Shown here: positions 1 to 64,000 of the stretch, piece after piece
Numbering within the stretch: position 1 is the stretch's first letter
How the letters are laid out: every line of letters begins with the position of its first letter
Source of the DNA: a virus
DNA: 64,000 nucleotides
Virus record (IMG/VR): IMGVR_UViG_3300045988_176106
Strand: one strand, 5' to 3'
The notes under the pieces: model-generated
The model's input: only the letters and a program-made list of their open reading frames with translations
The model's database searches: none
What the model was told of the DNA's origin: nothing
Program-made: the position numbers and the translations under genes

Positions 1-288
1 AGACATATCTTTTTCAAATAACTTACCTTCAATCATTTTTACTCTATCATTAATAGAAACAGTTTCAGATACAGCCTCAATATTATTTCTATGAGAAATA
101 GCTCTATCTATATTTGCCTCTTCTTTAGCTTTTCTAATAGCAGCCAAATGAGAAGAAACGGTTCCATTTGATATATCTAATGCTTTTGCAGCAGGCAATT
201 GTCCGCCATATTGATCAATAGCGTCCAATATAAATTTTTGTCTATCCGTATAAGCATACGGTCTTAACTCTTGAGTGTTTATTGCCAT
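1..288 (-). CDS. Partial CDS (C-terminus outside window): helix-turn-helix DNA-binding protein
   Basis: Hand translation from ATG at 288-286: MAINTQELRPYAYTDRQKFILDAIDQYGGQLPAAKALDISNGTVSSHLAAIRKAKEE..., open to the window edge. AKALDISNGTVSSHLAAIRK resembles a LuxR/sigma-region-4 type HTH. Confidence 0.5.
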   Translation of the reverse strand, partial: MAINTQELRPYAYTDRQKFILDAIDQYGGQLPAAKALDISNGTVSSHLAAIRKAKEEANIDRAISHRNNIEAVSETVSINDRVKMIEGKLFEKDMS

Positions 289-330
289 CTTATTATTATT
301 CTTATTAAAATATTAATTACAAACATAAAA

Positions 331-360
331 AAGCACTAAGGTACAAATACCTTAGTGCTT
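331..360 (-). terminator. Intrinsic-terminator-like hairpin downstream of rnhA
   Basis: 13-bp perfect stem AAGCACTAAGGTA/TACCTTAGTGCTT with loop CAAA. A T-run follows on the minus strand. Confidence 0.6.
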
Positions 361-480
361 ATACTACATTGTTTTGTTTTACAAAAACAATTTAATTTTT
401 CTTTCAAGCATATACCAATTGCTTCTTCTACGTTGGCATTGGTACTTATTTATTCTTCGGCGCATACTAACTCCATAAAG

Positions 481-921
481 TTAACATCTTATTGATTCAG
501 CAGCATTACTAGCTAAAGTATCAACAATTTCATTTTCAACATGTCCAGAATGTCCTTTTACCCATTCCCATGACACATTAAATTTTTGAACTAAAGCATC
601 GAGTTGTTGCCACAAGTCAACATTTTTAACAGGCTTTTTATTGGAACTTTTCCATCCATTTTTTTTCCAATTATGTATCCACTCTTCCATTCCATTTTTA
701 ACATATTGGGAATCGGTAGAAATGATTACATTACAAAATTGGTTAAGCTTAGATAAGCCATTAATAACCGCCATAAGTTCCATACGATTATTTGTAGTGT
801 CTTTTTCGGAACCAGAATCCTGAATAGAATTTTCACCACATTTCAAAAGATATCCCCATCCTCCAGGACCAGGATTACCTTTGCATGCTCCATCTGTGTA
901 TAAATATACAGTACAAGACAT
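481..921 (-). CDS. rnhA: Ribonuclease HI
   Basis: 146 aa. YTDGACKGNPGPGGWG, NNRMEL, STDSQYV, WKKNGWK, VKGHSGHVENEIVDTLA match the RNase HI DEDD catalytic blocks. Confidence 0.9.
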   Translation of the reverse strand: MSCTVYLYTDGACKGNPGPGGWGYLLKCGENSIQDSGSEKDTTNNRMELMAVINGLSKLNQFCNVIISTDSQYVKNGMEEWIHNWKKNGWKSSNKKPVKNVDLWQQLDALVQKFNVSWEWVKGHSGHVENEIVDTLASNAAESIRC

Positions 922-933
922 TTTAAATCTCCT

Positions 934-1461
934 TTATTGGATAAAATATGATAAATACATAAGAAACATATCTTGAAATGTCATTTCATTCAACATATTA
1001 ATTATACTAGAAATATCTTCATATTCATATTCGTAATATTTAACTTTTCTTTCAATAGGTATATTATCGTTAAGTGAATTTTCACCTCTAATAAAAAGTT
1101 CAAAAAATTTTTTATTAGAATAATATAATTTAGGATAATTATATGATTTAATTGAAACAATAGTTTCATTATGCTTAAGTTTAATATCTAGTTTACCACG
1201 AATCGAATCAAGTTGTTCTTTTATCTTTATTTTAACAATATCATTATCATAAAAATGCTCTATATTAAAAACTTTTTCATTCGTATTAATAGTTAAGCAA
1301 AAATTTAAAAGATTTGAAAATTTATGAGACATATCCTCACAATCTAAAAGTAAACACTCTTTAATGTTTACAATACAGTCTGATGGATATGAGAATATCA
1401 TTCTATCGTCTTTGTATATAGCAAAATATTCATTCTTTTTAAGTCTTACATGATAACTCAT
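934..1461 (-). CDS. Hypothetical protein, paralog 1 of a 4-gene tandem family
   Basis: 175 aa. Shares N-terminal K-x-x-YF-x-I...I-x-x-YP and central S-x-N-x-P...F/Y-hydrophobic-RG motifs with the next three ORFs. Confidence 0.8.
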   Translation of the reverse strand: MSYHVRLKKNEYFAIYKDDRMIFSYPSDCIVNIKECLLLDCEDMSHKFSNLLNFCLTINTNEKVFNIEHFYDNDIVKIKIKEQLDSIRGKLDIKLKHNETIVSIKSYNYPKLYYSNKKFFELFIRGENSLNDNIPIERKVKYYEYEYEDISSIINMLNEMTFQDMFLMYLSYFIQ

Positions 1462-2027
1462 TTATAAATTCTTTTACATACTGTTAAAAAAATAAATTCA
1501 GGAAAAGAATATTTGTTCATTAATTCAATAATCCTAAAAGTTTCAAGAGCTAATAATATAGTTCTAGGTGATGAAAATTCACACGTAGACTTATATTTAC
1601 TACCAACATCATGCGATCCTTTTAAAAATATAAAACCAGGTCTTATATCAAAATACATTCTAGAAGCAACCACAATCTTTTCACCAGGATTAGAATAAGA
1701 AGGAAGTGTCATATAAAATTTATTTAAAAGAGGATCCTGCTCAATAATTTCAACTTCAATAATATTTTCTAGAGTAAATGAATTCTTTTTTGAATGACTA
1801 TATTTTGAAATCAAGGTCTTCTTATTATTATCCCAAGATAAAATAGCCTTAATTAAATTTTGATATTCGTATCGTTCAGCATAATAACAAAAGCTAGGTT
1901 TAAAATTACTAGAACTTTTTATATCATATTCTGTTAAAACATAATCATTTGGATATATATAAATAATATCAAGACCTCTAGTTATAAAAAAGAATTTATC
2001 TTGTTTATAATACATTTCATAATGCAT
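1458..2027 (-). CDS. Hypothetical protein, paralog 2
   Basis: 189 aa. 4-nt overlap with the downstream gene. Same family motifs (KFFFITRGLDIIYIYPNDY; PSYSNPGEK...FLKGSHD). Confidence 0.8.
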   Translation of the reverse strand: MHYEMYYKQDKFFFITRGLDIIYIYPNDYVLTEYDIKSSSNFKPSFCYYAERYEYQNLIKAILSWDNNKKTLISKYSHSKKNSFTLENIIEVEIIEQDPLLNKFYMTLPSYSNPGEKIVVASRMYFDIRPGFIFLKGSHDVGSKYKSTCEFSSPRTILLALETFRIIELMNKYSFPEFIFLTVCKRIYK

Positions 2028-2039
2028 AATTAATCCGAT

Positions 2040-2561
2040 CTAGAAATTAGAATATTTATCACTTAGTGAATCCAAAAATATTTGTTGAATACTATTATTA
2101 TTTAAATCCTCAATTATTTTAAAGATAATACTTGCATTAATATAATTTGTAGATTTTGATATACTAGCGTAATCTCTAGATTCATCACTGCCACGAAGAT
2201 ATATTGAAGTAGTAACAATATCTGGACATGATACACTTTGAATAGAAAATGGAGAACGTTTATTTCCAGTATTAATAGGAATCCAAAAGTTACCTCTTAT
2301 TAAAGGATTTTGACTTAAAATTCTAAAATATACAGTATTGTCATTTATTGAATGATAAGACTTTATAATAGGTTCCTTATCAGTAATATTTAAAAGACTT
2401 TTACAAACATATTGTACATCCCATTCAAATGCCAAGCTAGCACACCATCTATTACTTTTATCCATCTCTTCAAGTGGAAAATTTTCAGGATATTTATAAA
2501 TTATTCGACCATTATTTGTAATTAAAAAATATTTATTCTTTTCAAAAAATATATCAAACAT
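2040..2561 (-). CDS. Hypothetical protein, paralog 3
   Basis: 173 aa. KYFLITNNGRIIYKYPENF; QSVSCPDIVTTSIYLRGSDES. Confidence 0.8.
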   Translation of the reverse strand: MFDIFFEKNKYFLITNNGRIIYKYPENFPLEEMDKSNRWCASLAFEWDVQYVCKSLLNITDKEPIIKSYHSINDNTVYFRILSQNPLIRGNFWIPINTGNKRSPFSIQSVSCPDIVTTSIYLRGSDESRDYASISKSTNYINASIIFKIIEDLNNNSIQQIFLDSLSDKYSNF

Positions 2562-2567
2562 ACATTA

Positions 2568-3095
2568 CTATCTATAAAAATTAAATTGCAATTCGTTGAA
2601 TATTACTTCGCTAAGAGGCGTGTTGTTAAGATAATCGATTGTCATAACAAATCTGTCATAGTCTTCAGTTTTAATATAAACATCTTTATCAGATTTCTTA
2701 TTTAAATCCGTCCCTAACACAAAAAATGTATTTTCACTAGGTCTGATTTCAGGACAATTAACCGAACGTATCTCAAAACAATCCTTTTTTAATTTCATTA
2801 TAAATGTTGAACTTTGACCATTGGCTTTGATAAAATTTTTATCCTGATAATTAATAAAAGCAGAAATCCTTTTATGATATAAACCATCTTCAAGAATATT
2901 AATTTTTATATCAAACATTGGAGAATTGAGATCTGAAAATAATAACATATTATAAATATGTAAAAATTCAAAATTACATAATTTATATCTTTTAGTATTT
3001 TCATTTTTCTCTTTTTTGAATTTAGAATAAACAATTTTACCATTTACTTTAAATTCAAATTCGCAATCTTTATAAATAATTATTTCTTTTTGCAT
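2568..3095 (-). CDS. Hypothetical protein, paralog 4 (most divergent)
   Basis: 175 aa. RSVNCPEIRPSENTFFVLGTDLN aligns with the family core. Confidence 0.75.
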   Translation of the reverse strand: MQKEIIIYKDCEFEFKVNGKIVYSKFKKEKNENTKRYKLCNFEFLHIYNMLLFSDLNSPMFDIKINILEDGLYHKRISAFINYQDKNFIKANGQSSTFIMKLKKDCFEIRSVNCPEIRPSENTFFVLGTDLNKKSDKDVYIKTEDYDRFVMTIDYLNNTPLSEVIFNELQFNFYR

Positions 3096-3117
3096 TATAA
3101 TACCTTTAAAATAAAAG

Positions 3118-3142
3118 AAGGGCCAGTAAATATCTGACCCTT
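3118..3142 (-). terminator. Terminator-like hairpin after 3147..3539
   Basis: Minus-strand RNA GGGUCAG-AUAUUUA-CUGGCCC (one G-U pair, a C-A mismatch on the other strand), then a U-rich run. Confidence 0.55.
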
Positions 3143-3146
3143 TTAA

Positions 3147-3539
3147 TTAATCTTTAAAATGAATTTTGCAACACAGTTTGTCATATTTACTTTTAATAGG
3201 GCTCATTTTACTTACTAACCCTTTATAAAACTCTGATTTACCAATTTCATTTTTACCTTTTTCAAGGAAATAAAAGAATATAAATGCTACGGTAATTAAA
3301 AAGAGTACCAAAATAACCATTGATGAAAGAACTGAAAAGAATTTCAGGAAGTATAAAAATCCAGAAACATCAATTGATTTGTAATAAGAGAACAAAAATG
3401 TTCCAAGAGTCCCTGCAATAAAAACAAGGATTCCTAATATACCTAAAAATAATTGACGTACAAATATACAAAAGTTTTCACTAGGATTTGTATATAAATT
3501 TACAAATCGATAAATTAAATTTTTACGACTAAGTTCCAT
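3147..3539 (-). CDS. Membrane protein (about 3 TM segments)
   Basis: 130 aa. Long hydrophobic stretches LFLGILGILVFIAGTLGTFLF and VLSSMVILVLFLITVAFIFFYF. Confidence 0.75.
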   Translation of the reverse strand: MELSRKNLIYRFVNLYTNPSENFCIFVRQLFLGILGILVFIAGTLGTFLFSYYKSIDVSGFLYFLKFFSVLSSMVILVLFLITVAFIFFYFLEKGKNEIGKSEFYKGLVSKMSPIKSKYDKLCCKIHFKD

Positions 3540-3563
3540 ACCAAACCTTTCTAAATAAAAAAT

Positions 3564-3806
3564 TTACATGCCTAAATTTACAGGCATATATTTTAAAAAT
3601 GGCAATCTAGATTCCTGAAAGTTTTTTAAACATTCTGAACAAATAAATTTTTTGCCTTGGCGATGAAAAGGTAAATCATACAAAGTTTTAACCTTATTAC
3701 ATCTACAACATGTACCCTTTTCTGAATTAAATTCAGTATCTGTTATAATCTGTAAAGGCTTTTCGCCTGTAGCAACGAGACCTAAATTATTAAAAACTTT
3801 AGACAT
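3564..3806 (-). CDS. Small zinc-ribbon protein
   Basis: Start re-called at ATG 3806 (MSKVFNNLG...), because the track start 3839 runs into the hairpin. Contains CCRC...(x20)...CSEC. Confidence 0.7.
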   Translation of the reverse strand: MSKVFNNLGLVATGEKPLQIITDTEFNSEKGTCCRCNKVKTLYDLPFHRQGKKFICSECLKNFQESRLPFLKYMPVNLGM

Positions 3807-3829
3807 ATGTTCCCTTAATAAAAATAAAA

Positions 3830-3853
3830 AGAGAGACACTTTCGTGCCTCTCT
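3830..3853 (-). terminator. Stem-loop of the conserved GGCAC-loop-GUGUC family (variant outer stem)
   Basis: Plus strand AGAGAGACAC-tttc-GTGCCTCTCT preceded by an A-run. On minus RNA it is a 10-bp stem with one G-U and a GAAA loop, then a U-run. Lies directly after the stop of 3864..7250. Confidence 0.65.
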
Positions 3854-3863
3854 TTCTTATGCC

Positions 3864-6800
3864 TTAAAAACCAATTGCATCAAATGTATCCATAACTTCT
3901 GACATACTATTTTCTGCATTTTCGCCTAAAGGTATTAGACCTTGACTTTGACCATAAATGGTAAAAATTGGGGAAAGCATACCACCAAAGAATGTATAAT
4001 CCACAATATGTTTAAACCACATTTGGATATCTGCATCACTTAAGTCAACTAAGGCACCTTTATTGTGCATACGTAAAAACTTATTGCACATTTCAAGGGC
4101 ATTGGTGTTAACTGCCCAATTTACAATACGACAAATAGAAACGGCAACTTCTCTTGAATAACCTAAGTCATTCTCGATACTTTCAATTACCTTTTTAACA
4201 CTCTTGTCGTCTTTTGTCATGTTTTTAAGATAGAAGACAGCATGAGAGCTAGCACCACCAGAAACATGTTTAATCGCATTAATTACACGATCTTCAAGAA
4301 CCATTGTGTAAATATGATCATAGGTCGACAAGTCTTCCTCCTTAATGCGAAGTTGAACCTTGCGTTTACGTTCCCACGGCACATAAGATTTAGGATCATT
4401 ATTACATGCCAGCCCATAATATAATTGAACTAACATATAAAATACCCATGCATCATTAGTGCCTGGACCAACTGCATTCTTAGCCATAGCTGATGAACAC
4501 AGAAACTCCATATAGGCATTATCACCAGGATGTTTAGGATAAATTGGAACGTAATACAATTCGTACTTTTTACTCCAATCAACATCTTCAATAGATGAAT
4601 ATTCGGAAAGAAGAAAATCTTCATCCCACTTCTTTTGATCTTCAGTAAAATATTCCAATTCAAATTGAGCCATCATTTCTTGCTGCTCAATTCCTGGGAT
4701 TGTACTAATTTGCAATAAGTCGCCATCGTTATCACTATGGCTACGTTTTACAATTTCAATAGAAACTAAAGCACAATATAAATTACCTTGTACATCCAGA
4801 TAGTCATTGACTGTCATTCCATAATTTTCTTGAAGATAGTCATTGAATTCATCAATTCCCCAAAGTTGGGAAATGATCATCTGTGAACGCCATAAAAATG
4901 GATTACGCAAAGTAAATGCATTTAATGGACGGAACTGGTCAAGCATTGCCTCTTCAGGAGTTTTATCATTTGGCTTGCCATAAATATATTCACGAATACT
5001 CTCAAGAATATTACGATCAAGAATTACGACTTTACCTTCAGGAACATATTTATCATGAACCTGTTTAAGATTTACACCTTTAAGGCTTGGCTGAATAAGG
5101 GATTTAACATAAGTTTGACCACCTAATTCAGTGCGATACAGCATTGATTTAATTGCATTTAAATAGCCACTCCATGCAGAAGGGCGCTTTTGATTACGTT
5201 CATTACGATGCGGGGCAATAGTAAAATACTGACTAGGGCCAGTAATTGCAGCACGAATGATTTTAGACAATTCAATAAGCATAGTTGGATATACGTATTG
5301 ACCATCATTTTGTTTACCGCAGAATTTATTCAAAATCTCTGCAGAAGGCACACGAATACTTGTACCAGAACGTACCTTACTTAAGTCGATATAAAACCCC
5401 TTATTGAATTCAGGATCCAATAATTTACTGCTAGTAGGAATAATAGCAGAACGACTCAAAACTAAGTCTTGTTCATTAAACATTGATTTTAATTCAACCA
5501 ATGTATAAGATGGATAATTGTCAACGTATTCAAATACACGACCTTCGTCTGATAAGATTTTTGCCAATTCTTCAACAATAGCCTTATCAGTTTTATCAAT
5601 ACAATTGTCTAAAATATACTGACCCAATGGAGAGTCTTTTGTCTGACAAATATATTTCAAACAATTAAATGACATGCCTTGACTTTTAATCTTGGCAAAA
5701 TGGCTACCTAATTCAGTATAAGAATACTGAACTAATCCATATTTAACGTTTTCGATTACGATAATTTCATCATCGTAACCATCAATACGCTTAACACGTT
5801 TTTCATATGTAGCAGTTGGCAATGAATCAACAGCAGCATTGATTTCCTCTTCGTTTAAACTATCAAGGTAATCTTTGCCATTATTATAATAGCCATATTT
5901 AAATGCAAAAGCAGCTTGAGCAAGACGAATAGTATTCATTTTGCCTTTAAGACTATTAATGCCGGCTACAATATCCACATCGAGGACTTTATCTTCTTTG
6001 CCGTCTTCGTGAATTTTAATTTTGCCACAACTACGCATAGTCTTAGTAACGCCTTTCAAGCCTGTTTGACTTGTAATGCGGGCATTACCTGCTTTATAAT
6101 AGGCAACATAATCAATACGAGCAGACCCATTATATCCTGATTCTTCAATAGATGTAATCTGAATGTGATCTACCATATCAATGTAAATTGACTCGCCACC
6201 ACGTGAGCCAATTTTAATATATCCACCTTTGCTGTAAATAGTTTCACCAACTTTTACGTCAATTTCGTCAAATTCAGTTTCAATATGACGAGGCGTGAAT
6301 ACAATTTCTTTGCCTACTTTTGGCGATACTTCAATTTCACCGCCAACTAAACGATACGATTCAAGCTCGATATCGTTATAAACCATAACTGCATCAACCA
6401 AAGTATTATCTTTGGTTACTAATTCGCCATCCTTTTCAATTACATCTTGTAAAAAGATAGCTTTAGATGGATTACTTACACCAAATGCATTGCCATTAAG
6501 ATGAGTCTTAAATCGTGCAGGTAAAGCTTGTCCAACTTTAAACAAGCTTGAATAACCTACAAAACCACCATTTTCGTCTCTGAATACTTGGAATCCAGGA
6601 GCTTGAAACTCTTTACCATTTTTAGAAATGATAATTTTATTTGATTCTGCAAGTATAGATTCACTTCCAGGAAGTACATTAAAGTACATCGCAGAAGCTT
6701 TAATGGCGCGATCAGATGGATTAAACAAAATTGGCAAGGCATCACCCATCACTTTGTCGTGATGCAAATATGTTAGAACCTTACTGTACTCATTATAAGG

Positions 6801-7250
6801 AGAAATAATAACAAGTTCAGAAGATTCTTTCAACGCAGCATTATATGCATTACTTGTTACATACAATACATGGTTCTTAACATAATTGATATCTTTACGG
6901 ATCAATTCAGTAAATAACTGATCATATTTAAATAAAGATTCAAGGCGTTCATATAGCATCATAAACATAAGTTCATGATGACTCATCAATTCAATATCAG
7001 AATTTTTATCGATATGCTTGGTTGCAAACAGAAATTCAGGCCAATTCAATTTAGGATCATAAAATGATTTAGGAATCTCAATTGTAGTTGGTTCTGAAAA
7101 TTCGTTTACAATTTCCATTGCAATACGATCTTGCAACAATTTCCAATTAAGTCTTGGATCTTGTGGCAAATTCTTAGAATAAATATCGAAAACTTCCGCA
7201 ACAGTTGCATTACCATCAATAATCGGAATATCTTTCAAACGAATATACAT
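3864..7250 (-). CDS. Single-chain two-barrel (beta-like + beta'-like) DNA-dependent RNA polymerase, copy 1
   Basis: 1128 aa. GNARITSQTGLKGVTK...VLDVDIVAGINSLKGKMNTIRL resembles beta GDKxxGRHGNKGV...VDIVLNPLGVPSRMNIGQ (KG at 6048-6065). RNPFLWRSQMI...SHSDNDGDLL resembles beta' RxPxLH...NADFDGD (DNDGD = 4719-4733). Confidence 0.8.
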   Translation of the reverse strand: MYIRLKDIPIIDGNATVAEVFDIYSKNLPQDPRLNWKLLQDRIAMEIVNEFSEPTTIEIPKSFYDPKLNWPEFLFATKHIDKNSDIELMSHHELMFMMLYERLESLFKYDQLFTELIRKDINYVKNHVLYVTSNAYNAALKESSELVIISPYNEYSKVLTYLHHDKVMGDALPILFNPSDRAIKASAMYFNVLPGSESILAESNKIIISKNGKEFQAPGFQVFRDENGGFVGYSSLFKVGQALPARFKTHLNGNAFGVSNPSKAIFLQDVIEKDGELVTKDNTLVDAVMVYNDIELESYRLVGGEIEVSPKVGKEIVFTPRHIETEFDEIDVKVGETIYSKGGYIKIGSRGGESIYIDMVDHIQITSIEESGYNGSARIDYVAYYKAGNARITSQTGLKGVTKTMRSCGKIKIHEDGKEDKVLDVDIVAGINSLKGKMNTIRLAQAAFAFKYGYYNNGKDYLDSLNEEEINAAVDSLPTATYEKRVKRIDGYDDEIIVIENVKYGLVQYSYTELGSHFAKIKSQGMSFNCLKYICQTKDSPLGQYILDNCIDKTDKAIVEELAKILSDEGRVFEYVDNYPSYTLVELKSMFNEQDLVLSRSAIIPTSSKLLDPEFNKGFYIDLSKVRSGTSIRVPSAEILNKFCGKQNDGQYVYPTMLIELSKIIRAAITGPSQYFTIAPHRNERNQKRPSAWSGYLNAIKSMLYRTELGGQTYVKSLIQPSLKGVNLKQVHDKYVPEGKVVILDRNILESIREYIYGKPNDKTPEEAMLDQFRPLNAFTLRNPFLWRSQMIISQLWGIDEFNDYLQENYGMTVNDYLDVQGNLYCALVSIEIVKRSHSDNDGDLLQISTIPGIEQQEMMAQFELEYFTEDQKKWDEDFLLSEYSSIEDVDWSKKYELYYVPIYPKHPGDNAYMEFLCSSAMAKNAVGPGTNDAWVFYMLVQLYYGLACNNDPKSYVPWERKRKVQLRIKEEDLSTYDHIYTMVLEDRVINAIKHVSGGASSHAVFYLKNMTKDDKSVKKVIESIENDLGYSREVAVSICRIVNWAVNTNALEMCNKFLRMHNKGALVDLSDADIQMWFKHIVDYTFFGGMLSPIFTIYGQSQGLIPLGENAENSMSEVMDTFDAIGF

Positions 7251-7289
7251 CTTTTGTCCTTTCTGAGAACATTGTTACAAAAACAAAAA

Positions 7290-7313
7290 AGCCTAACACA
7301 TAAGTGCTAGGCT
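7290..7313 (-). terminator. Stem-loop related to the conserved family
   Basis: Plus strand AGCCTAACAC-ataa-GTGCTAGGCT after an A-run. Minus RNA has one G-U next to the CAC/GUG closing pairs. Lies after the stop of 7321..7752. Confidence 0.6.
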
Positions 7314-7320
7314 ACTAATA

Positions 7321-7752
7321 TTATCCATATAGGAAATGTCTTCCACGTTTCCCTTTAAATTTTACTTTATTGGATGGACGTGATCCATTAGAATTAAAAT
7401 AAAGACTTCCACTAGTAGAGTCTTGCCAATCACCTAAACGATATTTGGCATATTCAGATTCAACTTGTTCTGAAATCTTTTTATACAACCCTTGGTCTTT
7501 TTTACCTCCGGCCATTTTAGCCGTGGAGTATTGACCCTTTTTAATAAAATTAGCACAAACTCCATCAGGGAATTCATTACTTTTCATCCTATTAAACATT
7601 ACATCAGTAACAACTTTTATACCATGAGCACCTTCACCACGTGCCTCATAATAAGCCATTTCTGATAAACATTTAATTTCTTTAGCAAAACTTATAGATG
7701 GCATTGCTAATACCAATGCCAATATTTTCTTTCTCAAACTTAAATCCTCCAT
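7321..7752 (-). CDS. Cell-wall hydrolase, SleB/Hydrolase_2-like (candidate endolysin) with N-terminal signal sequence
   Basis: 143 aa. AYYEARGEGAHGIKVVTDVMFNRMKSNEFPDGVC...GQYS...GSLYFNS...GRHFLYG follows the SleB C-terminal domain pattern. N-terminus KKILALVLAMPSISFA. Confidence 0.8.
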   Translation of the reverse strand: MEDLSLRKKILALVLAMPSISFAKEIKCLSEMAYYEARGEGAHGIKVVTDVMFNRMKSNEFPDGVCANFIKKGQYSTAKMAGGKKDQGLYKKISEQVESEYAKYRLGDWQDSTSGSLYFNSNGSRPSNKVKFKGKRGRHFLYG

Positions 7753-7834
7753 TTATTATTAAAAAAGAATTTGTTCTTCCTATTAAAAATAGGCATCATA
7801 TGATAATACCATATGGAGGCAGAACATCATACCC

Positions 7835-8026
7835 CTAGGAGTCTAGTTGGAGAGATGGCACTAATAAAACTTTTTCAGAAAACATGCAATTAATATAATT
7901 AGCACATTTTCCACAACACGTAGTTGCACCTGTGTCAATAATCAAATCATCAACACTTTTATTCTTATCAATATAATCATTATTGATAGTGCTGGTGCTA
8001 ACATTATTACAAACACATACAACCAT
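7835..8026 (-). CDS. Bfd-like [2Fe-2S]-binding domain protein
   Basis: 63 aa. VCVCNNVS...(x28)...CCGKC matches the C-x-C...C-x-x-C pattern of bacterioferritin-associated ferredoxin. Confidence 0.65.
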   Translation of the reverse strand: MVVCVCNNVSTSTINNDYIDKNKSVDDLIIDTGATTCCGKCANYINCMFSEKVLLVPSLQLDS

Positions 8027-8100
8027 TATTATACCTCGATAAAGAATTTATATAAAATGCCATATCAATAGCATCTTGTATAAATAAATTAAATGGAGAA

Positions 8101-8132
8101 TGCGCCGGCGATCACATAAAGTGCGCCGACGC
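8101..8132 (-). terminator. GC-rich hairpin closing the RNA-gene cluster
   Basis: Minus RNA GUCGGCGCAC-UUUAU-GUG(AU)CGCCGGC, i.e. a CAC/GUG closing like the family, with a 2-nt bulge. Confidence 0.5.
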
Positions 8133-8139
8133 TATTCAG

Positions 8140-8212
8140 AGACAAACATAGGACTTGAACCTATATCATGGGTTTATATAACCCTATATGTTACCAATTA
8201 CAACAGTTTGCC
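8140..8212 (-). tRNA. tRNA-like gene with irregular anticodon arm (anticodon UAU/Ile if the loop is read UAUAUAA)
   Basis: Minus strand GGCAAAC-UG-UUGU-AAUUGGUA-ACAU...AUAGG-UUCAAGU-CCUAU-GUUUGUC-U. It has a 7-bp acceptor stem, a D-loop with GG, a canonical T-arm and a total of 72+1 nt. The anticodon stem needs a register shift (AGGGU/ACCCA with an A-A mismatch) and lacks U33. No CCA is encoded. Confidence 0.5.
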
Positions 8213-8215
8213 TAA

Positions 8216-8765
8216 AGTCAGGGGTACCCTGAGGTTGAGCTATAAGTGAATCGGCGAGTTAGGAGGGCCTATCACATTCAATGAACACATCTAGGATATA
8301 GCTCTTTATCCTAGAAGGGCCGATATAGTACCTCGGCAAGGTTTACGCGACCCGACAGCCCTTAGCATTTTGCTATTGGCAGTCTAGGGCATTTGCTACT
8401 ATCCAATAAGTATAGTAGTTTAACGACATTAGCATCCAATACCCATTTAACGATTGCTAATTGGTCGTATGGCTCAGGGTAGGAGACGGACCCATTATTG
8501 CCATAAATGCTATTTTGGGTCAACCCATAGCTGGATTTCTAGGACTACCCGGGTTTTACAACTACATTGAACTTATCCTAGCTCATCCAAATATAGTTGA
8601 TTTAATAGCACGTCTTAAGACGTACTACATAAATTTGTTTTCATCAGGCCGTCTTTCCGTTGCTGATGAACCAAATAGCAATTAATACAAATTGCTATGC
8701 TGTCAAGAAAGGACAATGGTATGCACCATTAATAAGGTTAAGCACCTTAGAGCTGCGGGGGAGAA
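8216..8765 (-). ncRNA. Candidate large structured RNA of unknown class (boundaries approximate)
   Basis: No credible ORF, and G+C visibly higher than the flanks. At least 13 local helices of 5-9 bp on the minus strand, e.g. 8715-8730, 8675-8698, 8640-8670, 8606-8627 (contains a G-U that is C-A on the plus strand), 8532-8589, 8468-8505, 8429-8460, 8396-8418, 8358-8390, 8291-8314, 8218-8232. Confidence 0.45.
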
Positions 8766-8866
8766 ATAATAAAATTATAAAGGAGTAAACACATTCAGAA
8801 ACCTTAAATTCTATGGAAGTCGCCACAAAATTCGATTCTTAAGGTATTTAAAACTTATGCAAAAAG

Positions 8867-8880
8867 TCGGTATATACCGA
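8867..8880 (-). terminator. Hairpin plus U-run ending the tmRNA transcription unit
   Basis: TCGGTATATACCGA followed on the minus strand by CTTTTTGC. Confidence 0.5.
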
Positions 8881-9470
8881 TATATGGATAAATTATTTCC
8901 ATGAAAAATATGCTTGTTTAAATTTCACTAGTTGGTAACTAGGTATGCCCAAACATATTTACTCTTTTATAATTGCTGGTTACGATTCCAGCTCTACCCA
9001 ATCGTAGACGATTACGAAACTTACTGAAGCACTAGCCGCAGTGTTAGAATTCTCGGACAGTTTCTGTTACCAGGTACTGTCCAAACCCTGTACATTTATG
9101 CTCAACTACCTAAATTAGGCAGCGGCGCGTACCATGTAAACATTATCGTTTGCATTTATTTTAAATTTTGCTTTTACGAAGCAACTCGTGCCGAGTAATT
9201 ATCCCTATTCATCGCTTGTCGAATTCCAATACAGCCCCATCAGAAGACATCTCATAAGACATTTTAACTCAATCACGATAACGTAATTAGGTTAAAAATA
9301 AACTGTATGGAATCGCTAACTCTTTTCAGAGTATAAATATCTTCGAAATGTCTTTTGGTGGAGCTGGCGGGAGTCGAACCCGCGTCCAAACAATCTTAAT
9401 GAATAACACCTTTACGGCAATTAATGAGCAAAAACTCATTAAGAAGTGTATACAATTATACTTTGGCCCA
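8881..9470 (-). ncRNA. ssrA: Circularly permuted (two-piece type) tmRNA gene: acceptor piece ~9356-9425+, intervening segment 9239-9355, coding piece from 9238 downward
   Basis: Minus strand 9387->9356 reads GGACGCGGGTTCGACTCCCGCCAGCTCCACCA (T-arm, acceptor 3' strand, CCA). 9238->9218 reads GGGGCTGTATTGGAATTCGAC (tmRNA 5' end, with GGGGCUG/CAGCUCC pairing including G3-U). P2-type pairing joins 9189-9219 with 9390-9419. A PK1-like pseudoknot and a tag ORF follow. Outer boundaries are uncertain. Confidence 0.8.
9115..9153 (-). other. tmRNA tag reading frame: ANDNVYMVRAAA*
   Basis: Resume codon GCA at 9153-9151 is preceded by AAAUAAAU. The frame reads GCA AAC GAT AAT GTT TAC ATG GTA CGC GCC GCT GCC TAA, and the stop lies in the loop of a CUGCC/GGUAG hairpin, as in known tmRNAs. 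Confidence 0.7.
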
Positions 9471-9600
9471 GTTAAAAAAAGTCGTTTGATATATCCGATG
9501 CATGATTACATGCTTATTGAGCTATTAAGAGTATACACTTTTTAATAAATTTTTACACAAAAATATTCATTTATATTTCAATGTGTTACAAGATTTTGTT

Positions 9601-9655
9601 TTTGTATGCATCATTTATACCAAATGTAAACCCGATATAAATAGATGCATACAAA
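9601..9655. repeat. Long inverted repeat (12 + 7 bp)
   Basis: TTTGTATGCATC (9601-9612) / GATGCATACAAA (9644-9655) is perfect, with an inner ATTTATA/TATAAAT pair. A T-run follows on the plus strand. Lies between 9696..10037 and the tmRNA gene. Confidence 0.7.
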
Positions 9656-9695
9656 TTTTGATTACTTTTTACATCAATTGATGCAATTTAAAGCA

Positions 9696-10037
9696 TCAAT
9701 TTTCGTAATGAACACGTTGGTTTTTGTCCGGATACCATGCACCGCCTTTTGGATATACAACCCAAAATTCACGTGCAGAATCACGCACTGCAAACCGTTT
9801 TGTTCCGATTTGAACAACCGAAACAATCTTACGTGTCAAAATTTCGTCACCAACGCCTTTACCTGTGCATTTTTCATACGCACCGGTAGGACCAAATTGA
9901 TCCATAACAGGCTTGATATCAATGATCAAATCATCACCAACTTTAGGCACTTTAATGCCATTGAATTTAGGTTTGGAATTAGATTTGTGGTCAAAGGCAC
10001 GTCGAACGTGTGCTTTGGCCTTTTTAGTTTGAGTCAT
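9696..10037 (-). CDS. Hypothetical protein
   Basis: Start re-called at ATG 10037 (MTQTKKAKAHV...), 113 aa. The upstream part of the track ORF is low-complexity F/L-rich. Confidence 0.65.
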   Translation of the reverse strand: MTQTKKAKAHVRRAFDHKSNSKPKFNGIKVPKVGDDLIIDIKPVMDQFGPTGAYEKCTGKGVGDEILTRKIVSVVQIGTKRFAVRDSAREFWVVYPKGGAWYPDKNQRVHYEN

Positions 10038-10192
10038 TTTAAATAAATAAACTTTCAAAAAAAAGAAATGGAAGTGTACGTTTTTAAGGAAAACGCACAA
10101 ACCTATCTACCGGAAATCTAAAATGGAAACTACTCATACCAACGATGTGGCGTTAGTCCATTTTGTTGTTTTTTTTGCACTTGCGATCTGTT

Positions 10193-10714
10193 TTAGTGTA
10201 CGATATCATTATCAGCTTTATCAAGACTGATAAGATTACCATCTGCATCAATAGCAAAAGATTTAATTTCTACACGATCGCCAAAAAGACCTTTTAATTG
10301 AGACATACATTCCTGAACTTCTTGAGGAACAGTCGCAACCGGAATATTGCCTTTATCTTCATTTTTGGATTCGACACTATTAGCTTTTTCAGCTTCATTA
10401 AGTGCCTGTTTAAACAAATCAAATTCACTTTGTTTTACCGGAATCTCTGTAATGATTTCGGCAATACAAAGGTCTTTAAGAGGCGGAGTATTACCAATAC
10501 CTTTTGATGAAACACGATCAGTGGATTCACCATACATATTCCATGCTACAGGAATCTTACCATGAGTTTTTGAATAAACAAAGCCAATTGCCATAGCAAC
10601 TTTGCCATCTGAAAGAATAGATCCAATGACACCTTTGTTACCAGTATGAGTAACAATTTCCAAAGGCATATATTTATTCATGCCTACGCTTAATTGAATT
10701 TTTTGTGCTTCCAT
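10193..10714 (-). CDS. Hypothetical protein
   Basis: 173 aa ORF with an AAGGG Shine-Dalgarno upstream. Confidence 0.75.
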   Translation of the reverse strand: MEAQKIQLSVGMNKYMPLEIVTHTGNKGVIGSILSDGKVAMAIGFVYSKTHGKIPVAWNMYGESTDRVSSKGIGNTPPLKDLCIAEIITEIPVKQSEFDLFKQALNEAEKANSVESKNEDKGNIPVATVPQEVQECMSQLKGLFGDRVEIKSFAIDADGNLISLDKADNDIVH

Positions 10715-10727
10715 TTTAAAGCCCTTT

Positions 10728-10982
10728 CTAAATTAAATTGAAATTAGACTTAATAAAGTCTATGGCGCGACCGCCATTTAAAGAATACAAAACTTTTCTA
10801 AGCTGTATGTCATTTGGACATAGCTTATCAATTTTAAATTCAATATAGAATGCACTACCCAAGGTAAAGTATTCTAATTGATGTTTTTTAATCTTTTCCA
10901 TAAAAGCTTTAAATTCTTTATAGCTTATATTTCCAAGCATAGGATTGTAACTTCTTGGGAAAGACCAAATTTTAAATGCCAT
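10728..10982 (-). CDS. Hypothetical protein
   Basis: Start re-called at ATG 10982 (MAFKIW...), which has GGAG 6-9 nt upstream. 84 aa. Confidence 0.7.
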   Translation of the reverse strand: MAFKIWSFPRSYNPMLGNISYKEFKAFMEKIKKHQLEYFTLGSAFYIEFKIDKLCPNDIQLRKVLYSLNGGRAIDFIKSNFNLI

Positions 10983-11006
10983 TTTAGTCTCCAATAATAT
11001 AGCATT

Positions 11007-11336
11007 TTATTCAGAAACAACGGAAATAATAAATTCTGGCGTATAGCCAATATACTTATTACAGTTTCCAACATTCATTACAGTATCAAATTTATGGACC
11101 CGTTGACATGTTGTTAAAACATTAGTTTCCGGGTCTTCTACGGTCAAAGATTTTATATAAGCATCTATTGATTCTTTATGATGCTTAATATACAAATCAC
11201 GATCTTTAGAAGATTCAAACAAGAGCCATTCAATATCTTCACTAATAGGATCAAAATTTACAAGAGTGAAAATACGAACAGCATATACCGGAGCATTTTC
11301 ATTATACTCTGATAACTTTTTAAAGATAAATTTCAT
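11007..11336 (-). CDS. Hypothetical protein
   Basis: The track start (TTG 11378) lies inside the stem-loop. Re-called at ATG 11336 (MKFIFKKLSEY...), 109 aa. Confidence 0.7.
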   Translation of the reverse strand: MKFIFKKLSEYNENAPVYAVRIFTLVNFDPISEDIEWLLFESSKDRDLYIKHHKESIDAYIKSLTVEDPETNVLTTCQRVHKFDTVMNVGNCNKYIGYTPEFIISVVSE

Positions 11337-11368
11337 AATAAAGATTCCAAAAAAATAGCCAATAAAAA

Positions 11369-11388
11369 ATCGACACAAAAGTGCCGAT
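11369..11388 (-). terminator. Conserved stem-loop family copy
   Basis: Plus strand AAAAAATCGACAC-aaaa-GTGCCGATT. Minus RNA AUCGGCAC/GUGUCGAU (one G-U) plus a U-run. Lies just after the stop of 11396..11836. Confidence 0.65.
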
Positions 11389-11395
11389 TTTAAAA

Positions 11396-11836
11396 TTAAT
11401 TAGACACAATTTCAAGATTCTTTAATATGCCTTTATTAACAATTTTAAGAGTACCAACAATACTGAAAATATACTCACCATCAGCAGTTTTGCCAACTAC
11501 ATAACATTTAAATTTATGGCTATCCCATTGAACAGGAAGCTTTTCTTTAAAAGCCTTCTCAAGTATATTAGTATTAACTGCAGACCAAAGAAATTCTTCT
11601 TCAACAATATCTTTGATTTCAAAAGCATCATGTTGAAGATTTTTACCATCTTCTGTCCAATATATCATAGACCATCTATTAGATTCTTTATTGAATCTGT
11701 ATCCATGAATAACATAATCTTTTTCACAAATATATGGGAAATTTTTTAAATTACAGGTAACTACAGCATAATCGCCATTTTTAAGTAAAACTGTTTGTCC
11801 TACTTTTATATTTGATAAATCAAGTTGTTCTTTCAT
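11396..11836 (-). CDS. Hypothetical protein
   Basis: 146 aa ORF. The antisense ORF 11516..11749 is rejected. Confidence 0.75.
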   Translation of the reverse strand: MKEQLDLSNIKVGQTVLLKNGDYAVVTCNLKNFPYICEKDYVIHGYRFNKESNRWSMIYWTEDGKNLQHDAFEIKDIVEEEFLWSAVNTNILEKAFKEKLPVQWDSHKFKCYVVGKTADGEYIFSIVGTLKIVNKGILKNLEIVSN

Positions 11837-11883
11837 TTTACATCTTTCTAGAAAAGATTAATAAAAATTTAATCAAAAAATAA

Positions 11884-11902
11884 TCGACACATAAAGTGCC
11901 GA
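11884..11902 (-). terminator. Conserved stem-loop family copy
   Basis: AAAAAATAATCGACAC-ataaa-GTGCCGAC, after the stop of 11917..12252. Confidence 0.65.
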
Positions 11903-11916
11903 CTACTATTAAACAA

Positions 11917-12252
11917 TTATTCAGATGCCTTTTTATCAGGCAATTGTTCCAATGCTGTAATTGCGCGATTATTTTTAACACCAACAGCCTTAGACATCTC
12001 AATAGAATGATTGATATGCTGGAATTGCATATCTTCAAAATGAGATTTGTCAATCAGACGGCATAAAGCTTTTGCTTCTTTGCCGGGAACCATATCATTA
12101 ACGCATTCTCGATAGATCATTTTATCATGATCAAGATATGACTCAATCCAATAATTTGAATTGATGTACATACGATTTACAGAATCATCCTTATAAGGAT
12201 TACATGCTGTCAGAGCCAAAGATGCGGCAATTACAATAGCAAATTTTTTCAT
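11917..12252 (-). CDS. Lipoprotein
   Basis: 111 aa. MKKFAIVIAASLALTAC has a signal peptide and an L-T-A-C lipobox. Confidence 0.8.
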   Translation of the reverse strand: MKKFAIVIAASLALTACNPYKDDSVNRMYINSNYWIESYLDHDKMIYRECVNDMVPGKEAKALCRLIDKSHFEDMQFQHINHSIEMSKAVGVKNNRAITALEQLPDKKASE

Positions 12253-12263
12253 TCAAGTCTCCA

Positions 12264-12572
12264 TTATTTGCAAGGTTCATTAAAATTAAGTACAGTATAT
12301 TCTCTTCCGAATTGCTGTACAAAAAGAATTTGTTTGCCATCAATACAAACATTTGTGGCTGTAAATTTATAGCCATCAATAGAGAATTGTGTCTTTGTCC
12401 CTACCAAATGTTTAGTGACGTTTTCAATTTTTACAGGATTATCAATTTTAGGTTTTTTACTTTGCGAATTAGAAGCAAGATAAAACAACAAAATTAAAAA
12501 CCCAATTACTGTTACTACAATACCTACAACAGGACCGATAATATCGCACATAAACTTTTTAAATTTAGACAT
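12264..12572 (-). CDS. Membrane-anchored protein
   Basis: 102 aa. GGAGG Shine-Dalgarno. N-terminal TM IIGPVVGIVVTVIGFLILLFYL. Confidence 0.8.
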   Translation of the reverse strand: MSKFKKFMCDIIGPVVGIVVTVIGFLILLFYLASNSQSKKPKIDNPVKIENVTKHLVGTKTQFSIDGYKFTATNVCIDGKQILFVQQFGREYTVLNFNEPCK

Positions 12573-12610
12573 AGTACACCTCCAATAAAAATAGTTTTAA
12601 TCAAAAAATA

Positions 12611-12630
12611 TTCGACACTATTGTGCCGAA
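12611..12630 (-). terminator. Conserved stem-loop family copy
   Basis: AAAAAATATTCGACAC-tatt-GTGCCGAA, after the stop of 12641..13069. Confidence 0.65.
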
Positions 12631-12640
12631 CATTTTAAAA

Positions 12641-13069
12641 TCAAAACATTGATTTAGGATAGATAGAAAAGTTAAATGATTTAAACTTTTCAAATTCATT
12701 ATGGATGCGACAAAGAATCCAATAAAAGTGTCTTAAACGGCCTTTAGCATTCTTTGAAATATTTTCGCTAGACATAAGGGCTTTTAAATCACATTTTGGA
12801 ATAGGATTATTATTGTCAATACCAAAATATTCAATCATTTTCAAAGATTGGAAATACATACGAATGTTAAAATAATATTTCCTAAATCTATCTGTGATAT
12901 GCATATAATTTGGATTGGGATTAATTAAGTCTGCAGGACTATAATAAACCTTACCAGAGATTTCTTTTTGCTGAGCAAATATAGCATTACCTGTCTTAAT
13001 ATCAGATAAAAATTCTTCATAATTTTGAATATTCAAACGATAGAAATAATTAAATTTTTCAATATTCAT
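12641..13069 (-). CDS. Hypothetical protein
   Basis: 142 aa ORF abutting the upstream gene. Confidence 0.75.
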   Translation of the reverse strand: MNIEKFNYFYRLNIQNYEEFLSDIKTGNAIFAQQKEISGKVYYSPADLINPNPNYMHITDRFRKYYFNIRMYFQSLKMIEYFGIDNNNPIPKCDLKALMSSENISKNAKGRLRHFYWILCRIHNEFEKFKSFNFSIYPKSMF

Positions 13070-13071
13070 TT

Positions 13072-13575
13072 TTATTTGCCTTTCTTAAAATGGGGCCTTA
13101 GATGCTTTTTCATAACAAGGCGAGCCTCATTATCTTTCTTACAAGAAGTCCATTTCCAGTTCCAATCAATTTTACTTTTACGAATAATTTTAACAATACC
13201 CGTCGCAGAAATTGATCCGTAGTGAACTTTAATACCTTGAAAATCTAAATCTTTGGCCATAACTATTTTTAATGGATCCATATAGTAGATTTTACCTTTA
13301 TATTTAAACCTAACCATAATATGATCCCAATTGGTATAATTGATAAGTGATAAAACATTATCATCTGTAAGTTTAAGTTTACGAATCTTAAACTCATCAC
13401 AATAATGATTTCCAACATACCATGTTATTACAACACCTACATTTGAAACGCCTTTTATTTTTAGAAGAAGCTTATAAATAGTGAAGGCAGATTTTCCACA
13501 TCCTCCCTGATTTATAAAATAAAATCTTTCTAACATCTTTTTATTCATTTCTTTGATAGTTTCAATCAAATCCAT
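13072..13575 (-). CDS. Possible papain-fold (C39-like) cysteine peptidase
   Basis: Start re-called at ATG 13575 (MDLIETIKE..., GGAG upstream), 167 aa. NQGGCGKSAFTIY and NWDHIMVRF resemble the Q-x-x-x-CG...H dyad context. The assignment is weak. Confidence 0.4.
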   Translation of the reverse strand: MDLIETIKEMNKKMLERFYFINQGGCGKSAFTIYKLLLKIKGVSNVGVVITWYVGNHYCDEFKIRKLKLTDDNVLSLINYTNWDHIMVRFKYKGKIYYMDPLKIVMAKDLDFQGIKVHYGSISATGIVKIIRKSKIDWNWKWTSCKKDNEARLVMKKHLRPHFKKGK

Positions 13576-13606
13576 GATAGACTCCAAAAATATTTTAATC
13601 AAAAAG

Positions 13607-13628
13607 AAATCGACACTAAGGTCGATTT
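13607..13628 (-). terminator. Conserved stem-loop family copy (variant 3' half)
   Basis: AAATCGAC-actaag-GTCGATTT, a perfect 8-bp stem, after the stop of 13681..13923. Confidence 0.6.
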
Positions 13629-13680
13629 CCAAAAAACTTTAAGATCAAAATATAAATGATATGTCATCAATGAGAAATTA

Positions 13681-13923
13681 TCATTTAGAAATTTTTGACA
13701 AGCTGCCATCCATAACAGCTTTAACGATACCAAAGGTAACATATCCAAAGATTGCCAATACTGCTAATGTTACGAAAAATTCAAGTACGCCTGGGGCATA
13801 CAAAATAACAAAAACGGAAATGCCAAGAATGGCACAAACTTTAGTAAGAGAGATATTGCCATCTTTCTTATAAAGCAAACGAGCAAGTGCAATAGTTGCT
13901 GCACCAATAAAATACTTTTTCAT
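13681..13923 (-). CDS. Small membrane protein
   Basis: 80 aa, two hydrophobic segments, AAGGTG Shine-Dalgarno. Confidence 0.75.
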   Translation of the reverse strand: MKKYFIGAATIALARLLYKKDGNISLTKVCAILGISVFVILYAPGVLEFFVTLAVLAIFGYVTFGIVKAVMDGSLSKISK

Positions 13924-13987
13924 ATTTTACACCTTAAAAGATGGAAACCAACAATAAATAAAGAATATATAAAGTCATGATAAACCT

Positions 13988-14350
13988 TTATGCAAACTTA
14001 CCAATATTTTTATTAGTAAATTTATTTAGCCAATTGGAAATCTTGAATTTGGGTTCATATTCAACCCATTTATAGGTACCATCTTCTTGCTTTTCGTAAC
14101 GAGCATAACCGTAAACCCGCGCGAGAATGAAAAGAGTAACACCAAAAATCAAACCAGTAGCTGCACCAATTACAAAACCAGACATAGTACCAGAAAAACC
14201 ACAAGCCATACCAATCAGCAATGAAAATGCTAAATCAACATAGGCTTCATATCCTAATACACGTTTTAACAACTTCGGCGATGCTTTAGCCAAAATAGAA
14301 ATAATGGCAACACTAGTAACTAGTGAACCAAATACAATAAGCCCAATCAT
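13988..14350 (-). CDS. Membrane protein
   Basis: 120 aa, three hydrophobic segments. Confidence 0.75.
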   Translation of the reverse strand: MIGLIVFGSLVTSVAIISILAKASPKLLKRVLGYEAYVDLAFSLLIGMACGFSGTMSGFVIGAATGLIFGVTLFILARVYGYARYEKQEDGTYKWVEYEPKFKISNWLNKFTNKNIGKFA

Positions 14351-14353
14351 GAC

Positions 14354-14467
14354 TTACCCTTTCTTTTGTAGTGACAAACCTTTAAGGACAGTAAAAGATA
14401 ACCATCCTAAAAACATAATAACAAACAGTCCAGACATATAGACTGAAATAGCAGTTTCAATTCCCAT
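14354..14467 (-). CDS. Small hydrophobic peptide (37 aa), below the track cutoff
   Basis: Hand translation MGIETAISVYMSGLFVIMFLGWLSFTVLKGLSLQKKG*. AAGGA lies 8 nt upstream, and the stop abuts the next start. Confidence 0.45.
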   Translation of the reverse strand: MGIETAISVYMSGLFVIMFLGWLSFTVLKGLSLQKKG

Positions 14468-14512
14468 ATTTAATCCTTTCTTAAAGTGGATATGGACAAA
14501 ACTTAATCAATA

Positions 14513-14538
14513 AAATATCGACACTAAAGTCGATATTT
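14513..14538 (-). terminator. Conserved stem-loop family copy (variant)
   Basis: AAATATCGAC-actaaa-GTCGATATTT, a perfect 10-bp stem, at the downstream (minus-sense) edge of the 1.2-kb ORF-free region. Confidence 0.6.
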
Positions 14539-14539
14539 A

Positions 14540-15750
14540 AATAAAATATTACAGGAATATACATATGCATATATACCCGCGCCACTTATTTCTCTATTGA
14601 TCAATTGTACATAAAATAAAATATACAATAAAAATAGAACAAACATAAAACAATAAAGCAATAATTAAATCTACACTAATCATAATAAAAAACACCTATA
14701 TAAGAATAAACAAATAAAAATACACTACAGGAGTACATAAATACATATACACCTATATAATAAGAATATACAACAAAGGCTATTCACATAGCCTTATTAC
14801 AATATAGTATTTAATCAATACAGGGATAGTTATACATATATAGTAATAGAAATACATTAATATAGGAATACATCTAGTACTGATTTAAATATCTATTTAG
14901 ATACTTTTTACCTGGTACAGCGATCAAAAATATATGTAATACAAGCCACTCTGTGGCTATAGATGTCAAAATAATTACACCTATATAGATACCAGTACAT
15001 ATTTTATAAATACCCTATTGCATTCTTATACTATATATACTATACTTATATATATTGTTAGAGAGTAGTCCTACTGGAGAGACTATAAACTCCTTAAGTG
15101 CATGGAAAGGCATACATATATTAGAATTTATCCCTTTTTATTCTTTATTTCCTGTATCGCATCAGTGCTTGTAGTATTCTTTTTAAAGGGTTCTTTGTCA
15201 ATGTATATTTATTTATACACTACAGAGATATTATACTTATTAGCGGCGTTTTATATCTAATAGGTGTACTATATAAGCAATGCTTGGTTCCTGAATTGGG
15301 CTGTGAAGCTGTAAGGTTACGTCCCCAGCGACATCACGTGGTGTGATGGGTATTAGCATATATAATATACTTGATGTAATCCCTGATAATATACTATTTC
15401 TTATTGTATATATTAGTATATATACTTAGTGAACAACTTAATTTTTAATTGCATCCTTTAAGTAGGAGCGCCCGCCGTATACTTATTTATAGTATTCGGT
15501 AATTTTGTCGTATCTGTACAATCTGTATTACTAATATTACAACACATGTCCCGCCGGCCCATGTGCTATTTTTATATCTGTCTTATATATACTGTATTGT
15601 ACACACTTATATAAACATACTATTGTATTTAATACGCTTATATATGTAAATAAAATGCAGCCAGTACCTCTTGTATTAAAAAATAGGTACTTCTTGTTGT
15701 AATCATTTATTAGTAAAGGGCTCGCTTACGCTCGCCCAGTATTGTATTAC
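14540..15750. other. 1.2-kb ORF-free, TATA-rich region with scattered GC-rich hairpins and short direct repeats
   Basis: No ORF of 60 aa or more. CACCTATATA x3 (14693, 14750, 14978). TACACTACAG x2 (14721, 15216). TATACTTA x4-5 (15045-15480). Hairpins at 14776-14795, 14944-14958, 15332-15348, 15544-15564. Confidence 0.6.
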
Positions 15751-15753
15751 CTT

Positions 15754-16014
15754 CTATATCAGAACAGTAATTAGCTTTCCTGTTAATACAGTTGCTATAT
15801 GTCCTAATACAATAGAGATTAGTATTAGTATTGTGATAAAGATTCGACTATTTTGTCGTTTCTTAAGCCACTTAATCTTATTAGCCGCGGCGGATAGATT
15901 AATTACTATCAGCGCCGTATATACTACTAATCCAATGATGTATAACAATCCAATAGGATTACTTACAATTGTGCTGTATAGCAGGTAATCCCAAACGCTT
16001 CCAAATACAAACAT
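15754..16014 (-). CDS. Membrane protein
   Basis: 86 aa, three hydrophobic segments, GAGG upstream. Confidence 0.75.
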   Translation of the reverse strand: MFVFGSVWDYLLYSTIVSNPIGLLYIIGLVVYTALIVINLSAAANKIKWLKKRQNSRIFITILILISIVLGHIATVLTGKLITVLI

Positions 16015-16024
16015 ACCAATACCT

Positions 16025-16144
16025 CTACATAAAAAGAAACTTAAATAACAAAGTCATTACCGTTTCTAATACATACAATATCCCTATTGTTGATAGTATA
16101 ACAATAATGGCCATAAGAAATGATATAAAATCATATTCTTTCAT
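16025..16144 (-). CDS. Small hydrophobic peptide (39 aa), below the track cutoff
   Basis: Hand translation MKEYDFISFLMAIIVILSTIGILYVLETVMTLLFKFLFM*. It fills the gap between two genes, but the Shine-Dalgarno is weak. Confidence 0.35.
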   Translation of the reverse strand: MKEYDFISFLMAIIVILSTIGILYVLETVMTLLFKFLFM

Positions 16145-16149
16145 GATTG

Positions 16150-16491
16150 TTAACTCAAATTAGTTACGCCAACTAATTTCTCTAAACGCTCTACTCGCTT
16201 TTTAAGCTCTTCAAGTTCGTTATCTAAATTTTTATTGCCGGCCTTTAATTTTAACGTTTGAATAAGAATATCCGTGGTAACATCATATCCTGGATATACA
16301 CTACTTGAACCAACCCAAAGTACTTTACCGACCCTGTCAAATTTAAAAACAGGATCTGTATGACTTTCTTTTACAAACTTGGTACATTTCAATTTTGCAA
16401 TACACATGGGTATATCAGTATCGATAACTTCGTATTCGTTTCCGAATTTATCTACAACGATCTGGCCAACATTGATATCTTTAATATCCAT
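16150..16491 (-). CDS. Hypothetical protein with C-terminal coiled coil
   Basis: Start re-called at ATG 16491 (MDIKDINVGQ..., GGAGG upstream), 113 aa. Confidence 0.7.
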   Translation of the reverse strand: MDIKDINVGQIVVDKFGNEYEVIDTDIPMCIAKLKCTKFVKESHTDPVFKFDRVGKVLWVGSSSVYPGYDVTTDILIQTLKLKAGNKNLDNELEELKKRVERLEKLVGVTNLS

Positions 16492-16528
16492 TTTTATTAC
16501 CTCCAACAAGAATTTAATCATAAAAAGA

Positions 16529-16548
16529 TCCCACTCCTAAAAGTGGGA
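16529..16548 (-). terminator. Intrinsic terminator (symmetric A-run/T-run flanks)
   Basis: TCCCACT-cctaaa-AGTGGGA flanked by AAAAAGA and CCTTTTTTT, after the stop of 16566..18005. Confidence 0.65.
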
Positions 16549-16565
16549 CCTTTTTTTACTACAAA

Positions 16566-18005
16566 TTAAGCAGCAGTTTCTGCTTGTGGACCTTTGTCTA
16601 CAGTACCATCAGCGCCGGAGAGCAATTCATCAACACTTTGTTCTTGATCTTTTGCTTCAGCTTCAGCAGGTTTAGCACCGCGAGCTAAACGTCGTGCACG
16701 TGCAGCTTGTACACCTGTTTGCTCTTTAGGTTTTTCAGAACCTACTGTTTCAATGCTGTTGATATCGATTTCTTCGGCAACTTCAACAGCTTCTACAGGT
16801 GCAGCCAACATGTCGAAGTCTTCAGATACGACAGGAGCGGCAACACCACTACCAGCGCGGTCGAAGATGTATTCAGAAATCACAACATTAGGTACAGTAA
16901 CCCAAGGTTGTCCTTGACCCATAATACGGCTTTCCATAGTTACACGGTTGCCGGATTGGTAAATAATAGCAGGATTGCTAGCGATACCACGTTCAAACGC
17001 TTCAGGGCGAGAGTTAGTGTTACCGCGATTGTTATCGTACAAAGTAGTACGGATAGCAATCTTATTACCTTGTGGGTTAGTTACCTCTACAATGCGGCGA
17101 GTATATTGGGTCTCGCTGTTTTGGGTAACTTGGATACCACAACCAAAGTCAGAATGCAGAGGATCAACATCAGCCATATTGACTGTTGCTTTACCTTGCA
17201 TAAACAGACCTGCAATTACACGGCTTGCAGGGAACAAGGTGTTTTCCCACAAGTCTTTAGCAGTGCTGCCAACACGGCCGTAACCAGCACCCAATTCTGG
17301 CAATGCGATCGGCAAAAGGGTGTCGCGGTTAGCATAAATCGCTACACCTTTGAACAGTTTTTCTTCTTTAACCAACTTTTGAACTTGTGCCAAATATTCT
17401 TTGTACAGTTCTTCCATACGTTGATTGATGGCATTAACATTCATTGCCTTTTCAATAGTACGGATTTCACCGGTATTGTGAACATATTGGCTGTTCATTG
17501 TAGACAGGTTTTCTTTTTGGGACTGCAAACCCAAAATTGCAAGAGCATTACGATTGATGACATCATACTCTGCTTGTTTTACTGCGTCGGATGGGCATAC
17601 AAAAGTGTATGTCCATTGGCCTTGAACTGACATTGCATTGAATACATCGGAACGCAAAGCAGTTTCCATAGCCCAGTGGTTATGGTCGCCAACAGGAGTG
17701 TTGACGAAATCTACAGCACCTTTTTGGGCTACAACCCAATGATCGTCTGCATTTGCCATAATCCAACCGGTGGCACGTGCATTACGAGTGTTGCTGTATG
17801 GTGCTGGGACCATAACGTTTTGAGTACGGTATACGCTGAATACTGGACCATTATCAGTATCGCGGCGGTTAATGCTGTAAATCACGCGACGATTTTCAGG
17901 GCGTGGCATGTATACAGTGCCAGATACTTCATGGAAGTCTTCAGGGTTGTTACGTACAACAGAGATGATGCGGGATGGATTGATTTCGAAGTTTTCTTGG
18001 TTCAT
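16566..18005 (-). CDS. Abundant-looking non-structural protein of unknown function with a disordered acidic/Ala-rich C-terminal tail
   Basis: 479 aa. Visibly G+C-richer than neighbours. AAGGA Shine-Dalgarno. Flanked by terminators. The last ~90 aa are low-complexity (AEEIDINS...ARARRLARGAKPAEAEAKDQEQ...). Confidence 0.85.
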   Translation of the reverse strand: MNQENFEINPSRIISVVRNNPEDFHEVSGTVYMPRPENRRVIYSINRRDTDNGPVFSVYRTQNVMVPAPYSNTRNARATGWIMANADDHWVVAQKGAVDFVNTPVGDHNHWAMETALRSDVFNAMSVQGQWTYTFVCPSDAVKQAEYDVINRNALAILGLQSQKENLSTMNSQYVHNTGEIRTIEKAMNVNAINQRMEELYKEYLAQVQKLVKEEKLFKGVAIYANRDTLLPIALPELGAGYGRVGSTAKDLWENTLFPASRVIAGLFMQGKATVNMADVDPLHSDFGCGIQVTQNSETQYTRRIVEVTNPQGNKIAIRTTLYDNNRGNTNSRPEAFERGIASNPAIIYQSGNRVTMESRIMGQGQPWVTVPNVVISEYIFDRAGSGVAAPVVSEDFDMLAAPVEAVEVAEEIDINSIETVGSEKPKEQTGVQAARARRLARGAKPAEAEAKDQEQSVDELLSGADGTVDKGPQAETAA

Positions 18006-18082
18006 TTTAAGATCCTTTTTTAAAAGTAGAATTAAAGTGGGCGAATACCCGTTGGTGAGGACACCATTATCCTCAATAAAAA

Positions 18083-18111
18083 ATCGACACTTCCTGTGAA
18101 GAAGTGCCGAT
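18083..18111 (-). terminator. Conserved stem-loop family copy (extended stem)
   Basis: AAAAAATCGACACTTC-ctgtgaa-GAAGTGCCGAT, 11 bp with one G-U on minus RNA. Confidence 0.65.
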
Positions 18112-18119
18112 CTTTATTT

Positions 18120-18392
18120 TTACTTGCAACTTTTGATGTACAAGTCTGCCAGGTTACTACTGCGAGGAACAAACACGACTTGCGGGTTATTTATACTAGT
18201 AACATTATTTAAGCTGTCACTAGCAACAATATCCCCATCGCTATTTTGCAAAGCGAATTCAATTGCTGCCTTTTCGGCGATATTGTTATCTTTCGCCTTA
18301 ATACGCTTGCAAGACCTTTTGCTATTGTTAGCAGAGATGTATCCGATTATGAATACATCCCCACTAACTCTAGATGCGTCAGCGTATATCAT
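18120..18392 (-). CDS. Mini RNase H-like domain protein
   Basis: 90 aa. YADAS...G...NNIAEKAAIEFAL...VASDS...PRSSNLADLY follows the D-E-D...N-x-x-AD pattern of small RNase H-like domains. ATGA overlap with the upstream gene. Confidence 0.5.
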   Translation of the reverse strand: MIYADASRVSGDVFIIGYISANNSKRSCKRIKAKDNNIAEKAAIEFALQNSDGDIVASDSLNNVTSINNPQVVFVPRSSNLADLYIKSCK

Positions 18393-19318
18393 GCTGCAGA
18401 ATCTTCTTCAGCAGTCATAGCCATCATGCCTTTACGGATGATGCCTTTAGCACCACTTGCACCAAAATCTTTGGTTGTTGCAGCGTCCAACAGATCAATA
18501 ATGCAAGACAGTGCCAGCGCAGATACTTTAATAATGGAACCAATTACTTTCTTGATACCATTATAAACATAAAACACCGCACCTTTGGCAAAGTCCCACA
18601 ACAGACCGCCTACTTTAGTCAGACCAACCATAATAGAGCCAGTCCAACCTTTCTTAACTGCATCAGGGGTTTTATCAATAGTCCCCTTAACAGATTCGAC
18701 AATCGCTTCAGCCTCTTCATGAGTGCTGACATTCATTTTCAGTTCAGAAAGAATGTCTTTAGCAGCTTCATTTACTGCAGGCATATTGCATTGAGCAATA
18801 CTGATACCTGTGATATCGCTCAAACCAAAATGGGCGATAGCACGGATATATTTGCGCACTTCAACATACAAGCGCACTTTGTTTTCTTCTGTATTATTCG
18901 TATCCAATTCAATATTAGCACGAATAACTGCTGAATGCAGCAAATGAATACTGGATTCGTCCAGTTTCTCGATTTCTTTCATTTCTGCATCGAGGACTTC
19001 TTGAGATTTGTAGTTTTGAGCGTTTACGGTTTTCATGATGGTTTCCTTGTAATTGGTGAAAATTGAATCGGCAACATTGCCAAGTTTAGTTTCTGGTTTA
19101 GATTCATCCATAACATCGTATGGATCCGTATCGATTATACCTTTCTGAATATAATCGTGTGCAACTGTTTTGTACTCAATAAAGCCGGCAATAACCTTTT
19201 CTTCATTGAGTTTTTTAACTGACTGATCAATAGCAGCGGCATAACCTTTAGCGGCATTCTTAATACCGTTTGCAATATTATGCAACTGCTTTCTCGCAGC
19301 TTTTGCTTTGTCGGCCAT
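18389..19318 (-). CDS. Hypothetical protein (helical, G+C-richer)
   Basis: 309 aa, AAGGAA Shine-Dalgarno. Antisense ORFs 18374..18934 and 18246..18566 are rejected. Confidence 0.8.
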   Translation of the reverse strand: MADKAKAARKQLHNIANGIKNAAKGYAAAIDQSVKKLNEEKVIAGFIEYKTVAHDYIQKGIIDTDPYDVMDESKPETKLGNVADSIFTNYKETIMKTVNAQNYKSQEVLDAEMKEIEKLDESSIHLLHSAVIRANIELDTNNTEENKVRLYVEVRKYIRAIAHFGLSDITGISIAQCNMPAVNEAAKDILSELKMNVSTHEEAEAIVESVKGTIDKTPDAVKKGWTGSIMVGLTKVGGLLWDFAKGAVFYVYNGIKKVIGSIIKVSALALSCIIDLLDAATTKDFGASGAKGIIRKGMMAMTAEEDSAA

Positions 19319-19354
19319 ATCATTTCCTTTCTATCAGATGGCTTTCAACAAAAA

Positions 19355-19388
19355 ATCGACACTAAACGTTAATTCGTCTAGTGCCGAT
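19355..19388 (-). terminator. Conserved stem-loop family copy (long loop)
   Basis: AAAAAATCGACACTA-(14 nt)-TAGTGCCGAT. Confidence 0.6.
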
Positions 19389-19395
19389 GGTCAGA

Positions 19396-19770
19396 TTAGT
19401 CTTCTTTGGTCAACTTGTCAGTATGAACCATGAACTCTTTCTGTTTTGTTACTGCAATTTTCAGCAGTGGCAAACATGTTACCATTGCTGTGAATCCAAC
19501 ATCAATCCATGCATGGACAACTTCGCCGAACTTATCGAAGAAGCCAACAGTCCAACCTTCGCTGATATTAATAACGACAGTACCTGATTTCTTTTCATCA
19601 ACAGATACTGTATCATTGCCAACGAATTCTTTGACTTTTACTTTCGCAAATTTCGGATCCTTGCCGAGAATGATGCACATCTTTTCGGCTGTTTTCTTTG
19701 CGACACCAGAAATCTTTGCAGAGAAACAATTGATTGCGGATACTTCTTTAGCGGTGAAAACGATTTTCAT
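19396..19770 (-). CDS. Hypothetical protein
   Basis: Start re-called at ATG 19770 (MKIVFTAKEV..., AAGGA upstream), 124 aa. Confidence 0.75.
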   Translation of the reverse strand: MKIVFTAKEVSAINCFSAKISGVAKKTAEKMCIILGKDPKFAKVKVKEFVGNDTVSVDEKKSGTVVINISEGWTVGFFDKFGEVVHAWIDVGFTAMVTCLPLLKIAVTKQKEFMVHTDKLTKED

Positions 19771-19816
19771 TTTGTTGTCCTTTCTTAAGACGTGGTTAAA
19801 AAATATAATCAAAAAG

Positions 19817-19851
19817 AAGTCGACACTTAACCTATAGTGGTGTGGCGACTT
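19817..19851 (-). terminator. Conserved stem-loop family copy (bulged)
   Basis: Minus RNA AAGUCG(CC)CACAC...GUGUCGACUU. Confidence 0.5.
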
Positions 19852-19936
19852 TCACTACGAAGAGCGTACGGAGAAAATAATCCCCGTCGACACTAATCCT
19901 GTGATAAAAACTTAATATACAACTTCCTTCAAAAAA

Positions 19937-19960
19937 GAATCGACACTAAAGCGCCGACTC
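19937..19960 (-). terminator. Conserved stem-loop family copy
   Basis: GAATCGACAC-taaa-GCGCCGACTC. 10 bp on minus RNA with three G-U pairs, so it cannot form on the plus-sense RNA. Confidence 0.6.
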
Positions 19961-19969
19961 TACAGTAAC

Positions 19970-20203
19970 TTAATGAACAATGCTACAAACTTTTCGGATA
20001 TCAGTTATAGTATCGACACCAGCACCATCAGACTGATACAGTAGCTCCCCATCTTTATCGAGTACTTGAACATACCCGAATCCGCAGATAACGGAGTTGC
20101 CATTATCTGAGTTCATTACACTTTTTAATTCAGGATTATTAATAGCTTCCTGAATTTTGTTTTTAAGCAGGACATCAAAGTCCTTTTTATCTACAAAAAA
20201 CAT
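19970..20203 (-). CDS. Hypothetical protein
   Basis: The track start is TTG 20239, next to the hairpin. Re-called at ATG 20203 (MFFVDKKDF..., GGAGAAGGG upstream), 77 aa. Confidence 0.7.
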   Translation of the reverse strand: MFFVDKKDFDVLLKNKIQEAINNPELKSVMNSDNGNSVICGFGYVQVLDKDGELLYQSDGAGVDTITDIRKVCSIVH

Positions 20204-20243
20204 ATTGATTCCCTTCTCCGTATAAAAGGTTTTACTCAAAAAA

Positions 20244-20268
20244 GAATCGACACTATATGTGCCGACTC
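20244..20268 (-). terminator. Conserved stem-loop family copy
   Basis: AAAAAAGAATCGACAC-tatat-GTGCCGACTC. Confidence 0.65.
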
Positions 20269-20273
20269 TTAAT

Positions 20274-20630
20274 TTATTTTCCTTCAGCTTCCAGTTCTTC
20301 GATAACCTCGTTATGGATATCGATATTGATCACATGCTCGCAGCTTGCAACTAAACGACGGAAGCTTTGTTCAGGAGTAATATCAGGGTGATTAGCCCAA
20401 TCGTCCTCTCTGTCACGTTCTTCACGGTAATCAAGCACATCGTGGAACAGGTCTGCACTACTGAACCCTTTGAGGTAGTCTTTGTACTCCTCAATATTTT
20501 TGTGCCCATCTTCTTTCAGTTCAGCGATGAAGTTTTCCTGAGCCTGTTTCATCGCAGCATCTTCAAATGCCTTACGTTCATCAGCATTGTGCCAAATTTG
20601 AAACATGTTTTTAGTTGGGATGAATTCCAT
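20274..20630 (-). CDS. Highly acidic small protein
   Basis: 118 aa, AGGAGG Shine-Dalgarno, D/E-rich throughout. Confidence 0.8.
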   Translation of the reverse strand: MEFIPTKNMFQIWHNADERKAFEDAAMKQAQENFIAELKEDGHKNIEEYKDYLKGFSSADLFHDVLDYREERDREDDWANHPDITPEQSFRRLVASCEHVINIDIHNEVIEELEAEGK

Positions 20631-20677
20631 TTTGGGGCCTCCTATAGCCGTGAAATTTAAAAAATAATCAAAAAAGA

Positions 20678-20711
20678 ATCGACACCGAAGCTATAAAGCT
20701 AAGGTGCCGAT
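20678..20711 (-). terminator. Conserved stem-loop family copy (two-tier stem)
   Basis: ATCGACACC-ga-AGCT-ataa-AGCT-aa-GGTGCCGAT. Confidence 0.6.
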
Positions 20712-20748
20712 AAAGTCCCTTACATGAAGATATGAAATCTTCAAAAAA

Positions 20749-20778
20749 GAATCGACACTAAAAATTTAGGCCGATTCT
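20749..20778 (-). terminator. Conserved stem-loop family copy (variant)
   Basis: AAAAAAGAATCGACAC-(loop)-GGCCGATTCT, after the stop of 20786..20989. Confidence 0.55.
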
Positions 20779-20785
20779 GTATTTT

Positions 20786-20989
20786 TTAATAGAAGCACTG
20801 GTCCTCATATCTGTCAAATTTTACTGATCCGTCCTCACTTATATCAAATATAACAGAGAACTTATCATCAATATGATCGACGATAGCTGAGTAGCATTGT
20901 ATCTTTACTGAGACGCCATCTTGTCGATGCATATCAGATTTAAATTCTTCAACAGAGTTGTAATGCATTTTAAATTTAAATGAAATCAT
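20786..20989 (-). CDS. Hypothetical protein
   Basis: 67 aa, GGAG upstream. Confidence 0.7.
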   Translation of the reverse strand: MISFKFKMHYNSVEEFKSDMHRQDGVSVKIQCYSAIVDHIDDKFSVIFDISEDGSVKFDRYEDQCFY

Positions 20990-21024
20990 GATGATTCTCC
21001 AGAAACAAAGTTGTCAAAAAGAAA

Positions 21025-21048
21025 TCGACACATATATTAATGTGCCGA
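21025..21048 (-). terminator. Conserved stem-loop family copy
   Basis: AAAAAGAAATCGACACA-tatattaa-TGTGCCGA. Confidence 0.65.
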
Positions 21049-21059
21049 CCTCTATTGTA

Positions 21060-21395
21060 TTACCGACCAGAAAAGGTATGTTCAGTAATCGGTGTCCACG
21101 GAGTATCATGAGATACACCTTTAGGTCTCCATTCAGCACCATTAGTACTGATTCTGGCGTCGTATTCTTTGGTCCCAAATGCACGTTGGAACCGTAATAA
21201 CAGTTCCTTGTTTTGGACGAAGCTAAGAACCTTTTCACGACTCTCATTGATAAGAGGACGTTGCTCCATAACGCCCTGATTTCGTTTAAGAGCCAGTTCC
21301 AACTCTTCAACTTTATTTTGCAGAGCCTGTACCTCTGCTTCTTTCTTTGCCAGCATTGCAATTAAGTCTTTCTTCAGAACATTGTTGTAATTCAT
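21060..21395 (-). CDS. Coiled-coil protein
   Basis: Start re-called at ATG 21395 (MNYNNVLKKDL..., GGAG upstream), 111 aa. The track start runs through hairpin 21429-21460. Confidence 0.7.
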   Translation of the reverse strand: MNYNNVLKKDLIAMLAKKEAEVQALQNKVEELELALKRNQGVMEQRPLINESREKVLSFVQNKELLLRFQRAFGTKEYDARISTNGAEWRPKGVSHDTPWTPITEHTFSGR

Positions 21396-21428
21396 AATAG
21401 TCTCCAAGGGTTGTAAACAATCATAAAA

Positions 21429-21460
21429 GTGTCGACACTCACCCTTACGAGTGCCGGCAC
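21429..21460 (-). terminator. Conserved stem-loop family copy (12-bp variant)
   Basis: GTGTCGACACTC-acccttac-GAGTGCCGGCAC. Confidence 0.55.
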
Positions 21461-21528
21461 CTTTTAAATAGATGGTGTGCATATCGGTGATCTCAATAGA
21501 GGCCGTAATACATCCTCACAAAGCGATC

Positions 21529-21574
21529 GACACTACTTGTCCGCTACAGAAATCTGTACCGGAGTTGTAGTGTC
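21529..21574 (-). terminator. Long compound hairpin after the RNAP-2 stop
   Basis: GACACTAC...TCCG-c-TACAG-aaat-CTGTA-c-CGGA...GTAGTGTC. Confidence 0.5.
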
Positions 21575-21600
21575 TTTCTCGGGTTTGTGTGTACGGAGTA

Positions 21601-24600
21601 TTAGAATCCCATGTCTTCCAATACTTCAGCTTGCTCAGCAGCAGTTGCAGACTCAGCACGTTCAGCTGCCACGTTGATGGCTTGAATAACCTTCAGCGAT
21701 TTAGAAGCTTTCTCAGCAGCTTCAAAGAAGTAGCCGATAGCACCATAAATGGAAGCTTTAGGAGCGGTAGAATGCTTCACGCCACGAGACTCAACTGTTT
21801 TGAAGAATCCATCAAATGTACGGCCGATGCTCATAGTTGCATCAACATAGTCTTTGATTTCAGCTTCTGTACCCTCAATGCTAGAATAAACAACTGAGTT
21901 AAGATTAGCCATGTATGAACCAAAGCCCATACGAGATAACGCTAAACCAGTTGCACGTACACCATAATGGTTGTAGTAGTTGTACTCACCATCAGAGTAC
22001 ACTTTACCTAACTGAACCATATTGGAGTGCTCAATGATACGAGGAGCTTTTTCTGCAATAATTGTAGCAATACGACGCGCTACTTCTTTATTGCCGATAG
22101 TAGACTCGATAGCTTCTTCCCAGGCATCTGCCAAAGAAATAGAGTCATCGTGTGCATTACGCTCAGATGCACTGAACAGATACATCATATCAATCAATGA
22201 GTATCCGCGGTTCTCGTGTTTCATTTGGCTAATAGCACCGTTTTGTACTGCCACACCCATGCTGGCAATAGCAATACGTGCTTCCTCTTTAGTCAGGCCA
22301 TCTTTTAATGCAGTCATGGCTTCAAACAGAGGAATGCTTTGTACAAGAGCATTGGTATACTTACCAGTGTCTTGTTTTGCCTTAACAAGTTTCTCAACAC
22401 CAGCTTGGAATTCTTCCACTGGATAGCATTTAATAGTGCTATCAGTAATAATATCCAAACCTTTCAGGAGAGACTCTTCTTCATCAGCCACATATGCAGC
22501 CTGATACGCACCGATAAGATTATCTTTGCCCAGAGTGTGTTCTGCTGTCCAGGTTTCATATCCTTCCAAACCTTTAGCGAAAAAGACGGTAGCACGGTCT
22601 CCGTCAAAGTCATCTTGGTTAGATAATGCCAGCATTGGAGGAATGCGCAATACAGATTCTTCCAAGATTCCGAAAATCCCGTATTCTTCTGTACTAGTCC
22701 AGAATGGGGTACCAGATTTGGCTGACACCAACTTAAATGACTGCAGCATCAGTTCTGGGTATTTAATATAACCCAGCTGACCATCCTCTTGAATACCCTT
22801 GCGGACAGTCTTATTAGTTGTGTATACATTTACAAGATCCTTTGTTTGTGGAACCAGCACCATATTGGCATTGCCAGTCATACGCATTTTAGTAATGCGA
22901 GCGCCCAAAAACAATTGTTCCAAAGTCAGGATGTGTTTAGCATATGTCAACACAGCACCTTTAGTGTTTTGGAACTTGATCATTTGATAGATGGACATCA
23001 AAGTGCCAACAAGTTTACCACCGATTAAGCCCTCAGACAAATCTTCCTCATTAGGAAGAATGATTTGGCCCTTCAGTTTATTCCAACCTGGGAACACAAA
23101 ATCGTAACCGGCAAACTCAATAGTAAATCCTGTATTGATCAGACCTACCCAACCAATAGAATCATCACCATTCAAAAGACGATCGATTGTATTAGCGATC
23201 ATTTGTTTGTCCTTACCGTATGATTTGAAGTTTTCAGCCTTCAATGTACCATTGCCCGCATAGGCAATAGTGTTATCAAACAGTTCTTTCAAGATAAACT
23301 TGATTTCACCCTCTTCGTAAATACGAGGAGAGAGATCTTTAGTCATCACTGAGGACTCAACAAGGTATGAGTTGTCGATGTTTGCTTTCAGGAATGACAC
23401 CAAAGCCTCTTCGCCAAATTGATCCTTAATAGAATCAAGGGTCAGCAGAGAGATACGTCCCACTTTCTTGGCTTTAGTAATCAAACCTTGACGTTTCATA
23501 TCCAGAAGCGCCTCACCAACCTTGAAATCAGGGTTAGTTTTAATGCTTTCAACAAATGACTTCATTACAGATGTAGCATTCAATGCTTCTACCTCCTCAT
23601 CTGTAAGGCTTTCTTCATCAATTTGTTCGACACCGAGTAATTCAAACTCTGCCTCATCTATTGAAGCATGTTTCTTAATCTCCTCTTGTTGAGACAGAAA
23701 CTTGTCAGTATACTCCCAACCCTCAAGAGCATAGAATGAAGTTGCATGCAGCTCCTCATCAATAACGATTGCCTTGTAAGTTAATGCGCCAATCTTAACA
23801 TCTCTAACAAAAGAAGCCAGCTCATTATTTACTTGTGTACGGAACTCAGCATCGTTGTACAAACTAATGATAAAGTCCTTCAGAGTTTTACCATTATTTA
23901 CAAGGTTAAATCCAAGACCAACTGATTTTGATTTCAGTTTACCAGAGATATAATCTACTCCCAACTCTTTTGAGGCAGATTCAAAGCTGTCATCAATGTA
24001 AGCTGCAACACCTTTAACATGGTTCTCAGAGATAACACGCATAGCACCATATTTCAGGTACTCCTCTTTTGAAGCATGAATGGCGCCACCAACAATACTG
24101 GTGTACACGCTATCCTCAAAGCGGTCATAGTCTTTAGGCATATCAACACCTACGATAACTGCAACTTTCTTAGTGCCGATGCTAACAGACTTATGATCTG
24201 ATGGATTCAGACCAAACCTTGCAATAGATTTGGTTGCATCATTGATGCTGTAAGTTGTATCACCATCAAAAACGGCAGCCATAGAGTCTACAGCGCCCTG
24301 ACTAAATGCACCAATAGATGCTAATTTGGCATTGATATCCGGACTCAAGTTCATAGAATCCAACTCTCCAGATTCAATCTCCCAACCCTGTAAGCGATAC
24401 TGCGCTAATTGTTGGCGCGGCATTACATGAGAAACAGGTGCGTAACGTAAGCCAGGACGTTGACGCATAGCGTCTAAGATGTCCTCGATCTTGGTTTTGC
24501 TATCTGAAGACAGTTTAATTACGAACATAAAGAACGCCTCCGCAGAGGTAATAATCTCTTTGCGGAACACGGTTTCTTTTCTTTTCTCTACGACAACCAC

Positions 24601-24951
24601 TTCTTTATTCAGCATAAAGAATTTGTTGCAGAAGCTTTCATATCCTGAGCACAGGGTACGATTGATCGCATAATTGCGACCCTCAGCAAGTTTAAGTGTA
24701 GACAATAATTGAAGTGCTGCCTGACTATTTTTGCCCTTCATAAAGGTAATAAATGCTTTACCCTTTTTAGAGACAGACTTAATGCGCATTGCTACTTCAG
24801 TACCGTGTACAGAGATCTTAACGTCTCTATGCTCTGTAGTGGCTACAGTGCCAATAGCTGATACCAGTTGATTTGCCACATCTTTAATCGCATCTTTACG
24901 ATCAGAGGTCAAAGAGTTGAATAAGTTGATTGTGTTAATAGTGTTAGCCAT
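21601..24951 (-). CDS. Single-chain two-barrel (beta-like + beta'-like) DNA-dependent RNA polymerase, copy 2
   Basis: 1116 aa. GAMRVISENHVKGVAAY...LGVDYISGKLKSKSVGLG is beta-like (24007-24021). KYPELMLQSF...LRIPPMLALSNQDDFDGDRATVF is the beta'-like NADFDGD equivalent (22597-22614). AAGGA Shine-Dalgarno. Confidence 0.8.
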   Translation of the reverse strand: MANTINTINLFNSLTSDRKDAIKDVANQLVSAIGTVATTEHRDVKISVHGTEVAMRIKSVSKKGKAFITFMKGKNSQAALQLLSTLKLAEGRNYAINRTLCSGYESFCNKFFMLNKEVVVVEKRKETVFRKEIITSAEAFFMFVIKLSSDSKTKIEDILDAMRQRPGLRYAPVSHVMPRQQLAQYRLQGWEIESGELDSMNLSPDINAKLASIGAFSQGAVDSMAAVFDGDTTYSINDATKSIARFGLNPSDHKSVSIGTKKVAVIVGVDMPKDYDRFEDSVYTSIVGGAIHASKEEYLKYGAMRVISENHVKGVAAYIDDSFESASKELGVDYISGKLKSKSVGLGFNLVNNGKTLKDFIISLYNDAEFRTQVNNELASFVRDVKIGALTYKAIVIDEELHATSFYALEGWEYTDKFLSQQEEIKKHASIDEAEFELLGVEQIDEESLTDEEVEALNATSVMKSFVESIKTNPDFKVGEALLDMKRQGLITKAKKVGRISLLTLDSIKDQFGEEALVSFLKANIDNSYLVESSVMTKDLSPRIYEEGEIKFILKELFDNTIAYAGNGTLKAENFKSYGKDKQMIANTIDRLLNGDDSIGWVGLINTGFTIEFAGYDFVFPGWNKLKGQIILPNEEDLSEGLIGGKLVGTLMSIYQMIKFQNTKGAVLTYAKHILTLEQLFLGARITKMRMTGNANMVLVPQTKDLVNVYTTNKTVRKGIQEDGQLGYIKYPELMLQSFKLVSAKSGTPFWTSTEEYGIFGILEESVLRIPPMLALSNQDDFDGDRATVFFAKGLEGYETWTAEHTLGKDNLIGAYQAAYVADEEESLLKGLDIITDSTIKCYPVEEFQAGVEKLVKAKQDTGKYTNALVQSIPLFEAMTALKDGLTKEEARIAIASMGVAVQNGAISQMKHENRGYSLIDMMYLFSASERNAHDDSISLADAWEEAIESTIGNKEVARRIATIIAEKAPRIIEHSNMVQLGKVYSDGEYNYYNHYGVRATGLALSRMGFGSYMANLNSVVYSSIEGTEAEIKDYVDATMSIGRTFDGFFKTVESRGVKHSTAPKASIYGAIGYFFEAAEKASKSLKVIQAINVAAERAESATAAEQAEVLEDMGF

Positions 24952-25113
24952 GATTATGTCCTTTCTTAAGACAAATATTAAAATAAAGGTTTATAGTAAG
25001 GCTGTACTAATAAACCCGTGAAGGAAGCTGTTTCGTACTTTTGTACTAATCAGTATGGATACACATCCATATACAGGAGCAGTTTATTGTCACGCTCAGG
25101 ACATTAAGACAAA

Positions 25114-25428
25114 TTAGAACGGAAGGTCTGACTCTTCCTCCTTAGTCCAACTGAGTGGGATAGTGCTTATAATGTTACTCATCAGAGTATCATAAAACTC
25201 GCTGTGAGACTCAGGAGAAGCCTCCCTTTCCATTCGGATGGCCTCTCGCATTGAGAGGATATGTTCCTCTCTGGCCTTCAAGGACTCACCGAAATGGGCC
25301 CTAAATTCCTTATGAAATTTCTCCATGTCTTCCTTAGTTCCGGGTAAATCACAATTGCAGGTTAACCATCTCAGAGCCTCCTCTTGTTGGGTATAGGCAA
25401 AAATAAATAAGTTAGCAGTATTCAACAT
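25114..25428 (-). CDS. Small protein ending in an SSB-tip-like tail (...KEEESDLPF)
   Basis: Start re-called at ATG 25428 (MLNTANLF..., AAGGAAA upstream), 104 aa. Confidence 0.7.
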   Translation of the reverse strand: MLNTANLFIFAYTQQEEALRWLTCNCDLPGTKEDMEKFHKEFRAHFGESLKAREEHILSMREAIRMEREASPESHSEFYDTLMSNIISTIPLSWTKEEESDLPF

Positions 25429-25563
25429 AATATGTTTCCTTTTTGAAGAAAGTTGATAAAAGACCAATCTCATCAGTAGTGGTAGGTCAATTCCACTAGA
25501 CACCCCATATACTACAGGGGTGTTTCGAATAAGCCCTATATTTCTATAAGGCTATATCTTAAT

Positions 25564-25896
25564 TTAGAAGGGGATTTCATCCTCTTCGATAGGTTTAATA
25601 AGCACTAGATAGGCAGTCTTACCTATCAATGCATCATTTATTATTGCATTCAGCTCATCTAATGATTTATTATTATTAATAAACCATTTAATTGCTTGAA
25701 CCAATCGAATATTGTAAAGCATTGGCTTAAACCAGCGATCACAATAATAATCCAATTGGATGCAAATATGACTTGGATCATCAAAACATTCCATTTTGAG
25801 GTAGAATTTATCTTTCTCAGATTGGAACACTTCAAGCCACAGATTAGCAGCATTGAACATATCAATCACTTGCTCATTAGTGTTGAATTTAATCAT
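25564..25896 (-). CDS. Small protein ending in an SSB-tip-like tail (...IEEDEIPF)
   Basis: 110 aa, AAGGAG Shine-Dalgarno. Confidence 0.8.
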   Translation of the reverse strand: MIKFNTNEQVIDMFNAANLWLEVFQSEKDKFYLKMECFDDPSHICIQLDYYCDRWFKPMLYNIRLVQAIKWFINNNKSLDELNAIINDALIGKTAYLVLIKPIEEDEIPF

Positions 25897-25912
25897 TTTT
25901 AATTCTCCTTAA

Positions 25913-26083
25913 TTATTTATTCAATTGATAACCAGTTACTACAGAACATTGCTCTTTAGACATCTTAGATGTAATAGTGCAATGATGGTAATCTGAACGT
26001 TTTAAGCTGTTATTAATACCATTAAAGGCAAACACAACAACAGCAATAACAATAATCCAACGGAATTTGATAGGTGATTTCAT
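25913..26083 (-). CDS. Small membrane-anchored/secreted protein
   Basis: Start re-called at ATG 26083 (MKSPIKFRWIIVIAVVVFAF..., AGGAG upstream), 56 aa. Confidence 0.6.
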   Translation of the reverse strand: MKSPIKFRWIIVIAVVVFAFNGINNSLKRSDYHHCTITSKMSKEQCSVVTGYQLNK

Positions 26084-26150
26084 TTTAAGACTCCTTAAAA
26101 AGTAAATAAAAAACAAAATAAAACAAAAGATAAAAGGTTAATAAAAGCAA

Positions 26151-26297
26151 TTATTTACAATTGCCATCGACAGCGCATTCAATTTGTGCATGACGATTAC
26201 TTAAGATGTTTTCAGCTTTAGCAGCTTGCATCAATGAATTGACACCACAAAATAAAACAGAAAAGAAAACTACAAGAATAATGATGAATTTAGTCAT
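26151..26297 (-). CDS. Small secreted protein
   Basis: Start re-called at ATG 26297 (MTKFIIILVVFFSVLFCGVNS..., AGGAG upstream), 48 aa. The rest of track ORF 26151..26489 is non-coding-like. Confidence 0.6.
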   Translation of the reverse strand: MTKFIIILVVFFSVLFCGVNSLMQAAKAENILSNRHAQIECAVDGNCK

Positions 26298-26757
26298 TTT
26301 AATAACTCCTAATAAAAATAAAAAATAATGTAACGAATGTGGATGATGTAATAACATAGGATACAGTCCAGGGGGCAAATCCCGGACCATACCCCACTCC
26401 ACAAGAAACCATAAAATACACACCAGGTGCTCAGTCGAAGTATATCTTGCTTTTAAAGATGCATTAGTGCTCAGACTAACAGTATCCATTTTTAAATAGG
26501 TATATTGCGCTACCCATAGCTCTCACACATAACTTCACCCCAGGGGGCAAAATAATACACTCTCACATCCAATCAAAAATAAATTCACCCAAAAATATAT
26601 ATATCAAAAATATTTCACCCATAAAGACATTATTTACATACTTTACGCACTTTCGGTCTACCCAAAATAAAATTTATGTAGTATTATATCTGAAACACTC
26701 TAAAAGTGTTTCTAGATCTAGAAAAATTTTAATTTAATCTTACAAGGAGCGTACTTT
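26298..26757. promoter_or_regulatory. Divergent early/late switch region
   Basis: Strand polarity flips here. TTCACCC x3 (26534, 26584, 26614). CCAGGGGGCAAA x2 (26368, 26540). Hairpin 26692-26712. 12-bp palindrome TCTAGATCTAGA at 26711-26722. Confidence 0.45.
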
Positions 26758-27300
26758 ATGGCTATCGCCAATAAACGTTTCAGTATGTATGCTAGAGTAC
26801 AAAACTTCCTTGGTAAATCCGAAATTGCTCCACAATGGACAGGTGGGGTCGGTGTTGGTGCAGCTGCTGGTGCAGCATACGGATTAGGAAATGGCATCCT
26901 ATCCGACAACACTACAGCATTTGGAGGTGCGGTTGGTGGTGGCACCTTCGGTGCAATTGCCGGCGCGGGCATTGCTTACGCTGCTCACAAATCTACAGGA
27001 TTCCGAAATCTTGCTAGTGATTTGGCTGCCAGTGCAACTGGCGCTAAAAAAGCTGTTTCGGATGCTATGTCTGGATTTGATGCTGGATCAGGGATGAATG
27101 GTGGACATAAACACATGGACAAAGCTTTTGCTAGTGCATTTGCTGGTGCTGAAGCTGGAGATGCTAAAGCATTTGAAGGTTTGTTCAGGAAAGACTTCCA
27201 GGCAAGAAATTCTGCTAACAGTTGGAGTCCAAGTCCTAAAGGGGACTTTGATAGATCAGCTGAATTTGAGAGTTTCTTAAAACGTAACGGAGTCGTTTGA
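26758..27300 (+). CDS. Gly/Ala-rich glycine-zipper protein
   Basis: 180 aa, AAGGAG Shine-Dalgarno, GGVGVGAAAGAAYGLGNG...GGAVGGGTFGAIAGAGIAYA. Confidence 0.8.
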   Translation: MAIANKRFSMYARVQNFLGKSEIAPQWTGGVGVGAAAGAAYGLGNGILSDNTTAFGGAVGGGTFGAIAGAGIAYAAHKSTGFRNLASDLAASATGAKKAVSDAMSGFDAGSGMNGGHKHMDKAFASAFAGAEAGDAKAFEGLFRKDFQARNSANSWSPSPKGDFDRSAEFESFLKRNGVV

Positions 27301-27302
27301 TT

Positions 27303-27890
27303 ATGGGTCTGTTTAATAAAATTGCAGGTGCATTTGCAAAAAATGGAACTAGTCCTGCATCAGCTGCTGATGAAACTATGAGTATTCTTACACGGAAGGT
27401 CTTAAATACCCCTGCTTCGCAAACAGAACAACTATTTAAGAACTCTGGTTTTATCACACAAGCAGAACAGCGTTCAAGATTCCTTGGGTCTATCACTACA
27501 GGTGCTGCTACAGTTGGTGGTATGAATGCTGCTATTGCTATGGCTACTGGTGGAGACCTGACTGATAAAACTCTTGATGGATTGAAGGCAGGTGCTGCAC
27601 TTGGTGCTGCATTTGGTGGATTCAGGGGTTTTAGAAGAGCTACTGCTGGAAGAGTTATTTCTGATATGGACTCGTTCAAACGTGCACATATTATGAGTCG
27701 TAGTTCTGGAAAAGATATGGTTTCCAAGCTACCTAGAATGACCTTCTCACAATCTTTAATACAGAATTCTGAGAAAGCACGTGCTGCTTCGCAATCAGCA
27801 CTGGATAGCTTTTCTATGTATCGGAAGACTGCTCCTGAGAGCGTGGGAGGATACGGATGGAAAAGAGCAACTATGAACATGGGTAAATAA
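27303..27890 (+). CDS. Gly/Ala-rich glycine-zipper protein
   Basis: Start re-called at ATG 27303 (MGLFNKIAG..., GGAG upstream), 195 aa. Confidence 0.8.
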   Translation: MGLFNKIAGAFAKNGTSPASAADETMSILTRKVLNTPASQTEQLFKNSGFITQAEQRSRFLGSITTGAATVGGMNAAIAMATGGDLTDKTLDGLKAGAALGAAFGGFRGFRRATAGRVISDMDSFKRAHIMSRSSGKDMVSKLPRMTFSQSLIQNSEKARAASQSALDSFSMYRKTAPESVGGYGWKRATMNMGK

Positions 27891-27980
27891 TGATCATAGC
27901 ATGTGACCTCAAACACACTCTTTTCTTGATAAAATCCCTTGCATGAATTTTTTAACACAATGCTAAGATAGGGGATTTAA

Positions 27981-28307
27981 ATGTCTGAAGCAAAAGAAAG
28001 TAACAACAACGGCTATGTTGTTTTTGGGGTGACAATTCCTAAAACAATTGGTATTGCTACCTTTTGGTCGATGATGTGCTTTGTTGTATATAGTACATGG
28101 AGCCTGGCTTCAATCAACAATAATATACAAAATTCTGCAAATCAGGTTGCACAGTTATCACAGGATATTCAAAAGATCCGAAATGATATGTATACCAGAT
28201 CTGAAGCTGCTATGCAAAATGAATCTTATAAAAGAGAAATGGACGAAATGAGAAAAATTCTTGACAGACATGAATCTGATATCAAATACTTAATGAAGGA
28301 AAGATAA
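27981..28307 (+). CDS. Single-pass membrane protein with coiled coil
   Basis: 108 aa, TM IGIATFWSMMCFVVYSTWSLA. Confidence 0.75.
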   Translation: MSEAKESNNNGYVVFGVTIPKTIGIATFWSMMCFVVYSTWSLASINNNIQNSANQVAQLSQDIQKIRNDMYTRSEAAMQNESYKREMDEMRKILDRHESDIKYLMKER

Positions 28308-28308
28308 A

Positions 28309-28608
28309 ATGTCTATCAAAGAATATGCTATGAACTTCCTATCAAGAAAGTTCGTCTTCTCGCTAACTGTCATAATGTTAGTAAGTAGTATTCTATTTGC
28401 TAATAAAATAGACAGCACTGTCTATAAAGATATTGTTATCACAATTTCTATGGCATATTTAGGATCTAATGTTGCATCTAAATTTGTAAATGAAAAGTAT
28501 AAAGCTGCGGTTGATGACACATCAAAAGAGACAGCTGATGAAGATGCTCCTGTTGTTGAAAGGGAAACTTCACAAGACGAACCAATATATTTTCCACATA
28601 AGAGTTGA
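28309..28608 (+). CDS. Single-pass membrane protein
   Basis: 99 aa, TM FVFSLTVIMLVSSILFA, acidic C-terminus. Confidence 0.75.
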   Translation: MSIKEYAMNFLSRKFVFSLTVIMLVSSILFANKIDSTVYKDIVITISMAYLGSNVASKFVNEKYKAAVDDTSKETADEDAPVVERETSQDEPIYFPHKS

Positions 28609-28638
28609 TTAGCAACTAATAACTTAGGGAGTTTTTAA

Positions 28639-29031
28639 ATGGATTGCAGAAAAATATGGTGCAATCACATATTCTTAACACTAACTTCTCTTATAGTATT
28701 GATTATAAATATATCTACAAATTATTATATTGATGCAAAATACAACGATCTTAATGAGAATATTACTAGATTAGGGTATAGGATTAGCGGAGCTGAAGAT
28801 ATGATAAAAGATGTGATTGCTATGTCATATAGCAATAGAGTAGATATAGCTACTATAAGAAAGTATGAAGAGGAAAATGTGAAAAGCAAGTTTAATGCCA
28901 TTCGAAATGATTTAAACTCTATTAAAACGCAGTTGAGAAAAGTAAAAAATCTTGATAAGTTTGATAGAGAATTGGAATCAGTGAGAAAATCCGTAGATAA
29001 AATAGAAGACACTATGGATAATAAAAAATGA
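28639..29031 (+). CDS. Single-pass membrane protein with coiled coil
   Basis: 130 aa, GGGAG Shine-Dalgarno, TM IFLTLTSLIVLIINIS. Confidence 0.75.
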   Translation: MDCRKIWCNHIFLTLTSLIVLIINISTNYYIDAKYNDLNENITRLGYRISGAEDMIKDVIAMSYSNRVDIATIRKYEEENVKSKFNAIRNDLNSIKTQLRKVKNLDKFDRELESVRKSVDKIEDTMDNKK

Positions 29032-29516
29032 TATTAGAAAGATTAAAACAAAACCACGCAATAGCGCGAGAGTATGGCGTACATGGACGTATTAAGCTTA
29101 ATCTTTCTGGTAAAGATATTTACATTTATACACTAGAGTCTCCTTGGGATTACAACAATGATTCTCCAAATGGTATTACGGGTTTATCATGCATAAAAGA
29201 AGGTTCATATACCATATCCATTGAAAAATCCCCTGTTAATGGAAAAAGATATCCATTCATATTCAATGAGTCACTAGGTGTGTGCCTAAAGGCTAAAGTT
29301 AAATCTACAGATAGAACTGGACATTGTTTTTTGCCAGTTGCCGCAGACGGAATAGATAAAATATATGGAAGATTTATCCTTGTAGGCGCAAGTACAAAGT
29401 TTGATTCTAGAGGGTTCTATGAACCAATTGATGGATTTGAAGCAATAAGCTATCTTTTAAAGTATATAGAAGAGTCTGGTGATAATACATTAAAAATAAC
29501 ATGGATTAAGCCATAA
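29028..29516 (+). CDS. Hypothetical protein
   Basis: 162 aa, ATGA overlap with the upstream gene. YTLESPW..N...SCIKEGSY loosely recalls the DUF5675 pattern; not asserted. Confidence 0.7.
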   Translation: MILERLKQNHAIAREYGVHGRIKLNLSGKDIYIYTLESPWDYNNDSPNGITGLSCIKEGSYTISIEKSPVNGKRYPFIFNESLGVCLKAKVKSTDRTGHCFLPVAADGIDKIYGRFILVGASTKFDSRGFYEPIDGFEAISYLLKYIEESGDNTLKITWIKP

Positions 29517-29519
29517 AAA

Positions 29520-29543
29520 AGCCCTAGCACAGAAGCTAGGGCT
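29520..29543. terminator. Bidirectional terminator between convergent genes
   Basis: AAAAA-AGCCCTAGC-acagaa-GCTAGGGCT-TTTCTC. Confidence 0.7.
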
Positions 29544-29551
29544 TTTCTCTA

Positions 29552-30379
29552 TTATAGAGGGTTTGAAACAAATGATCCTCTGTAAACATCTATTAATTCT
29601 CTGTATACAGCAGGAAGGTTATTATCTGCTTTTACTTCTGTAGAGTCGTCTATTATTCTAATCTTAAATTTATCTTTATTAAATTTATTAGAAAAGCTTC
29701 CAAAATCTGGACCCAAGACATTTGCAAGAAGTTTTATAAGTAATGCTTCACTATCAAAATCTGTTTGGTCGCTGTCTTGTTCTATTCTTATCTCGTCCAT
29801 TACAGATTGTGGAATACAAAGCTCAATAATCATATCTTGATGTGGGACAAATTTTATAGATCTATTATAGTTTATCGCAGAAACTGTCATTCTTGCTATA
29901 AGTTCACGTATAGGTAGCACAACACCATCTAGTGATTGCTCAAGAACTATATTATAGTTCATTTTTACTTTAACATTATTATAATCAGTTTTTGCTACAG
30001 AAACATTGCTTTCAGGATGTTTACCTGATCTATAAACCATCAATGCAGAATTAAGAATATATTTATTTTCAAGTTCTTCAATTCCTGCCATTGATTTTCT
30101 TTCTTCTTCTGAAACCATATACACTACAGGGTATATTTCCAGCTTATATACTTTTTCGTTATAGTCTTTCTTTTGCATGTTTACAAAAGCATTTGATAAA
30201 TATCCTGTGCAGTAATCGTTTGAGCCCCAGATATCAAGAATATTGCCGTATTTTCTATGTGTTGTTACCATTGTGCGGCCTGTACGGCACAATGCACATG
30301 TGTTTTGTAGATTATAAAATGTCAATCTTTCTGGCTGGTGAAAGAAAATTCTGTCTTCATATGTATTGCCAAAACGCAT
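29552..30379 (-). CDS. Hypothetical protein (lone minus-strand gene in the late block)
   Basis: 275 aa, AAGGA Shine-Dalgarno. Confidence 0.8.
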   Translation of the reverse strand: MRFGNTYEDRIFFHQPERLTFYNLQNTCALCRTGRTMVTTHRKYGNILDIWGSNDYCTGYLSNAFVNMQKKDYNEKVYKLEIYPVVYMVSEEERKSMAGIEELENKYILNSALMVYRSGKHPESNVSVAKTDYNNVKVKMNYNIVLEQSLDGVVLPIRELIARMTVSAINYNRSIKFVPHQDMIIELCIPQSVMDEIRIEQDSDQTDFDSEALLIKLLANVLGPDFGSFSNKFNKDKFKIRIIDDSTEVKADNNLPAVYRELIDVYRGSFVSNPL

Positions 30380-30539
30380 AATTTAGATCCTTAAGTAAAA
30401 AAAATAATAATCTTCTTTGTGGCGACTAAGATTTGAATTATACAGATGTTTTTATAAAAAGTCAAAACTTTTTTACTTATATAATCAATGACTTATTTTT
30501 ATAATGTGTAAAAATATTTTTACATTATTTTTTACACTC

Positions 30540-31190
30540 CCTTAACACACAAGCGCATAAATTGAGAGTATAATTCGCCATGTTAACTCGTTGAGGTTAG
30601 TATCTAGTCGGGATAAACTACGGCATCGGAACTAAAAGAGAGTTGACCTTATACCAAGTAGCTCATAGAATAATCGGTAGAGGCCGGTAGCGAAAGTATA
30701 ATGATCTCCCAAGATGTGGGCAAGCCTAGCTAGGGAGGTATCGAAAACTGTTTGTTGAAGTGGCGTAATTCTCCCTGTGTAAGCTCCCTTACTAAAAGTA
30801 ATACATAAAGAATTATGAAAGTTGGGCAGTATAAAAATAATGACCTGTTGCAAATAACGGATTATCCTCGAAATCGAGCCGTATGGTCAGACAGACAACT
30901 TTAGGGTTATATAGATAGTGCAATGAGATATAACCTAGTAACTTAAAGTTACTCGACTACAAATATAATGAACCAGAACTTAACAGAGTGTTGCGAAATA
31001 ACGACACTTGGAGTAATCAATATCCTGTTAGTTAAGACACGACAAAGTGTAATAGCTTACTTCTGATGATCACTTGGATCACTGCTTGATAATCGCAAAG
31101 GAAGTTACGAAAGTGGAACTGGGAATAACATGGCAGATACAGCTATATCTTTTTAGATGAAAGCCTTGCTTTGCTAGGCCTAATTGTATC
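30540..31190. ncRNA. Candidate structured RNA of unknown class (strand tentative, plus favoured)
   Basis: A 1.1-kb gap without a credible ORF. Helices at 30706-30737 (CTCCC/GGGAG), 30905-30935 (8 bp), 30938-30952 (6 bp), 30987-31008 (has a G-U valid only on the plus RNA), 31067-31081, and 31103-31120 (GAAA tetraloop). Confidence 0.35.
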
Positions 31191-31507
31191 TATTAAAAAT
31201 GTGTACAACCGATTTTAAACAATTCTTCAACAGATGTTTAAAACATTTTTAAATTTTAAAACACGGCGTTCCTCAAGAACGCAGTGTTATAGTACACTAC
31301 AGAAAATATAGGATCATATTAAAAATATAAATAAATATATTGTTTAAAATATATACATATTGTATACTATATTAAAAAGATTATAAGCTTAAATGAAATG
31401 TCTTATTAAATAACGAGACTTACTTCTATCATTTACAGCTTTTCATATATTATTAGTTATTTAAAACATTTCTAAAAGATTATAAGATATTTAACAATAG
31501 GAAAAAT

Positions 31508-32890
31508 ATGAGTAATGAATTCAATTACGGTAAAGGAATTCCTAAATCGGAATTAGATACTGTATTCAATTTGTCAGAACAACTGACAAATTTTAATAAA
31601 AGTAAAACAGTTGTAGAATCTGTTTTAGAAGATAAAATGAAATCCGTATCCTCTGGTAGTGATACTAATAAAACAATTCCAATTTTGTTGTCTTCACAAG
31701 CAATTTCTATTAGTGGAGATAAACTAACCAAAACAAATTATTTAAAAGCATTCGATATTGATGAAGATCAATACAAACATATAGCATTGACAGAAGATGA
31801 AGCAAAGAATCTTAATAAAAGTATTGCTAAGATGACTTCTGGTGGCGTAACAGCTGCTGCACCAATGATATGTAGAGGTTCCAAATGTCCTTTCTCTGAA
31901 ACCTGTGTAACAGGTGATACATTAGTATCTATGAGGTATGGAACAGCTAAGAAAATAAAAGATATAGTAGACAAAGATAAAATATACAGCTTTGACACAA
32001 AAACACAAGAAATCCGTAGTGATTTTGTTATAGGATCAGTTATTCCAACAGGTAGACGAGAAGTCTACACTGTTATTACTGAACATGGACATTCTTTAAA
32101 GGTTACAACAAACCATTTATTTTATGCATATAACGGAGATGTATATTCATATATCTCTATTGATGATGGGTTAGAAGTTGGACATAAGGTTTTAGTTACT
32201 GACTTATTTTATAATGAAGAACTAGAAGCAGATATAGAAAATGTGAATCAATATGGAGATCTTTTAGAATCAGAAATAGTAGCTATAGAGTATTCTGGTA
32301 TAGAGGATGTGTACGACATAACAGTAAATCTGAATTCTAATTTCTTTGCAAATGGTATCTTAGTTCACAATTGTGAACTTAATAAGATTAATAAAGCTCC
32401 TATAGGTTCACAATGTATATATGAACAAACATATTTAAGACAATCTATTGAGGGGTACCTAGAAGAGTTTAATGCAGATCCAAGCAGAATAACTGAAATG
32501 CATCTTATATCCGAATTATCAGAATTAGACCTATACGAAAGAAGAGCTACATTAATGTTAGCTCTACAAGACCAAAATATGTCTCAAGAAGATTTTTACG
32601 GATTTGATGCCAATGGTGGGCAAATAATAAAAGAAGATGTATCTAAATATTTCAATATAAAAGAGCGTATCAAAAAGAATCGCTTAAAAATATTAGAAAC
32701 ATTAATGGCCACAAGAAAAGACGCTGCAAAAGTTGCAGTAGATACACTTCAAAGTGGAGTATCATCAGAAATGGCATCATTAGCATCCAAAGTTGATATG
32801 ATATTAAAAAATGTCGGAAATTCAAGCGGTGGTCATTATGTAGATCCAGCAATTCAGGAATTCTTAAATGCCAAGAAAAAAGAGCAATAA
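31508..32890 (+). CDS. Intein-interrupted Cys4 protein, first gene of the packaging operon (small-terminase role is a guess)
   Basis: 460 aa. The spliced product would be ~304 aa, with CRGSKCPFSET-C...(x13)...C around the splice junction. Confidence 0.8.
   Translation: MSNEFNYGKGIPKSELDTVFNLSEQLTNFNKSKTVVESVLEDKMKSVSSGSDTNKTIPILLSSQAISISGDKLTKTNYLKAFDIDEDQYKHIALTEDEAKNLNKSIAKMTSGGVTAAAPMICRGSKCPFSETCVTGDTLVSMRYGTAKKIKDIVDKDKIYSFDTKTQEIRSDFVIGSVIPTGRREVYTVITEHGHSLKVTTNHLFYAYNGDVYSYISIDDGLEVGHKVLVTDLFYNEELEADIENVNQYGDLLESEIVAIEYSGIEDVYDITVNLNSNFFANGILVHNCELNKINKAPIGSQCIYEQTYLRQSIEGYLEEFNADPSRITEMHLISELSELDLYERRATLMLALQDQNMSQEDFYGFDANGGQIIKEDVSKYFNIKERIKKNRLKILETLMATRKDAAKVAVDTLQSGVSSEMASLASKVDMILKNVGNSSGGHYVDPAIQEFLNAKKKEQ
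31904..32371 (+). mobile_element. Mini-intein (156 aa, no homing-endonuclease domain)
   Basis: Block A is CVTGDTLVSM (Cys1 at 31904). Block B is LKVTTNHLF. Blocks F/G are VYDITVNLNSNFFANGILVHN, followed by the +1 Cys at 32372. Confidence 0.9.
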
Positions 32891-33323
32891 GAATAACAAG
32901 AATAATGGTATATATTTCAATAAAAATGATATGTATAAGAGCGGTATGTTTAAGTCTGTCAAAAATAGACAGTATATGAAATACCGCTCAGCATATGAAT
33001 ATGCATTTTTTGAAAAACTTGAATCTGACCCAAATGTTATAAAATATTTGGCTGAAGCTATACATATACCATATGTGGACATAGACTTAAAAAAGAGAAC
33101 ATATATTCCTGATGTCCTGGTTCTTTATAAAGATGGCAGAATGGAGCTTTGCGAGGTTAAACCAACTATAATGCTTAAAGATCCAAATGTGCAACTAAAA
33201 GCAAGGGCAGCAGTAAGGAAAATAAAATCTACTGGCAAAAATATGTCATTCAGATTTATAACTGAAAATGACCTATTTAAGAGTAATAAAGAATATTTAG
33301 CTATACTGGATAAAATAAAATGA
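32868..33323 (+). CDS. PD-(D/E)XK nuclease, TnsA-N-terminal-like
   Basis: 151 aa. YRSAYEYAFFEKLESDPNVIKY...RTYIPDVLVLY...ELCEVKP matches the Y-x-S-x-x-E...Y-x-PD...E-x-K layout. 23-nt overlap with the intein host gene. Confidence 0.65.
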   Translation: MPRKKSNKNNKNNGIYFNKNDMYKSGMFKSVKNRQYMKYRSAYEYAFFEKLESDPNVIKYLAEAIHIPYVDIDLKKRTYIPDVLVLYKDGRMELCEVKPTIMLKDPNVQLKARAAVRKIKSTGKNMSFRFITENDLFKSNKEYLAILDKIK

Positions 33324-34993
33324 ATAAAGATTTATGGCAATATGTTACATCTTTCGATATAGAAACTACATCATTAACTCCTAATGGCAATATAACTTTA
33401 GATTATAATGGTGTAACCAGGAATATAGGAAAAGGTAGAATATGGTCTATAGGTGCATACGGAAGAAGTAAGGATAAAACTATTGCCAAAGAATTCCATT
33501 ATGATCCAGATAGTGTTATAGATAAAAAAGCAGAATGGAATGCCCTAAAAAATAAAGAGTTCTACTCTACGAATAAGGTCGTAAGAGACTATTTTGAATA
33601 TGATACTGAAAATTTTAGAAACAATGATATTTACAGGCATATAGATGATGATATATTTGGCGATGGTGGCAATAAGAGGGGCATGATATTAATACAAAAC
33701 TCTCAATTTGAAAGAAGATGGATGTCTTCACTGCCATATTCAGAAATGTTGTCTATACATCGTAATATGATAGAATCTCAAATGTACAATGGTGAAAGGG
33801 TAAATCAGTTGTACAGACCGGCGGAAGTGAGTAGGCATTTACAAGATGCCAAGAATGCCAAAACACTAGCGGCTAGTGATAAAGCATACGACAGAATGAT
33901 TGAAGCTTATAAAGAGATAGATAAGAGAATCTCGTCTTTACCAGCAGGTCAAAATAAATTTTATGTAGCAGACCTTATGGATTTTACTGCAGCAACATTG
34001 ACAAAGGCAGCTGCTCAAGGTAAAGTCCCTGAATCGTATTCTAAAATGGGTCATAATGTTGACTTCTTGGCAAAGTTAATGCTTGGAGAAGAAGAGATAC
34101 ATGGAGCCATGTCAGATGCTAGACAGCAGTATGCAATATTCAAAAAGATGAATATGATAAGAGAAGAGCTTGTATCTGGTAGTTTATCTGACGAGACAAA
34201 AGATATATTTACAAGGATGAGAGAAGCTGAACCATACCTAAGAGAAGTTATGGGTATGAAAGTTTTAAAATCTAATATTCAAAAATATAAAGAGACTGGC
34301 AAATTTGATACAAGACGTAGAGCTGGAGATGCAACTATAACAATAGTTGACAATATCAGTGGTGAAGAGAAGAATATATCTGTTCCTAAATATGTATATA
34401 CTGGATCAAAAGAAGATTCTATAAAACGTATAATGGAAGAGGTAGACAAATATGGCAACACATCTGCAAAGAGGCATCTTGATGACGCATGGGCTAGGTC
34501 TAGTGGTAATATAGATGATTTTATAGATATAATAAGAAATATAGACTCTCCGTCGATAAATAATATAGAGAATTTAGCAGATAATGCTGTAGAGAGCATA
34601 TTGTTAGGTGGAACTGTAGATAGCGATACAAAAAAGCTCATAGAAGAATCATCAAAAATAGACCATAAAAAAGAGTTTATACGAAAAGCAGAAAACATAT
34701 ATGACACTAGAATAAAAAATATACCAGTAATTGGTGAGCTATTACCAAGTAACTTCAAAAAGGGGTATGGCGTATTAGGTCTAGGAGCCGCTGCATTAGG
34801 ATTATATGCGTCAATGGATTCGTTTGATGATGATTTAAAGGTTAGGGCAATAAGAGAAGATCAACAAAGGCTAAGACAAAGACAATATGCAGACCCAACT
34901 ATAAGACAATTCCAGTCACTAGATTATGCATCAATGCCAGCTGGTGTAGGAAAAGCTAACTGGGAGGAGCGGAATAAACACTATGAGTATTGA
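33320..34993 (+). CDS. DEDDh (DnaQ-like) 3'-5' exonuclease domain protein with C-terminal hydrophobic segment
   Basis: 557 aa. Exo I is SFDIETTSL, Exo II-like is LIQNSQFERRWM, Exo III is HGAMSDARQQY. GYGVLGLGAAALGLYASM lies near the C-terminus. Confidence 0.7.
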   Translation: MNKDLWQYVTSFDIETTSLTPNGNITLDYNGVTRNIGKGRIWSIGAYGRSKDKTIAKEFHYDPDSVIDKKAEWNALKNKEFYSTNKVVRDYFEYDTENFRNNDIYRHIDDDIFGDGGNKRGMILIQNSQFERRWMSSLPYSEMLSIHRNMIESQMYNGERVNQLYRPAEVSRHLQDAKNAKTLAASDKAYDRMIEAYKEIDKRISSLPAGQNKFYVADLMDFTAATLTKAAAQGKVPESYSKMGHNVDFLAKLMLGEEEIHGAMSDARQQYAIFKKMNMIREELVSGSLSDETKDIFTRMREAEPYLREVMGMKVLKSNIQKYKETGKFDTRRRAGDATITIVDNISGEEKNISVPKYVYTGSKEDSIKRIMEEVDKYGNTSAKRHLDDAWARSSGNIDDFIDIIRNIDSPSINNIENLADNAVESILLGGTVDSDTKKLIEESSKIDHKKEFIRKAENIYDTRIKNIPVIGELLPSNFKKGYGVLGLGAAALGLYASMDSFDDDLKVRAIREDQQRLRQRQYADPTIRQFQSLDYASMPAGVGKANWEERNKHYEY

Positions 34994-36098
34994 TAACGAA
35001 ACATTAAAACAGCGTAAATCCAAGGCGTTTCAAAGAAAAGTTGATCAAATAGATTTACAATGGGACCAAACTGGTAGAGGTTCATCCTTTAAAAAGAATA
35101 TAGATTATGCTAAAACTATATTCAAGGTTGATAATAATGGTGCTCTTAATACAGGTCTTAGATTTGACAAAAGGAAGATAACAGGTGGATTTGAAGATTT
35201 GGCATCAAAATATGACAGTATGAAAAAGTCTGGCATATCAAATATAGAAGATGTCATGAAGATAAGGTCACAATCTGCAGCAAGGGAACAAACATTTGCA
35301 CAGAGATGGCTTGGTTACGGACATAAAGATTTTCAAACACTTACAACTCCAAGATCAGGGGGAGGTATTGGTAATTTATATATGATGCCTTCTTATGAAG
35401 CATTTGCAACAGCCGGTGTTGGAACTCACTTAAATAGGGCAGCAGCATTCGCATCTGGTATCGGGTTAAAAGATGACCTTATGAACTCAATAGGTGTTGC
35501 AACTGCACATCAAAAGAAAATTATGGCATCAAAAAGTGTTGGCAAGCTTGACAAGTTATTTGCAGGTGTTGCGCCAATGATGGGGGCAGTGTTTTCAGGT
35601 GCAGAAGCATTACCATATTTGACAGGAGAGAAAGAGTCCACCATTACGGATAATGCTATAGTTAGCGTTGCAGGAATGGCTTTATCTTTAGCTGCAGGAA
35701 CATATGGATTTAGGGTTGGAAAAGAACTTACACATGCTGCAACATCGCTTATTCCTAAATTCTCAAAACAAGGTCAAACATTAGGTAAGTTAAGTAAGGC
35801 CCGTGGAGGCCTTAAAATGGCAACTGGTGTAACAGGTGGTCTAGCTGGAGGTATTGGCGCTACATTGGCTGTAGATATGGCTGTAGACATGTTTAAAACA
35901 GCTTCTGACCAGAATAACTCTATCAATAGAGTTAAGAACGCACTGTATAGAAACGATATGGTTGGCAATACATCTGTAAACACTAATCAGCTGTTAACTA
36001 GTAGACAAAAGGCTATGTCAGCATTAAGTAAATCATCATTGAACGATAAAGCATATATAATGGGCAACGAAGCAGCAATACTAAAAGGAATATATTAA
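34983..36098 (+). CDS. Gly/Ala-rich protein (glycine zippers)
   Basis: 371 aa, GVTGGLAGGIGATLAVDMAVDM. Confidence 0.8.
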   Translation: MSIDNETLKQRKSKAFQRKVDQIDLQWDQTGRGSSFKKNIDYAKTIFKVDNNGALNTGLRFDKRKITGGFEDLASKYDSMKKSGISNIEDVMKIRSQSAAREQTFAQRWLGYGHKDFQTLTTPRSGGGIGNLYMMPSYEAFATAGVGTHLNRAAAFASGIGLKDDLMNSIGVATAHQKKIMASKSVGKLDKLFAGVAPMMGAVFSGAEALPYLTGEKESTITDNAIVSVAGMALSLAAGTYGFRVGKELTHAATSLIPKFSKQGQTLGKLSKARGGLKMATGVTGGLAGGIGATLAVDMAVDMFKTASDQNNSINRVKNALYRNDMVGNTSVNTNQLLTSRQKAMSALSKSSLNDKAYIMGNEAAILKGIY

Positions 36099-38050
36099 TG
36101 GGTGTTATACCAATAGTTGATGAAAGTAAAATAAAATCTCCTGTAGAAATAGATATTTCAGATGATAAAGTTGCAGGCAGCATACTTGGACTATATGAAA
36201 CATACTGGAAAGATTATCTAAAGAAAAAGAACTATAATACAGATCCTAATGAAATGTGCAGAATCTGCCAGATGAATCAGATTAAAAAGTTTGGTGAGAT
36301 AACAATAGAATGTAGTGGTCCAAAAACAGTTGTAGGCAAAATGCCAGATGAGATTAAGGCTAATTTCTCAGACGAAGAACTTGATAAGATAGAGCAAACT
36401 AAAAATCCATATGCATGGGCAGATGCAAATATAGATATAGATCAGCCAGACCCTGATAAAAGACTTTTTGCAAGAAGATGGCATCAAGAAATGATGGTAG
36501 TATGCTCTGCCAAAAAGAAAACTATTAGATGTGGACGACGTGCCGGTAAAACATTTGGTTTAGCAATAGACATCGTAGACAGACTAATAAAAAATGAAAA
36601 CTACCAAATCCTCGTAGTGACCCCATTTGAATCTCAAGCAAAAGAGATAACAGATACAGTAAGAAAACTATTAAGAAAAATAAATCCAGAAATAGGATCA
36701 TGGAATTCTTTGGTTACACAGTCTGTAGCATCACCTTATCAAAAGATAACACTAAAAAATGGTTCTACATTAAAAGCATTTACAGCAGGTAATGATGGTG
36801 GATCAATTCGTGGTCAAGGTGCAAACTGGCTTATAATTGACGAGGCAGACTTTTTAACTAAGGCTGCATTTGACTCTGTAATAGCAATTCTGATGGATAA
36901 AAAAGACACAGAATTTACATGTACGTCTACACCTATGGGTGAGAATATATTATTCAAATTATCAAATTCTAAAGAGTATAAAGAATTCCACTTCCCATCA
37001 TTCGTAATCCCTCATTACAGTGATGAGATGGATAAAGACCTTAGGTCTTCTACCTCTGTAATGGGCTATATACAAGAGATCCAAGCAGAGTATGGTGTAG
37101 CAGATAATGCAGTTTTCCAAACTGAATTTATCACAAGAGCAGAAGAGACAAAACTATCAGCACCAATAGTTGATGTACTGATGAATAGACAAGATTATAT
37201 ATTAATACTTGGATGTGACTGGAACGCGGACAAAGTTGGTACAAGAATATGTATTGTTGCATATTCTAAAAAAGAGGATAAGGTTTTTGTATGCTCTATG
37301 GACAATGTGAGAAAAGAGGGGTGGACTCAAGTTGCAGCTGTTGAAAAAATAAAAGAGCTTAATAGGCAGTATATTCCTGACTTTATATTTGTTGATGAGG
37401 GTTTCGGTGAAGCAAACGTGCAACAATTAAAACTTGTTGCGCTAGACTCATATGGAAAACTTCCAAAGGATCATCCAGATTTAAGATTGGCGAATGTACA
37501 ACCAGTAAACTTTTCATCTACATTGGACCTAGTGGATGTTGTTACGGGAGAGATACGTAAAAAATACTATAAAAACTTTATGGTAGAAACAGTGAAAAGG
37601 ATGCTTGAAAAAGGTCTTATATCGTTAAATAATAAGTTAGCAGAACCCATAGTAGAGCAAATGAAGGGCTATGTTGTAAAATCTAGGAATGCTTCTGGAA
37701 GAGAGATATATGAAGCTAAGAACCCAGAAGTTGGTGATCATGACCTAGATGCCTTTATGATAGCGGTATGCGGCCTTCACATGAAATATGAATCAATCCT
37801 TGACACTAGAAGATATTCAGAGTATACAATTTTGCCTTTTGAAAAACAGACGTCTAAGGGTTATAATAGTCAAACTACTATAGAAAAAAGAAAAACAACT
37901 GATGAATTATCCAGAGATGCTAAAAAACTTTATGGAAGAGCTGGTTTAGTTAGACCAAGTTCTGGAAGAGCTGGTAAGCTTATTACTAGAAGTAGTGCAT
38001 ACGGTAAATTCAAGGATTATAGATCAAATATGAGTAAAACATATAGATAG
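36098..38050 (+). CDS. Terminase large subunit
   Basis: 650 aa. Walker A is CGRRAGKTF, Walker B is NWLIIDEADF. Nuclease acidic residues at ILGCDWN, FVDEGFGE, GDHDLDAFM. Confidence 0.9.
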   Translation: MGVIPIVDESKIKSPVEIDISDDKVAGSILGLYETYWKDYLKKKNYNTDPNEMCRICQMNQIKKFGEITIECSGPKTVVGKMPDEIKANFSDEELDKIEQTKNPYAWADANIDIDQPDPDKRLFARRWHQEMMVVCSAKKKTIRCGRRAGKTFGLAIDIVDRLIKNENYQILVVTPFESQAKEITDTVRKLLRKINPEIGSWNSLVTQSVASPYQKITLKNGSTLKAFTAGNDGGSIRGQGANWLIIDEADFLTKAAFDSVIAILMDKKDTEFTCTSTPMGENILFKLSNSKEYKEFHFPSFVIPHYSDEMDKDLRSSTSVMGYIQEIQAEYGVADNAVFQTEFITRAEETKLSAPIVDVLMNRQDYILILGCDWNADKVGTRICIVAYSKKEDKVFVCSMDNVRKEGWTQVAAVEKIKELNRQYIPDFIFVDEGFGEANVQQLKLVALDSYGKLPKDHPDLRLANVQPVNFSSTLDLVDVVTGEIRKKYYKNFMVETVKRMLEKGLISLNNKLAEPIVEQMKGYVVKSRNASGREIYEAKNPEVGDHDLDAFMIAVCGLHMKYESILDTRRYSEYTILPFEKQTSKGYNSQTTIEKRKTTDELSRDAKKLYGRAGLVRPSSGRAGKLITRSSAYGKFKDYRSNMSKTYR

Positions 38051-38064
38051 GAATAAAATTAGAT

Positions 38065-38484
38065 ATGAATGCTAACAATATAACAGTTACAAATGAGACA
38101 GTACAATCGGATGTTGGCATATGCTATTTTGATCCAATTGATGAAACTATAAAAGAGATTGGTTCTAGCTATATTTTAAGTAGCAATTCATATGGCCCAA
38201 TAGTACATAAGCTGATGGTTGCAGTTTCATCTAAATCATTGTCAAAAGTTAGCATTAAGCTTGTAGAGTCTGAAGACTTAAGTAGTAAACTAGATATAAA
38301 ATTGTTACCTGGCGCAGTGACTCCTTCATATTATGAGTTTGATAATGTTCCAAGTTACAACAGTATAAATATAAATGGTCCGCTACAACCATATTCCCTG
38401 ATACCATTCTTTATGCATATAAAGGCAAAATCAGATATAGCGGCTATAAGCAACCTTCCTCTTGAGGTTTCATATGAATTCTAA
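38065..38484 (+). CDS. Hypothetical structural-module protein
   Basis: 139 aa ORF. Confidence 0.75.
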   Translation: MNANNITVTNETVQSDVGICYFDPIDETIKEIGSSYILSSNSYGPIVHKLMVAVSSKSLSKVSIKLVESEDLSSKLDIKLLPGAVTPSYYEFDNVPSYNSININGPLQPYSLIPFFMHIKAKSDIAAISNLPLEVSYEF

Positions 38485-38743
38485 TCAAGTAGAACTATCA
38501 GATGTAATGAAAGTGATAGAGGACTTAGTTAATGCTAAGTCCTCATTATTCGAGAAATTAAAAGATCTAAGAGTTGCTGTATCACAAGAAAAGAATCCAG
38601 AAATAATAACAGCAATAGTCTCACTATTCGGTAGTGATAAAGTAGTAAATGGTAAAGCATACATAACCTTTGAAATGGTTACTCAATGTATGAGAGTTGT
38701 TTATAAGGCTGGGGCAGCAAAAGCCTCTGAATTAATAAAATGA
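38474..38743 (+). CDS. Hypothetical protein
   Basis: The track start is TTG 38462. Re-called at ATG 38474 (MNSNQVEL..., GAGG upstream), 89 aa. Confidence 0.7.
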   Translation: MNSNQVELSDVMKVIEDLVNAKSSLFEKLKDLRVAVSQEKNPEIITAIVSLFGSDKVVNGKAYITFEMVTQCMRVVYKAGAAKASELIK

Positions 38744-39321
38744 CAGACGCTACATTATTTACAGATTTAACTCAAAATAATATAACTGCGCAGCATAGAG
38801 CAGAATTATATCAGAGAATATATCCATTTATGGCTGAAGATTTTGTAAACCACCAAGATTTTACAACATTTATGGAAAACCTTACAAAATGGATGTCATC
38901 AATAGAGGAAAAGCTAACTAAGCAAGGTGCTGCATTAGCTAAGCATACTCACGGTATCACACCACATACACATACAATACCTCAGCACACACACATGATA
39001 CCACCTCATTTTCATCCTCATGCGTATGGACCTACGGGCCCTGTGCCATTAGTTACACTTGTTGAAACACCAAGATCAACACTTCCAAATAATATGCTTC
39101 AAACTCAAGTTCCTGAGGAGCCATCTGGAGTAAACTGGTCTACAGGAACAATACCGAATCCATATTCAAATACATCTGGGGCTACAACAAATCTTGTTAA
39201 CTCCATAGTTGTAGGATCCGGTACAATAGGTGATTCAACACCAAGGGCAAGAAGGTCTATAGTAAACCCACAAGCGGCAACACCAGTGATTCCGCCATAT
39301 TTAACACCTAATGTAGTATAA
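38740..39321 (+). CDS. HxH-repeat protein
   Basis: 193 aa, KHTHGITPHTHTIPQHTHMIPPHFHPH at ~38941-39022. Confidence 0.8.
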   Translation: MTDATLFTDLTQNNITAQHRAELYQRIYPFMAEDFVNHQDFTTFMENLTKWMSSIEEKLTKQGAALAKHTHGITPHTHTIPQHTHMIPPHFHPHAYGPTGPVPLVTLVETPRSTLPNNMLQTQVPEEPSGVNWSTGTIPNPYSNTSGATTNLVNSIVVGSGTIGDSTPRARRSIVNPQAATPVIPPYLTPNVV

Positions 39322-39329
39322 GGACTTTT

Positions 39330-41222
39330 ATGGAATTAGAAAGAAAAGTGTCCTCTACGGACAACACTGCATATGCTACTGCTTATGCACAACAAATTGT
39401 TGACCATTTTGCAAAAGCTTTGCAAGAAAACGGATGCTTAATTCAGGTTCCAGCATCTTTATATATAGAATTAGATAATCTTCATAATCAAATAACAGAT
39501 TATATAGATAGTGCTATAAATTCAGCATCATTAATAGATGATGGGTCTAGTAATGCAAAACAAGATCAAAATGGTGCCACTAATACTGAAGATAGTAATA
39601 CAACTGAAAATGGTATAACTAACGCAGCAGTTGCATCTGCTATAAGAAAAGTAAGTAATGACTGTTTTAACTGCTCAATTCCGAAACCAAAGTTTGACTT
39701 CTCTGGCATATTTGATAGATTAATAGCGGATATACAATCTGCGCTAAGTCAATTTGAACATATGTTTAAATATAAAAAGTCAAATGTATGTCAATACTCA
39801 TACTTCTTTTCGTATTTATGTATACCAGACCTTTTAAAACTTTTATCTCTTATATTAGCAGCGATAGTAAAATTAATGTCAAATATTAATTTGCCTAGAA
39901 TAACTATTGCAGCTTTCATAAATGGAATTTTATCTGCTATAATAGAGGCTTTGGTAAAGAATATATCTATACTTGCTAGATTCGCACTTACTCCTGTATT
40001 GTGTATATTAGATGCAATTGATTCCATAATCGGCCAACTGCCAACACCAGAAAATATAAGACAATCTTCATCAGAAGATCTTAAAAAACTTGGCGTTAGT
40101 GAAGAATTCCTAAATGGAACATACGATACAAATCTTAAAAAACAGACTGCAAGCCTAAGAGATGCTTATTCATCAAGAGTAAATAATCTTTCAAATTCTG
40201 CAACATCATCTATTCAATCTTACGCAGAAGAAACATTTGCTCCACTTAAAAATACAATAAATAAGAGTGTAGAGTCTTTAAATAATAGCATAGCTGAATT
40301 AGCAGCATTATTAAATCATTATTCATGTGAACCATCTAGATCTGGAATATCTATATCAAATTACTTATCGAATATTTCAGAATTAATGGCACTGGCAAAT
40401 CTATTAAGATATATAATAAGATTTAAAGCAGGAAAGAGTGCGTATGAAAAACTGTGTAATACTCCAGTCGATGGAAGTAACGCACTAAATGATAATGATG
40501 TAGGTGATATAGCTGGAAACCTATCTGTTGAAAATATAGGATCTATAATAGCAGAGACTATTGAGAGCGATGTTGAAATAATAACAGATGACAAAGGTAA
40601 TCCAACTGCATTTATAGTTGATAAAGATAATAAGAATAAGGATTCTAATCCAAATAATTTATCATTTTATTCATGTAATCTTGAGGACTTTACAAATTCT
40701 GTAAAAATCCCTAATATAATAAAAGAGATAGTTGACAACGGTATTCCAACTGATAATATACCTGGACTTCCTAATGGTGGATGGACAATAACAATAACTC
40801 CTGAAGATAAATTTACTACTCCACCAGATGATAAAATGATAGTGCCTATACGTGATGATAATGGATGGGATCTTCCAGATCATATTAGAAATATCGTATC
40901 ATTGATAAGTAAATACGACGGCACAGTAAAAAACCCAAAAACAGAAGCAGATATAATCTTTGTAAATGATGATTATATTAATAAACTTATAAATAAGAAG
41001 ACTCCTAGTCTTCCTACAAATAATGTTACAAATCCTGATGGTACAACAACTGCTATAACTACAAACGGTACAGAAGGTATAACTCCAGTAAGAGAAAGAG
41101 AATCTGTTCGTAATATCGTTGCAACATTGTCCCCAGGTAATAATCTCGGCATCAATATGTTAGATTGTGCTAGTGATGAAGAGTTGAACAATATATTGAA
41201 AAACCTTGGCGGAGATATTTAA
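39330..41222 (+). CDS. Hypothetical virion-module protein
   Basis: 630 aa, hydrophobic block YFFSYLCIPDLLKLLSLILAAIVKL. Confidence 0.8.
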   Translation: MELERKVSSTDNTAYATAYAQQIVDHFAKALQENGCLIQVPASLYIELDNLHNQITDYIDSAINSASLIDDGSSNAKQDQNGATNTEDSNTTENGITNAAVASAIRKVSNDCFNCSIPKPKFDFSGIFDRLIADIQSALSQFEHMFKYKKSNVCQYSYFFSYLCIPDLLKLLSLILAAIVKLMSNINLPRITIAAFINGILSAIIEALVKNISILARFALTPVLCILDAIDSIIGQLPTPENIRQSSSEDLKKLGVSEEFLNGTYDTNLKKQTASLRDAYSSRVNNLSNSATSSIQSYAEETFAPLKNTINKSVESLNNSIAELAALLNHYSCEPSRSGISISNYLSNISELMALANLLRYIIRFKAGKSAYEKLCNTPVDGSNALNDNDVGDIAGNLSVENIGSIIAETIESDVEIITDDKGNPTAFIVDKDNKNKDSNPNNLSFYSCNLEDFTNSVKIPNIIKEIVDNGIPTDNIPGLPNGGWTITITPEDKFTTPPDDKMIVPIRDDNGWDLPDHIRNIVSLISKYDGTVKNPKTEADIIFVNDDYINKLINKKTPSLPTNNVTNPDGTTTAITTNGTEGITPVRERESVRNIVATLSPGNNLGINMLDCASDEELNNILKNLGGDI

Positions 41223-43006
41223 TGGACGCATTAGACGCTCACATCATAATGGAGACTAATTATCTACCTATTGGTGATAGAAAAATATTTTCCAACGCTG
41301 TAAAAACTGCCAATAAGATTCCTAAAAGAAGATTAGATACACCAGGATATTCATATTTTGGATCTAGAAGATATTATAGGAATGACGAATCTGGTTATAA
41401 AGGTCATGAGTATGACCTGTTTGAATATTCCAGAATAATAGATACAGAAGCAATTGTTGCTAGGGCTTTTGAAAGAAAAAGAGCCCTAATATTTAAAAAT
41501 GGATATTTCTTCAAATCAAATAATGATGCTAATATAAAATATATTAAGCAAAGATTAAGAGAGATAGAATATGTATCCGGCGTTACATTTAAGTCTTTTG
41601 TTGAGGAATTGACAAATAACCTTATTATGTTTCATAATGCATACGTTGTACTTGTAAGAGATAAAGACAAGTCAAACGGAAAAACTGTATTTATAGATGG
41701 CAATGAAGTTGAACCTATAGCTGGATGGTTCAATCTTCCAACTGAATCAATGCAGCGGAAGATAAAACCAAATGGTGAAATATCTGTATACAGGCAATAT
41801 ATAGATTCTAATAATTTTAGAGTCTTTAAGCCAGAGAAGATTGCTCACCTAACCTATAATAAACGTACAGGGTTTACTATGGGTACACCGCCATTAGAGT
41901 CTGTAAAAGACGATATAATGGCATTAAGAAGAATCGAAGAATCAGTAGAAACATTAATATATAAGTCCCTGTTCCCACTTATCCACGTCAAAGTTGGTAC
42001 AGAGTCAAAGCCGGCAACTATATTAAGCAATGGTGAAGATGAAGTGGCTTCTATGACTAGTGTTATGTCTGATTTGGATGATTATGGTGGTGTAACTACA
42101 AACGAAAGAGTTGAGATAAAAGCTATAGGTGCAGAATCTTTAGCTCTTCGTGTTGAGTCATACCTAGAATATTTCAAAGATAGAGTAATGCTTGGTCTAG
42201 GTGTTTCAGATCTTGATATGGGTATAGGTGATTCATCTGGTAAAGCTACAGGTCAAATCGTATCTCAGACACTAAAAGAAGCAGTAATAAATATGCAGCA
42301 CGTAATTGCTGACTTTATTACACATAGATTCTTTAAGCCTCTTCTAGTAGAGTCTGGCATGTACTCTGCAGAGTATGAAATATCTGATGAAGATCTAGTT
42401 TCGTTTGAGTTTAATAATGTAGATCAGGATTCTCAAATAAAATCAGAATCTCACATATTGAATATGTTCAATAGCGGACTACTTACATTTAATGAGGCTA
42501 GAAAAGAGAACGGATATAGAGAATTATCTGAAGAGCAAATAAAGGATATAGGTAAAGAGAAGGAATATATACTTCCTCCAACAGAGGTTGACTTAAATAA
42601 AGCCTCTGCTGAATCTACTAGAATATCTGCACATGCAGCATCAGTTGCGTCAAAAGAAACTAATAGTTCTGGAAATTCTACAAAAAGTGATGGAAGTAAA
42701 TCTGAAACAAGATCAAAAGTTTCTCCTACAAACCAGTATTCTGACTCGTTAGAGTTATGTTCTCCAATAGATTTGCTAGATAGTATCGCAAAATCTAAAA
42801 GTGATATTAATATAACCTCTCAAACGATATCAAATTATTTAAAATGCAGCATTGACAAAACGAACATATTTTCAGATAATATAATAGATGATATAAGTTC
42901 TCTTGCAGCATTAGAAATATCAGAGTTAAGAGATAACGAAAATACAATAAAGGATATTGACAATATCCTATTTGACACGTATATTACATTAGGGGACTTA
43001 GTTTGA
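41222..43006 (+). CDS. Portal protein (by position and size)
   Basis: 594 aa, between the terminase region and the protease/scaffold. No motif-level proof. Confidence 0.6.
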   Translation: MDALDAHIIMETNYLPIGDRKIFSNAVKTANKIPKRRLDTPGYSYFGSRRYYRNDESGYKGHEYDLFEYSRIIDTEAIVARAFERKRALIFKNGYFFKSNNDANIKYIKQRLREIEYVSGVTFKSFVEELTNNLIMFHNAYVVLVRDKDKSNGKTVFIDGNEVEPIAGWFNLPTESMQRKIKPNGEISVYRQYIDSNNFRVFKPEKIAHLTYNKRTGFTMGTPPLESVKDDIMALRRIEESVETLIYKSLFPLIHVKVGTESKPATILSNGEDEVASMTSVMSDLDDYGGVTTNERVEIKAIGAESLALRVESYLEYFKDRVMLGLGVSDLDMGIGDSSGKATGQIVSQTLKEAVINMQHVIADFITHRFFKPLLVESGMYSAEYEISDEDLVSFEFNNVDQDSQIKSESHILNMFNSGLLTFNEARKENGYRELSEEQIKDIGKEKEYILPPTEVDLNKASAESTRISAHAASVASKETNSSGNSTKSDGSKSETRSKVSPTNQYSDSLELCSPIDLLDSIAKSKSDINITSQTISNYLKCSIDKTNIFSDNIIDDISSLAALEISELRDNENTIKDIDNILFDTYITLGDLV

Positions 43007-44652
43007 ATCATTTTTCAGAAAAGTCAGGAATCCCAATTATAGTTGATATAGATAGAGATCTTGAAATAAAAATTCAAGACTCTATTAAATCTGGAAGTTT
43101 AAAAAGTGTTACCGTTAAAATGGAGGCAACACATTCCGGAAAAGTAAATGGGAACTACTGGTATTACTCTCCATATGGAATGAGTAATGGAGCTAAAAGT
43201 TTTATTCGCCCATACGCCAAAAGGGTTACAAGAGATCATTTAGATGATTCTGAAACACTTGGCCGCGTAATAGAGGCAAATTATATTTCCTATAGTGATG
43301 CTCCAGAAAAATTACTTAATCCTGTAAATAAAAACTCTATTAGAGAGATAAAAGATTTTATAAAAAGCCCTAATTACAGAAAAAGTGATTATAAAGGGTT
43401 GGGTCATGTTGAGCTTATAGCAAAGATTACAGATCCAGACGCCATTAATAAGATATTAGACAACAAATATGTTTCTGTATCTGTTGGCGGTAATGCTAAA
43501 TCTGCTATATGTTCTGTTTGTGGTGAAAATGTTAAAAATGACCACAGGCATATGAGGGGAGCACAATATAATGGCGAACCATGCTTCTATATTGGAGGAG
43601 ACATGGTTTTTGAACATGTCTCATATGTAGATGTCCCTGCAGATAAAAAAGCAGTATCAACATTAATACGAGATGCTGAAGAGCATAGATCGTATTTATC
43701 AATATTAGATTTTGAAACATCAACACAAGGCAATACAACAATGGTAAAACTGGACGATCTTGATAAGTCAAATACAATCCTTGTAGACCACGCTAAGGAA
43801 TTAGGTATTAAAGACTTTGTATGTCCTACAGACATCAAAGATAAATCAAATTATGTATTTATCGAGGAACAATCATTTCCTATTTCTGATGCATTAAGTG
43901 CATCATTGGTTAAAGATTTCTTCGTTACAAAAATTGAAGATTCAGAAGATAAACAGAGTATCTTGCAACTTGTAGATGAAAAACTAGCTGAGCTTGGGGT
44001 ATCAGATTACACATCTGTAATTGAGGGCGCCAAAGCAACTAAAGATCCAGAAAATGTAGTTAAAGACAGTCTAGACACTGGTGCATTAGCTGATTTAGTT
44101 GTAGCTAAAATTCAAGATTCATTAGGAATTAAAGCTAGTTCATATCAAAGTGCAAGAACTAAAGCATTAGCAAAAGAAAATCAAATACTTTCAAATAAAG
44201 TTGCTGAATTAGAATCACAACTTCGTGATTCATTAGTTTCTCAAATTTCAGCTCTTGATAAAATTGAAGACTCTGATAAAATAGAGAGATTGAAAGAAAG
44301 ATCAATTGATTCTCTTATGGACAAATTGCAAGACATCAAAGATTCTCAGTCAAAAGAAGTAAAAGAGGATAAAGAAGATAAAGATGTCAAAAATGAAGAG
44401 GGTACTGAAGTAAAAGACTCTCAAGATAAAAATACTCTTCCTAAAGATGGAATCGCAATCACAGACTCCGTTGATGGTGAAGGGCAGACAGATACTGGTA
44501 AAGAAGGCGAACCTCAGAATGAAATTAAAGACTCAGAAAGCCTAGTCTTTAAAGATAAAAAAGAACTTGAAGAAGCGTACAGAAAAGTTCTGAAAGAGAA
44601 AGGCCTAACAAAAGCTTTACAATTTAAACGCAGTGCAAAAATTGCTGCATAA
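43003..44652 (+). CDS. Prohead serine protease (S78-like) fused to an acidic coiled-coil scaffold region
   Basis: 549 aa, TTG start with AGGGGA upstream. RDHLDDSETLGRV (His), VSVGG (Ser) and FEHVSYVDVPADKKAV follow the S78 layout. The C-terminal 250 aa are E/D/K-rich coiled coil. Confidence 0.65.
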   Translation: MNHFSEKSGIPIIVDIDRDLEIKIQDSIKSGSLKSVTVKMEATHSGKVNGNYWYYSPYGMSNGAKSFIRPYAKRVTRDHLDDSETLGRVIEANYISYSDAPEKLLNPVNKNSIREIKDFIKSPNYRKSDYKGLGHVELIAKITDPDAINKILDNKYVSVSVGGNAKSAICSVCGENVKNDHRHMRGAQYNGEPCFYIGGDMVFEHVSYVDVPADKKAVSTLIRDAEEHRSYLSILDFETSTQGNTTMVKLDDLDKSNTILVDHAKELGIKDFVCPTDIKDKSNYVFIEEQSFPISDALSASLVKDFFVTKIEDSEDKQSILQLVDEKLAELGVSDYTSVIEGAKATKDPENVVKDSLDTGALADLVVAKIQDSLGIKASSYQSARTKALAKENQILSNKVAELESQLRDSLVSQISALDKIEDSDKIERLKERSIDSLMDKLQDIKDSQSKEVKEDKEDKDVKNEEGTEVKDSQDKNTLPKDGIAITDSVDGEGQTDTGKEGEPQNEIKDSESLVFKDKKELEEAYRKVLKEKGLTKALQFKRSAKIAA

Positions 44653-44679
44653 TAGCTACTAATAGCGGAGTTTTAAAAT

Positions 44680-45552
44680 ATGTTTTCACCATATTCTATT
44701 AATAAAAAACAAAATACAAAACACTATAATAAAGGTGACTGGCAGACCCCAGCGGTGATGTTCTCTGAGGGTATGCACCCTGCAGGCCAGTTTATGCCTG
44801 CCCCATACTTGCCATTTGTTCGTGGTAAGGGCGAAGAAGTATACACCCATGTAGTTGTATCAACTGGTAAAGTTGTTGCATTTGATAGCAATGGTTATTT
44901 GGTTCCAGCTGGTATCCTAGATTCTGATGCTGCTTACACTGTAGTAGATGTACAAGAAGGCGTTGTTGGTCCTGATGGTAATCCTGTAGTAGCTGGCGAA
45001 AAAGTTGCTGACAAAATGAAAGCTGCCGGTATTACAGTTTCTGCCCCAGTAGGCGTTGCATTCTTCGACTACCTGCGTAACCCAGGCGGCGATGGTATTA
45101 ACCCACTGGATCTGAACTTCCAAAACTTAAATTATCAAAACCGTGTAACATTCACTACTGACTATGTAATTGAATTGCCTATTGTTGAGAGCGATGAAGT
45201 TTATGCTAAAGCTCCTATGGCTGGCATTGCTGCATTTATTGCTGCTAAAGGTCCTAATGCTGGGACTGGTACAGTTGCTGATTTCACCACAATTAAACCT
45301 GGTGATTTTGTAACATTTGATAAAAATTCTAACTTGATCGTTACTACAGATAAGACAGGCGACAAAGTTATTGGTCAAGTATTGCAAGTTGTTAAACCTC
45401 GTGCAAATAGCATGTTGAAATATGTTCGCACATCATCAAATGGTGGCGGTGAATTGAATAAGATGCCTGGTAGTGCGACTGATGGTGTTGGTCACAAATT
45501 ATCATATTCTGGTGGCTATGGCTTAGTTCGTGTTAACCTTATAAATAGATAA
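44680..45552 (+). CDS. Abundant head-module protein (decoration or auxiliary capsid protein?)
   Basis: 290 aa, GGAG Shine-Dalgarno, G+C-richer codon usage like the capsid gene. Confidence 0.8.
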   Translation: MFSPYSINKKQNTKHYNKGDWQTPAVMFSEGMHPAGQFMPAPYLPFVRGKGEEVYTHVVVSTGKVVAFDSNGYLVPAGILDSDAAYTVVDVQEGVVGPDGNPVVAGEKVADKMKAAGITVSAPVGVAFFDYLRNPGGDGINPLDLNFQNLNYQNRVTFTTDYVIELPIVESDEVYAKAPMAGIAAFIAAKGPNAGTGTVADFTTIKPGDFVTFDKNSNLIVTTDKTGDKVIGQVLQVVKPRANSMLKYVRTSSNGGGELNKMPGSATDGVGHKLSYSGGYGLVRVNLINR

Positions 45553-45583
45553 TATAGCAAAATAAATTAGGAAAATACATAAT

Positions 45584-46807
45584 ATGTCTACAACAGAAGA
45601 AAAACTGAATATCAGAGACGAACTACAGACCTTACACTCTCTGTTTAAAAACAACGGTCGAGATATCACTGGTGAAGTGATGTCAATTAAAGATACATTG
45701 GCAACTCCGAATATCGCTACAATTATGAAGCGTGTTATTGAGGAAGTTGTTCTTGAAGGTATCGAGCCAAATCTTATTGGTCAATCATTGCTGCAACGTA
45801 TCGAATTCAATGGTCCATATGTTACTGAAGTTAAATTCCGTACACTAGGCGCAATTGATGTTGGTGATATCTCTATGGCGGAAGGCCAAGAATATCCAGA
45901 ATTCAGCACCACTAACGGTGGTGGACAAGTAAGCGCCATTATCGGTAAATACGGTTTGGCTGTCCGAATCACTGAAGAAATGCTGAATAACAACCAATGG
46001 GACGTTGTTGGTTATACCCTGCGCGAACTTGGTAAAGCTATGGCTCGTGCACGTGAAGAAAACATCTTCAATGTAATTAATAACGCGGGTGTTGTTGTAT
46101 TTGATAACTTGCACCCTAACCAATCTCTGTTAGGTCGTACAACTGGTCGTGATCTGTCTGGTGCTGGTAACGGTTCATTTACAGCTGACGATATGTATGA
46201 TATGTATGCATCAACTCTGGAACGCGGATTTACTCCTGACGTAATTCTGTGTCACCCATTGGCTTGGGCAACATTTGCTAAAGATCCAGTTCTGCGTGAA
46301 TATGCTCTGCAAGGTGGTGGTTTGAATGACTGGTTCAACACAATGCCTAATGCTAACGTAGGTCAAGGTAAATTTATTCCTGAAGTTTGGCGCAATGCTA
46401 ACCGCCTGTCTGGTGATACTGCTTTCAATCCTACTGCAAATGAACGCGTTGGTACACAAGAAAGTACATTCAACTTCCCATCATACTTCCCTGGAACTGC
46501 TGGTCTGCGCATTATAGCATCTCCACATGTACGTTTTGATCCAGTAGCCAAAACTACTGACATCATCATGATTGATACTAAAGAACTTGGTGCTCTGTGT
46601 GTTATCGAGAATCCTACTATGGATGAATGGGATGACCCAGCACGAGACATCAAAAAAGTTAAAATCCGTGAACGCTATGGTATTGCAATCTTTAACGAAG
46701 GACAAGCTATTTCTGTTGCTCGCAATGTAAGCATCGAGCCTAATGAAATTGTTCTGCCTCCTCAAGCAATTGTTAATAATATCCCACGTATTCAACGTAA
46801 AGACTAA
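45584..46807 (+). CDS. Major capsid protein (HK97-fold expected)
   Basis: 407 aa, follows the protease/scaffold, G+C-richer, and a strong terminator follows. The call rests on synteny and size. Confidence 0.7.
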   Translation: MSTTEEKLNIRDELQTLHSLFKNNGRDITGEVMSIKDTLATPNIATIMKRVIEEVVLEGIEPNLIGQSLLQRIEFNGPYVTEVKFRTLGAIDVGDISMAEGQEYPEFSTTNGGGQVSAIIGKYGLAVRITEEMLNNNQWDVVGYTLRELGKAMARAREENIFNVINNAGVVVFDNLHPNQSLLGRTTGRDLSGAGNGSFTADDMYDMYASTLERGFTPDVILCHPLAWATFAKDPVLREYALQGGGLNDWFNTMPNANVGQGKFIPEVWRNANRLSGDTAFNPTANERVGTQESTFNFPSYFPGTAGLRIIASPHVRFDPVAKTTDIIMIDTKELGALCVIENPTMDEWDDPARDIKKVKIRERYGIAIFNEGQAISVARNVSIEPNEIVLPPQAIVNNIPRIQRKD

Positions 46808-46837
46808 TATAAACCCATAAGTGTTTATTGGCTAATT

Positions 46838-46871
46838 GGGAGGTAGGGTCTACTCCCTACCTCCCTTTTTT
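46838..46871 (+). terminator. Strong intrinsic terminator after the capsid gene
   Basis: GGGAGGTAGGG-tctact-CCCTACCTCCC-TTTTTT. Confidence 0.85.
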
Positions 46872-46887
46872 ATTGGATTAAAAATAT

Positions 46888-47475
46888 ATGCAAATAAAAA
46901 TTAAATTAGTTGGCTCATCATTCTTATTTGGTGAAAAGTTCTCTATGATAAGAGGACAAGAAAAAGTTCTCGATTCTGACAAATTAAATATTGCAGATCT
47001 TGAAATTATCTCACATTACATTCGTTCAGGTACACTGGAATCAACTGCCAATGCTGATGATATTATGAGCATTGCTCTTGAGTTGAGAGAGCAAGTTTCA
47101 AATGGCGACACAGATAAAGTGTTTCATCTTCAAAATGAGGCATCTGTAGAAGTTGTTGATGCAGAGATTGTTGATGAAAATGGTAATGTTACAACAACTG
47201 CTGAAATTCTGGAAAGAAAACAATTGAAATCAGATATGGAAACATTTGTTGCAGATAAAGTTGTTAATGCTAATGGAGCTCAAGCTCTTGTAGCACTTAA
47301 AAATTCTCCATATCAAACTAAAGAAGATTTAGAGTACGCATTAAATGCAGAAGTTGAATCTAAAAATCGTAAAACAGTTGTAGCGTTAATTGAAGAGCAA
47401 TTAGCCGCTCTTAATACTAAACAAGAAGAGCAGATTCAAGAAGAAGAACAAGAAGAAGTAGTATCAGAAGAGTAA
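46888..47475 (+). CDS. Acidic head-module protein
   Basis: 195 aa, C-terminus EEQIQEEEQEEVVSEE. Confidence 0.75.
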   Translation: MQIKIKLVGSSFLFGEKFSMIRGQEKVLDSDKLNIADLEIISHYIRSGTLESTANADDIMSIALELREQVSNGDTDKVFHLQNEASVEVVDAEIVDENGNVTTTAEILERKQLKSDMETFVADKVVNANGAQALVALKNSPYQTKEDLEYALNAEVESKNRKTVVALIEEQLAALNTKQEEQIQEEEQEEVVSEE

Positions 47476-47482
47476 CATAATT

Positions 47483-48520
47483 ATGTCAGATAATATATTA
47501 AAAGTATTAAATTCAGAAGATGAATTAAAATTTATGCCATTAAAGGGCGCTATAAAACTTAAATTATCTGGCAGTTACTTTCCATATGCGCTTAATGAAC
47601 ATATATCTCTTAAAAGAATTCATAATAAAGAAGGAATAAATCATTATTCTAAATCGTATAGTGATATGTTCAGAATAGATGAATTCAGAAAAGAGGAAGT
47701 AGATGTAGAGTATAAGGATGGCGTAATAACAATTATTCCTAAAGAGATGTTTCAGGACAATTCCAAATACGCCCTTTACATTGATTCCGGTTTAATGAGT
47801 ATATCAAATGTTCATCAAATAAATGGCAATGATACTGATCTTATATCAAGCACCCTTAACGATAAAAATGTTTTAATAAAAGTTTCGTCAGGGTTTCTCA
47901 ACGAAAATAATAAAATATTTGTAGCTAGTGTATCTATTGAAGGGCAGCTTGTAGAAAACTCTAAGCTAATAACAGTTCCTAGTAATATTAATATTAGAGG
48001 AGTAGATATTTCATTTAAAGATGGATTTATCCCTCATATAGACGATGAGATATCAATAACTGTTACAGCATCACAAATACTTGATAAAGATTTTAAATTA
48101 GAATTTGGAACTGGCACAGCAAGCCCATTAGAAGATAAAACTCCTAAATCTACATCTGGTAGGATAGGCGAATCAGACCTGAAAGAGTTTTACAATGGTT
48201 TAAGTGGATCAAATACAGCTAAAACGACTAATGGTGTAACTACAAGTTCTGTATCATACAGACTTGAAGTAAGACAGCCATCAAAAGCTATGATCGTATT
48301 TGATAAAGAAATAGATAAAGACACTACAGATATAAATTCATTTGATGTAGAATTTATGGAGGCATTTGATAATTACCATTTATCCATGATGGGATTATAT
48401 GAATTGCCGAAGTATATATTAGAATTCTCTATAATTAGGGGTGGAAAAGTATTACAAATAGAGCTAATACAAAATGTAAACCCTAGTGCACCAAATGTAA
48501 TACGTAGGTGGAAAGAATGA
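47483..48520 (+). CDS. Structural-module protein
   Basis: 345 aa ORF. Confidence 0.8.
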   Translation: MSDNILKVLNSEDELKFMPLKGAIKLKLSGSYFPYALNEHISLKRIHNKEGINHYSKSYSDMFRIDEFRKEEVDVEYKDGVITIIPKEMFQDNSKYALYIDSGLMSISNVHQINGNDTDLISSTLNDKNVLIKVSSGFLNENNKIFVASVSIEGQLVENSKLITVPSNINIRGVDISFKDGFIPHIDDEISITVTASQILDKDFKLEFGTGTASPLEDKTPKSTSGRIGESDLKEFYNGLSGSNTAKTTNGVTTSSVSYRLEVRQPSKAMIVFDKEIDKDTTDINSFDVEFMEAFDNYHLSMMGLYELPKYILEFSIIRGGKVLQIELIQNVNPSAPNVIRRWKE

Positions 48521-50031
48521 CAGAGTTAGTAGACTATAAAAAGCTTGCAGGAGATAATTATCTTGTAAGGGATCCAGAATTTAAAACTGGGCCAACATTT
48601 ATATATAATACTATTGGAACATTTGCTATCCCATCTGTACATTCTACATTTGACGGATTTGAAGGTCCACCAAGAGCAATCAAAAAAGAGCTTATAAGAG
48701 AAAAAGTCCAAAAGGATAATGGTAAAACTAAGTATGAGACTGTGGAAAGAACAACATTCTTATATAGAGAGCCATTTCATACTTTTAAATACTTTGAAGC
48801 TTTGGGATCTACATATGGCATGCATGAGATAATAAATGACAGAGAAGCATTTGATGGGTCATTCGCATCTATTATAGATAGATGGAAAACTGAGCCTGCA
48901 TATATTGAAAAAATGAATGCACTAAGATCATCTAATGGATATTCATATAACTCTTCTACTATAAATGGTTGTGCCATAACTATACATGCAAATATACAAT
49001 CTGATGGCGAAGTATCATATTCATTTAAAGATCAGATAAAGAAAGACCAATATGACAATGACTATATAGACATACATATTGGGGAATTCCATCTTATGCC
49101 TAATACACCAAGAAATATTTATAGGTGTAATTTGGCATATGATATACAGTTTATAGAAAAAGGTTCTGATAATTTTAATTCAAATATGGATAAAACAGCA
49201 CCTATGCTAACAGGAATTCCAAAACCTAAAGCTACAGAAGATTCTCCAGTAGAATTTTATTTCGGAACAACAAGGTTAGTAGACGAATCGAGTCGCCCTA
49301 AAGAGTTCTATGAAAAAGATTTAAATATAAGACATCCACAATATCTTGAGGCAGGTGCACAAATAAGATGGAAATCTATGAGTGAGCAATGTCAATCATG
49401 GGTAAGGATATATGATGGATTAGATCTAAAGCGTGTAATGTCAAAGAATGTATACAAACCTGGCGCGTATGTATGCAACTCAAAAGTCAAAGTAAATCTT
49501 ACAAAGCTAACAAAGCTTATCAAACAAAATAATCCTGTACCATTATCTACATTTAAAGTTATAATATATCCACCATCATATAATGTACTTGCATATGATG
49601 TAATAGACAGAGTTTCTCATCCTCATTTCTCTATGTTTATATATGAAATGGACTATATAGACTTTGATGTACAAAGAAATTTCAAATCTAGTGGTGGATT
49701 TCAATATTCAATAGAAATATATCATAACGATAAAGAAACTCTTTTGTTTAGAGATTCTACGTCAGATGAGGTAGAAAGATATATAGCTCCACAATATGCT
49801 AATATATTAAAATATGGACTATGGTATCATCATACTAATGGTAATGATTTAAAAACAATAGGAAGAGAATTCCCTGAATTCTCACATACATTCTTAGAAT
49901 ATAAAGGTATAAAAACAGAGGATTATGGAAAAATACGATACTATCCTAATGAGTCATTAATTAAATTTATTGAGAGCAATGGCGGCGTATATATTTCTAT
50001 AACCACATATGATGGAACTAAGAGAGAATAA
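48517..50031 (+). CDS. Structural-module protein
   Basis: The track start is GTG 48508. ATG 48517 gives an ATGA overlap with the upstream stop and has AGGTGG upstream. 504 aa. Confidence 0.8.
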   Translation: MTELVDYKKLAGDNYLVRDPEFKTGPTFIYNTIGTFAIPSVHSTFDGFEGPPRAIKKELIREKVQKDNGKTKYETVERTTFLYREPFHTFKYFEALGSTYGMHEIINDREAFDGSFASIIDRWKTEPAYIEKMNALRSSNGYSYNSSTINGCAITIHANIQSDGEVSYSFKDQIKKDQYDNDYIDIHIGEFHLMPNTPRNIYRCNLAYDIQFIEKGSDNFNSNMDKTAPMLTGIPKPKATEDSPVEFYFGTTRLVDESSRPKEFYEKDLNIRHPQYLEAGAQIRWKSMSEQCQSWVRIYDGLDLKRVMSKNVYKPGAYVCNSKVKVNLTKLTKLIKQNNPVPLSTFKVIIYPPSYNVLAYDVIDRVSHPHFSMFIYEMDYIDFDVQRNFKSSGGFQYSIEIYHNDKETLLFRDSTSDEVERYIAPQYANILKYGLWYHHTNGNDLKTIGREFPEFSHTFLEYKGIKTEDYGKIRYYPNESLIKFIESNGGVYISITTYDGTKRE

Positions 50032-50553
50032 ATGGCAAATATTGAATTAAGACTTTCTACTGGTAGTGCTACCAATAAATCAGTTTCAAATATTAGAGAC
50101 TCTATTGGCGGGAAAATGGCCGAATCTGGTACAATATCTCATATAATAACAGAGAACTCATTCAAATTAAATGACGTATGGGATGATATAAGTCAGGCTG
50201 ATAATGCATCTAATACATCTGATTATAGATGTTTATATATTTACAATAATCCAACTGGACCAAATAAGGGCCCATTTTTGGGCACAAAAATATACGTTGG
50301 TGGTGTAACATATGCTAAATTTACGTTAGCCAAAGTAGATGCAAAAAATACAGATGCTAATATAGCAGCATCAGAAACAACACCTCCAGATGGTATAACA
50401 TTTGAAAAATATACAAAAGAAAATCCATTAAGACTTGATACACTTGATGCAGGTGACAGATACGCAATATGGATTAAGCGAACAGCAGAGAATGTATCTG
50501 GAGCAGGGGAAATTAGAGAAGCATTTGAGCTTAATATTGTAGGTTCAGACTAA
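50032..50553 (+). CDS. Structural-module protein
   Basis: 173 aa. Confidence 0.8.
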   Translation: MANIELRLSTGSATNKSVSNIRDSIGGKMAESGTISHIITENSFKLNDVWDDISQADNASNTSDYRCLYIYNNPTGPNKGPFLGTKIYVGGVTYAKFTLAKVDAKNTDANIAASETTPPDGITFEKYTKENPLRLDTLDAGDRYAIWIKRTAENVSGAGEIREAFELNIVGSD

Positions 50554-50568
50554 TATAAAGGATAAGAG

Positions 50569-52224
50569 ATGGCAGAGATAGAATATGGAAGTTCAGGCAG
50601 TACTAGAGAATCAGTAATGGATTATTTTGATATCTACCTGCCATCTAGTCTTCTAGATCAGTTTGAAGACAGGGTTGATAACTCTTGGGCCCCTGTAAAC
50701 GGATTGACACCGTGGGAATCACCTTCCGGAAGGGATGCATTAAATAAATCTATATTGGCTATGGCATCCGGATTATTTGATAACGTTCCTACACCTAGAT
50801 ACCCAGATGAATGTGGATTCAAAAAATTTAAATTTGATAGAATTTATAAAAGTTATGATACTGAACAGTCTATATCAGATGGGGTAGATATAAATATATC
50901 TGGACAATCTTATTTTTCAAATGAATTAACAAACAGATTATTTAGACATAAATTTATGTCGCCACTTATAAAGGCGTCTAACCCTAGTGAATTAGAGTAC
51001 TATAATTCAGAGATTAACATTGGTGTGACATCAACAGTATTATCTTTATTAATAAATAATTATATAGTTAATAGTGGATCTACTTTTATCGGCAATAAGA
51101 ATTTTGTAAAAGCAGAAGAAAAAAGCAGAAAAGTTCTTGATGGTGGAACATCTAATAGAACAGTAATGATACCAATAATGATATCCAGAAATTTGAACTA
51201 TGGTGAAAATGCCCCAAATGGAATACAGATAGATGTAAATGCCTATAATACTATAGAGTTGGATCAGGATTTTTCTGAAGACCTAAACAAGCAGAAAATT
51301 TTTAATGGTGTAACATTTTTAGGGTATAAGAAGAAAATTACTGGTGTTTCAGTTGGCGGTGCACATTCATACAATAATGATAGCAACATTATAAACGCTA
51401 TAAGATACACAGTAGGTCAAAAATCATTTGCTGTTGCATCAACTGTTCATTGCGAGGGAAATAAGTATTCTGAACTCACATTGATTCCAAGCATTGAGAG
51501 AAATGCCAATTTGGCTTTATCAGGATTAAAATATGATAAGTTGCCAAAAATAAAAAGTCCAACCGAGTTTTTCGTATACATCAATAAAATATATGAGGAT
51601 GGAGGCAGCTACTATATAGATATATTTGTTCCAGATAAAACTATTAAAGTTTGGAATCAAGGGATAAATAATTATGAAGATAAAAATGTAAAGGATATTA
51701 AAATATCTAATATATCTAAAGCTTCAGCAATGATAAGTGTTAATGTATGGAACTATATAGATCCATTTTCGGGAGTTTCAGACGAAAAAAATTCTAATCC
51801 TAAAACGCCGATGTTCGAGGGTGTAGATAGTAGATCTTTACCTGGATTACTAAATAATAATAAAAATTTACACAATCTATTTATAAATAGTATAACAGGA
51901 ATGTCAACATATGGAGTGTCAAATCCAGTAGTTGTCGGATCAGCATTTTCAGATACATCTAATACATTTTGCGGATCATCAATCGTAAAAGATAAATTCT
52001 CAAAAGGCGCCTATATGGTTATTATAGTAGGTATACAATACAATCCATATCTTGAAGACGACTTTATAGGAAGCAAAGTTAAAAGTTCATTTATGTCATA
52101 TATAAATGAGTTTACCCCATCATCGTCTAGGTATGACGGAAGTCTTAGTCAAATTGCCGATATGTTTGGTGTAAGTATAAACTTTAGGCCAATAGGAGGC
52201 AAAACAGATGTATTTGAAGCTTGA
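50569..52224 (+). CDS. Structural-module protein
   Basis: 551 aa. Confidence 0.8.
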   Translation: MAEIEYGSSGSTRESVMDYFDIYLPSSLLDQFEDRVDNSWAPVNGLTPWESPSGRDALNKSILAMASGLFDNVPTPRYPDECGFKKFKFDRIYKSYDTEQSISDGVDINISGQSYFSNELTNRLFRHKFMSPLIKASNPSELEYYNSEINIGVTSTVLSLLINNYIVNSGSTFIGNKNFVKAEEKSRKVLDGGTSNRTVMIPIMISRNLNYGENAPNGIQIDVNAYNTIELDQDFSEDLNKQKIFNGVTFLGYKKKITGVSVGGAHSYNNDSNIINAIRYTVGQKSFAVASTVHCEGNKYSELTLIPSIERNANLALSGLKYDKLPKIKSPTEFFVYINKIYEDGGSYYIDIFVPDKTIKVWNQGINNYEDKNVKDIKISNISKASAMISVNVWNYIDPFSGVSDEKNSNPKTPMFEGVDSRSLPGLLNNNKNLHNLFINSITGMSTYGVSNPVVVGSAFSDTSNTFCGSSIVKDKFSKGAYMVIIVGIQYNPYLEDDFIGSKVKSSFMSYINEFTPSSSRYDGSLSQIADMFGVSINFRPIGGKTDVFEA

Positions 52225-53506
52225 TGATAACCCAAAAAGTTCATTAAGATATCCTTCACTCTCATTAAACCTAAAGGTTGTATTTGATAATTACAGAGTT
52301 AGAACTTTTAAAAGTTTATATAATAATAAAACAAACACTATTAAAGAGAAAACATTTAAAACTCAATACAGGGTTAAATTTGGCGATACGACATATAAGT
52401 TTGTAGATATATATTATATAAATAAAAAACATGTATTCAGAACAAAATCATTCCTGTCAGAATATATATCGTATTCATTATCTGAAAAAAGGATAAGATA
52501 TAAATCTGGATATCGTTTTAGTGTTGCGAGTAAAAGAGAGCATACGCTTACATTTAGAAGTATATTTAAAGTTAAATTTGGACATGTTAAACGTACAATA
52601 AAATTTAAATCTAGATATAAAAATGATAATGTGAATGGTAGAGTTTATAGATTTAAATATTACGACTACTACAGTTATCAAAAAACTAAAAAATCTGAAT
52701 TTAAGTATATAGGAAGTTATATATCAACACATGTAAAAGATGCTCAATATAGGTTTACTTCTGAATACAGAAATGATGACTCATTCCTATTAAATATAAG
52801 CGAGGGATATACAGTAGATGCATCAGGCGGTAAAATAATAATAGATCCAGAAATCTTAAAGCTTAATATTGCAAAAGATAAGATACGTGTATTCTTTAAT
52901 ATGCCGCCATTATTTATAAACTACTGTTTTACTATGGATTCTCAATTTGCACCTATAGCAGTAGAAGATTCAAAATATGTTATAAATATATCAAACATAT
53001 TATCAAGAGCATCTGTAGATATATCAGATTTACTACCATATATCTCTTTATCTATATATAGACATAATACAGAAAAAGTAGATACAAGAGTTATAAGGGC
53101 GGGCAATATATTTGTATCTGAAAATGTGTACGACCATAATGTATTCTCAAATCTATTATATAAGCGAATAGATGTAAGAGACGAATCAATACATATAGGT
53201 AAATCTTCTATTGTTCCATCAGATTCTCAATTATGGAATATTAAAATCAGAAATAATGGAGAATGCTGTCTTAATAGAGTTATCAAAATTAAATCTGGTA
53301 AAGTATCTTGTTATATTCCTAATATTACTATTAGACATAATGTTAATAAGATGTATGAAGATACAACTCAGCAATCTGAATTTGTAGCTAATGGATTTAG
53401 ACGTATCCCTTCGACATATGTAAGTAAAATGAAAATTTCTGAAATTATGGAAAAAGCTAAAAAATCCAAACTTGACGAATGGACAAGACCAGAACGTGAA
53501 TTTTAG
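52208..53506 (+). CDS. Structural-module protein with a very basic, aromatic repeat-rich N-terminal half
   Basis: 432 aa, repeated Y-[RK]-[FV]-K type strands in residues ~20-190. Confidence 0.8.
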   Translation: MYLKLDDNPKSSLRYPSLSLNLKVVFDNYRVRTFKSLYNNKTNTIKEKTFKTQYRVKFGDTTYKFVDIYYINKKHVFRTKSFLSEYISYSLSEKRIRYKSGYRFSVASKREHTLTFRSIFKVKFGHVKRTIKFKSRYKNDNVNGRVYRFKYYDYYSYQKTKKSEFKYIGSYISTHVKDAQYRFTSEYRNDDSFLLNISEGYTVDASGGKIIIDPEILKLNIAKDKIRVFFNMPPLFINYCFTMDSQFAPIAVEDSKYVINISNILSRASVDISDLLPYISLSIYRHNTEKVDTRVIRAGNIFVSENVYDHNVFSNLLYKRIDVRDESIHIGKSSIVPSDSQLWNIKIRNNGECCLNRVIKIKSGKVSCYIPNITIRHNVNKMYEDTTQQSEFVANGFRRIPSTYVSKMKISEIMEKAKKSKLDEWTRPEREF

Positions 53507-53517
53507 AGTGATATAAA

Positions 53518-55440
53518 ATGATTAAAGCACCAAATGGCGATATTTTAATTGATAAGAATATAACAGGAATTGAAAACCTGTTAGAACTTATAGTTGATGC
53601 AACAGGACTCCAAAAGGGAGATATAAGAATAGATGAATCTACTATTAGGGAAGTTTCTGAAAAAGACAGAAATACCGCTGTTGATGTTGAGATTACTAAA
53701 GGCGGCCACACAAATAGAGTGGTCGCCTATTATAATAGGGTATCACTAGCAGAAATAGGTAATGTCGAAGCAGAAAAAAATAACGCTGCCGTTTTAAATT
53801 ATATAGATGGAGAGAACGGCGACTTTAGTACAGCATTTAATGACAAAGCTATTAAGACTAAACTAAAGCAAACAGTGGCTGATAGAGTTAATATCCCTAG
53901 TGATGAAATAGTAGTTGAATCAATTGATTACAGCAAAAAATATGAAGGCTATACATCTGTAACATTTAAAATGAACGGAGATGATGCTAAAACTGTAAAG
54001 GATAATTTTACTGTTAAATCATGGTATGTTCCGCCAATATATACAATTAATGATGAAGATTTCGACAGGAAGCTTGGTACTCCAAATGATTTTTCAGACA
54101 GGGTATTTATAGAAGTAAAAAATGATAGAGATCTTTTATTGGATACGAGTAGACATGTGGCAAATGGACGTAGAAAAGCTAATAATCCATTATTTTTCCC
54201 TAAAGGCAATATAACAGATTTTGAATCGACAAATTACAGTTATGGGAATACTGATGATGAGCTTGTTGGGTACTTAGTTGATGCGTATCACACTAGAGAG
54301 ATACAGGATTCTGGTAATAATAAGTATGAGATAACCGAAGTCAAACAACTCGAAAATGGATTCTCTAAAGTATGGGTTGAAAATAAAAACAAAGACATAA
54401 TAGACCGTAATGGATTTTACAAAATAAGACAATTTGATCTTAATCGCCATGCACAATGGGCAATATTTAAAAATGAATTATCAGACACGGTAAAATATGT
54501 TCACGGAGTTATACAAGGATCCTGGAAATATAAAGAGTTTTATAGTGATGATAATAAAAGATATACTATATTTTATTCAACTAAGGAAGGATATTTGATA
54601 TATCCAATAGAAGACTTATTAAATAGCTTAGGCCTTAAATATGAAAGTCAATTAAGATATCTTAATCCCGATCCTAATGAAAGAGTAACACCACCTAGTG
54701 ACTTTAAAATCCCAGAACTCACAGACGATAAAAGAAAAGAGTTAGATAGATATTTTAAAATTAATAAAAAATATAAATCATTAGATATACAACTTTATGG
54801 CGAAGATAGTATTGGATTATTTAATCTTAAATATGGCCAAGTATTTAAATTTGAGAAAAAAGAAGTAGATAATAATTCTTATAATGAATCTGGGAGTCCT
54901 GCATATAAAATACGTGGAACTGCAAAAATACTACAGAGAGAATATGACTATAACCGCAATGACATCATAAATGATGAGAATAAAACGTATTATTCACACT
55001 CAAATTATGGAAGGATATATAAATATAACGGAGACGCTGTATATTTTGCAAAAATGACAGCAGGAACATCACATTCTGACGAAGAAATAAGAGAAGAAAA
55101 AGAACTCATAAAAAGAGAGATATTTAATAGGTACGGTTTGCCTTACAATAAGATAACTATAGATTGGGATAAAACTTTATCATCAAATTTCGATAAAATA
55201 TATTACAATGTAAAACAGGCTGTATCATGTAAAGAAACTTCCGAAAAATTAATACCTGTTTATAAACGTATAACTCCTGAATTCACAGGACGCCCAGCAA
55301 TAAGTGCTGACATAAGATATATAAATAGACAAGAATTAAAATATACAGTAAGTAATAAGTACCCTCTTGAAAGAGAAGTTCGTAAACTTCCAGAAGATAA
55401 AAACTCTGTAGAAGAATATTATTATTTCTCAGGCGGTTAG
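53518..55440 (+). CDS. Structural-module protein
   Basis: 640 aa. Confidence 0.8.
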   Translation: MIKAPNGDILIDKNITGIENLLELIVDATGLQKGDIRIDESTIREVSEKDRNTAVDVEITKGGHTNRVVAYYNRVSLAEIGNVEAEKNNAAVLNYIDGENGDFSTAFNDKAIKTKLKQTVADRVNIPSDEIVVESIDYSKKYEGYTSVTFKMNGDDAKTVKDNFTVKSWYVPPIYTINDEDFDRKLGTPNDFSDRVFIEVKNDRDLLLDTSRHVANGRRKANNPLFFPKGNITDFESTNYSYGNTDDELVGYLVDAYHTREIQDSGNNKYEITEVKQLENGFSKVWVENKNKDIIDRNGFYKIRQFDLNRHAQWAIFKNELSDTVKYVHGVIQGSWKYKEFYSDDNKRYTIFYSTKEGYLIYPIEDLLNSLGLKYESQLRYLNPDPNERVTPPSDFKIPELTDDKRKELDRYFKINKKYKSLDIQLYGEDSIGLFNLKYGQVFKFEKKEVDNNSYNESGSPAYKIRGTAKILQREYDYNRNDIINDENKTYYSHSNYGRIYKYNGDAVYFAKMTAGTSHSDEEIREEKELIKREIFNRYGLPYNKITIDWDKTLSSNFDKIYYNVKQAVSCKETSEKLIPVYKRITPEFTGRPAISADIRYINRQELKYTVSNKYPLEREVRKLPEDKNSVEEYYYFSGG

Positions 55441-55442
55441 AC

Positions 55443-56768
55443 ATGGAAACACTTTTAAGTAGAAATACTGATACTAAAAACAATCTAAAAAAACAGATTG
55501 CAGATATGAAAGCAGTTCCAGAATCATATATAGAAATATTAGGCATAGAAGAAGACAAAAATGGTGAATATGGATCAATTAATGTTAAATATTCGTATGC
55601 TGGCGAGGAACATACTGTATCTGTATTAAGATCAATTTTAAACACAATTTCTATATATAGTCCTTCAAGAGGAAGGACATATGACCAGGAATACAGTATA
55701 TTTTCTGATATGGATCTAAATAGTTGGACAAAAGATAAACATCTTAAACTTGTATGTGACCAGCTAGATATACCAAGTAGTGAGGTACACCTAGAAGATA
55801 TATCCATAAGTTTTAATTATTATAATGATATAGTAGTTGGTGCAATTATAGCCGCAAATGAAAATTCTCAATATACGTGCGGCGAATTATATACTAGAAC
55901 AGTATACTATGCTCAGAATTATATTAATGCATATACAGATAATATAAAAGAGTTATCACCAAAAACATTTAGGCATGATTATGTTGAGGAGTATATAAGA
56001 CTGTATAATGATTACCCTGGAGACATCCCATCTGATAAATTATTAGAGTTAGAAAATAAAAAAATACAAGAAGCTGGTAGAGAATCGTTTTTTGTAAAAA
56101 CTCCAGGATATACATATAATCTAATGGAAACATATTATAAGGATGATTTAGCTATACATACTGGAGCTATATTAGAAAAATATTTATTGGGGACACCTAG
56201 CGGCAGGAATATTTATAGCACAAGCATAGCATATTCATGGGGGGAATATAAATGGGGCGTAGAACACTGTCTTATTGCTGGATTAAGAACAGATGGTGGA
56301 AATGATAATATATTCGGAATGTTTTCTACAAGAAAATTTAATATTACAAGAGATTTGGTTCAGGTTATGCCAAAAAGAGGGTATATCAGAAATAGTACAA
56401 CAAACAAATCTATATATCTTTCAAAAAGTAATAACTCTAATTATTATATAGAATCTATAAAGCATATTGAGGGATCAAAGTTTAAGCTTAGATCAGACCC
56501 GCATTCTGGTACTGTTATATACTATTCTGGAATAAAGTTAAAAGATTCATATAACGATAATGAACTTGAGGAAGTTAGAAATTCTATTATAATGGGAATA
56601 GAAGACCAACTATATAATGTGTATAATCTTCCAAGATCAATTGTTAGACTTGTATTCACGAGTCAGATTAAACTTAAATATAATGATAGTGTATCATTAG
56701 ATGTAAGTTATAGTGATACAATGATGAAATCTGGAATATTTACTATTAAAATAGTATATGAGAAATAA
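55443..56768 (+). CDS. Structural-module protein
   Basis: 441 aa. Confidence 0.8.
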   Translation: METLLSRNTDTKNNLKKQIADMKAVPESYIEILGIEEDKNGEYGSINVKYSYAGEEHTVSVLRSILNTISIYSPSRGRTYDQEYSIFSDMDLNSWTKDKHLKLVCDQLDIPSSEVHLEDISISFNYYNDIVVGAIIAANENSQYTCGELYTRTVYYAQNYINAYTDNIKELSPKTFRHDYVEEYIRLYNDYPGDIPSDKLLELENKKIQEAGRESFFVKTPGYTYNLMETYYKDDLAIHTGAILEKYLLGTPSGRNIYSTSIAYSWGEYKWGVEHCLIAGLRTDGGNDNIFGMFSTRKFNITRDLVQVMPKRGYIRNSTTNKSIYLSKSNNSNYYIESIKHIEGSKFKLRSDPHSGTVIYYSGIKLKDSYNDNELEEVRNSIIMGIEDQLYNVYNLPRSIVRLVFTSQIKLKYNDSVSLDVSYSDTMMKSGIFTIKIVYEK

Positions 56769-56770
56769 AA

Positions 56771-57442
56771 ATGAATAATAGAATGCTTATAAACTCTATA
56801 TCAATAGGATTTAAAGACGAGACAAAAACAACGCTTACAGGTGTTGTTTTTGATTTTGATCTTAATCCATTTTATGCATCAATAAGAGATATAGAAATAT
56901 CTTTTCCAACTGAAATATCATTTTCGGAGGATTTTATAGTTCGTTTAAATGAAATGATATTCAGAAAGTCTGTATGGATAAGTAATTACATAAAAAGAAA
57001 AAATCTCAAATTGACATACGAAGAGATATATGCGATATGTAGAGACTATGTTATATGTGCTATAGTTTCTGATGTTGCAAATCTTTTATATGGAACATCA
57101 TCTAAGAATGAATCAGTTAAAAAGATTCTTGGCGATTTTACTGTAGAAAGAACTAAATCATCTAATTCTGGTAATAATAATTCTAAGATAGCCGATGAGG
57201 CTAAGGAATGTGCCGAGTCTATATTAGCATTAATAGACGATATGTCCAGAGTTAAGGCTATGGGATTTGTAAAAGGTGAAAATAACTGTGGAAATAAATC
57301 TAGTAATAGATTATGGCATAGTCCTAAATTTCTTAGCAAAATGCCTATAGGGGCAAATAAGATATTAGAGTCTGACGGAAAACTATATAAGACTGGATAC
57401 GGATATGGCAACGAATCAGAGCCCCTTTATACAAGAAATTGA
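56771..57442 (+). CDS. Structural-module protein
   Basis: 223 aa. Confidence 0.8.
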   Translation: MNNRMLINSISIGFKDETKTTLTGVVFDFDLNPFYASIRDIEISFPTEISFSEDFIVRLNEMIFRKSVWISNYIKRKNLKLTYEEIYAICRDYVICAIVSDVANLLYGTSSKNESVKKILGDFTVERTKSSNSGNNNSKIADEAKECAESILALIDDMSRVKAMGFVKGENNCGNKSSNRLWHSPKFLSKMPIGANKILESDGKLYKTGYGYGNESEPLYTRN

Positions 57443-57926
57443 TCTAAGACATGAATTCCAGATGCTGTTTTCTGGAGGAGAGTTCGTAAAAAAGGGTGAG
57501 ACTTACATATATAGAAAAGTAAGAATCAAAGATGGCTCAAAAGAGAAATGTTCATGTTGGAATAATATATCAAATGAGGGCAGATCTGACTGTCCTCATT
57601 GTGATGGGATAGGATATCTATGGGATGATGTATTGCTTAAGGGTCATATGTGGATGCCTAGAAATACACTAATGCCGGGAGAAAACTCTTATAAATCTTA
57701 CGGAGGTAAGGCCGGCAGACTCAACAACTCTGAATGGTTATTGGCAACATCTTATTCTTTAGACTTTTCTGATAGAGATATAATATACCGCCCAGAAGTA
57801 GATGATAGTGGAAAAGTAATACTTCCAATAAAATCAAAAAAGACATATTATATAACATCTGTATATAGATATGGTTTCGATTTTGATAGGGAAGATTTTA
57901 CAGTCTTAGGGTTATCAGAAGTATGA
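57405..57926 (+). CDS. Neck/tail-module protein with a DnaJ-type CxxCxGxG zinc finger
   Basis: 173 aa, CSCWN...(x11)...CPHCDGIGY. Confidence 0.75.
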   Translation: MATNQSPFIQEIDLRHEFQMLFSGGEFVKKGETYIYRKVRIKDGSKEKCSCWNNISNEGRSDCPHCDGIGYLWDDVLLKGHMWMPRNTLMPGENSYKSYGGKAGRLNNSEWLLATSYSLDFSDRDIIYRPEVDDSGKVILPIKSKKTYYITSVYRYGFDFDREDFTVLGLSEV

Positions 57927-58681
57927 CAATACAAGTAAACAATGAAAATGATTACGCACTAGATCGTCTCCATAGAATGTCTATTGATAATAGCTTTGTT
58001 GTTACAAACCCAGACGAAGTTTTAAAGAATTATAGGAAATTGACGATTGACAAATTCATAGTATTCCTGTATTCTTTACTAAGCAATAAAGAGATGATTT
58101 TAGAAAACCCTGAAAAGGGTATTGGGCCAAAAGATAGAAATAAATTCTCATTTACAGAGATTTATCCAGATTACGGCGATGTAACTAACACTCATAACAA
58201 TGTTACTTTTGAAATATGGAGCAGAGCTCCGGCAACATTAAAAGCTACAGCAGTATCAACAAATTCCACTAAATGGAATAAGCCAAGGACATTATTTGAA
58301 AAGAAAATGTCAGATGGAGATACATATGAGTTTAAAGAATTTATATATGAAAATATATTAAAATTTACAGTTTGGTCAGAAAAAGCAGATGATGCTAGAA
58401 GATTAGCAACATCATTAGAAAACTTTTTTGCCGATAATTATCATGTATTAAGGATGCATGTAGGCGGACTATATTATGAGGGCAGAAGCCCAACAATATT
58501 ATCCTCAGACTTTGGTTCAAAAAGATTATTCGGAATACCCTTGGTTTATAAAGTAATAACTGAGGAACCTGGATATACACGACGTGGAAATATAGTATCT
58601 ATCGATACTTCATTACAAATAGTTGACTCTTTATTAAACGAAGAGCTCGAAGAACTACAAAAAAGAATAAATAAAAATTAA
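57923..58681 (+). CDS. Tail-module protein immediately upstream of the sheath gene
   Basis: 252 aa, ATGA overlap. Confidence 0.8.
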   Translation: MTIQVNNENDYALDRLHRMSIDNSFVVTNPDEVLKNYRKLTIDKFIVFLYSLLSNKEMILENPEKGIGPKDRNKFSFTEIYPDYGDVTNTHNNVTFEIWSRAPATLKATAVSTNSTKWNKPRTLFEKKMSDGDTYEFKEFIYENILKFTVWSEKADDARRLATSLENFFADNYHVLRMHVGGLYYEGRSPTILSSDFGSKRLFGIPLVYKVITEEPGYTRRGNIVSIDTSLQIVDSLLNEELEELQKRINKN

Positions 58682-58696
58682 TGGAGCATAATATTT

Positions 58697-60943
58697 ATGG
58701 CTACATATGAAAATCTACCAGGCGTAAATCTGGAGCTTTTAGACGGTAATTTAAGAGTAGACGCTACATCAGATGCCAATCGTGTCTTAATTATCGGTCG
58801 TGCTGAAACAGGTACATCTGGAAGAATATATAATGTTGGTGACACCAACAAGGCTGCTAATACATTTGGCCCAGAATCTCCTCTGATCAGGAAGATGTCT
58901 GAGGCTCGCTTAGGTGGTGCAACAGAAGTATCTCTATATCGTATTGGTGGATCTCCAGCATCATTAAATGGTCTATGGGGTGAAGGTTCTCAACTTGCAA
59001 CAGTAGAAGAATCTGTTGTAGCTGGTGACAGCTTCCGTATTTATTGCGGTCCTCGTCCTAGCAACGATGGTAAATCATGCTTGATCGTATTCAAGGGTAA
59101 AAATATTGTTTACTCTAACGTTCCTGGTTCTGAAATTGACCTTAACCAAGTAACAGTTACAGGGTTTGATGAAACAACAGGTGTTGTAATCGGTACTCCT
59201 ACTGAACCTGTTCTGATGTCAAACATTATCCCAGTAACCAAAAAAGGTGAATCAAATCACATTAGCAATGGCGTTAATACAGAATTTAGACTTATTGGTA
59301 CAACAAAAACTGATAACGTTACAAATGTTGTTGTTAAAGTTAATGAAGAAGAGAAAACATCTGGTACAGATTACACTCTAACAAAAGACACTTTAAATAA
59401 CTACTGGAAAATAAAATTCAATTCTGCACAAGATGCACGTGCAAAAATTAATGTAACATATGACTATATCGCTACTGGTAATGAAGCTGGTGCAGCTGTA
59501 TTCAGCGGCGACGGCGCTAAAACTAAATTTGTTTTAGCAGGCACTCATCCTAGCAGCAATGTTACCGTTGACCGTGTTGTAGTTGCTGGTGTAGATAAAA
59601 CATCTGAAGCCACAGTTGAAGACAGCGACGATAATCTAAGCAAAGCGCTTGTACTGCAAACTGCTCCAGGCGATCAAGAAGCAATTGCTGTTGACTACAC
59701 TATTGCTAAAACAGGATCTTCAGTTCCTGGTACATTTAAAGAAGGTAAAGACAGCCTGAACTGTACATGGAAAGAATACTACGAGATTCTTTACGCTGGG
59801 CTTAAAGATCTTGAAACAGTAAATGCAATGTCTGTTGTTACAGACTACGCTATCGTTGATGCACCAAATATTGCATCTGGTTCTACTGCCAAAGACAGAC
59901 TGGAATATGTATATGTTTCAGAAGAAGATGGCGAATACAAATTCGAATGGTCTACATCTAAAGTTGTATATCGTAAAGGCAGTGGTACCACATTGAACTC
60001 CTCTGAGGCAGATATTAACGGTAACGGACAACCTATCGTTTACAGACGTTATCATGAGGCTGATTTTGCACACTTGCTGGCAGAATTCGCATACAATATC
60101 TCTGAAAATGAACAATTTACACTTGTAACAATTGGTACATCAGTTCCTCAAACTACATCTACATTTGCAGTTAACAAATGGGTTGGATCTGCTCCTACCT
60201 ATGATGCCGCTGGTAATATCATCACTAACGGTACTGGTCTGCTTGGTGTTCGCCATATGGTAGAACGTGCTGACCAAGCTCAAGGTTACTACAAAACTTC
60301 ATCTGGCTTCGTTGACGGTGTTGTTCAAGTAGATAGTAATGGCGCCAACATTGACATTGGTAAATACTTATCAGTTGTTCCACAATTAGTTATTACTCCA
60401 GCTAGCTCATCTACTGGTACATCAACCAGAATCACAAATGCTGCAGCTATCTATGCTGGTCTATTAACAACAATTGTAGCTGGTAACTCTACTACAAATG
60501 CTCCTCTGCCAAGATTGAGCCTGCCATTTGAGATGAAGAAAACCAAATTGAACCAACTGTCTAGCGCCGGTTATGTAACATTCCAAACTAAGAATAACAC
60601 TGTTCGCGTAGTGTCTGGTGAATTGGCTACTAACATAAATTCAGACTATGATTATGTTTCTACATCAATCATCATCAACTCTGTTATTACTGGTATTCGT
60701 AACGTATGTATTCCTTACATTGGTAAGGGTCTAACAGAGGCAACTAAAGTTGCTCTTGATACAGCTATCGAATCTGTACTTGACCAAGCAGTTGCTGCAG
60801 ATGCAGTAGTTAAATATGCTCACGTTGTTAACCAACCTACTGTTATCAACGGAAAAGGTACTTTAAACGTAGCGTTAACAATCGTTCCAGCCTTCGAGCT
60901 TCGTGAAGTTAACGTAGCAGTTAAATTAGCTTTAGATCTTTAA
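58697..60943 (+). CDS. Tail sheath protein
   Basis: 748 aa. N-terminus YENLPGVNLELLDG...RVLIIGRAETG...FGPESPL...LYRIGG and C-terminus GYVTFQTKNNTVRVVSGELAT are sheath-like. The tube gene follows. Confidence 0.8.
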   Translation: MATYENLPGVNLELLDGNLRVDATSDANRVLIIGRAETGTSGRIYNVGDTNKAANTFGPESPLIRKMSEARLGGATEVSLYRIGGSPASLNGLWGEGSQLATVEESVVAGDSFRIYCGPRPSNDGKSCLIVFKGKNIVYSNVPGSEIDLNQVTVTGFDETTGVVIGTPTEPVLMSNIIPVTKKGESNHISNGVNTEFRLIGTTKTDNVTNVVVKVNEEEKTSGTDYTLTKDTLNNYWKIKFNSAQDARAKINVTYDYIATGNEAGAAVFSGDGAKTKFVLAGTHPSSNVTVDRVVVAGVDKTSEATVEDSDDNLSKALVLQTAPGDQEAIAVDYTIAKTGSSVPGTFKEGKDSLNCTWKEYYEILYAGLKDLETVNAMSVVTDYAIVDAPNIASGSTAKDRLEYVYVSEEDGEYKFEWSTSKVVYRKGSGTTLNSSEADINGNGQPIVYRRYHEADFAHLLAEFAYNISENEQFTLVTIGTSVPQTTSTFAVNKWVGSAPTYDAAGNIITNGTGLLGVRHMVERADQAQGYYKTSSGFVDGVVQVDSNGANIDIGKYLSVVPQLVITPASSSTGTSTRITNAAAIYAGLLTTIVAGNSTTNAPLPRLSLPFEMKKTKLNQLSSAGYVTFQTKNNTVRVVSGELATNINSDYDYVSTSIIINSVITGIRNVCIPYIGKGLTEATKVALDTAIESVLDQAVAADAVVKYAHVVNQPTVINGKGTLNVALTIVPAFELREVNVAVKLALDL

Positions 60944-60952
60944 TAAAGAATA

Positions 60953-60971
60953 GGAGAGGGTAATCCTCTCC
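60953..60971 (+). terminator. Hairpin after the sheath gene (weak U-run, possible attenuator)
   Basis: GGAGAGG-gtaat-CCTCTCC. Confidence 0.45.
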
Positions 60972-60991
60972 TTAACAATCAGGATAAAATT

Positions 60992-61666
60992 ATGTCAGAA
61001 TTTAAGGAATACCACAGCTTTGGTGGTGTAGATATCACACCTGTATTCGGTAGCAAAGTATTCGGCGAAATGTCAATGGTTTCTTACCGTGTAGACAGAG
61101 AGAAAGCCCCTGTATTTACAATGGGTTCTCCTGATGCCAAAGCAATTGCACGTGGTAAACGTTATGTTTCTGGAGCTTGTGTCTTCACTGTATTCGACCG
61201 TGACTCTCTGCTTGAAGCGATGGATGAACAAGATAATACAACCGTTTATCTAAGCAAACATGAGTCTGCAAACTACCAACGTGGTGGTATTTACAGTCAA
61301 ATTAATGGTGGTAAATATCAGGACGGTTATGCATCTACTGCTGCTTCTGCTGCAACTAGATCAGGCGGTACAGTTGCTGCTGACTACAACTTCACTGCAA
61401 ACAGTCTTACTTCTAATACAAACATCAATAACGCATTGCGTACCAAAACGAAAGCTAACCTTGCCGACCAAGTATTGGCATTTGATATTAGCCTTGTTGC
61501 TACAAATGAATATGGTCATACATCTAAGATGGTAATCTACGGTGTAGAGCTTATGAGTGAAGCTGGTGGTGTGTCTGTTGATGACCTTGTTCTAGAAAAA
61601 CAAATGTCATTTATTGCTAAACGTGTTTCTAACTGGATGGCAATTGACAGCTATAATAGCAAATAA
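60992..61666 (+). CDS. Tail tube protein
   Basis: 224 aa, directly after the sheath gene, G+C-richer. Its N-terminal 90 aa are paralogous to the next ORF. Confidence 0.7.
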   Translation: MSEFKEYHSFGGVDITPVFGSKVFGEMSMVSYRVDREKAPVFTMGSPDAKAIARGKRYVSGACVFTVFDRDSLLEAMDEQDNTTVYLSKHESANYQRGGIYSQINGGKYQDGYASTAASAATRSGGTVAADYNFTANSLTSNTNINNALRTKTKANLADQVLAFDISLVATNEYGHTSKMVIYGVELMSEAGGVSVDDLVLEKQMSFIAKRVSNWMAIDSYNSK

Positions 61667-61693
61667 TAATTACTAATCCTTTCGGAGCCACAT

Positions 61694-63085
61694 ATGTCAT
61701 ACGACAATATACGAAAGGGAGAGTATCATTCAGTGGGTGGCGATGCCACCCACATTATTTTTAACTTTCCTGGATACGGCGCACTGTATATGGGAAGTTT
61801 GATATCTCTCTCATATCAGACATACAGGGATAAAGTACCTGTCTACAATCTAGGAAATACTAATATTGATGGGTTTGCTATTGGGAAGAGATATGTAGCT
61901 GGCTCTATTATAAAAGCAATGTTTCTAAATGATGACCTTAGGGCATTCTTAAATGAAGTATCAAAAGATATAGGTCTAAATAAAGATATAGATTCTATAT
62001 ATCAATTAAAATATGAAAATTCTAAAACATATCATCATCTTATGATGGATGATATATTGCCATTCGATATAATAATAGTATTAAGCTCTGAGTACGGAAA
62101 TTTTTCAGTATCAGAAGTAATATATGGCGCAACACTTATAAATTCTGGTCAAGTACATTCTATACAAGACCTTATTGTTGAGAACACAATATCATTTGTA
62201 GCTCGTGATGCTAGACAGACTCTTGAAAGTTTGAATTCTACAAAGTACAATATAACTACAGGTGGTGCAGGAACAAAGGCATCTGAACTCTCAGATACAT
62301 CTAATACAAAATACAAATCAGATAAATCAAATAGTAATCCAGATCAAGAATGGTTTAAAGATGCTTTAGAGAAATATAAGTATCAGGCAAATCTTGATGG
62401 ACAACTTACTGCAGATGAGCAGAAAGTTATATCAACATTATCCCAATTGGCAGGATTAGGAGAAGATCCTAATTATAATTGGGAATCTTTACCGGCTGAA
62501 TATAAAATATATAAAAATGACCCATATACAAATGGCGGCACTAAAAAATATGTATATCCAAAATCTCAAGATATAGATTCATCATCTCTTACTGCACTAG
62601 ATAAAGGCGATAAATTTATAGTTGACGATGGTGATACATTAGTGTGGACAGGGGGTGTAAAAACATCTACGGGAAGTGACTATAGTGGTAAATTTACTAT
62701 ACGTCTCTTAGGAATAGATACTCCTGAAACAGAACATAAGGACCTGAAGCCACAAGAGTATGGATATAAAGCATCAGATTTTATGAAAGAGTATGTCAAA
62801 TCTGGCAAATGGGATCAGGATGTAAGAGATGGTGTAGTTAAAATTGCTGGCACAGATGTTTATGGCCGTACACTAGTGTATAATTATAATTATGTACTAG
62901 CAGCTGTATCTGCTGGCACTGCACATTATATGGACGGCGGTGTCAAACAAATAGGCGAATCAGAGGATAGAAGAGCCAAGCTCAATGAAGCCGCATTGGA
63001 AGCTAAAAGAGAAAAACGTGGGTTATGGGGAACTGGCAATACAGTAATAATGCCGTCTGTTTGGCGTAAAAATAATAAGAAATAG
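61694..63085 (+). CDS. Tail-tube-fold paralog fused to a staphylococcal (micrococcal) nuclease domain
   Basis: 463 aa. The N-terminus EYHSVGG...ISLSYQTYRDKVPVYNLG...AIGKRYVAGS aligns with the tube protein EYHSFGG...MVSYRVDREKAPVFTMG...ARGKRYVSGA. The C-terminus (~62596-63040) has DGDT...IRLLGIDTPE...YGYKASDF...DVYGRTLVY...EAKREKRGLW, i.e. the SNase blocks. Confidence 0.85.
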   Translation: MSYDNIRKGEYHSVGGDATHIIFNFPGYGALYMGSLISLSYQTYRDKVPVYNLGNTNIDGFAIGKRYVAGSIIKAMFLNDDLRAFLNEVSKDIGLNKDIDSIYQLKYENSKTYHHLMMDDILPFDIIIVLSSEYGNFSVSEVIYGATLINSGQVHSIQDLIVENTISFVARDARQTLESLNSTKYNITTGGAGTKASELSDTSNTKYKSDKSNSNPDQEWFKDALEKYKYQANLDGQLTADEQKVISTLSQLAGLGEDPNYNWESLPAEYKIYKNDPYTNGGTKKYVYPKSQDIDSSSLTALDKGDKFIVDDGDTLVWTGGVKTSTGSDYSGKFTIRLLGIDTPETEHKDLKPQEYGYKASDFMKEYVKSGKWDQDVRDGVVKIAGTDVYGRTLVYNYNYVLAAVSAGTAHYMDGGVKQIGESEDRRAKLNEAALEAKREKRGLWGTGNTVIMPSVWRKNNKK

Positions 63086-63093
63086 GATAGTGA

Positions 63094-63918
63094 ATGAGTA
63101 CAATAACCGCATTAGTTGATAGAGATGATGGAACTGTGGATACAGTTTATGCATCTGAAAATAGAGATGGAAGTGTATCATTGACTACCGTAAACTCGGG
63201 GACTGGTGAAACAAGAAGTGGAGCCAGTCCAAAAGGAACTGCTAGGGCAGCTAATACTTCTAATAGTTCAAATAAGAATTCTAAAACAGGCACATTGTAT
63301 CATGCAGATGTAGACGAGATAGAAGTTAAAGGTAAGAGACAACCAAAAGGTCATAGCTTCGTAAACGGCCTGTATAATAAATACTATTCATCGAGTGACT
63401 GTATGATCTATATAGAAGATATATGGCTTGATAAAGTTTCTGGCATAGGTATAAATGAGTCACTGTCTAGTGTTCCTATATATACAATAGGAAATTCTAG
63501 GTACAGTTTTCTATCAAGAGGAAACAATATAGTAACTGGTTTCATATCTATAAATAAATGTACTAAAGATTATTTGCCAATAGTTCTGGAAAATATAAAT
63601 AAAAATTCTGAGTTTAGAAAATTGACCCCATATGAACAAATGCAGCTTACATCTGAAGAGTTGAGAGTATACAAAGAAAAAGAAGCTGCAATGGAATCTG
63701 GTAAGGTGTCTAATAAATCTGTATTAGACTGGGCAGACTTAGATACATTTAATATAACTATATCATACAATAACGGAGACCCAACTATGGCTGGTGTAAA
63801 ACAATATGTTGATATACAAGAAATAAGAATAATAGGGTTCGAAACTAGTATAGATATAGGAAGTGATGGACAACTAATAGATGGCTACAGATTTATAGCT
63901 AAAGAAGTAAGAGGATAA
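63094..63918 (+). CDS. Possible third tube-fold paralog
   Basis: 274 aa. ...ESLSSVPIYTIGNSRYSFLSRGNNIVTGFISI echoes the S-x-x-x-VP[VI][YF]-x-x-G...G-x-x-x-V-x-G core. The similarity is weaker. Confidence 0.75.
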   Translation: MSTITALVDRDDGTVDTVYASENRDGSVSLTTVNSGTGETRSGASPKGTARAANTSNSSNKNSKTGTLYHADVDEIEVKGKRQPKGHSFVNGLYNKYYSSSDCMIYIEDIWLDKVSGIGINESLSSVPIYTIGNSRYSFLSRGNNIVTGFISINKCTKDYLPIVLENINKNSEFRKLTPYEQMQLTSEELRVYKEKEAAMESGKVSNKSVLDWADLDTFNITISYNNGDPTMAGVKQYVDIQEIRIIGFETSIDIGSDGQLIDGYRFIAKEVRG

Positions 63919-63919
63919 T

Positions 63920-64000
63920 ATGTCATTAACAGTAGACGAAGTAAAAGGCCTAAGTACATTACCGGAAGATGATCTTACAGTTGAAGAAGCAATAGAGATA
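63920..64000 (+). CDS. Partial CDS (N-terminus only)
   Basis: ATG 63920 with GAGGA upstream. MSLTVDEVKGLSTLPEDDLTVEEAIEI... is open to the window edge. Confidence 0.6.
   Translation, partial: MSLTVDEVKGLSTLPEDDLTVEEAIEI

What the first reader, a model, noticed from the sequence alone, without database searches (positions are those of the whole stretch)
21601..24951. A second, highly divergent single-chain two-barrel RNAP in the same genome block
The 1116-aa protein has the same architecture as copy 1.
- The beta-like block is GAMRVISENHVKGVAAY...VDYISGKLKSKSVGLG.
- The beta'-like block is KYPELMLQSFKLV...LRIPPMLALSNQDDFDGDRATVF, with an almost canonical DFDGD at 22597-22614.
- By eye it shares little sequence with copy 1 outside these blocks.

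Two same-sized paralogous minimal RNAPs suggest a division of labour, for example virion-delivered early versus middle/late enzymes, or different promoter classes. A heterodimer is also possible. Both genes end with a compound family-type terminator.
Basis: partly seen in the sequence, partly recalled or inferred. Interest (0 to 1): 0.7.

Follow-up and report, generated by a model that had tools for sequence, protein, structure and literature searches.

The report
Second divergent two-barrel phage RNA polymerase
An uncultured ~180-kb gut phage with a contractile tail encodes two very distantly related single-chain RNA polymerases of the cellular ("two-barrel") type; having two is a known phage strategy, but neither protein family is recognised by current annotation databases.

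Summary
ORF 21601-24951 (-) encodes a 1116-aa protein carrying the quoted motifs.

It has no hit in Pfam, PHROGs, NCBIfam, PDB sequences or GenBank phages. Three lines of evidence make it a single-chain two-barrel RNA polymerase:
- The catalytic signatures are invariant across 15 homologues that average about 20% identity. These are R305/K313/K340 in an N-terminal beta-like barrel, and K730-x-P732 followed 48 residues later by D781-x-D783-G784-D785 in a C-terminal beta'-like barrel.
- Foldseek matches of its AlphaFold model are led by QDE-1, then beta' subunits and phage or poxvirus RNAPs.
- Profile-profile homology to "copy 1" (3864-7250) is significant (98.5%, E 3e-15). Copy 1's high-confidence model matches beta, beta' and crAss gp66.

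Both genes lie on the same contigs, 13-15 kb apart on one strand. That arrangement persists in a lineage where the proteins are only 31% and 45% identical. Both are under strong purifying selection (dN/dS about 0.05).

A division of labour between the two enzymes is plausible by analogy with P23-45 and phiKZ, but I could not test it. Which enzyme, if either, is packaged in the virion is unknown.

Verdict: a new member of a known kind. Extras worth following are a lineage-conserved wobble hairpin with a T-run between the two genes, and similar C-terminal tails on both enzymes.

The parts
21601..24951 (-). Gene for RNAP copy 2 (1116 aa), a single-chain two-barrel RNA polymerase
   Evidence: ORF. 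49 close homologues at 84-93% identity on contigs of about 180 kb. Only 15 representatives among 1.84 billion proteins. AF2 model with Foldseek hits to QDE-1, beta' and phage RNAPs. dN/dS 0.05-0.08.
23911..24048 (-). Beta-like barrel (DPBB-B) catalytic motif, residues 302-347: G-x-x-R305-x-x-S-x-x-x-x-K313-G-V ... K340-S-x-x-x-G
   Evidence: K313 is invariant; R305, G302 and K340 are at least 90% conserved. Aligns in register with copy 1 residues 384-441 (hhalign 75%, E 2.5e-5). pLDDT is 85-95 across 260-410.
22582..22764 (-). Beta'-like barrel (DPBB-A), residues 730-790: K730-Y-P732, then 48 residues, then D781-F-D783-G784-D785
   Evidence: K730, P732, D781, D783, G784 and D785 are invariant. 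Fits the published diagnostic [RK]xPx{20,100}DxDxD (PMC10770324 Supplementary Data 4). In-register local alignments to E. coli beta' NADFDGD, YonO, and P23-45 gp64 and gp96; these are not significant on their own.
22219..22419 (-). Long helices after the beta'-like barrel (residues 845-911) carrying invariant K859 (A-K-x-x-x-G-x-x-T), Q903 and K911 (I/M-K-H). Candidate bridge-helix / trigger-loop region
   Evidence: AF2 helices H845-879 and H888-911. Invariant columns. The same motifs align with copy 1 (AKNAVGPGTN ... AIKH) in the hhalign hit. The bridge-helix assignment is an inference from position.
21604..21642 (-). Disordered acidic/hydrophobic C-terminal tail of copy 2 (...AEVLEDMGF)
   Evidence: Low pLDDT. 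Resembles the copy 1 tail ...SEVMDTFDAIGF. Tails look alike within lineages: P0052 ...EVPVTMDV and P0072 ...DVPVSMDI score 32, against 20 or less for every other cross pair.
24990..25009 (-). Invariant 20-nt block TAGTACAGCCTTACTATAAA, about 40 nt upstream of the copy 2 start codon. Candidate promoter or 5' element
   Evidence: Identical in four related loci, including the divergent L006 whose flanks differ. Unique in the window. Function not tested.
21433..21456 (-). Family-type hairpin plus T-run downstream of copy 2 (CGGCAC-N12-GTGTCG ACACTTTTAT). A longer variant hairpin lies at about 21530-21575
3864..7250 (-). Gene for RNAP copy 1 (1128 aa), the paralogous single-chain two-barrel RNAP
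   Evidence: AF2 pLDDT 86, pTM 0.83. Foldseek hits: Pol III second-largest subunit, Taq beta and Pfu Rpo2 (prob 1.0), beta' chains, and crAss phi14:2 gp66 (prob 0.91). hhalign to the copy 2 family 98.5%, E 3e-15. dN/dS 0.04-0.055.
5922..6101 (-). Copy 1 beta-like barrel motif, residues 384-443 (G-N-A-R391-I-T-S-Q-T-G-L-K399-G-V ... V-D-I-V ... K435-G-K-M-N)
   Evidence: R391, G397, K399 and K435 are invariant in 23 sequences. In-register alignment to E. coli beta GRHGNKGV...VDIVLNPLGVPSRMN; not significant alone.
4725..4907 (-). Copy 1 beta'-like barrel, residues 782-842 (R782-N-P784 ... D838-N-D840-G-D842)
   Evidence: R782, P784 and D840 are at least 90% conserved. The hhalign alignment runs through this region.
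11349..21047 (-). Array of 11-13 conserved-sequence hairpin plus T-run elements in the intergenic gaps between the two RNAP genes: (T/C)CGGCAC-N3..20-GTGTCGA-TT(C)TTTTTTGA. Candidate terminators or terminator-promoter cassettes of the phage transcription system
   Evidence: 13 hits against 1.7 expected. 11 hits against 0.1 in shuffles, all on the minus strand. They sit 40-57 nt upstream of the next start codon. Present in relatives L003-L006. Present as the variant CCGGCAC..GTGTCGG-TTCTTTTATGG in the distant lineage L007.

Best explanation
The 1116-aa product of 21601-24951 (-) is an active, single-chain, DNA-dependent RNA polymerase of the two-barrel (double-psi beta-barrel) superfamily.

An N-terminal beta-like barrel supplies the basic residues R305, K313 and K340 that hold the substrate and transition-state phosphates. 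A C-terminal beta'-like barrel supplies the Mg2+-binding triad D781, D783 and D785. Long helices after that barrel probably act as bridge helix and trigger loop.

It is an ancient paralogue of the 1128-aa enzyme encoded 14 kb downstream on the same strand (copy 1). Both are kept by this clade of ~180-kb myoviruses because they transcribe different gene sets, meaning temporal or promoter classes. This follows the documented virion/non-virion or early/late split of other phages with two two-barrel RNAPs.

Shown here: the ORF, the conserved catalytic signatures, the fold, the paralogy, the co-occurrence of the two genes, and purifying selection on both.

Inferred: catalytic activity, DNA as the template, the division of labour, and which enzyme acts first.
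For: - Motifs are invariant in a family with 20% mean identity. They fit the published [RK]xPx{20,100}DxDxD filter and the 'two basic residues plus DxDxD' definition (PMC7824862).
- Copy 2 AF2 model: the cores 220-420 and 590-900 have pLDDT 70-95. The six best PDB matches are QDE-1 chains (E 2e-4, prob 0.98). The next matches are almost all beta' or largest subunits, P23-45 gp96 and phiKZ nvRNAP.
- BFVD matches include ME3 gp152, a copy-1 family member (E 3.6e-7), and nudivirus and poxvirus RNAPs.
- hhalign between the copy 2 and copy 1 families: 98.5%, E 3e-15 over 300 columns that include DxDGD, AKxxxGxxTN and IKH. N-terminal halves: 75%, E 2.5e-5, falling exactly on the beta motif.
- Copy 1 model (pLDDT 86) matches beta-type and beta'-type subunits and crAss gp66.
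- Both genes sit on the same IMG/VR contigs. The same order is kept in a lineage with 31% and 45% identity.
- dN/dS is 0.05-0.08 for copy 2 and 0.04-0.055 for copy 1.
- Precedent for two diverged two-barrel RNAPs with distinct promoters in one phage: PMC10770324.
Against: - No sequence-level match to any curated RNAP family, nor to YonO, P23-45 gp64 or gp96, or E. coli beta or beta'.
- The whole-chain copy 2 model is only moderate (pLDDT 63.6). Foldseek TM-scores are low (0.1-0.2) and E-values modest, so the fold evidence for copy 2 alone is suggestive rather than decisive.
- There are no expression, virion or activity data.
- No promoter classes could be defined.
- The best structural match, QDE-1, also uses RNA templates, so template specificity is open.
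Confidence: 0.85

Rival explanations
1. Copy 2 is a two-barrel polymerase but not a transcriptase of phage genes. It could act as an RNA-dependent RNA polymerase (like QDE-1), or as a primer-making or other specialised nucleic-acid polymerase for replication or anti-defence.
For: The best PDB fold matches are QDE-1 complexes with RNA or DNA templates. The superfamily also contains RdRPs and PolD DNA polymerases (PMC7824862; PMC10770324). Copy 1 alone could be the transcriptase.
Against: Every characterised phage member of the single-chain clade (YonO, crAss gp66, P23-45 gp64 and gp96) is a DNA-dependent RNAP (PMC5467207, PMC10770324). Paired RNAPs in phages are transcriptases for different gene classes. 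Copy 2 keeps the same post-barrel helices as copy 1.
Confidence: 0.08
2. The two proteins work together as an obligate heterodimer or complex, rather than as independent enzymes for different gene classes.
For: The two genes always co-occur and keep their order. Their C-terminal tails look alike within a lineage. That could reflect binding to each other or to one scaffold.
Against: Each chain carries both barrels and a full set of catalytic residues. Known single-chain two-barrel RNAPs are active alone (PMC5467207). The two loci have very different synonymous divergence between the same genomes (dS 0.08 against 0.76, and 0.58 against 1.85). That argues against tight co-inheritance of interacting surfaces.
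Confidence: 0.05
3. Copy 2 is a catalytically dead relic or a structural or virion protein that merely keeps an RNAP-like fold.
For: There is no biochemical evidence. The N-terminal 220 and C-terminal 140 residues are poorly modelled and lineage-specific.
Against: The aspartate triad, the K-x-P motif and the beta-barrel basic residues are invariant across proteins only 17-30% identical. dN/dS is about 0.06.
Confidence: 0.03

Closest known systems
Thermus phage P23-45 gp64 (non-virion) and gp96 N-terminal domain (virion, fused to the tape measure protein): two single-chain two-barrel RNAPs in one phage (PMC10770324; PDB 8h2n)
   Same: - Two very divergent single-chain two-barrel RNAPs in one phage, thought to come from an ancient duplication.
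- Barrel order is beta-like then beta'-like.
- [RK]xP...DxDxD motif is present.
- gp96 appears among the fold matches of copy 2.
   Different: - No significant sequence similarity (E 0.03-0.2).
- Here both enzymes are free-standing proteins of about 1100 aa. Neither is fused to a tape measure protein.
- Both genes lie in the non-structural arm of a ~180-kb myovirus.
- Roles and promoters are unknown.
Neurospora QDE-1 and crAss-like phage phi14:2 gp66 (single-chain two-barrel polymerases; PDB 7y7s, 2j7n, 6vr4)
   Same: - Best PDB fold matches: QDE-1 for copy 2 and gp66 among the top hits for copy 1.
- Both barrels are in one chain, joined by a long connector.
   Different: - 8-12% identity in the structural alignments.
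- No sequence-profile match.
- gp66 is a 2180-aa virion protein with DFDID. QDE-1 is a eukaryotic RNAi enzyme.
- The connector here is about 200-270 residues, against about 140.
YonO of Bacillus prophage SPbeta (PMC5467207)
   Same: A single chain of about 100 kDa. Homology to cellular RNAP is limited to a few catalytic residues in the two barrels. It is the phage's own transcriptase for a gene class.
   Different: hhalign against YonO is not significant (E 0.25-0.37). SPbeta has one such enzyme, this phage has two. YonO-like proteins occur in Firmicutes genomes, whereas neither family here was found in 185,579 species genomes.
Acinetobacter jumbo phage vB_AbaM_ME3 gp152 + gp154 (annotated hypothetical)
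   Same: A true sequence homologue of copy 1 (29% identity, 95% coverage, E 1e-65). The gp152 model is the second-best BFVD match of the copy 2 model.
   Different: The ME3 gene is split by an endonuclease gene. No copy-2-family member was detectable in ME3 or in any GenBank phage. It is not annotated as an RNAP, and a 2021 survey listed no RNAP outside groups 1 and 3 of the jumbo phages (PMC7824862).
Multisubunit virion and non-virion RNAPs of phiKZ/AR9-type jumbo phages
   Same: Two paralogous two-barrel enzymes per genome, dividing early from middle/late transcription. phiKZ nvRNAP appears among the fold matches.
   Different: Those enzymes are split into four or five polypeptides with the beta and beta' barrels on separate chains. 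Here each enzyme is a single chain.

Membership tests
Two-barrel (double-psi beta-barrel) RNA polymerase superfamily | A beta'-type barrel carrying the Mg2+-binding DxDxD triad, preceded by [RK]xP at 20-100 residues | tested here: met
   K730-Y-P732, then 48 residues, then D781-F-D-G-D785. All are invariant in 15 homologues. The motif definition comes from PMC10770324 Supplementary Data 4.
Two-barrel (double-psi beta-barrel) RNA polymerase superfamily | A second, beta-type barrel supplying two conserved basic residues to the active site | tested here: met
   K313 is invariant; R305 and K340 are at least 90% conserved. They align in register with copy 1 R391/K399/K435, and copy 1 aligns with E. 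coli beta GRHGNKGV...PSRM (not significant alone). The definition comes from PMC7824862.
Two-barrel (double-psi beta-barrel) RNA polymerase superfamily | Overall fold resembling solved two-barrel polymerases | tested here: met
   - Copy 2 model: QDE-1 E 2.2e-4, prob 0.98, followed by beta' and largest subunits.
- Copy 1 model: beta-type subunits prob 1.0, beta', and gp66 prob 0.91.
- Caveat: global TM-scores are 0.1-0.25, and the copy 2 model has pLDDT 63.6.
Two-barrel (double-psi beta-barrel) RNA polymerase superfamily | Template-dependent RNA synthesis that depends on the aspartate triad | not testable with these tools
   Needs purified protein and D-to-N mutants, as was done for YonO (PMC5467207).
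Single-chain clade (both barrels in one polypeptide, beta-like first) | Both barrels in one chain, in the order DPBB-B, connector, DPBB-A | tested here: met
   The beta-like motif is at residues 302-347 and the beta'-like motif at 730-790 of a single uninterrupted ORF. The same order holds in copy 1, at 384-443 and 782-842.
YonO-like family | Detectable sequence similarity to YonO beyond the catalytic motif | tested here: not met
   hhalign of the family profiles against YonO gives E 0.37 for copy 2 and 0.25 for copy 1. Profiles of the YonO family itself were not available.
P23-45-type vRNAP/nvRNAP families | Detectable sequence similarity to gp64 or gp96 | tested here: not met
   hhalign E 0.03-0.18, covering only the DxDGD segment.
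Cellular-type multisubunit RNAP beta/beta' (Pfam RNA_pol_Rpb1/Rpb2 domains) | A match to the curated Rpb1 or Rpb2 domain models | tested here: not met
   No Pfam or NCBIfam hit for either protein, for 13 copy-2 relatives or for 23 copy-1 family members.
Virion-packaged RNAP (vRNAP) versus non-virion RNAP | Presence of the protein in purified virions, and early transcription that is independent of protein synthesis | not testable with these tools
   The phage is uncultured. Neither gene lies in the structural module (31.5-64 kb).

The most novel reading that the evidence does not exclude
The two RNAPs are the core of a self-contained phage transcription system with two further components.

(a) Shared docking tail. 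Both enzymes would bind one phage-encoded partner through a co-evolving acidic/hydrophobic C-terminal tail. The partner could be a sliding clamp, in analogy with T4 gp45 (from memory), or a capsid-targeting receptor.

(b) Sequence-specific hairpin signal. The hairpin with a conserved G.T wobble, followed by a T-run, is kept across lineages whose RNAPs are only about 31-45% identical. It would be a sequence-specific signal, either terminator or hairpin promoter, read by one of these enzymes rather than acting as a generic intrinsic terminator.
Probability: 0.2. Interest if true: 0.7.

Novelty: new member of a known kind. Interest (0 to 1): 0.45.

Why it matters
Single-chain two-barrel RNAPs are the simplest relatives of cellular RNA polymerase. 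They inform models of how transcription machines and eukaryotic RNAi polymerases arose.

This pair adds two sequence families that no curated library recognises. One of them has only about 15 representative clusters among 1.8 billion proteins.

The finding shows that a widespread clade of human-gut ~180-kb myoviruses probably transcribes itself independently of the host enzyme. The same now applies to the cultured Acinetobacter phage ME3, whose homologue is annotated as hypothetical. That gives an immediate annotation fix and an experimentally tractable entry point.

The conceptual advance is modest, because phages with two two-barrel RNAPs are already documented.

Tried and rejected
- **Direct family searches.** Pfam, PHROGs, NCBIfam, PDB sequence search by phmmer and by profile, and tblastn against GenBank phages all returned nothing for copy 2.
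- **Profile re-search of the 5.8-billion protein set.** It returned only close relatives because the candidate list was saturated.
- **The search for related loci with alignments.** It failed for lack of conserved 7-mers.
- **GTDB genome scans.** They found no relatives, so there is no host or prophage clue.
- **hhalign of the family profiles against single reference sequences.** YonO, gp64, gp96, RpoB and RpoC were not significant. I therefore claim no membership in those families.
- **Searches for promoters.**
  - Sigma-70-like sites are not enriched (13 found against 20 expected).
  - CTTAAGAAAGGA is only an RBS-region motif with 4 copies.
  - The conserved block upstream of copy 2 is unique in the window, so no promoter class could be defined.
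- **A literature search for HOLDH** was swamped by unrelated matches.
- **Rejected idea: a crAss-like phage.** The structural module has a tail sheath, so this is a myovirus.
- **Rejected idea: copy 2 evolves faster as a protein.** Its dN/dS equals that of copy 1. It is the locus, dS included, that is more diverged.
Full report
**What is there**

The window comes from a tailed phage.
- The + strand from 31.5 kb onward encodes large terminase (36098-38050), portal (41222-43006), major head protein (45584-46807) and tail sheath (58697-60943).
- Close homologues of the target protein sit on metagenomic contigs of 176-186 kb.
- The left arm (1-27 kb) is transcribed leftward and is full of small ORFs with no known function.
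- In that arm lie ORF 21601-24951 (-), 1116 aa (copy 2), and ORF 3864-7250 (-), 1128 aa (copy 1).

**Sequence searches**

Copy 2 is invisible to curated resources.
- Pfam, PHROGs, NCBIfam, PDB sequences and 50,697 GenBank phage records gave no hit.
- An exhaustive HMMER search of 1.84 billion representative proteins found only 15 relatives at E <= 1e-3. Identities fall from 86% straight to 30% and below.
- None of those relatives has a Pfam domain.
- A profile built from them still finds nothing in the PDB by sequence.

**Catalytic signatures**

The 15-sequence alignment has a mean column identity of 20%.
- The invariant columns are K313, P621, K730, P732, D781, D783, G784, D785, Y820, E824, K859, Q903 and K911.
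- G302, R305 and K340 are nearly invariant.

This is the pattern that defines two-barrel RNA polymerases:
- One barrel supplies a DxDxD triad for Mg2+, preceded by [RK]xP. The filter [RK]xPx{20,100}DxDxD is used in PMC10770324 Supplementary Data 4.
- The other barrel supplies two basic residues (PMC7824862).
- The beta-like motif (302-347) precedes the beta'-like motif (730-790), as in other single-chain members.

**Fold**

- An AlphaFold2 model of copy 2 built on the 15-sequence alignment is moderate overall (pLDDT 63.6). It is confident in the two cores: 220-420 at pLDDT 80-95, and 590-900 at 70-87.
- Against the PDB, the six best Foldseek matches are QDE-1 chains (E 2e-4 to 3e-3, prob up to 0.98).
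- They are followed almost exclusively by the largest subunits of bacterial, plant Pol IV and poxvirus RNAPs, by P23-45 gp96 RNAP and by phiKZ nvRNAP.
- Against predicted viral structures, the top matches include Acinetobacter phage ME3 gp152 (E 3.6e-7), a 'minor tail protein' of a metagenomic siphovirus, and nudivirus and poxvirus RNAPs.
- Global TM-scores are low. The fold evidence for copy 2 is therefore supportive, not decisive on its own.

**Relationship to copy 1**

- BLASTP sees nothing between the two proteins.
- The profile-profile comparison of the two family alignments is significant: 98.5% probability, E 3e-15, 300 columns. It links copy 2 residues 607-928 to copy 1 residues 617-1011, running through DxDGD, AKxxxGxxTN and IKH.
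- The N-terminal halves align exactly on the beta-barrel motif (75%, E 2.5e-5).
- Copy 1 has more diverse relatives and gives a high-confidence model (pLDDT 86, pTM 0.83).
- That model matches second-largest (beta-type) subunits of Pol III, Thermus and Pyrococcus RNAPs at probability 1.0. It also matches beta' chains and crAss phage gp66.
- Copy 1 has a true homologue in the cultured jumbo phage vB_AbaM_ME3. There the gene is split by an endonuclease gene and annotated as hypothetical.
- The two proteins are thus ancient paralogues, and both are two-barrel RNAPs.

**Are both kept and used?**

- Both genes are on the same IMG/VR contigs. Paired identities to the window (copy 2 / copy 1) are 93%/99%, 86%/94% and 86%/94%.
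- A distant lineage carries a copy-2-like protein (P0051, 31% identity) and a copy-1-like protein (P0068, 45% identity).
- There, the DNA downstream of the first overlaps the DNA upstream of the second collinearly. The window is collinear with it at protein level, with the same spacing of about 13-15 kb on one strand.
- dN/dS is 0.05-0.08 for copy 2 and 0.04-0.055 for copy 1.
- Neither is a decaying duplicate.
- One oddity: between the same genome pairs, the copy 2 locus has 3-9 times the synonymous divergence of the copy 1 locus. This coincides with a 40% GC block at 16-28 kb, against about 30% elsewhere. It suggests mosaic ancestry.

**Mechanism and roles**

- By homology, each enzyme should catalyse Mg2+-dependent RNA synthesis at the interface of its two barrels.
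- Two diverged two-barrel RNAPs in one phage are documented for P23-45 and for phiKZ/AR9-type phages. One enzyme is delivered with the virion for (pre-)early genes and the other is made later, each with its own promoters. A survey found many more such genomes (PMC10770324; PMC7824862).
- That is the most likely logic here as well.
- Nothing in the sequence tells which enzyme is packaged, or whether either is. Both genes lie outside the structural module, and I could not define promoter classes.
- A heterodimer is unnecessary, because each chain is catalytically complete.

**Candidate cis and trans partners (partly followed up)**

Hairpin elements:
- The gaps between the two RNAP genes carry 11-13 copies of a hairpin of conserved sequence, (T/C)CGGCAC-loop-GTGTCGA, followed by a T-run.
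- All copies are on the coding strand, 40-57 nt before the next start codon.
- The stem contains a G.T wobble, so it can form only in the sense strand or the RNA.
- The same core flanks copy 1 and follows copy 2.
- It is present in close relatives. In the distant lineage it appears as CCGGCAC...GTGTCGG-TTCTTTTATGG, with a compensatory change in the outer pair and the core retained.
- Sequence conservation across that distance suggests specific recognition, not just a generic terminator.

Upstream block: a 20-nt block upstream of copy 2 is invariant among relatives.

C-terminal tails:
- Both RNAPs end in disordered acidic/hydrophobic tails that look alike within a lineage.
- One pair is strikingly similar: EVPVTMDV and DVPVSMDI score 32, against 20 or less for all other cross pairs.
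- That pairing rests only on the two proteins coming from the same sequencing project.
- A shared docking partner is a hypothesis, not a result.

**Comparison with known families**

- Membership of the two-barrel superfamily and of its single-chain clade is met on every sequence and fold criterion I could test.
- Membership of the YonO, P23-45 or cellular beta/beta' families is not met at sequence level.
- The copy 2 family has no cultured representative.
- Neither family occurs in 185,579 species-representative genomes.

**Verdict**

The finding is real and correctly interpreted. It is a new and currently unannotatable pair of members of a known kind of system. It is of moderate interest, mainly as an annotation gain and as an entry point to the transcription strategy of an abundant clade of uncultured gut phages.

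Noticed in passing
window 11349-21456 (- strand); variants at 3818-3848 and 7285-7310; L003-L006; L007 13523-22640: A family of conserved-sequence hairpins, (T/C)CGGCAC-N3..20-GTGTCGA, followed by TT(C)TTTTTTGA. The stem has a G.T wobble. All copies are on the coding strand in intergenic gaps, 40-57 nt upstream of the next start codon. A distant phage lineage carries the variant CCGGCAC..GTGTCGG-TTCTTTTATGG, with a compensatory change in the outer pair. It could be a sequence-specific terminator or a terminator-promoter cassette.
   Followed up: partly
window 21604-21642 and 3867-3900 (- strand); proteins P0051/P0068 and P0052/P0072: The two RNAPs end in similar disordered acidic/hydrophobic C-terminal peptides: ...EVLEDMGF and ...EVMDTFDAIGF. 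The tails differ between phage lineages but look alike within one, for example EVPVTMDV and DVPVSMDI. Some copy-1 relatives end in LSLFSMF or LSFLSMF, which resembles clamp-binding motifs (from memory). This may be a shared docking peptide.
   Followed up: partly
window 30582-30952 (+): A full-length match to the Rfam family HOLDH RNA (RF02997): 322 bits, just above the gathering score of 319, E 2e-86. It lies in the 1.1-kb non-coding gap just upstream of the structural gene block.
   Followed up: no
window 9053-9479 (-) and 8139-8212 (-): A phage-encoded permuted (two-piece type) tmRNA with tag ANDNVYMVRAAA (Rfam RF04321 118 bits, RF01849 105 bits; also found by ARAGORN). A tRNA-Ile with anticodon TAT is nearby. 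Both lie in a 2.2-kb stretch without ORFs.
   Followed up: no
window 16000-28000 versus flanks; loci L003/L005/L006 versus L016/L018/L019: A block of about 40% GC containing copy 2, flanked by DNA of about 30% GC. Between the same genome pairs, the copy 2 locus has 3-9 times higher synonymous divergence than the copy 1 locus (dS 0.76 against 0.08, and 1.85 against 0.58), with equal dN/dS. This suggests recombination or mosaic ancestry of that block.
   Followed up: partly
window 14351-15753: A 1.4-kb stretch with no ORF of 60 aa or more on the coding strand. It lies between the early-like small genes and contains one copy of the hairpin family (about 14497-14544). Its function is unknown.
   Followed up: no
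L002 (Acinetobacter phage vB_AbaM_ME3, record 222114-226849): The ME3 homologue of copy 1 is annotated as two hypothetical proteins (gp152, gp154) separated by an endonuclease gene (gp153). It looks like an RNAP gene interrupted by a homing-endonuclease-bearing intron or insertion, and it is not annotated as an RNAP.
   Followed up: partly
window 7321-7752 (-); L010, L022, L023: A cell-wall hydrolase (Pfam Hydrolase_2, SleB-like) gene sits immediately upstream of copy 1. The same pairing is seen in the relatives examined. Together with strong GGAG-type ribosome-binding sites, it hints at a Firmicutes host.
   Followed up: no
window 934-3095 (-): Four consecutive ORFs of 173-189 aa with no family match, possibly tandem paralogues, lie next to an RNase H gene (481-921).
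   Followed up: no

Follow-up and report, generated by a model that had tools for sequence, protein, structure and literature searches.

Near the 3' end of the window (the whole 64-kb stretch of viral DNA analysed here), a tail sheath gene is followed on the same strand by the gene for the major tail tube protein, by a 463-aa open reading frame in which a tail-tube paralog is fused to a staphylococcal nuclease (SNase) domain, and by a third, more divergent tube-like paralog (Table 1). The fusion ORF starts with ATG, has a GGAG ribosome-binding site 7 nt upstream (61684-61687), and is composed of three parts: a tube fold at aa 1-175, a 125-aa linker, and the SNase at the C-terminus. The genes around it are those of a phage (terminase, portal, capsid, sheath, and tube), and four genes for virion proteins lie between 55443 and 58681, 5' of the sheath gene. 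No immunity-like gene was seen directly downstream of the fusion, where the next gene is the third tube paralog. No Pfam domain was detected in the major tube, the sheath, or the third paralog, nor in gp140 and gp141 of Bacillus phage 0305phi8-36.

Table 1 Features of the tail locus, in window coordinates.
Feature	Position	Strand	Basis
Tail sheath protein, 748 aa	58697..60943	+	phrog_16991 'tail sheath', E=1e-68
Major tail tube protein, 224 aa, paralog of the fusion N-domain	60992..61666	+	phrog_9206, E=1e-44
Tail-tube paralog/SNase fusion, whole gene, 463 aa	61694..63085	+	ORF; RBS; 69 full-length homolog clusters
N-terminal tail-tube-fold domain, aa 1-175	61694..62218	+	homology to upstream tube protein, PHROG matches, Foldseek
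Terminator-like GC-rich hairpin, GTGGGTGGC-GAT-GCCACCCAC + U-tract	61733..61763	+	inside the 5' end of the fusion ORF
Disordered low-complexity linker, aa 176-215	62219..62338	+	composition, pLDDT, alignment
Predicted helical segment, aa 216-275	62339..62518	+	AlphaFold helices
SNase (staphylococcal/micrococcal nuclease) domain, aa 302-449	62597..63040	+	Pfam, PDB, Foldseek
DGDT motif, aa 312-315	62627..62638	+	D312, D314, T315 invariant in 21 members
RLLGIDTPE motif, aa 337-345	62702..62728	+	R337, D342, P344, E345 invariant in 21 members
YGR motif, aa 390-392	62861..62869	+	R392 invariant; Y390, G391 at least 90% conserved
Third tube-like paralog (further diverged), 274 aa	63094..63918	+	tube-family HMM, E=1.5e-8

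The fusion is genuine and conserved. Its full-length architecture is kept in 69 protein clusters (34-95% identity) that stem from metagenomic phage contigs of ~170-190 kb, and because so many clusters carry it, an assembly or frameshift artefact was ruled out as its source. Cluster members are recorded only under the name 'MAG TPA: nuclease-like protein [Caudoviricetes sp.]'. The fusion was absent from all 50,697 GenBank phage records searched, and a megablast of positions 56000-64000 against GenBank phages returned zero matches, indicating that there is no close cultured relative. A scan of GTDB species genomes for prophages carrying the fusion gave 16 pattern matches, 0 of which were confirmed. 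In the literature, we found no relevant description of a tube-SNase fusion or of a virion SNase.

Tube-fold domain, nuclease domain, and linker

The first-pass annotation had likened the N-terminal ~175 aa to the tube protein encoded upstream, and the alignment agrees: residues 10-171 of the fusion matched the 224-aa tube protein with 29% identity (E=5e-18), and the three motifs quoted at that time (EYHSVGG/EYHSFGG, SYxxxRxKxPV, and GKRYVxG) occur in both proteins. The ~59 gap positions in this alignment reflect a low-complexity insertion in the major tube protein. The major tube protein itself has 161 homolog clusters, and its gene is syntenic with and orthologous to gp140 of 0305phi8-36, annotated 'tail tube'. 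The N-domain also matched phrog_9206 and phrog_34314, and the family alignment identifies it as the most conserved part of the fusion protein. When its model was compared with the PDB by Foldseek, all of the top 50 matches were tube, Hcp, or tube-initiator proteins; the best was the tail tube protein of phage 812 (E=1.6e-5, probability 1.0), and Afp/PVC tube and initiator proteins (Afp7/Pvc7-type chains) and Hcp were also among them. TM-scores were 0.4-0.54 and the mean pLDDT of the model was 65, which correspond to moderate confidence. A fold search of BFVD returned gp141 of 0305phi8-36 at 1.5e-10 and ME3_32 at 8e-8, and a profile search of the PDB with the family alignment was dominated by the SNase columns and uninformative on the tube domain. 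The N-domain thus has two attributes of the tube-fold superfamily: its predicted fold is of the tube/Hcp type, which consists of a beta-sandwich with one helix and a long beta-hairpin, and its sequence is related to that of a genuine tube protein, the major tube protein, of which it is a divergent copy.

The C-terminal domain was assigned to the SNase family by several comparisons. Pfam PF00565 matched aa 335-445 over model positions 1-105 of 107 (E=1.7e-13; 51.4 bits, with a gathering cut-off of 21). With phmmer, aa 330-449 matched the S. aureus thermonuclease of the PDB at about 4e-8, and the family profile found the PDB thermonuclease at 5e-15 over SNase residues 10-144. The domain was modelled with a pLDDT of 80-95, and Foldseek matched the model to SNase crystal structures with an E of about 5e-6 and a TMt of 0.63-0.66. 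Three features of the family are present together: the PF00565 profile, a predicted OB-fold barrel with three helices, and the Ca2+/catalytic residue set. The earlier boundaries of this domain, 62596-63040, were right and correspond to aa 302-449, and the five motifs previously read in it are found in the same order (DGDT, RLLGIDTPE, YGYKASDF, DVYGRTLVY at aa 388-396, and AKREKRGLW).

Alignment to the thermonuclease equates D314 with the Ca2+ ligand Asp21, R337 with Arg35, D342 with Asp40, T343 with Thr41, E345 with Glu43, Y390 with Tyr85, and R392 with Arg87. Among 21 aligned members with 36-95% identity, D312, D314, T315, R337, D342, E345, and R392 are invariant. Of the Ca2+ ligands and the catalytic Arg and Glu positions, only T343 varies in these members, being Ala in some of them. 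The Thr41 position of SNase ligates Ca2+ via the backbone. Judging from the conserved residues, the nuclease active site is intact, and the domain is most likely a catalytically competent, Ca2+-dependent endo/exonuclease, which would split DNA and RNA into 3'-phosphates as is typical of the family; the Ca2+ dependence is assumed because the domain belongs to the SNase family. A word-indexed search that used only the SNase domain gave 6 weak matches and did not reveal its donor. The only non-cyanophage SNase match, the 'Bacteriophage sp.' record MT835813.1, was rejected as a relative; it is an unannotated high-GC scaffold and unrelated.

The region between the two domains was previously described as a Ser/Asn/Lys-rich linker of ~110 aa. 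The low-complexity character holds for aa 176-215, but the picture of a uniform tether does not, as aa 216-275 are predicted to be helical; the linker spans aa 176-301, and about half of it is disordered and the rest predicted to form a helical hairpin. In the disordered half (S 20%, T 17%, N 12%, K 12%), pLDDT was below 50 and the columns of the family alignment were variable. AlphaFold placed helices at aa 216-234, 240-252, and 268-275, with block-mean pLDDT of about 73-80 at aa 221-250 and 63-75 at aa 251-270. By analogy, this helical segment may correspond to the helix-rich domain or C-terminal helical handle that tail tube initiators carry.

The conservation of the active site and the form of the linker bear on whether catalysis matters at all. 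The SNase OB-fold might instead fill the baseplate or hold the DNA end, as a LysM or BH1a domain would, with catalysis being irrelevant. The C-terminal domains of tube initiators are often structural (the LysM of Mu gp43, the handle of 812 gp113), and SNase-like domains serve elsewhere as non-catalytic binding modules, for example in Tudor-SN. However, the catalytic and Ca2+ residues are invariant down to 36% identity while their surroundings vary, as expected for an active enzyme, and a long disordered tether is ill-suited to a rigid filler. We consider such a structural module quite improbable.

Tail operon and intragenic hairpin

The tape-measure neighbourhood was read in relatives, as the window ends before the chaperones and the tape measure. 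In these loci (L003, L006, and L038-L041), the order is sheath, tube, fusion, third paralog, two chaperones, and tape measure, so that the third paralog alone separates the fusion from the two chaperones and a tape-measure-like gene (1274-1683 aa). The gene order is the same in 0305phi8-36 and ME3, and the third paralog is the ortholog of 0305phi8-36 gp142 (BLASTP E=3e-9) and ME3_32. In the relatives, the fusion is thus encoded with tape-measure and baseplate genes, as is expected for a tube initiator.

GenBank lists both gp141 (named 'tail tube paralog') and gp142 of 0305phi8-36 as virion proteins on the basis of mass spectrometry. For the fusion, this evidence comes from gp141, an ortholog that is 31% identical and carries another C-terminal extension, and by this orthology we infer that the fusion protein, too, would be present in virions. 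The first-pass view of a tube-fold module with an SNase riding on the tail is supported by the fold searches, the conserved catalytic residues, the conserved position in the tail module, and the annotation of gp141. Alternatively, the protein could be a cytoplasmic or released nuclease that uses the tube-like domain just for hexamerisation; stand-alone, non-structural SNase 'endonuclease' genes are common in T4-like cyanophages. This is very unlikely, given that the gene lies within the tail operon in every relative, that gp141 is annotated as a virion protein, and that the N-domain is the part of the protein that is conserved best.

The position of the gene also bears on which end of the tube the protein would occupy. 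Tube folds make tube terminators as well, T4 gp3 being one, and the Foldseek matches of the N-domain do not separate initiator, terminator, and trunk proteins. A head-proximal ring (terminator or neck) is therefore conceivable, as is a nuclease that forms an exposed decoration and clears host DNA from progeny after lysis; the 125-aa tether could place the nuclease in solvent. Yet the fusion gene is on the tape-measure/baseplate side of the tube gene, near the chaperones, whereas the usual place of neck and terminator genes, 5' of the sheath, is taken by the genes at 55443-58681. In addition, the peptidoglycan-binding and lysozyme cargo of sister proteins described below makes little sense at the neck, and we give placement at this end of the tube little credence. 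A subunit of the sheath-covered tube trunk was rejected, because the space between tube and sheath would not accommodate a 290-aa appendage on each subunit and because a terminator-like element precedes the body of the gene.

This terminator-like element is a hairpin that begins 67 nt past the stop codon of the tube gene. Neither half of its stem differs by a single nucleotide across all related loci, which encode proteins with 36-99% identity, and codon identity is 46/49 within the hairpin compared with about 0.45 elsewhere; the codons in the hairpin are rare ones. Canonical terminators follow the tube gene at the equivalent place in ME3 and in another related locus, L004. The hairpin probably attenuates expression of the fusion and of the genes downstream. 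Conserved, and placed such that it separates the tube gene from most of the fusion ORF, it was counted toward a low copy number of the fusion protein. It is an instance in which a protein sequence (VGGxxTH) is dictated by RNA structure, and it offers a testable mechanism for the stoichiometry of tube to paralog.

Cargo of the second tube paralog and its proposed role

From the 150 best listed matches of the N-domain, in a family of ~1,566 clusters, we picked 80 long homologs. Most of these consist of an N-terminal tube domain and a C-terminal extension of 200-750 aa. A PG_binding_1 domain follows the tube domain in 31 of the 80; SH3_3 and Ig-like or carbohydrate-type domains were also found, and a phage lysozyme in one, which occupies the same gene position as the SNase fusion. 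The slot of the second tube paralog is thus a modular cargo position. The cargo domains of the sister proteins are all envelope-directed modules, although the argument from them is weaker than it looks, because PG-binding-type domains in tube initiators can be purely structural, examples of such domains being LysM in Mu, pyocin R2, and Afp7.

Our preferred reading, which we hold tentatively as a real possibility falling somewhat short of an even chance, is that the fusion builds a tube-initiator-type ring near the baseplate, present in low copy number, and thereby equips the tail tip with a Ca2+-gated nuclease. The gene product would be one of the minor structural components of the contractile tail, and its N-domain would assemble into a single hexameric ring between hub and tube, at the distal end of the tube next to the baseplate. 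Analogy with tube initiators and the sister cargo domains point to this distal placement. The flexible segment and the helical handle would run from the outer face of the ring to the SNase, giving about six nuclease domains per virion at the tail tip. The low copy number, the Ca2+ gating, and the substrate are likewise parts of the proposal. Next to the DNA exit channel, a nonspecific nuclease puts the phage genome at risk, unless it is kept outside that channel.

S. aureus nuclease requires Ca2+ far above the free level of the cytoplasm. The fusion nuclease would be made in the late-infected cell and be silent there, because free Ca2+ is far below the need of an SNase-type enzyme, so that no immunity protein would be required; it would switch on once the virion is outside the cell. 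Its targets would then be DNA or RNA outside the cytoplasm, namely extracellular DNA (eDNA) of matrix or mucus, nucleic acid at the cell surface, or that in the envelope during passage of the tip. The same logic would apply to the peptidoglycan-binding and lysozyme modules in the identical position of sister phages.

The ring protein might instead leave with the tube tip or tape measure, enter the host with the genome, and degrade DNA or RNA of the host, or of resident or competing elements, at the start of infection. The first-pass annotation had offered both uses, digestion of extracellular or capsular DNA and entry with the genome to attack host DNA, and the present analyses fit either of them. 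Its architecture matches that of specialised Hcp effectors with C-terminal DNases (PMC6730261, PMC8262886), the SNase active site is conserved, the tube initiator gp43 (N) of Mu is a DNA circularisation protein that binds DNA ends and thus has a DNA-directed function (PMC11915804), and the tube initiator of phage 812 passes through the wall with the tube tip (PMC13433997). However, the Ca2+ need of the SNase family argues against activity in the cytoplasm, a nonspecific nuclease released alongside the phage genome would endanger it, and the sister cargo (PG_binding_1, lysozyme, SH3, Ig-like) works outside the cytoplasm. We regard injection as unlikely, while taking it seriously.

A broader form of this idea, which seems to us similarly doubtful, is that the tube-initiator-type paralog of these large myophages is a general, swappable effector slot, the phage counterpart of Hcp/VgrG effectors, with the SNase injected on the tube tip against nucleic acids of host or competitors as the envelope is penetrated. 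The slot would then be empty or carry peptidoglycan-binding, lysozyme, adhesin-like, or nuclease domains. If true, the fusion would be a virion-delivered, tube-borne nuclease effector, of which we found no description in phages.

The tail-tip enzymes known from phages target cell wall and capsule; a nuclease within the tube or baseplate core would add an activity of another kind to the virion. Should it clear eDNA as in our preferred reading, the virus would be a natural 'DNase-armed' phage, which is relevant to the movement of gut and sewage phages through DNA-rich matrices and biofilms. If the nuclease is injected, it would be a phage analogue of the nuclease effectors of type VI secretion systems (T6SS) and a new device for host takeover or against competitors. 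The modular second tube paralog of 0305phi8-36-like phages may also provide a simple rule for finding virion-delivered activities in metagenomic phages.

Comparison with known systems

The N-terminal tube-like domain of the fusion has orthologs in gp141 of 0305phi8-36 (E=6e-21) and in gp31 of Acinetobacter phage ME3 (34% identity, E=4e-20). Neither carries a nuclease: gp141 has an unrelated C-terminal extension of 330 aa without a Pfam match, and ME3_31 is essentially without an extension.

T4 gp48 and gp54 are tube-like paralogs encoded in succession, as are the two paralogs of the fusion locus. The tube initiator gp113 of phage 812 begins with a beta-barrel and ends in a helical handle that runs outside the hub, and the protein is pushed across the wall at the tip of the tube (PMC13433997). 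In Mu gp43, a flexible loop connects a tube-like domain to a helix-rich/LysM domain (PMC11915804). The fusion may share this layout of a tube-like N-domain, a flexible loop, and a C-terminal extension, its disordered aa 176-215 being followed by the helices of aa 216-275. The likeness to Mu gp43, 812 gp113, T4 gp48/gp54, and Afp7/Pvc7 comes with no demonstrated sequence homology, also as regards known handles and LysM, and unlike the fusion none of them has an enzymatic nuclease domain. In Mu, moreover, the initiator gene follows the tape measure, whereas the fusion gene precedes it.

In T6SS, extended Hcp proteins (Hcp-ET) carry an HNH-DNase (Hcp-ET1), a pyocin S3 DNase (Hcp-ET3), or a colicin DNase (Hcp-ET4) (Ma et al. 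2017; PMC6730261). At the level of architecture, they resemble the fusion in joining a tube-fold protein of a contractile injection machine to a C-terminal nuclease. Their nucleases are, however, of the HNH or colicin type, not an SNase OB-fold, and they belong to a bacterial weapon, have downstream immunity genes, and act in the cytoplasm of the target, whereas the fusion would belong to a phage virion and no immunity gene was seen beside it. As the fusion lies in a phage structural operon without such a gene, membership of the Hcp-ET family was rejected; the fusion is an analogue of that family.

The SNase domain shares its predicted fold and the full residue set D21, D40, T41, R35, E43, R87, and Y85 with S. 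aureus thermonuclease (Nuc; PDB 1STN), at about 27-29% identity. It differs from the secreted Nuc in having no signal peptide, in being tethered to a virion structural domain, and in an insertion (SGKWDxDV) that is absent from Nuc. T4 gp5 lysozyme and the 'cleaver' domain of the phage 812 hub provide the parallel of a baseplate-core enzyme brought to its substrate by tail contraction; in those cases the substrate is peptidoglycan and the carrier a hub or spike, while in the fusion the substrate would be nucleic acid and the carrier a tube paralog.

The fusion gene in the tail module

The fusion ORF is preceded by a ribosome-binding site (GGAG, 7 nt 5' of the ORF) and lies 27 nt after the tube gene and 8 nt before a third tube-like paralog. 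When aligned with the adjacent 224-aa tube protein, fusion aa 10-171 showed 29% identity (E=5e-18), the gaps being mostly due to a low-complexity insertion of the 224-aa protein, and both proteins matched phrog_9206 and phrog_34314. The C-terminal part matched Pfam SNase (PF00565; aa 335-445, E=1.7e-13, 51 bits, cut-off 21) and S. aureus thermonuclease in the PDB (5e-15 in a profile search). The alignment and the Pfam match bore out the first-pass annotation of a tube-like N-terminus joined to a SNase C-terminus, and all the motifs that it cited were found where it had placed them. Its description of the linker (aa 176-301) as S/N/K-rich held for aa 176-215, a low-complexity, S/T/N/K-rich stretch, but not for aa 216-275, where AlphaFold predicted helices (block-mean pLDDT 73-80 at aa 221-250 and 63-75 at aa 251-270).

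With the full-length fusion model, Foldseek matches included tail tube protein chains from Staphylococcus phage 812 (8q01, 8r5g). With a second model of aa 1-185, made from a deeper alignment (A2; mean pLDDT 65), the top 50 PDB matches were all tube-type proteins; the best was the phage 812 tube protein (1.6e-5), and the others included Afp and PVC tube proteins together with the 223-224-aa Afp7/Pvc7 class, baseplate tube-like chains of E217 and Pa193, the tubes of phiCD508, SPP1, lambda and P1, and Hcp proteins. Among predicted viral structures the best match was 0305phi8-36 gp141 (A7KUR5, 1.5e-10), followed by ME3 gp30 and gp32, phage G gp179/gp180 and numerous proteins annotated as tail tube. 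TM-scores for the N-domain (aa 1-175) were modest (0.4-0.54) and model confidence was only moderate; the models support the assignment of a tube fold to this domain, and the fusion belongs to the tube-fold superfamily.

The window comes from a phage, for which no close cultured relative was found among GenBank phages. The nearest ones, Acinetobacter phage ME3, Bacillus phages 0305phi8-36, KLEB27-3, WH1 and Edson, and Moorella phage MTATph1, have just the N-domain in common with the fusion, and the tube-SNase fusion was found in 0 of 50,697 GenBank phage records. In 0305phi8-36, the tail sheath (ORF139) is followed by ORF140 ("tail tube"), ORF141 ("tail tube paralog", 502 aa), ORF142 (558 aa), the tail chaperonins ORF143/144 and ORF145; ORF140, 141 and 142 are virion proteins by mass spectrometry according to the GenBank annotation. 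ME3 has the same gene order, with a paralog of 244 aa that lacks the extension. Six metagenomic relatives with the fusion have the sheath, the tube, the fusion, a 201-306-aa gene, two ~165-185-aa genes and a tape-measure-sized gene (1274-1683 aa). The synteny with all of these is exact, and the fusion gene is a member of the tail module.

PHROGs (phrog_9206) and RefSeq (NC_009760 ORF141) name the tube/tube-paralog family "major head protein", probably a propagated misannotation, as the original GenBank entry reads "tail tube paralog". In two of the metagenomic relatives, tape-measure-sized genes 3' of the fusion (L006 13213-18069, L039 7384-9398+) contain intein splicing domains (PF14890), one with a faint LAGLIDADG match.

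The third paralog matched the tube-family HMM (E=1.5e-8) and ORF142 of 0305phi8-36, its ortholog (E=3e-9), and its ME3 counterpart matched the tube fold. It has a ~90-aa S/T/N-rich N-terminal extension, and ORF142 contains a large insertion in which PG_binding_1 matched weakly; insertions appear to be tolerated in both paralog slots. The major tube protein carries a ~60-aa Ser/Ala/Thr/Asn-rich insertion at aa ~85-160, absent from the fusion paralog; it may be a loop on the surface that faces the sheath.

Features located in the window
Feature	Coordinates	Strand	Remarks
Permuted tmRNA, two pieces	9053-9479, 8139-8212	-	RF04321, 118 bits; RF01849, 105 bits
Block of higher G+C	16000-26000	-	G+C 0.39-0.41 vs ~0.30 in flanks
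HOLDH RNA, full-length	30582-30952	+	RF02997, 322 bits; gathering score 319
Large terminase	36098-38050
Portal	41222-43006
Major capsid	45584-46807
Tail sheath	58697-60943		phrog_16991, E=1e-68
Major tube protein	60992-61666	+	224 aa
Tube-SNase fusion	61694-63085	+	463 aa
Terminator-like hairpin	61733-61763	+	GC-rich, 9 bp, then U-tract; inside 5' end of fusion ORF
Third tube-like paralog	63094-63918	+	274 aa; more divergent; directly after fusion

Elsewhere, the phage carries HOLDH, a large structured non-coding RNA with no assigned function (Rfam score just over the gathering score), and encodes a permuted two-piece tmRNA, adjoined by a tRNA-Ile(TAT), whose tag peptide is predicted by ARAGORN as ANDNVYMVRAAA and which might aid a guess at the host. 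The large ORFs of the block of higher G+C (1116 aa and 479 aa) had no PHROG match.

Conserved nuclease domain and variable modules

The same full-length architecture was found in 69 clusters among 5.8 billion proteins searched (34-95% identical, 438-502 aa), many on 170-190-kb contigs. Across 21 diverse members that were aligned, the N-domain was the most conserved portion and the linker varied in both sequence and length. The equivalents of SNase Asp19/Asp21/Thr22 (DGDT), Arg35, Asp40, Pro42, Glu43 and Arg87 were invariant, and that of Tyr85 nearly so. Inactive substitutions, named earlier as evidence against a working nuclease, were not seen, the equivalents of the catalytic Arg35, Glu43 and Arg87 being kept in 21/21 members. 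The conservation pattern reads as that of an active enzyme and not of a decayed domain. The SNase part was modeled with pLDDT 80-95 and matched SNase crystal structures (Foldseek E ~5e-6, TMt ~0.65); on every sequence and structure criterion tested, the predicted domain makes the fusion a SNase family member.

Public annotation of the fusion protein is solely "nuclease-like protein" or "staphylococcal nuclease homologue", and a search of the literature found neither a tube-fold/SNase fusion described nor any SNase reported as a virion component of phage tails. In T4-like cyanophages, SNase "endonuclease" genes that stand alone are common.

A HMMER search run exhaustively with aa 1-180 as query yielded 1,566 representative clusters (E no higher than 1e-3), and 80 long proteins (355-919 aa) from the best 150 listed were surveyed for domains. 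In most of them the tube domain came first, right at the N-terminus, with another 200-750 aa behind it. PG_binding_1 was present in 31 of the 80, and the other Pfam domains were SH3_3, CarboxypepD_reg, Cadherin-like, Big_1, Fn3_assoc, CHB_HEX_C and, in one protein, phage lysozyme. This lysozyme fusion occupies the same slot, flanked by the tube gene and the third paralog. Among the matches listed, SNase fusions occurred in no more than 4 or 5 of the 50%-identity clusters. The variable domains and the lysozyme fusion in the same slot show that, in this lineage, the second tube paralog carries C-terminal modules that vary, and the non-SNase modules are of kinds that bind or act on the cell envelope. 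The lysozyme fusion (P0262; PF00959) lies at 8001-9164 of L004, a sewage metagenome relative; its called start is likely too late, with 237 nt 5' of it left uncalled.

A terminator-like hairpin inside the fusion ORF

The hairpin begins 67 nt past the tube gene's stop codon and reads GTGGGTGGC-GAT-GCCACCCAC, then ATTATTTTT. Its stem halves, GTGGGTGG and CCACCCAC, were nucleotide-identical in all related loci examined, where the proteins are 36-99% identical, and changes were confined to the loop and closing pair. Codon identity at identical amino acids was 46/49 in the hairpin versus 41-49% elsewhere in the gene, and the hairpin uses codons rare in this phage (GTG 4%, ACC 8%, GCC 10%). In the relatives without SNase, L004 and ME3, canonical intergenic terminators directly follow the tube gene (in L004, GGCCGCAAGGCC then a T9 run). 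These features suggest a leaky terminator giving a high tube-to-paralog ratio, which is consistent with a low-copy ring. The hairpin encodes V14-G-G-D-A-T-H20, and only the SNase-fusion clade has the VGGxxTH motif, a protein motif that the RNA structure seems to constrain.

Possible position and action of the nuclease

The layout of the fusion appears comparable to that of the tube initiators of two phages. In phage 812 gp113, a beta-barrel forms the N-terminal part and a helical handle at the C-terminus extends along the outer side of the hub (PMC13433997); in Mu gp43, which is also a DNA circularisation protein, a tube-like domain is followed by a flexible loop and then by a helix-rich domain with LysM (PMC11915804). 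By analogy, we infer that six fusion subunits would make up a ring in the virion, located at the distal tube end and bearing the helical segment and SNase externally. Enzymes of the SNase type need Ca2+, so the nuclease would be silent inside the producing cell and active outside; this silence may also explain why the gene 3' of the fusion is not immunity-like. It is quite possible, if somewhat short of probable, that the nuclease acts on nucleic acid outside the cytoplasm, be it eDNA of the matrix or surface or whatever the tip encounters in crossing the envelope. We favour such extracytoplasmic action over its main rival, delivery of the nuclease into the cell as with Mu N or the T6SS Hcp-ET nucleases (PMC6730261), which we consider unlikely. 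The fusion is an analogue of the Hcp-ET effectors, in which a C-terminal toxin follows an Hcp tube-fold domain, and not a member of them.
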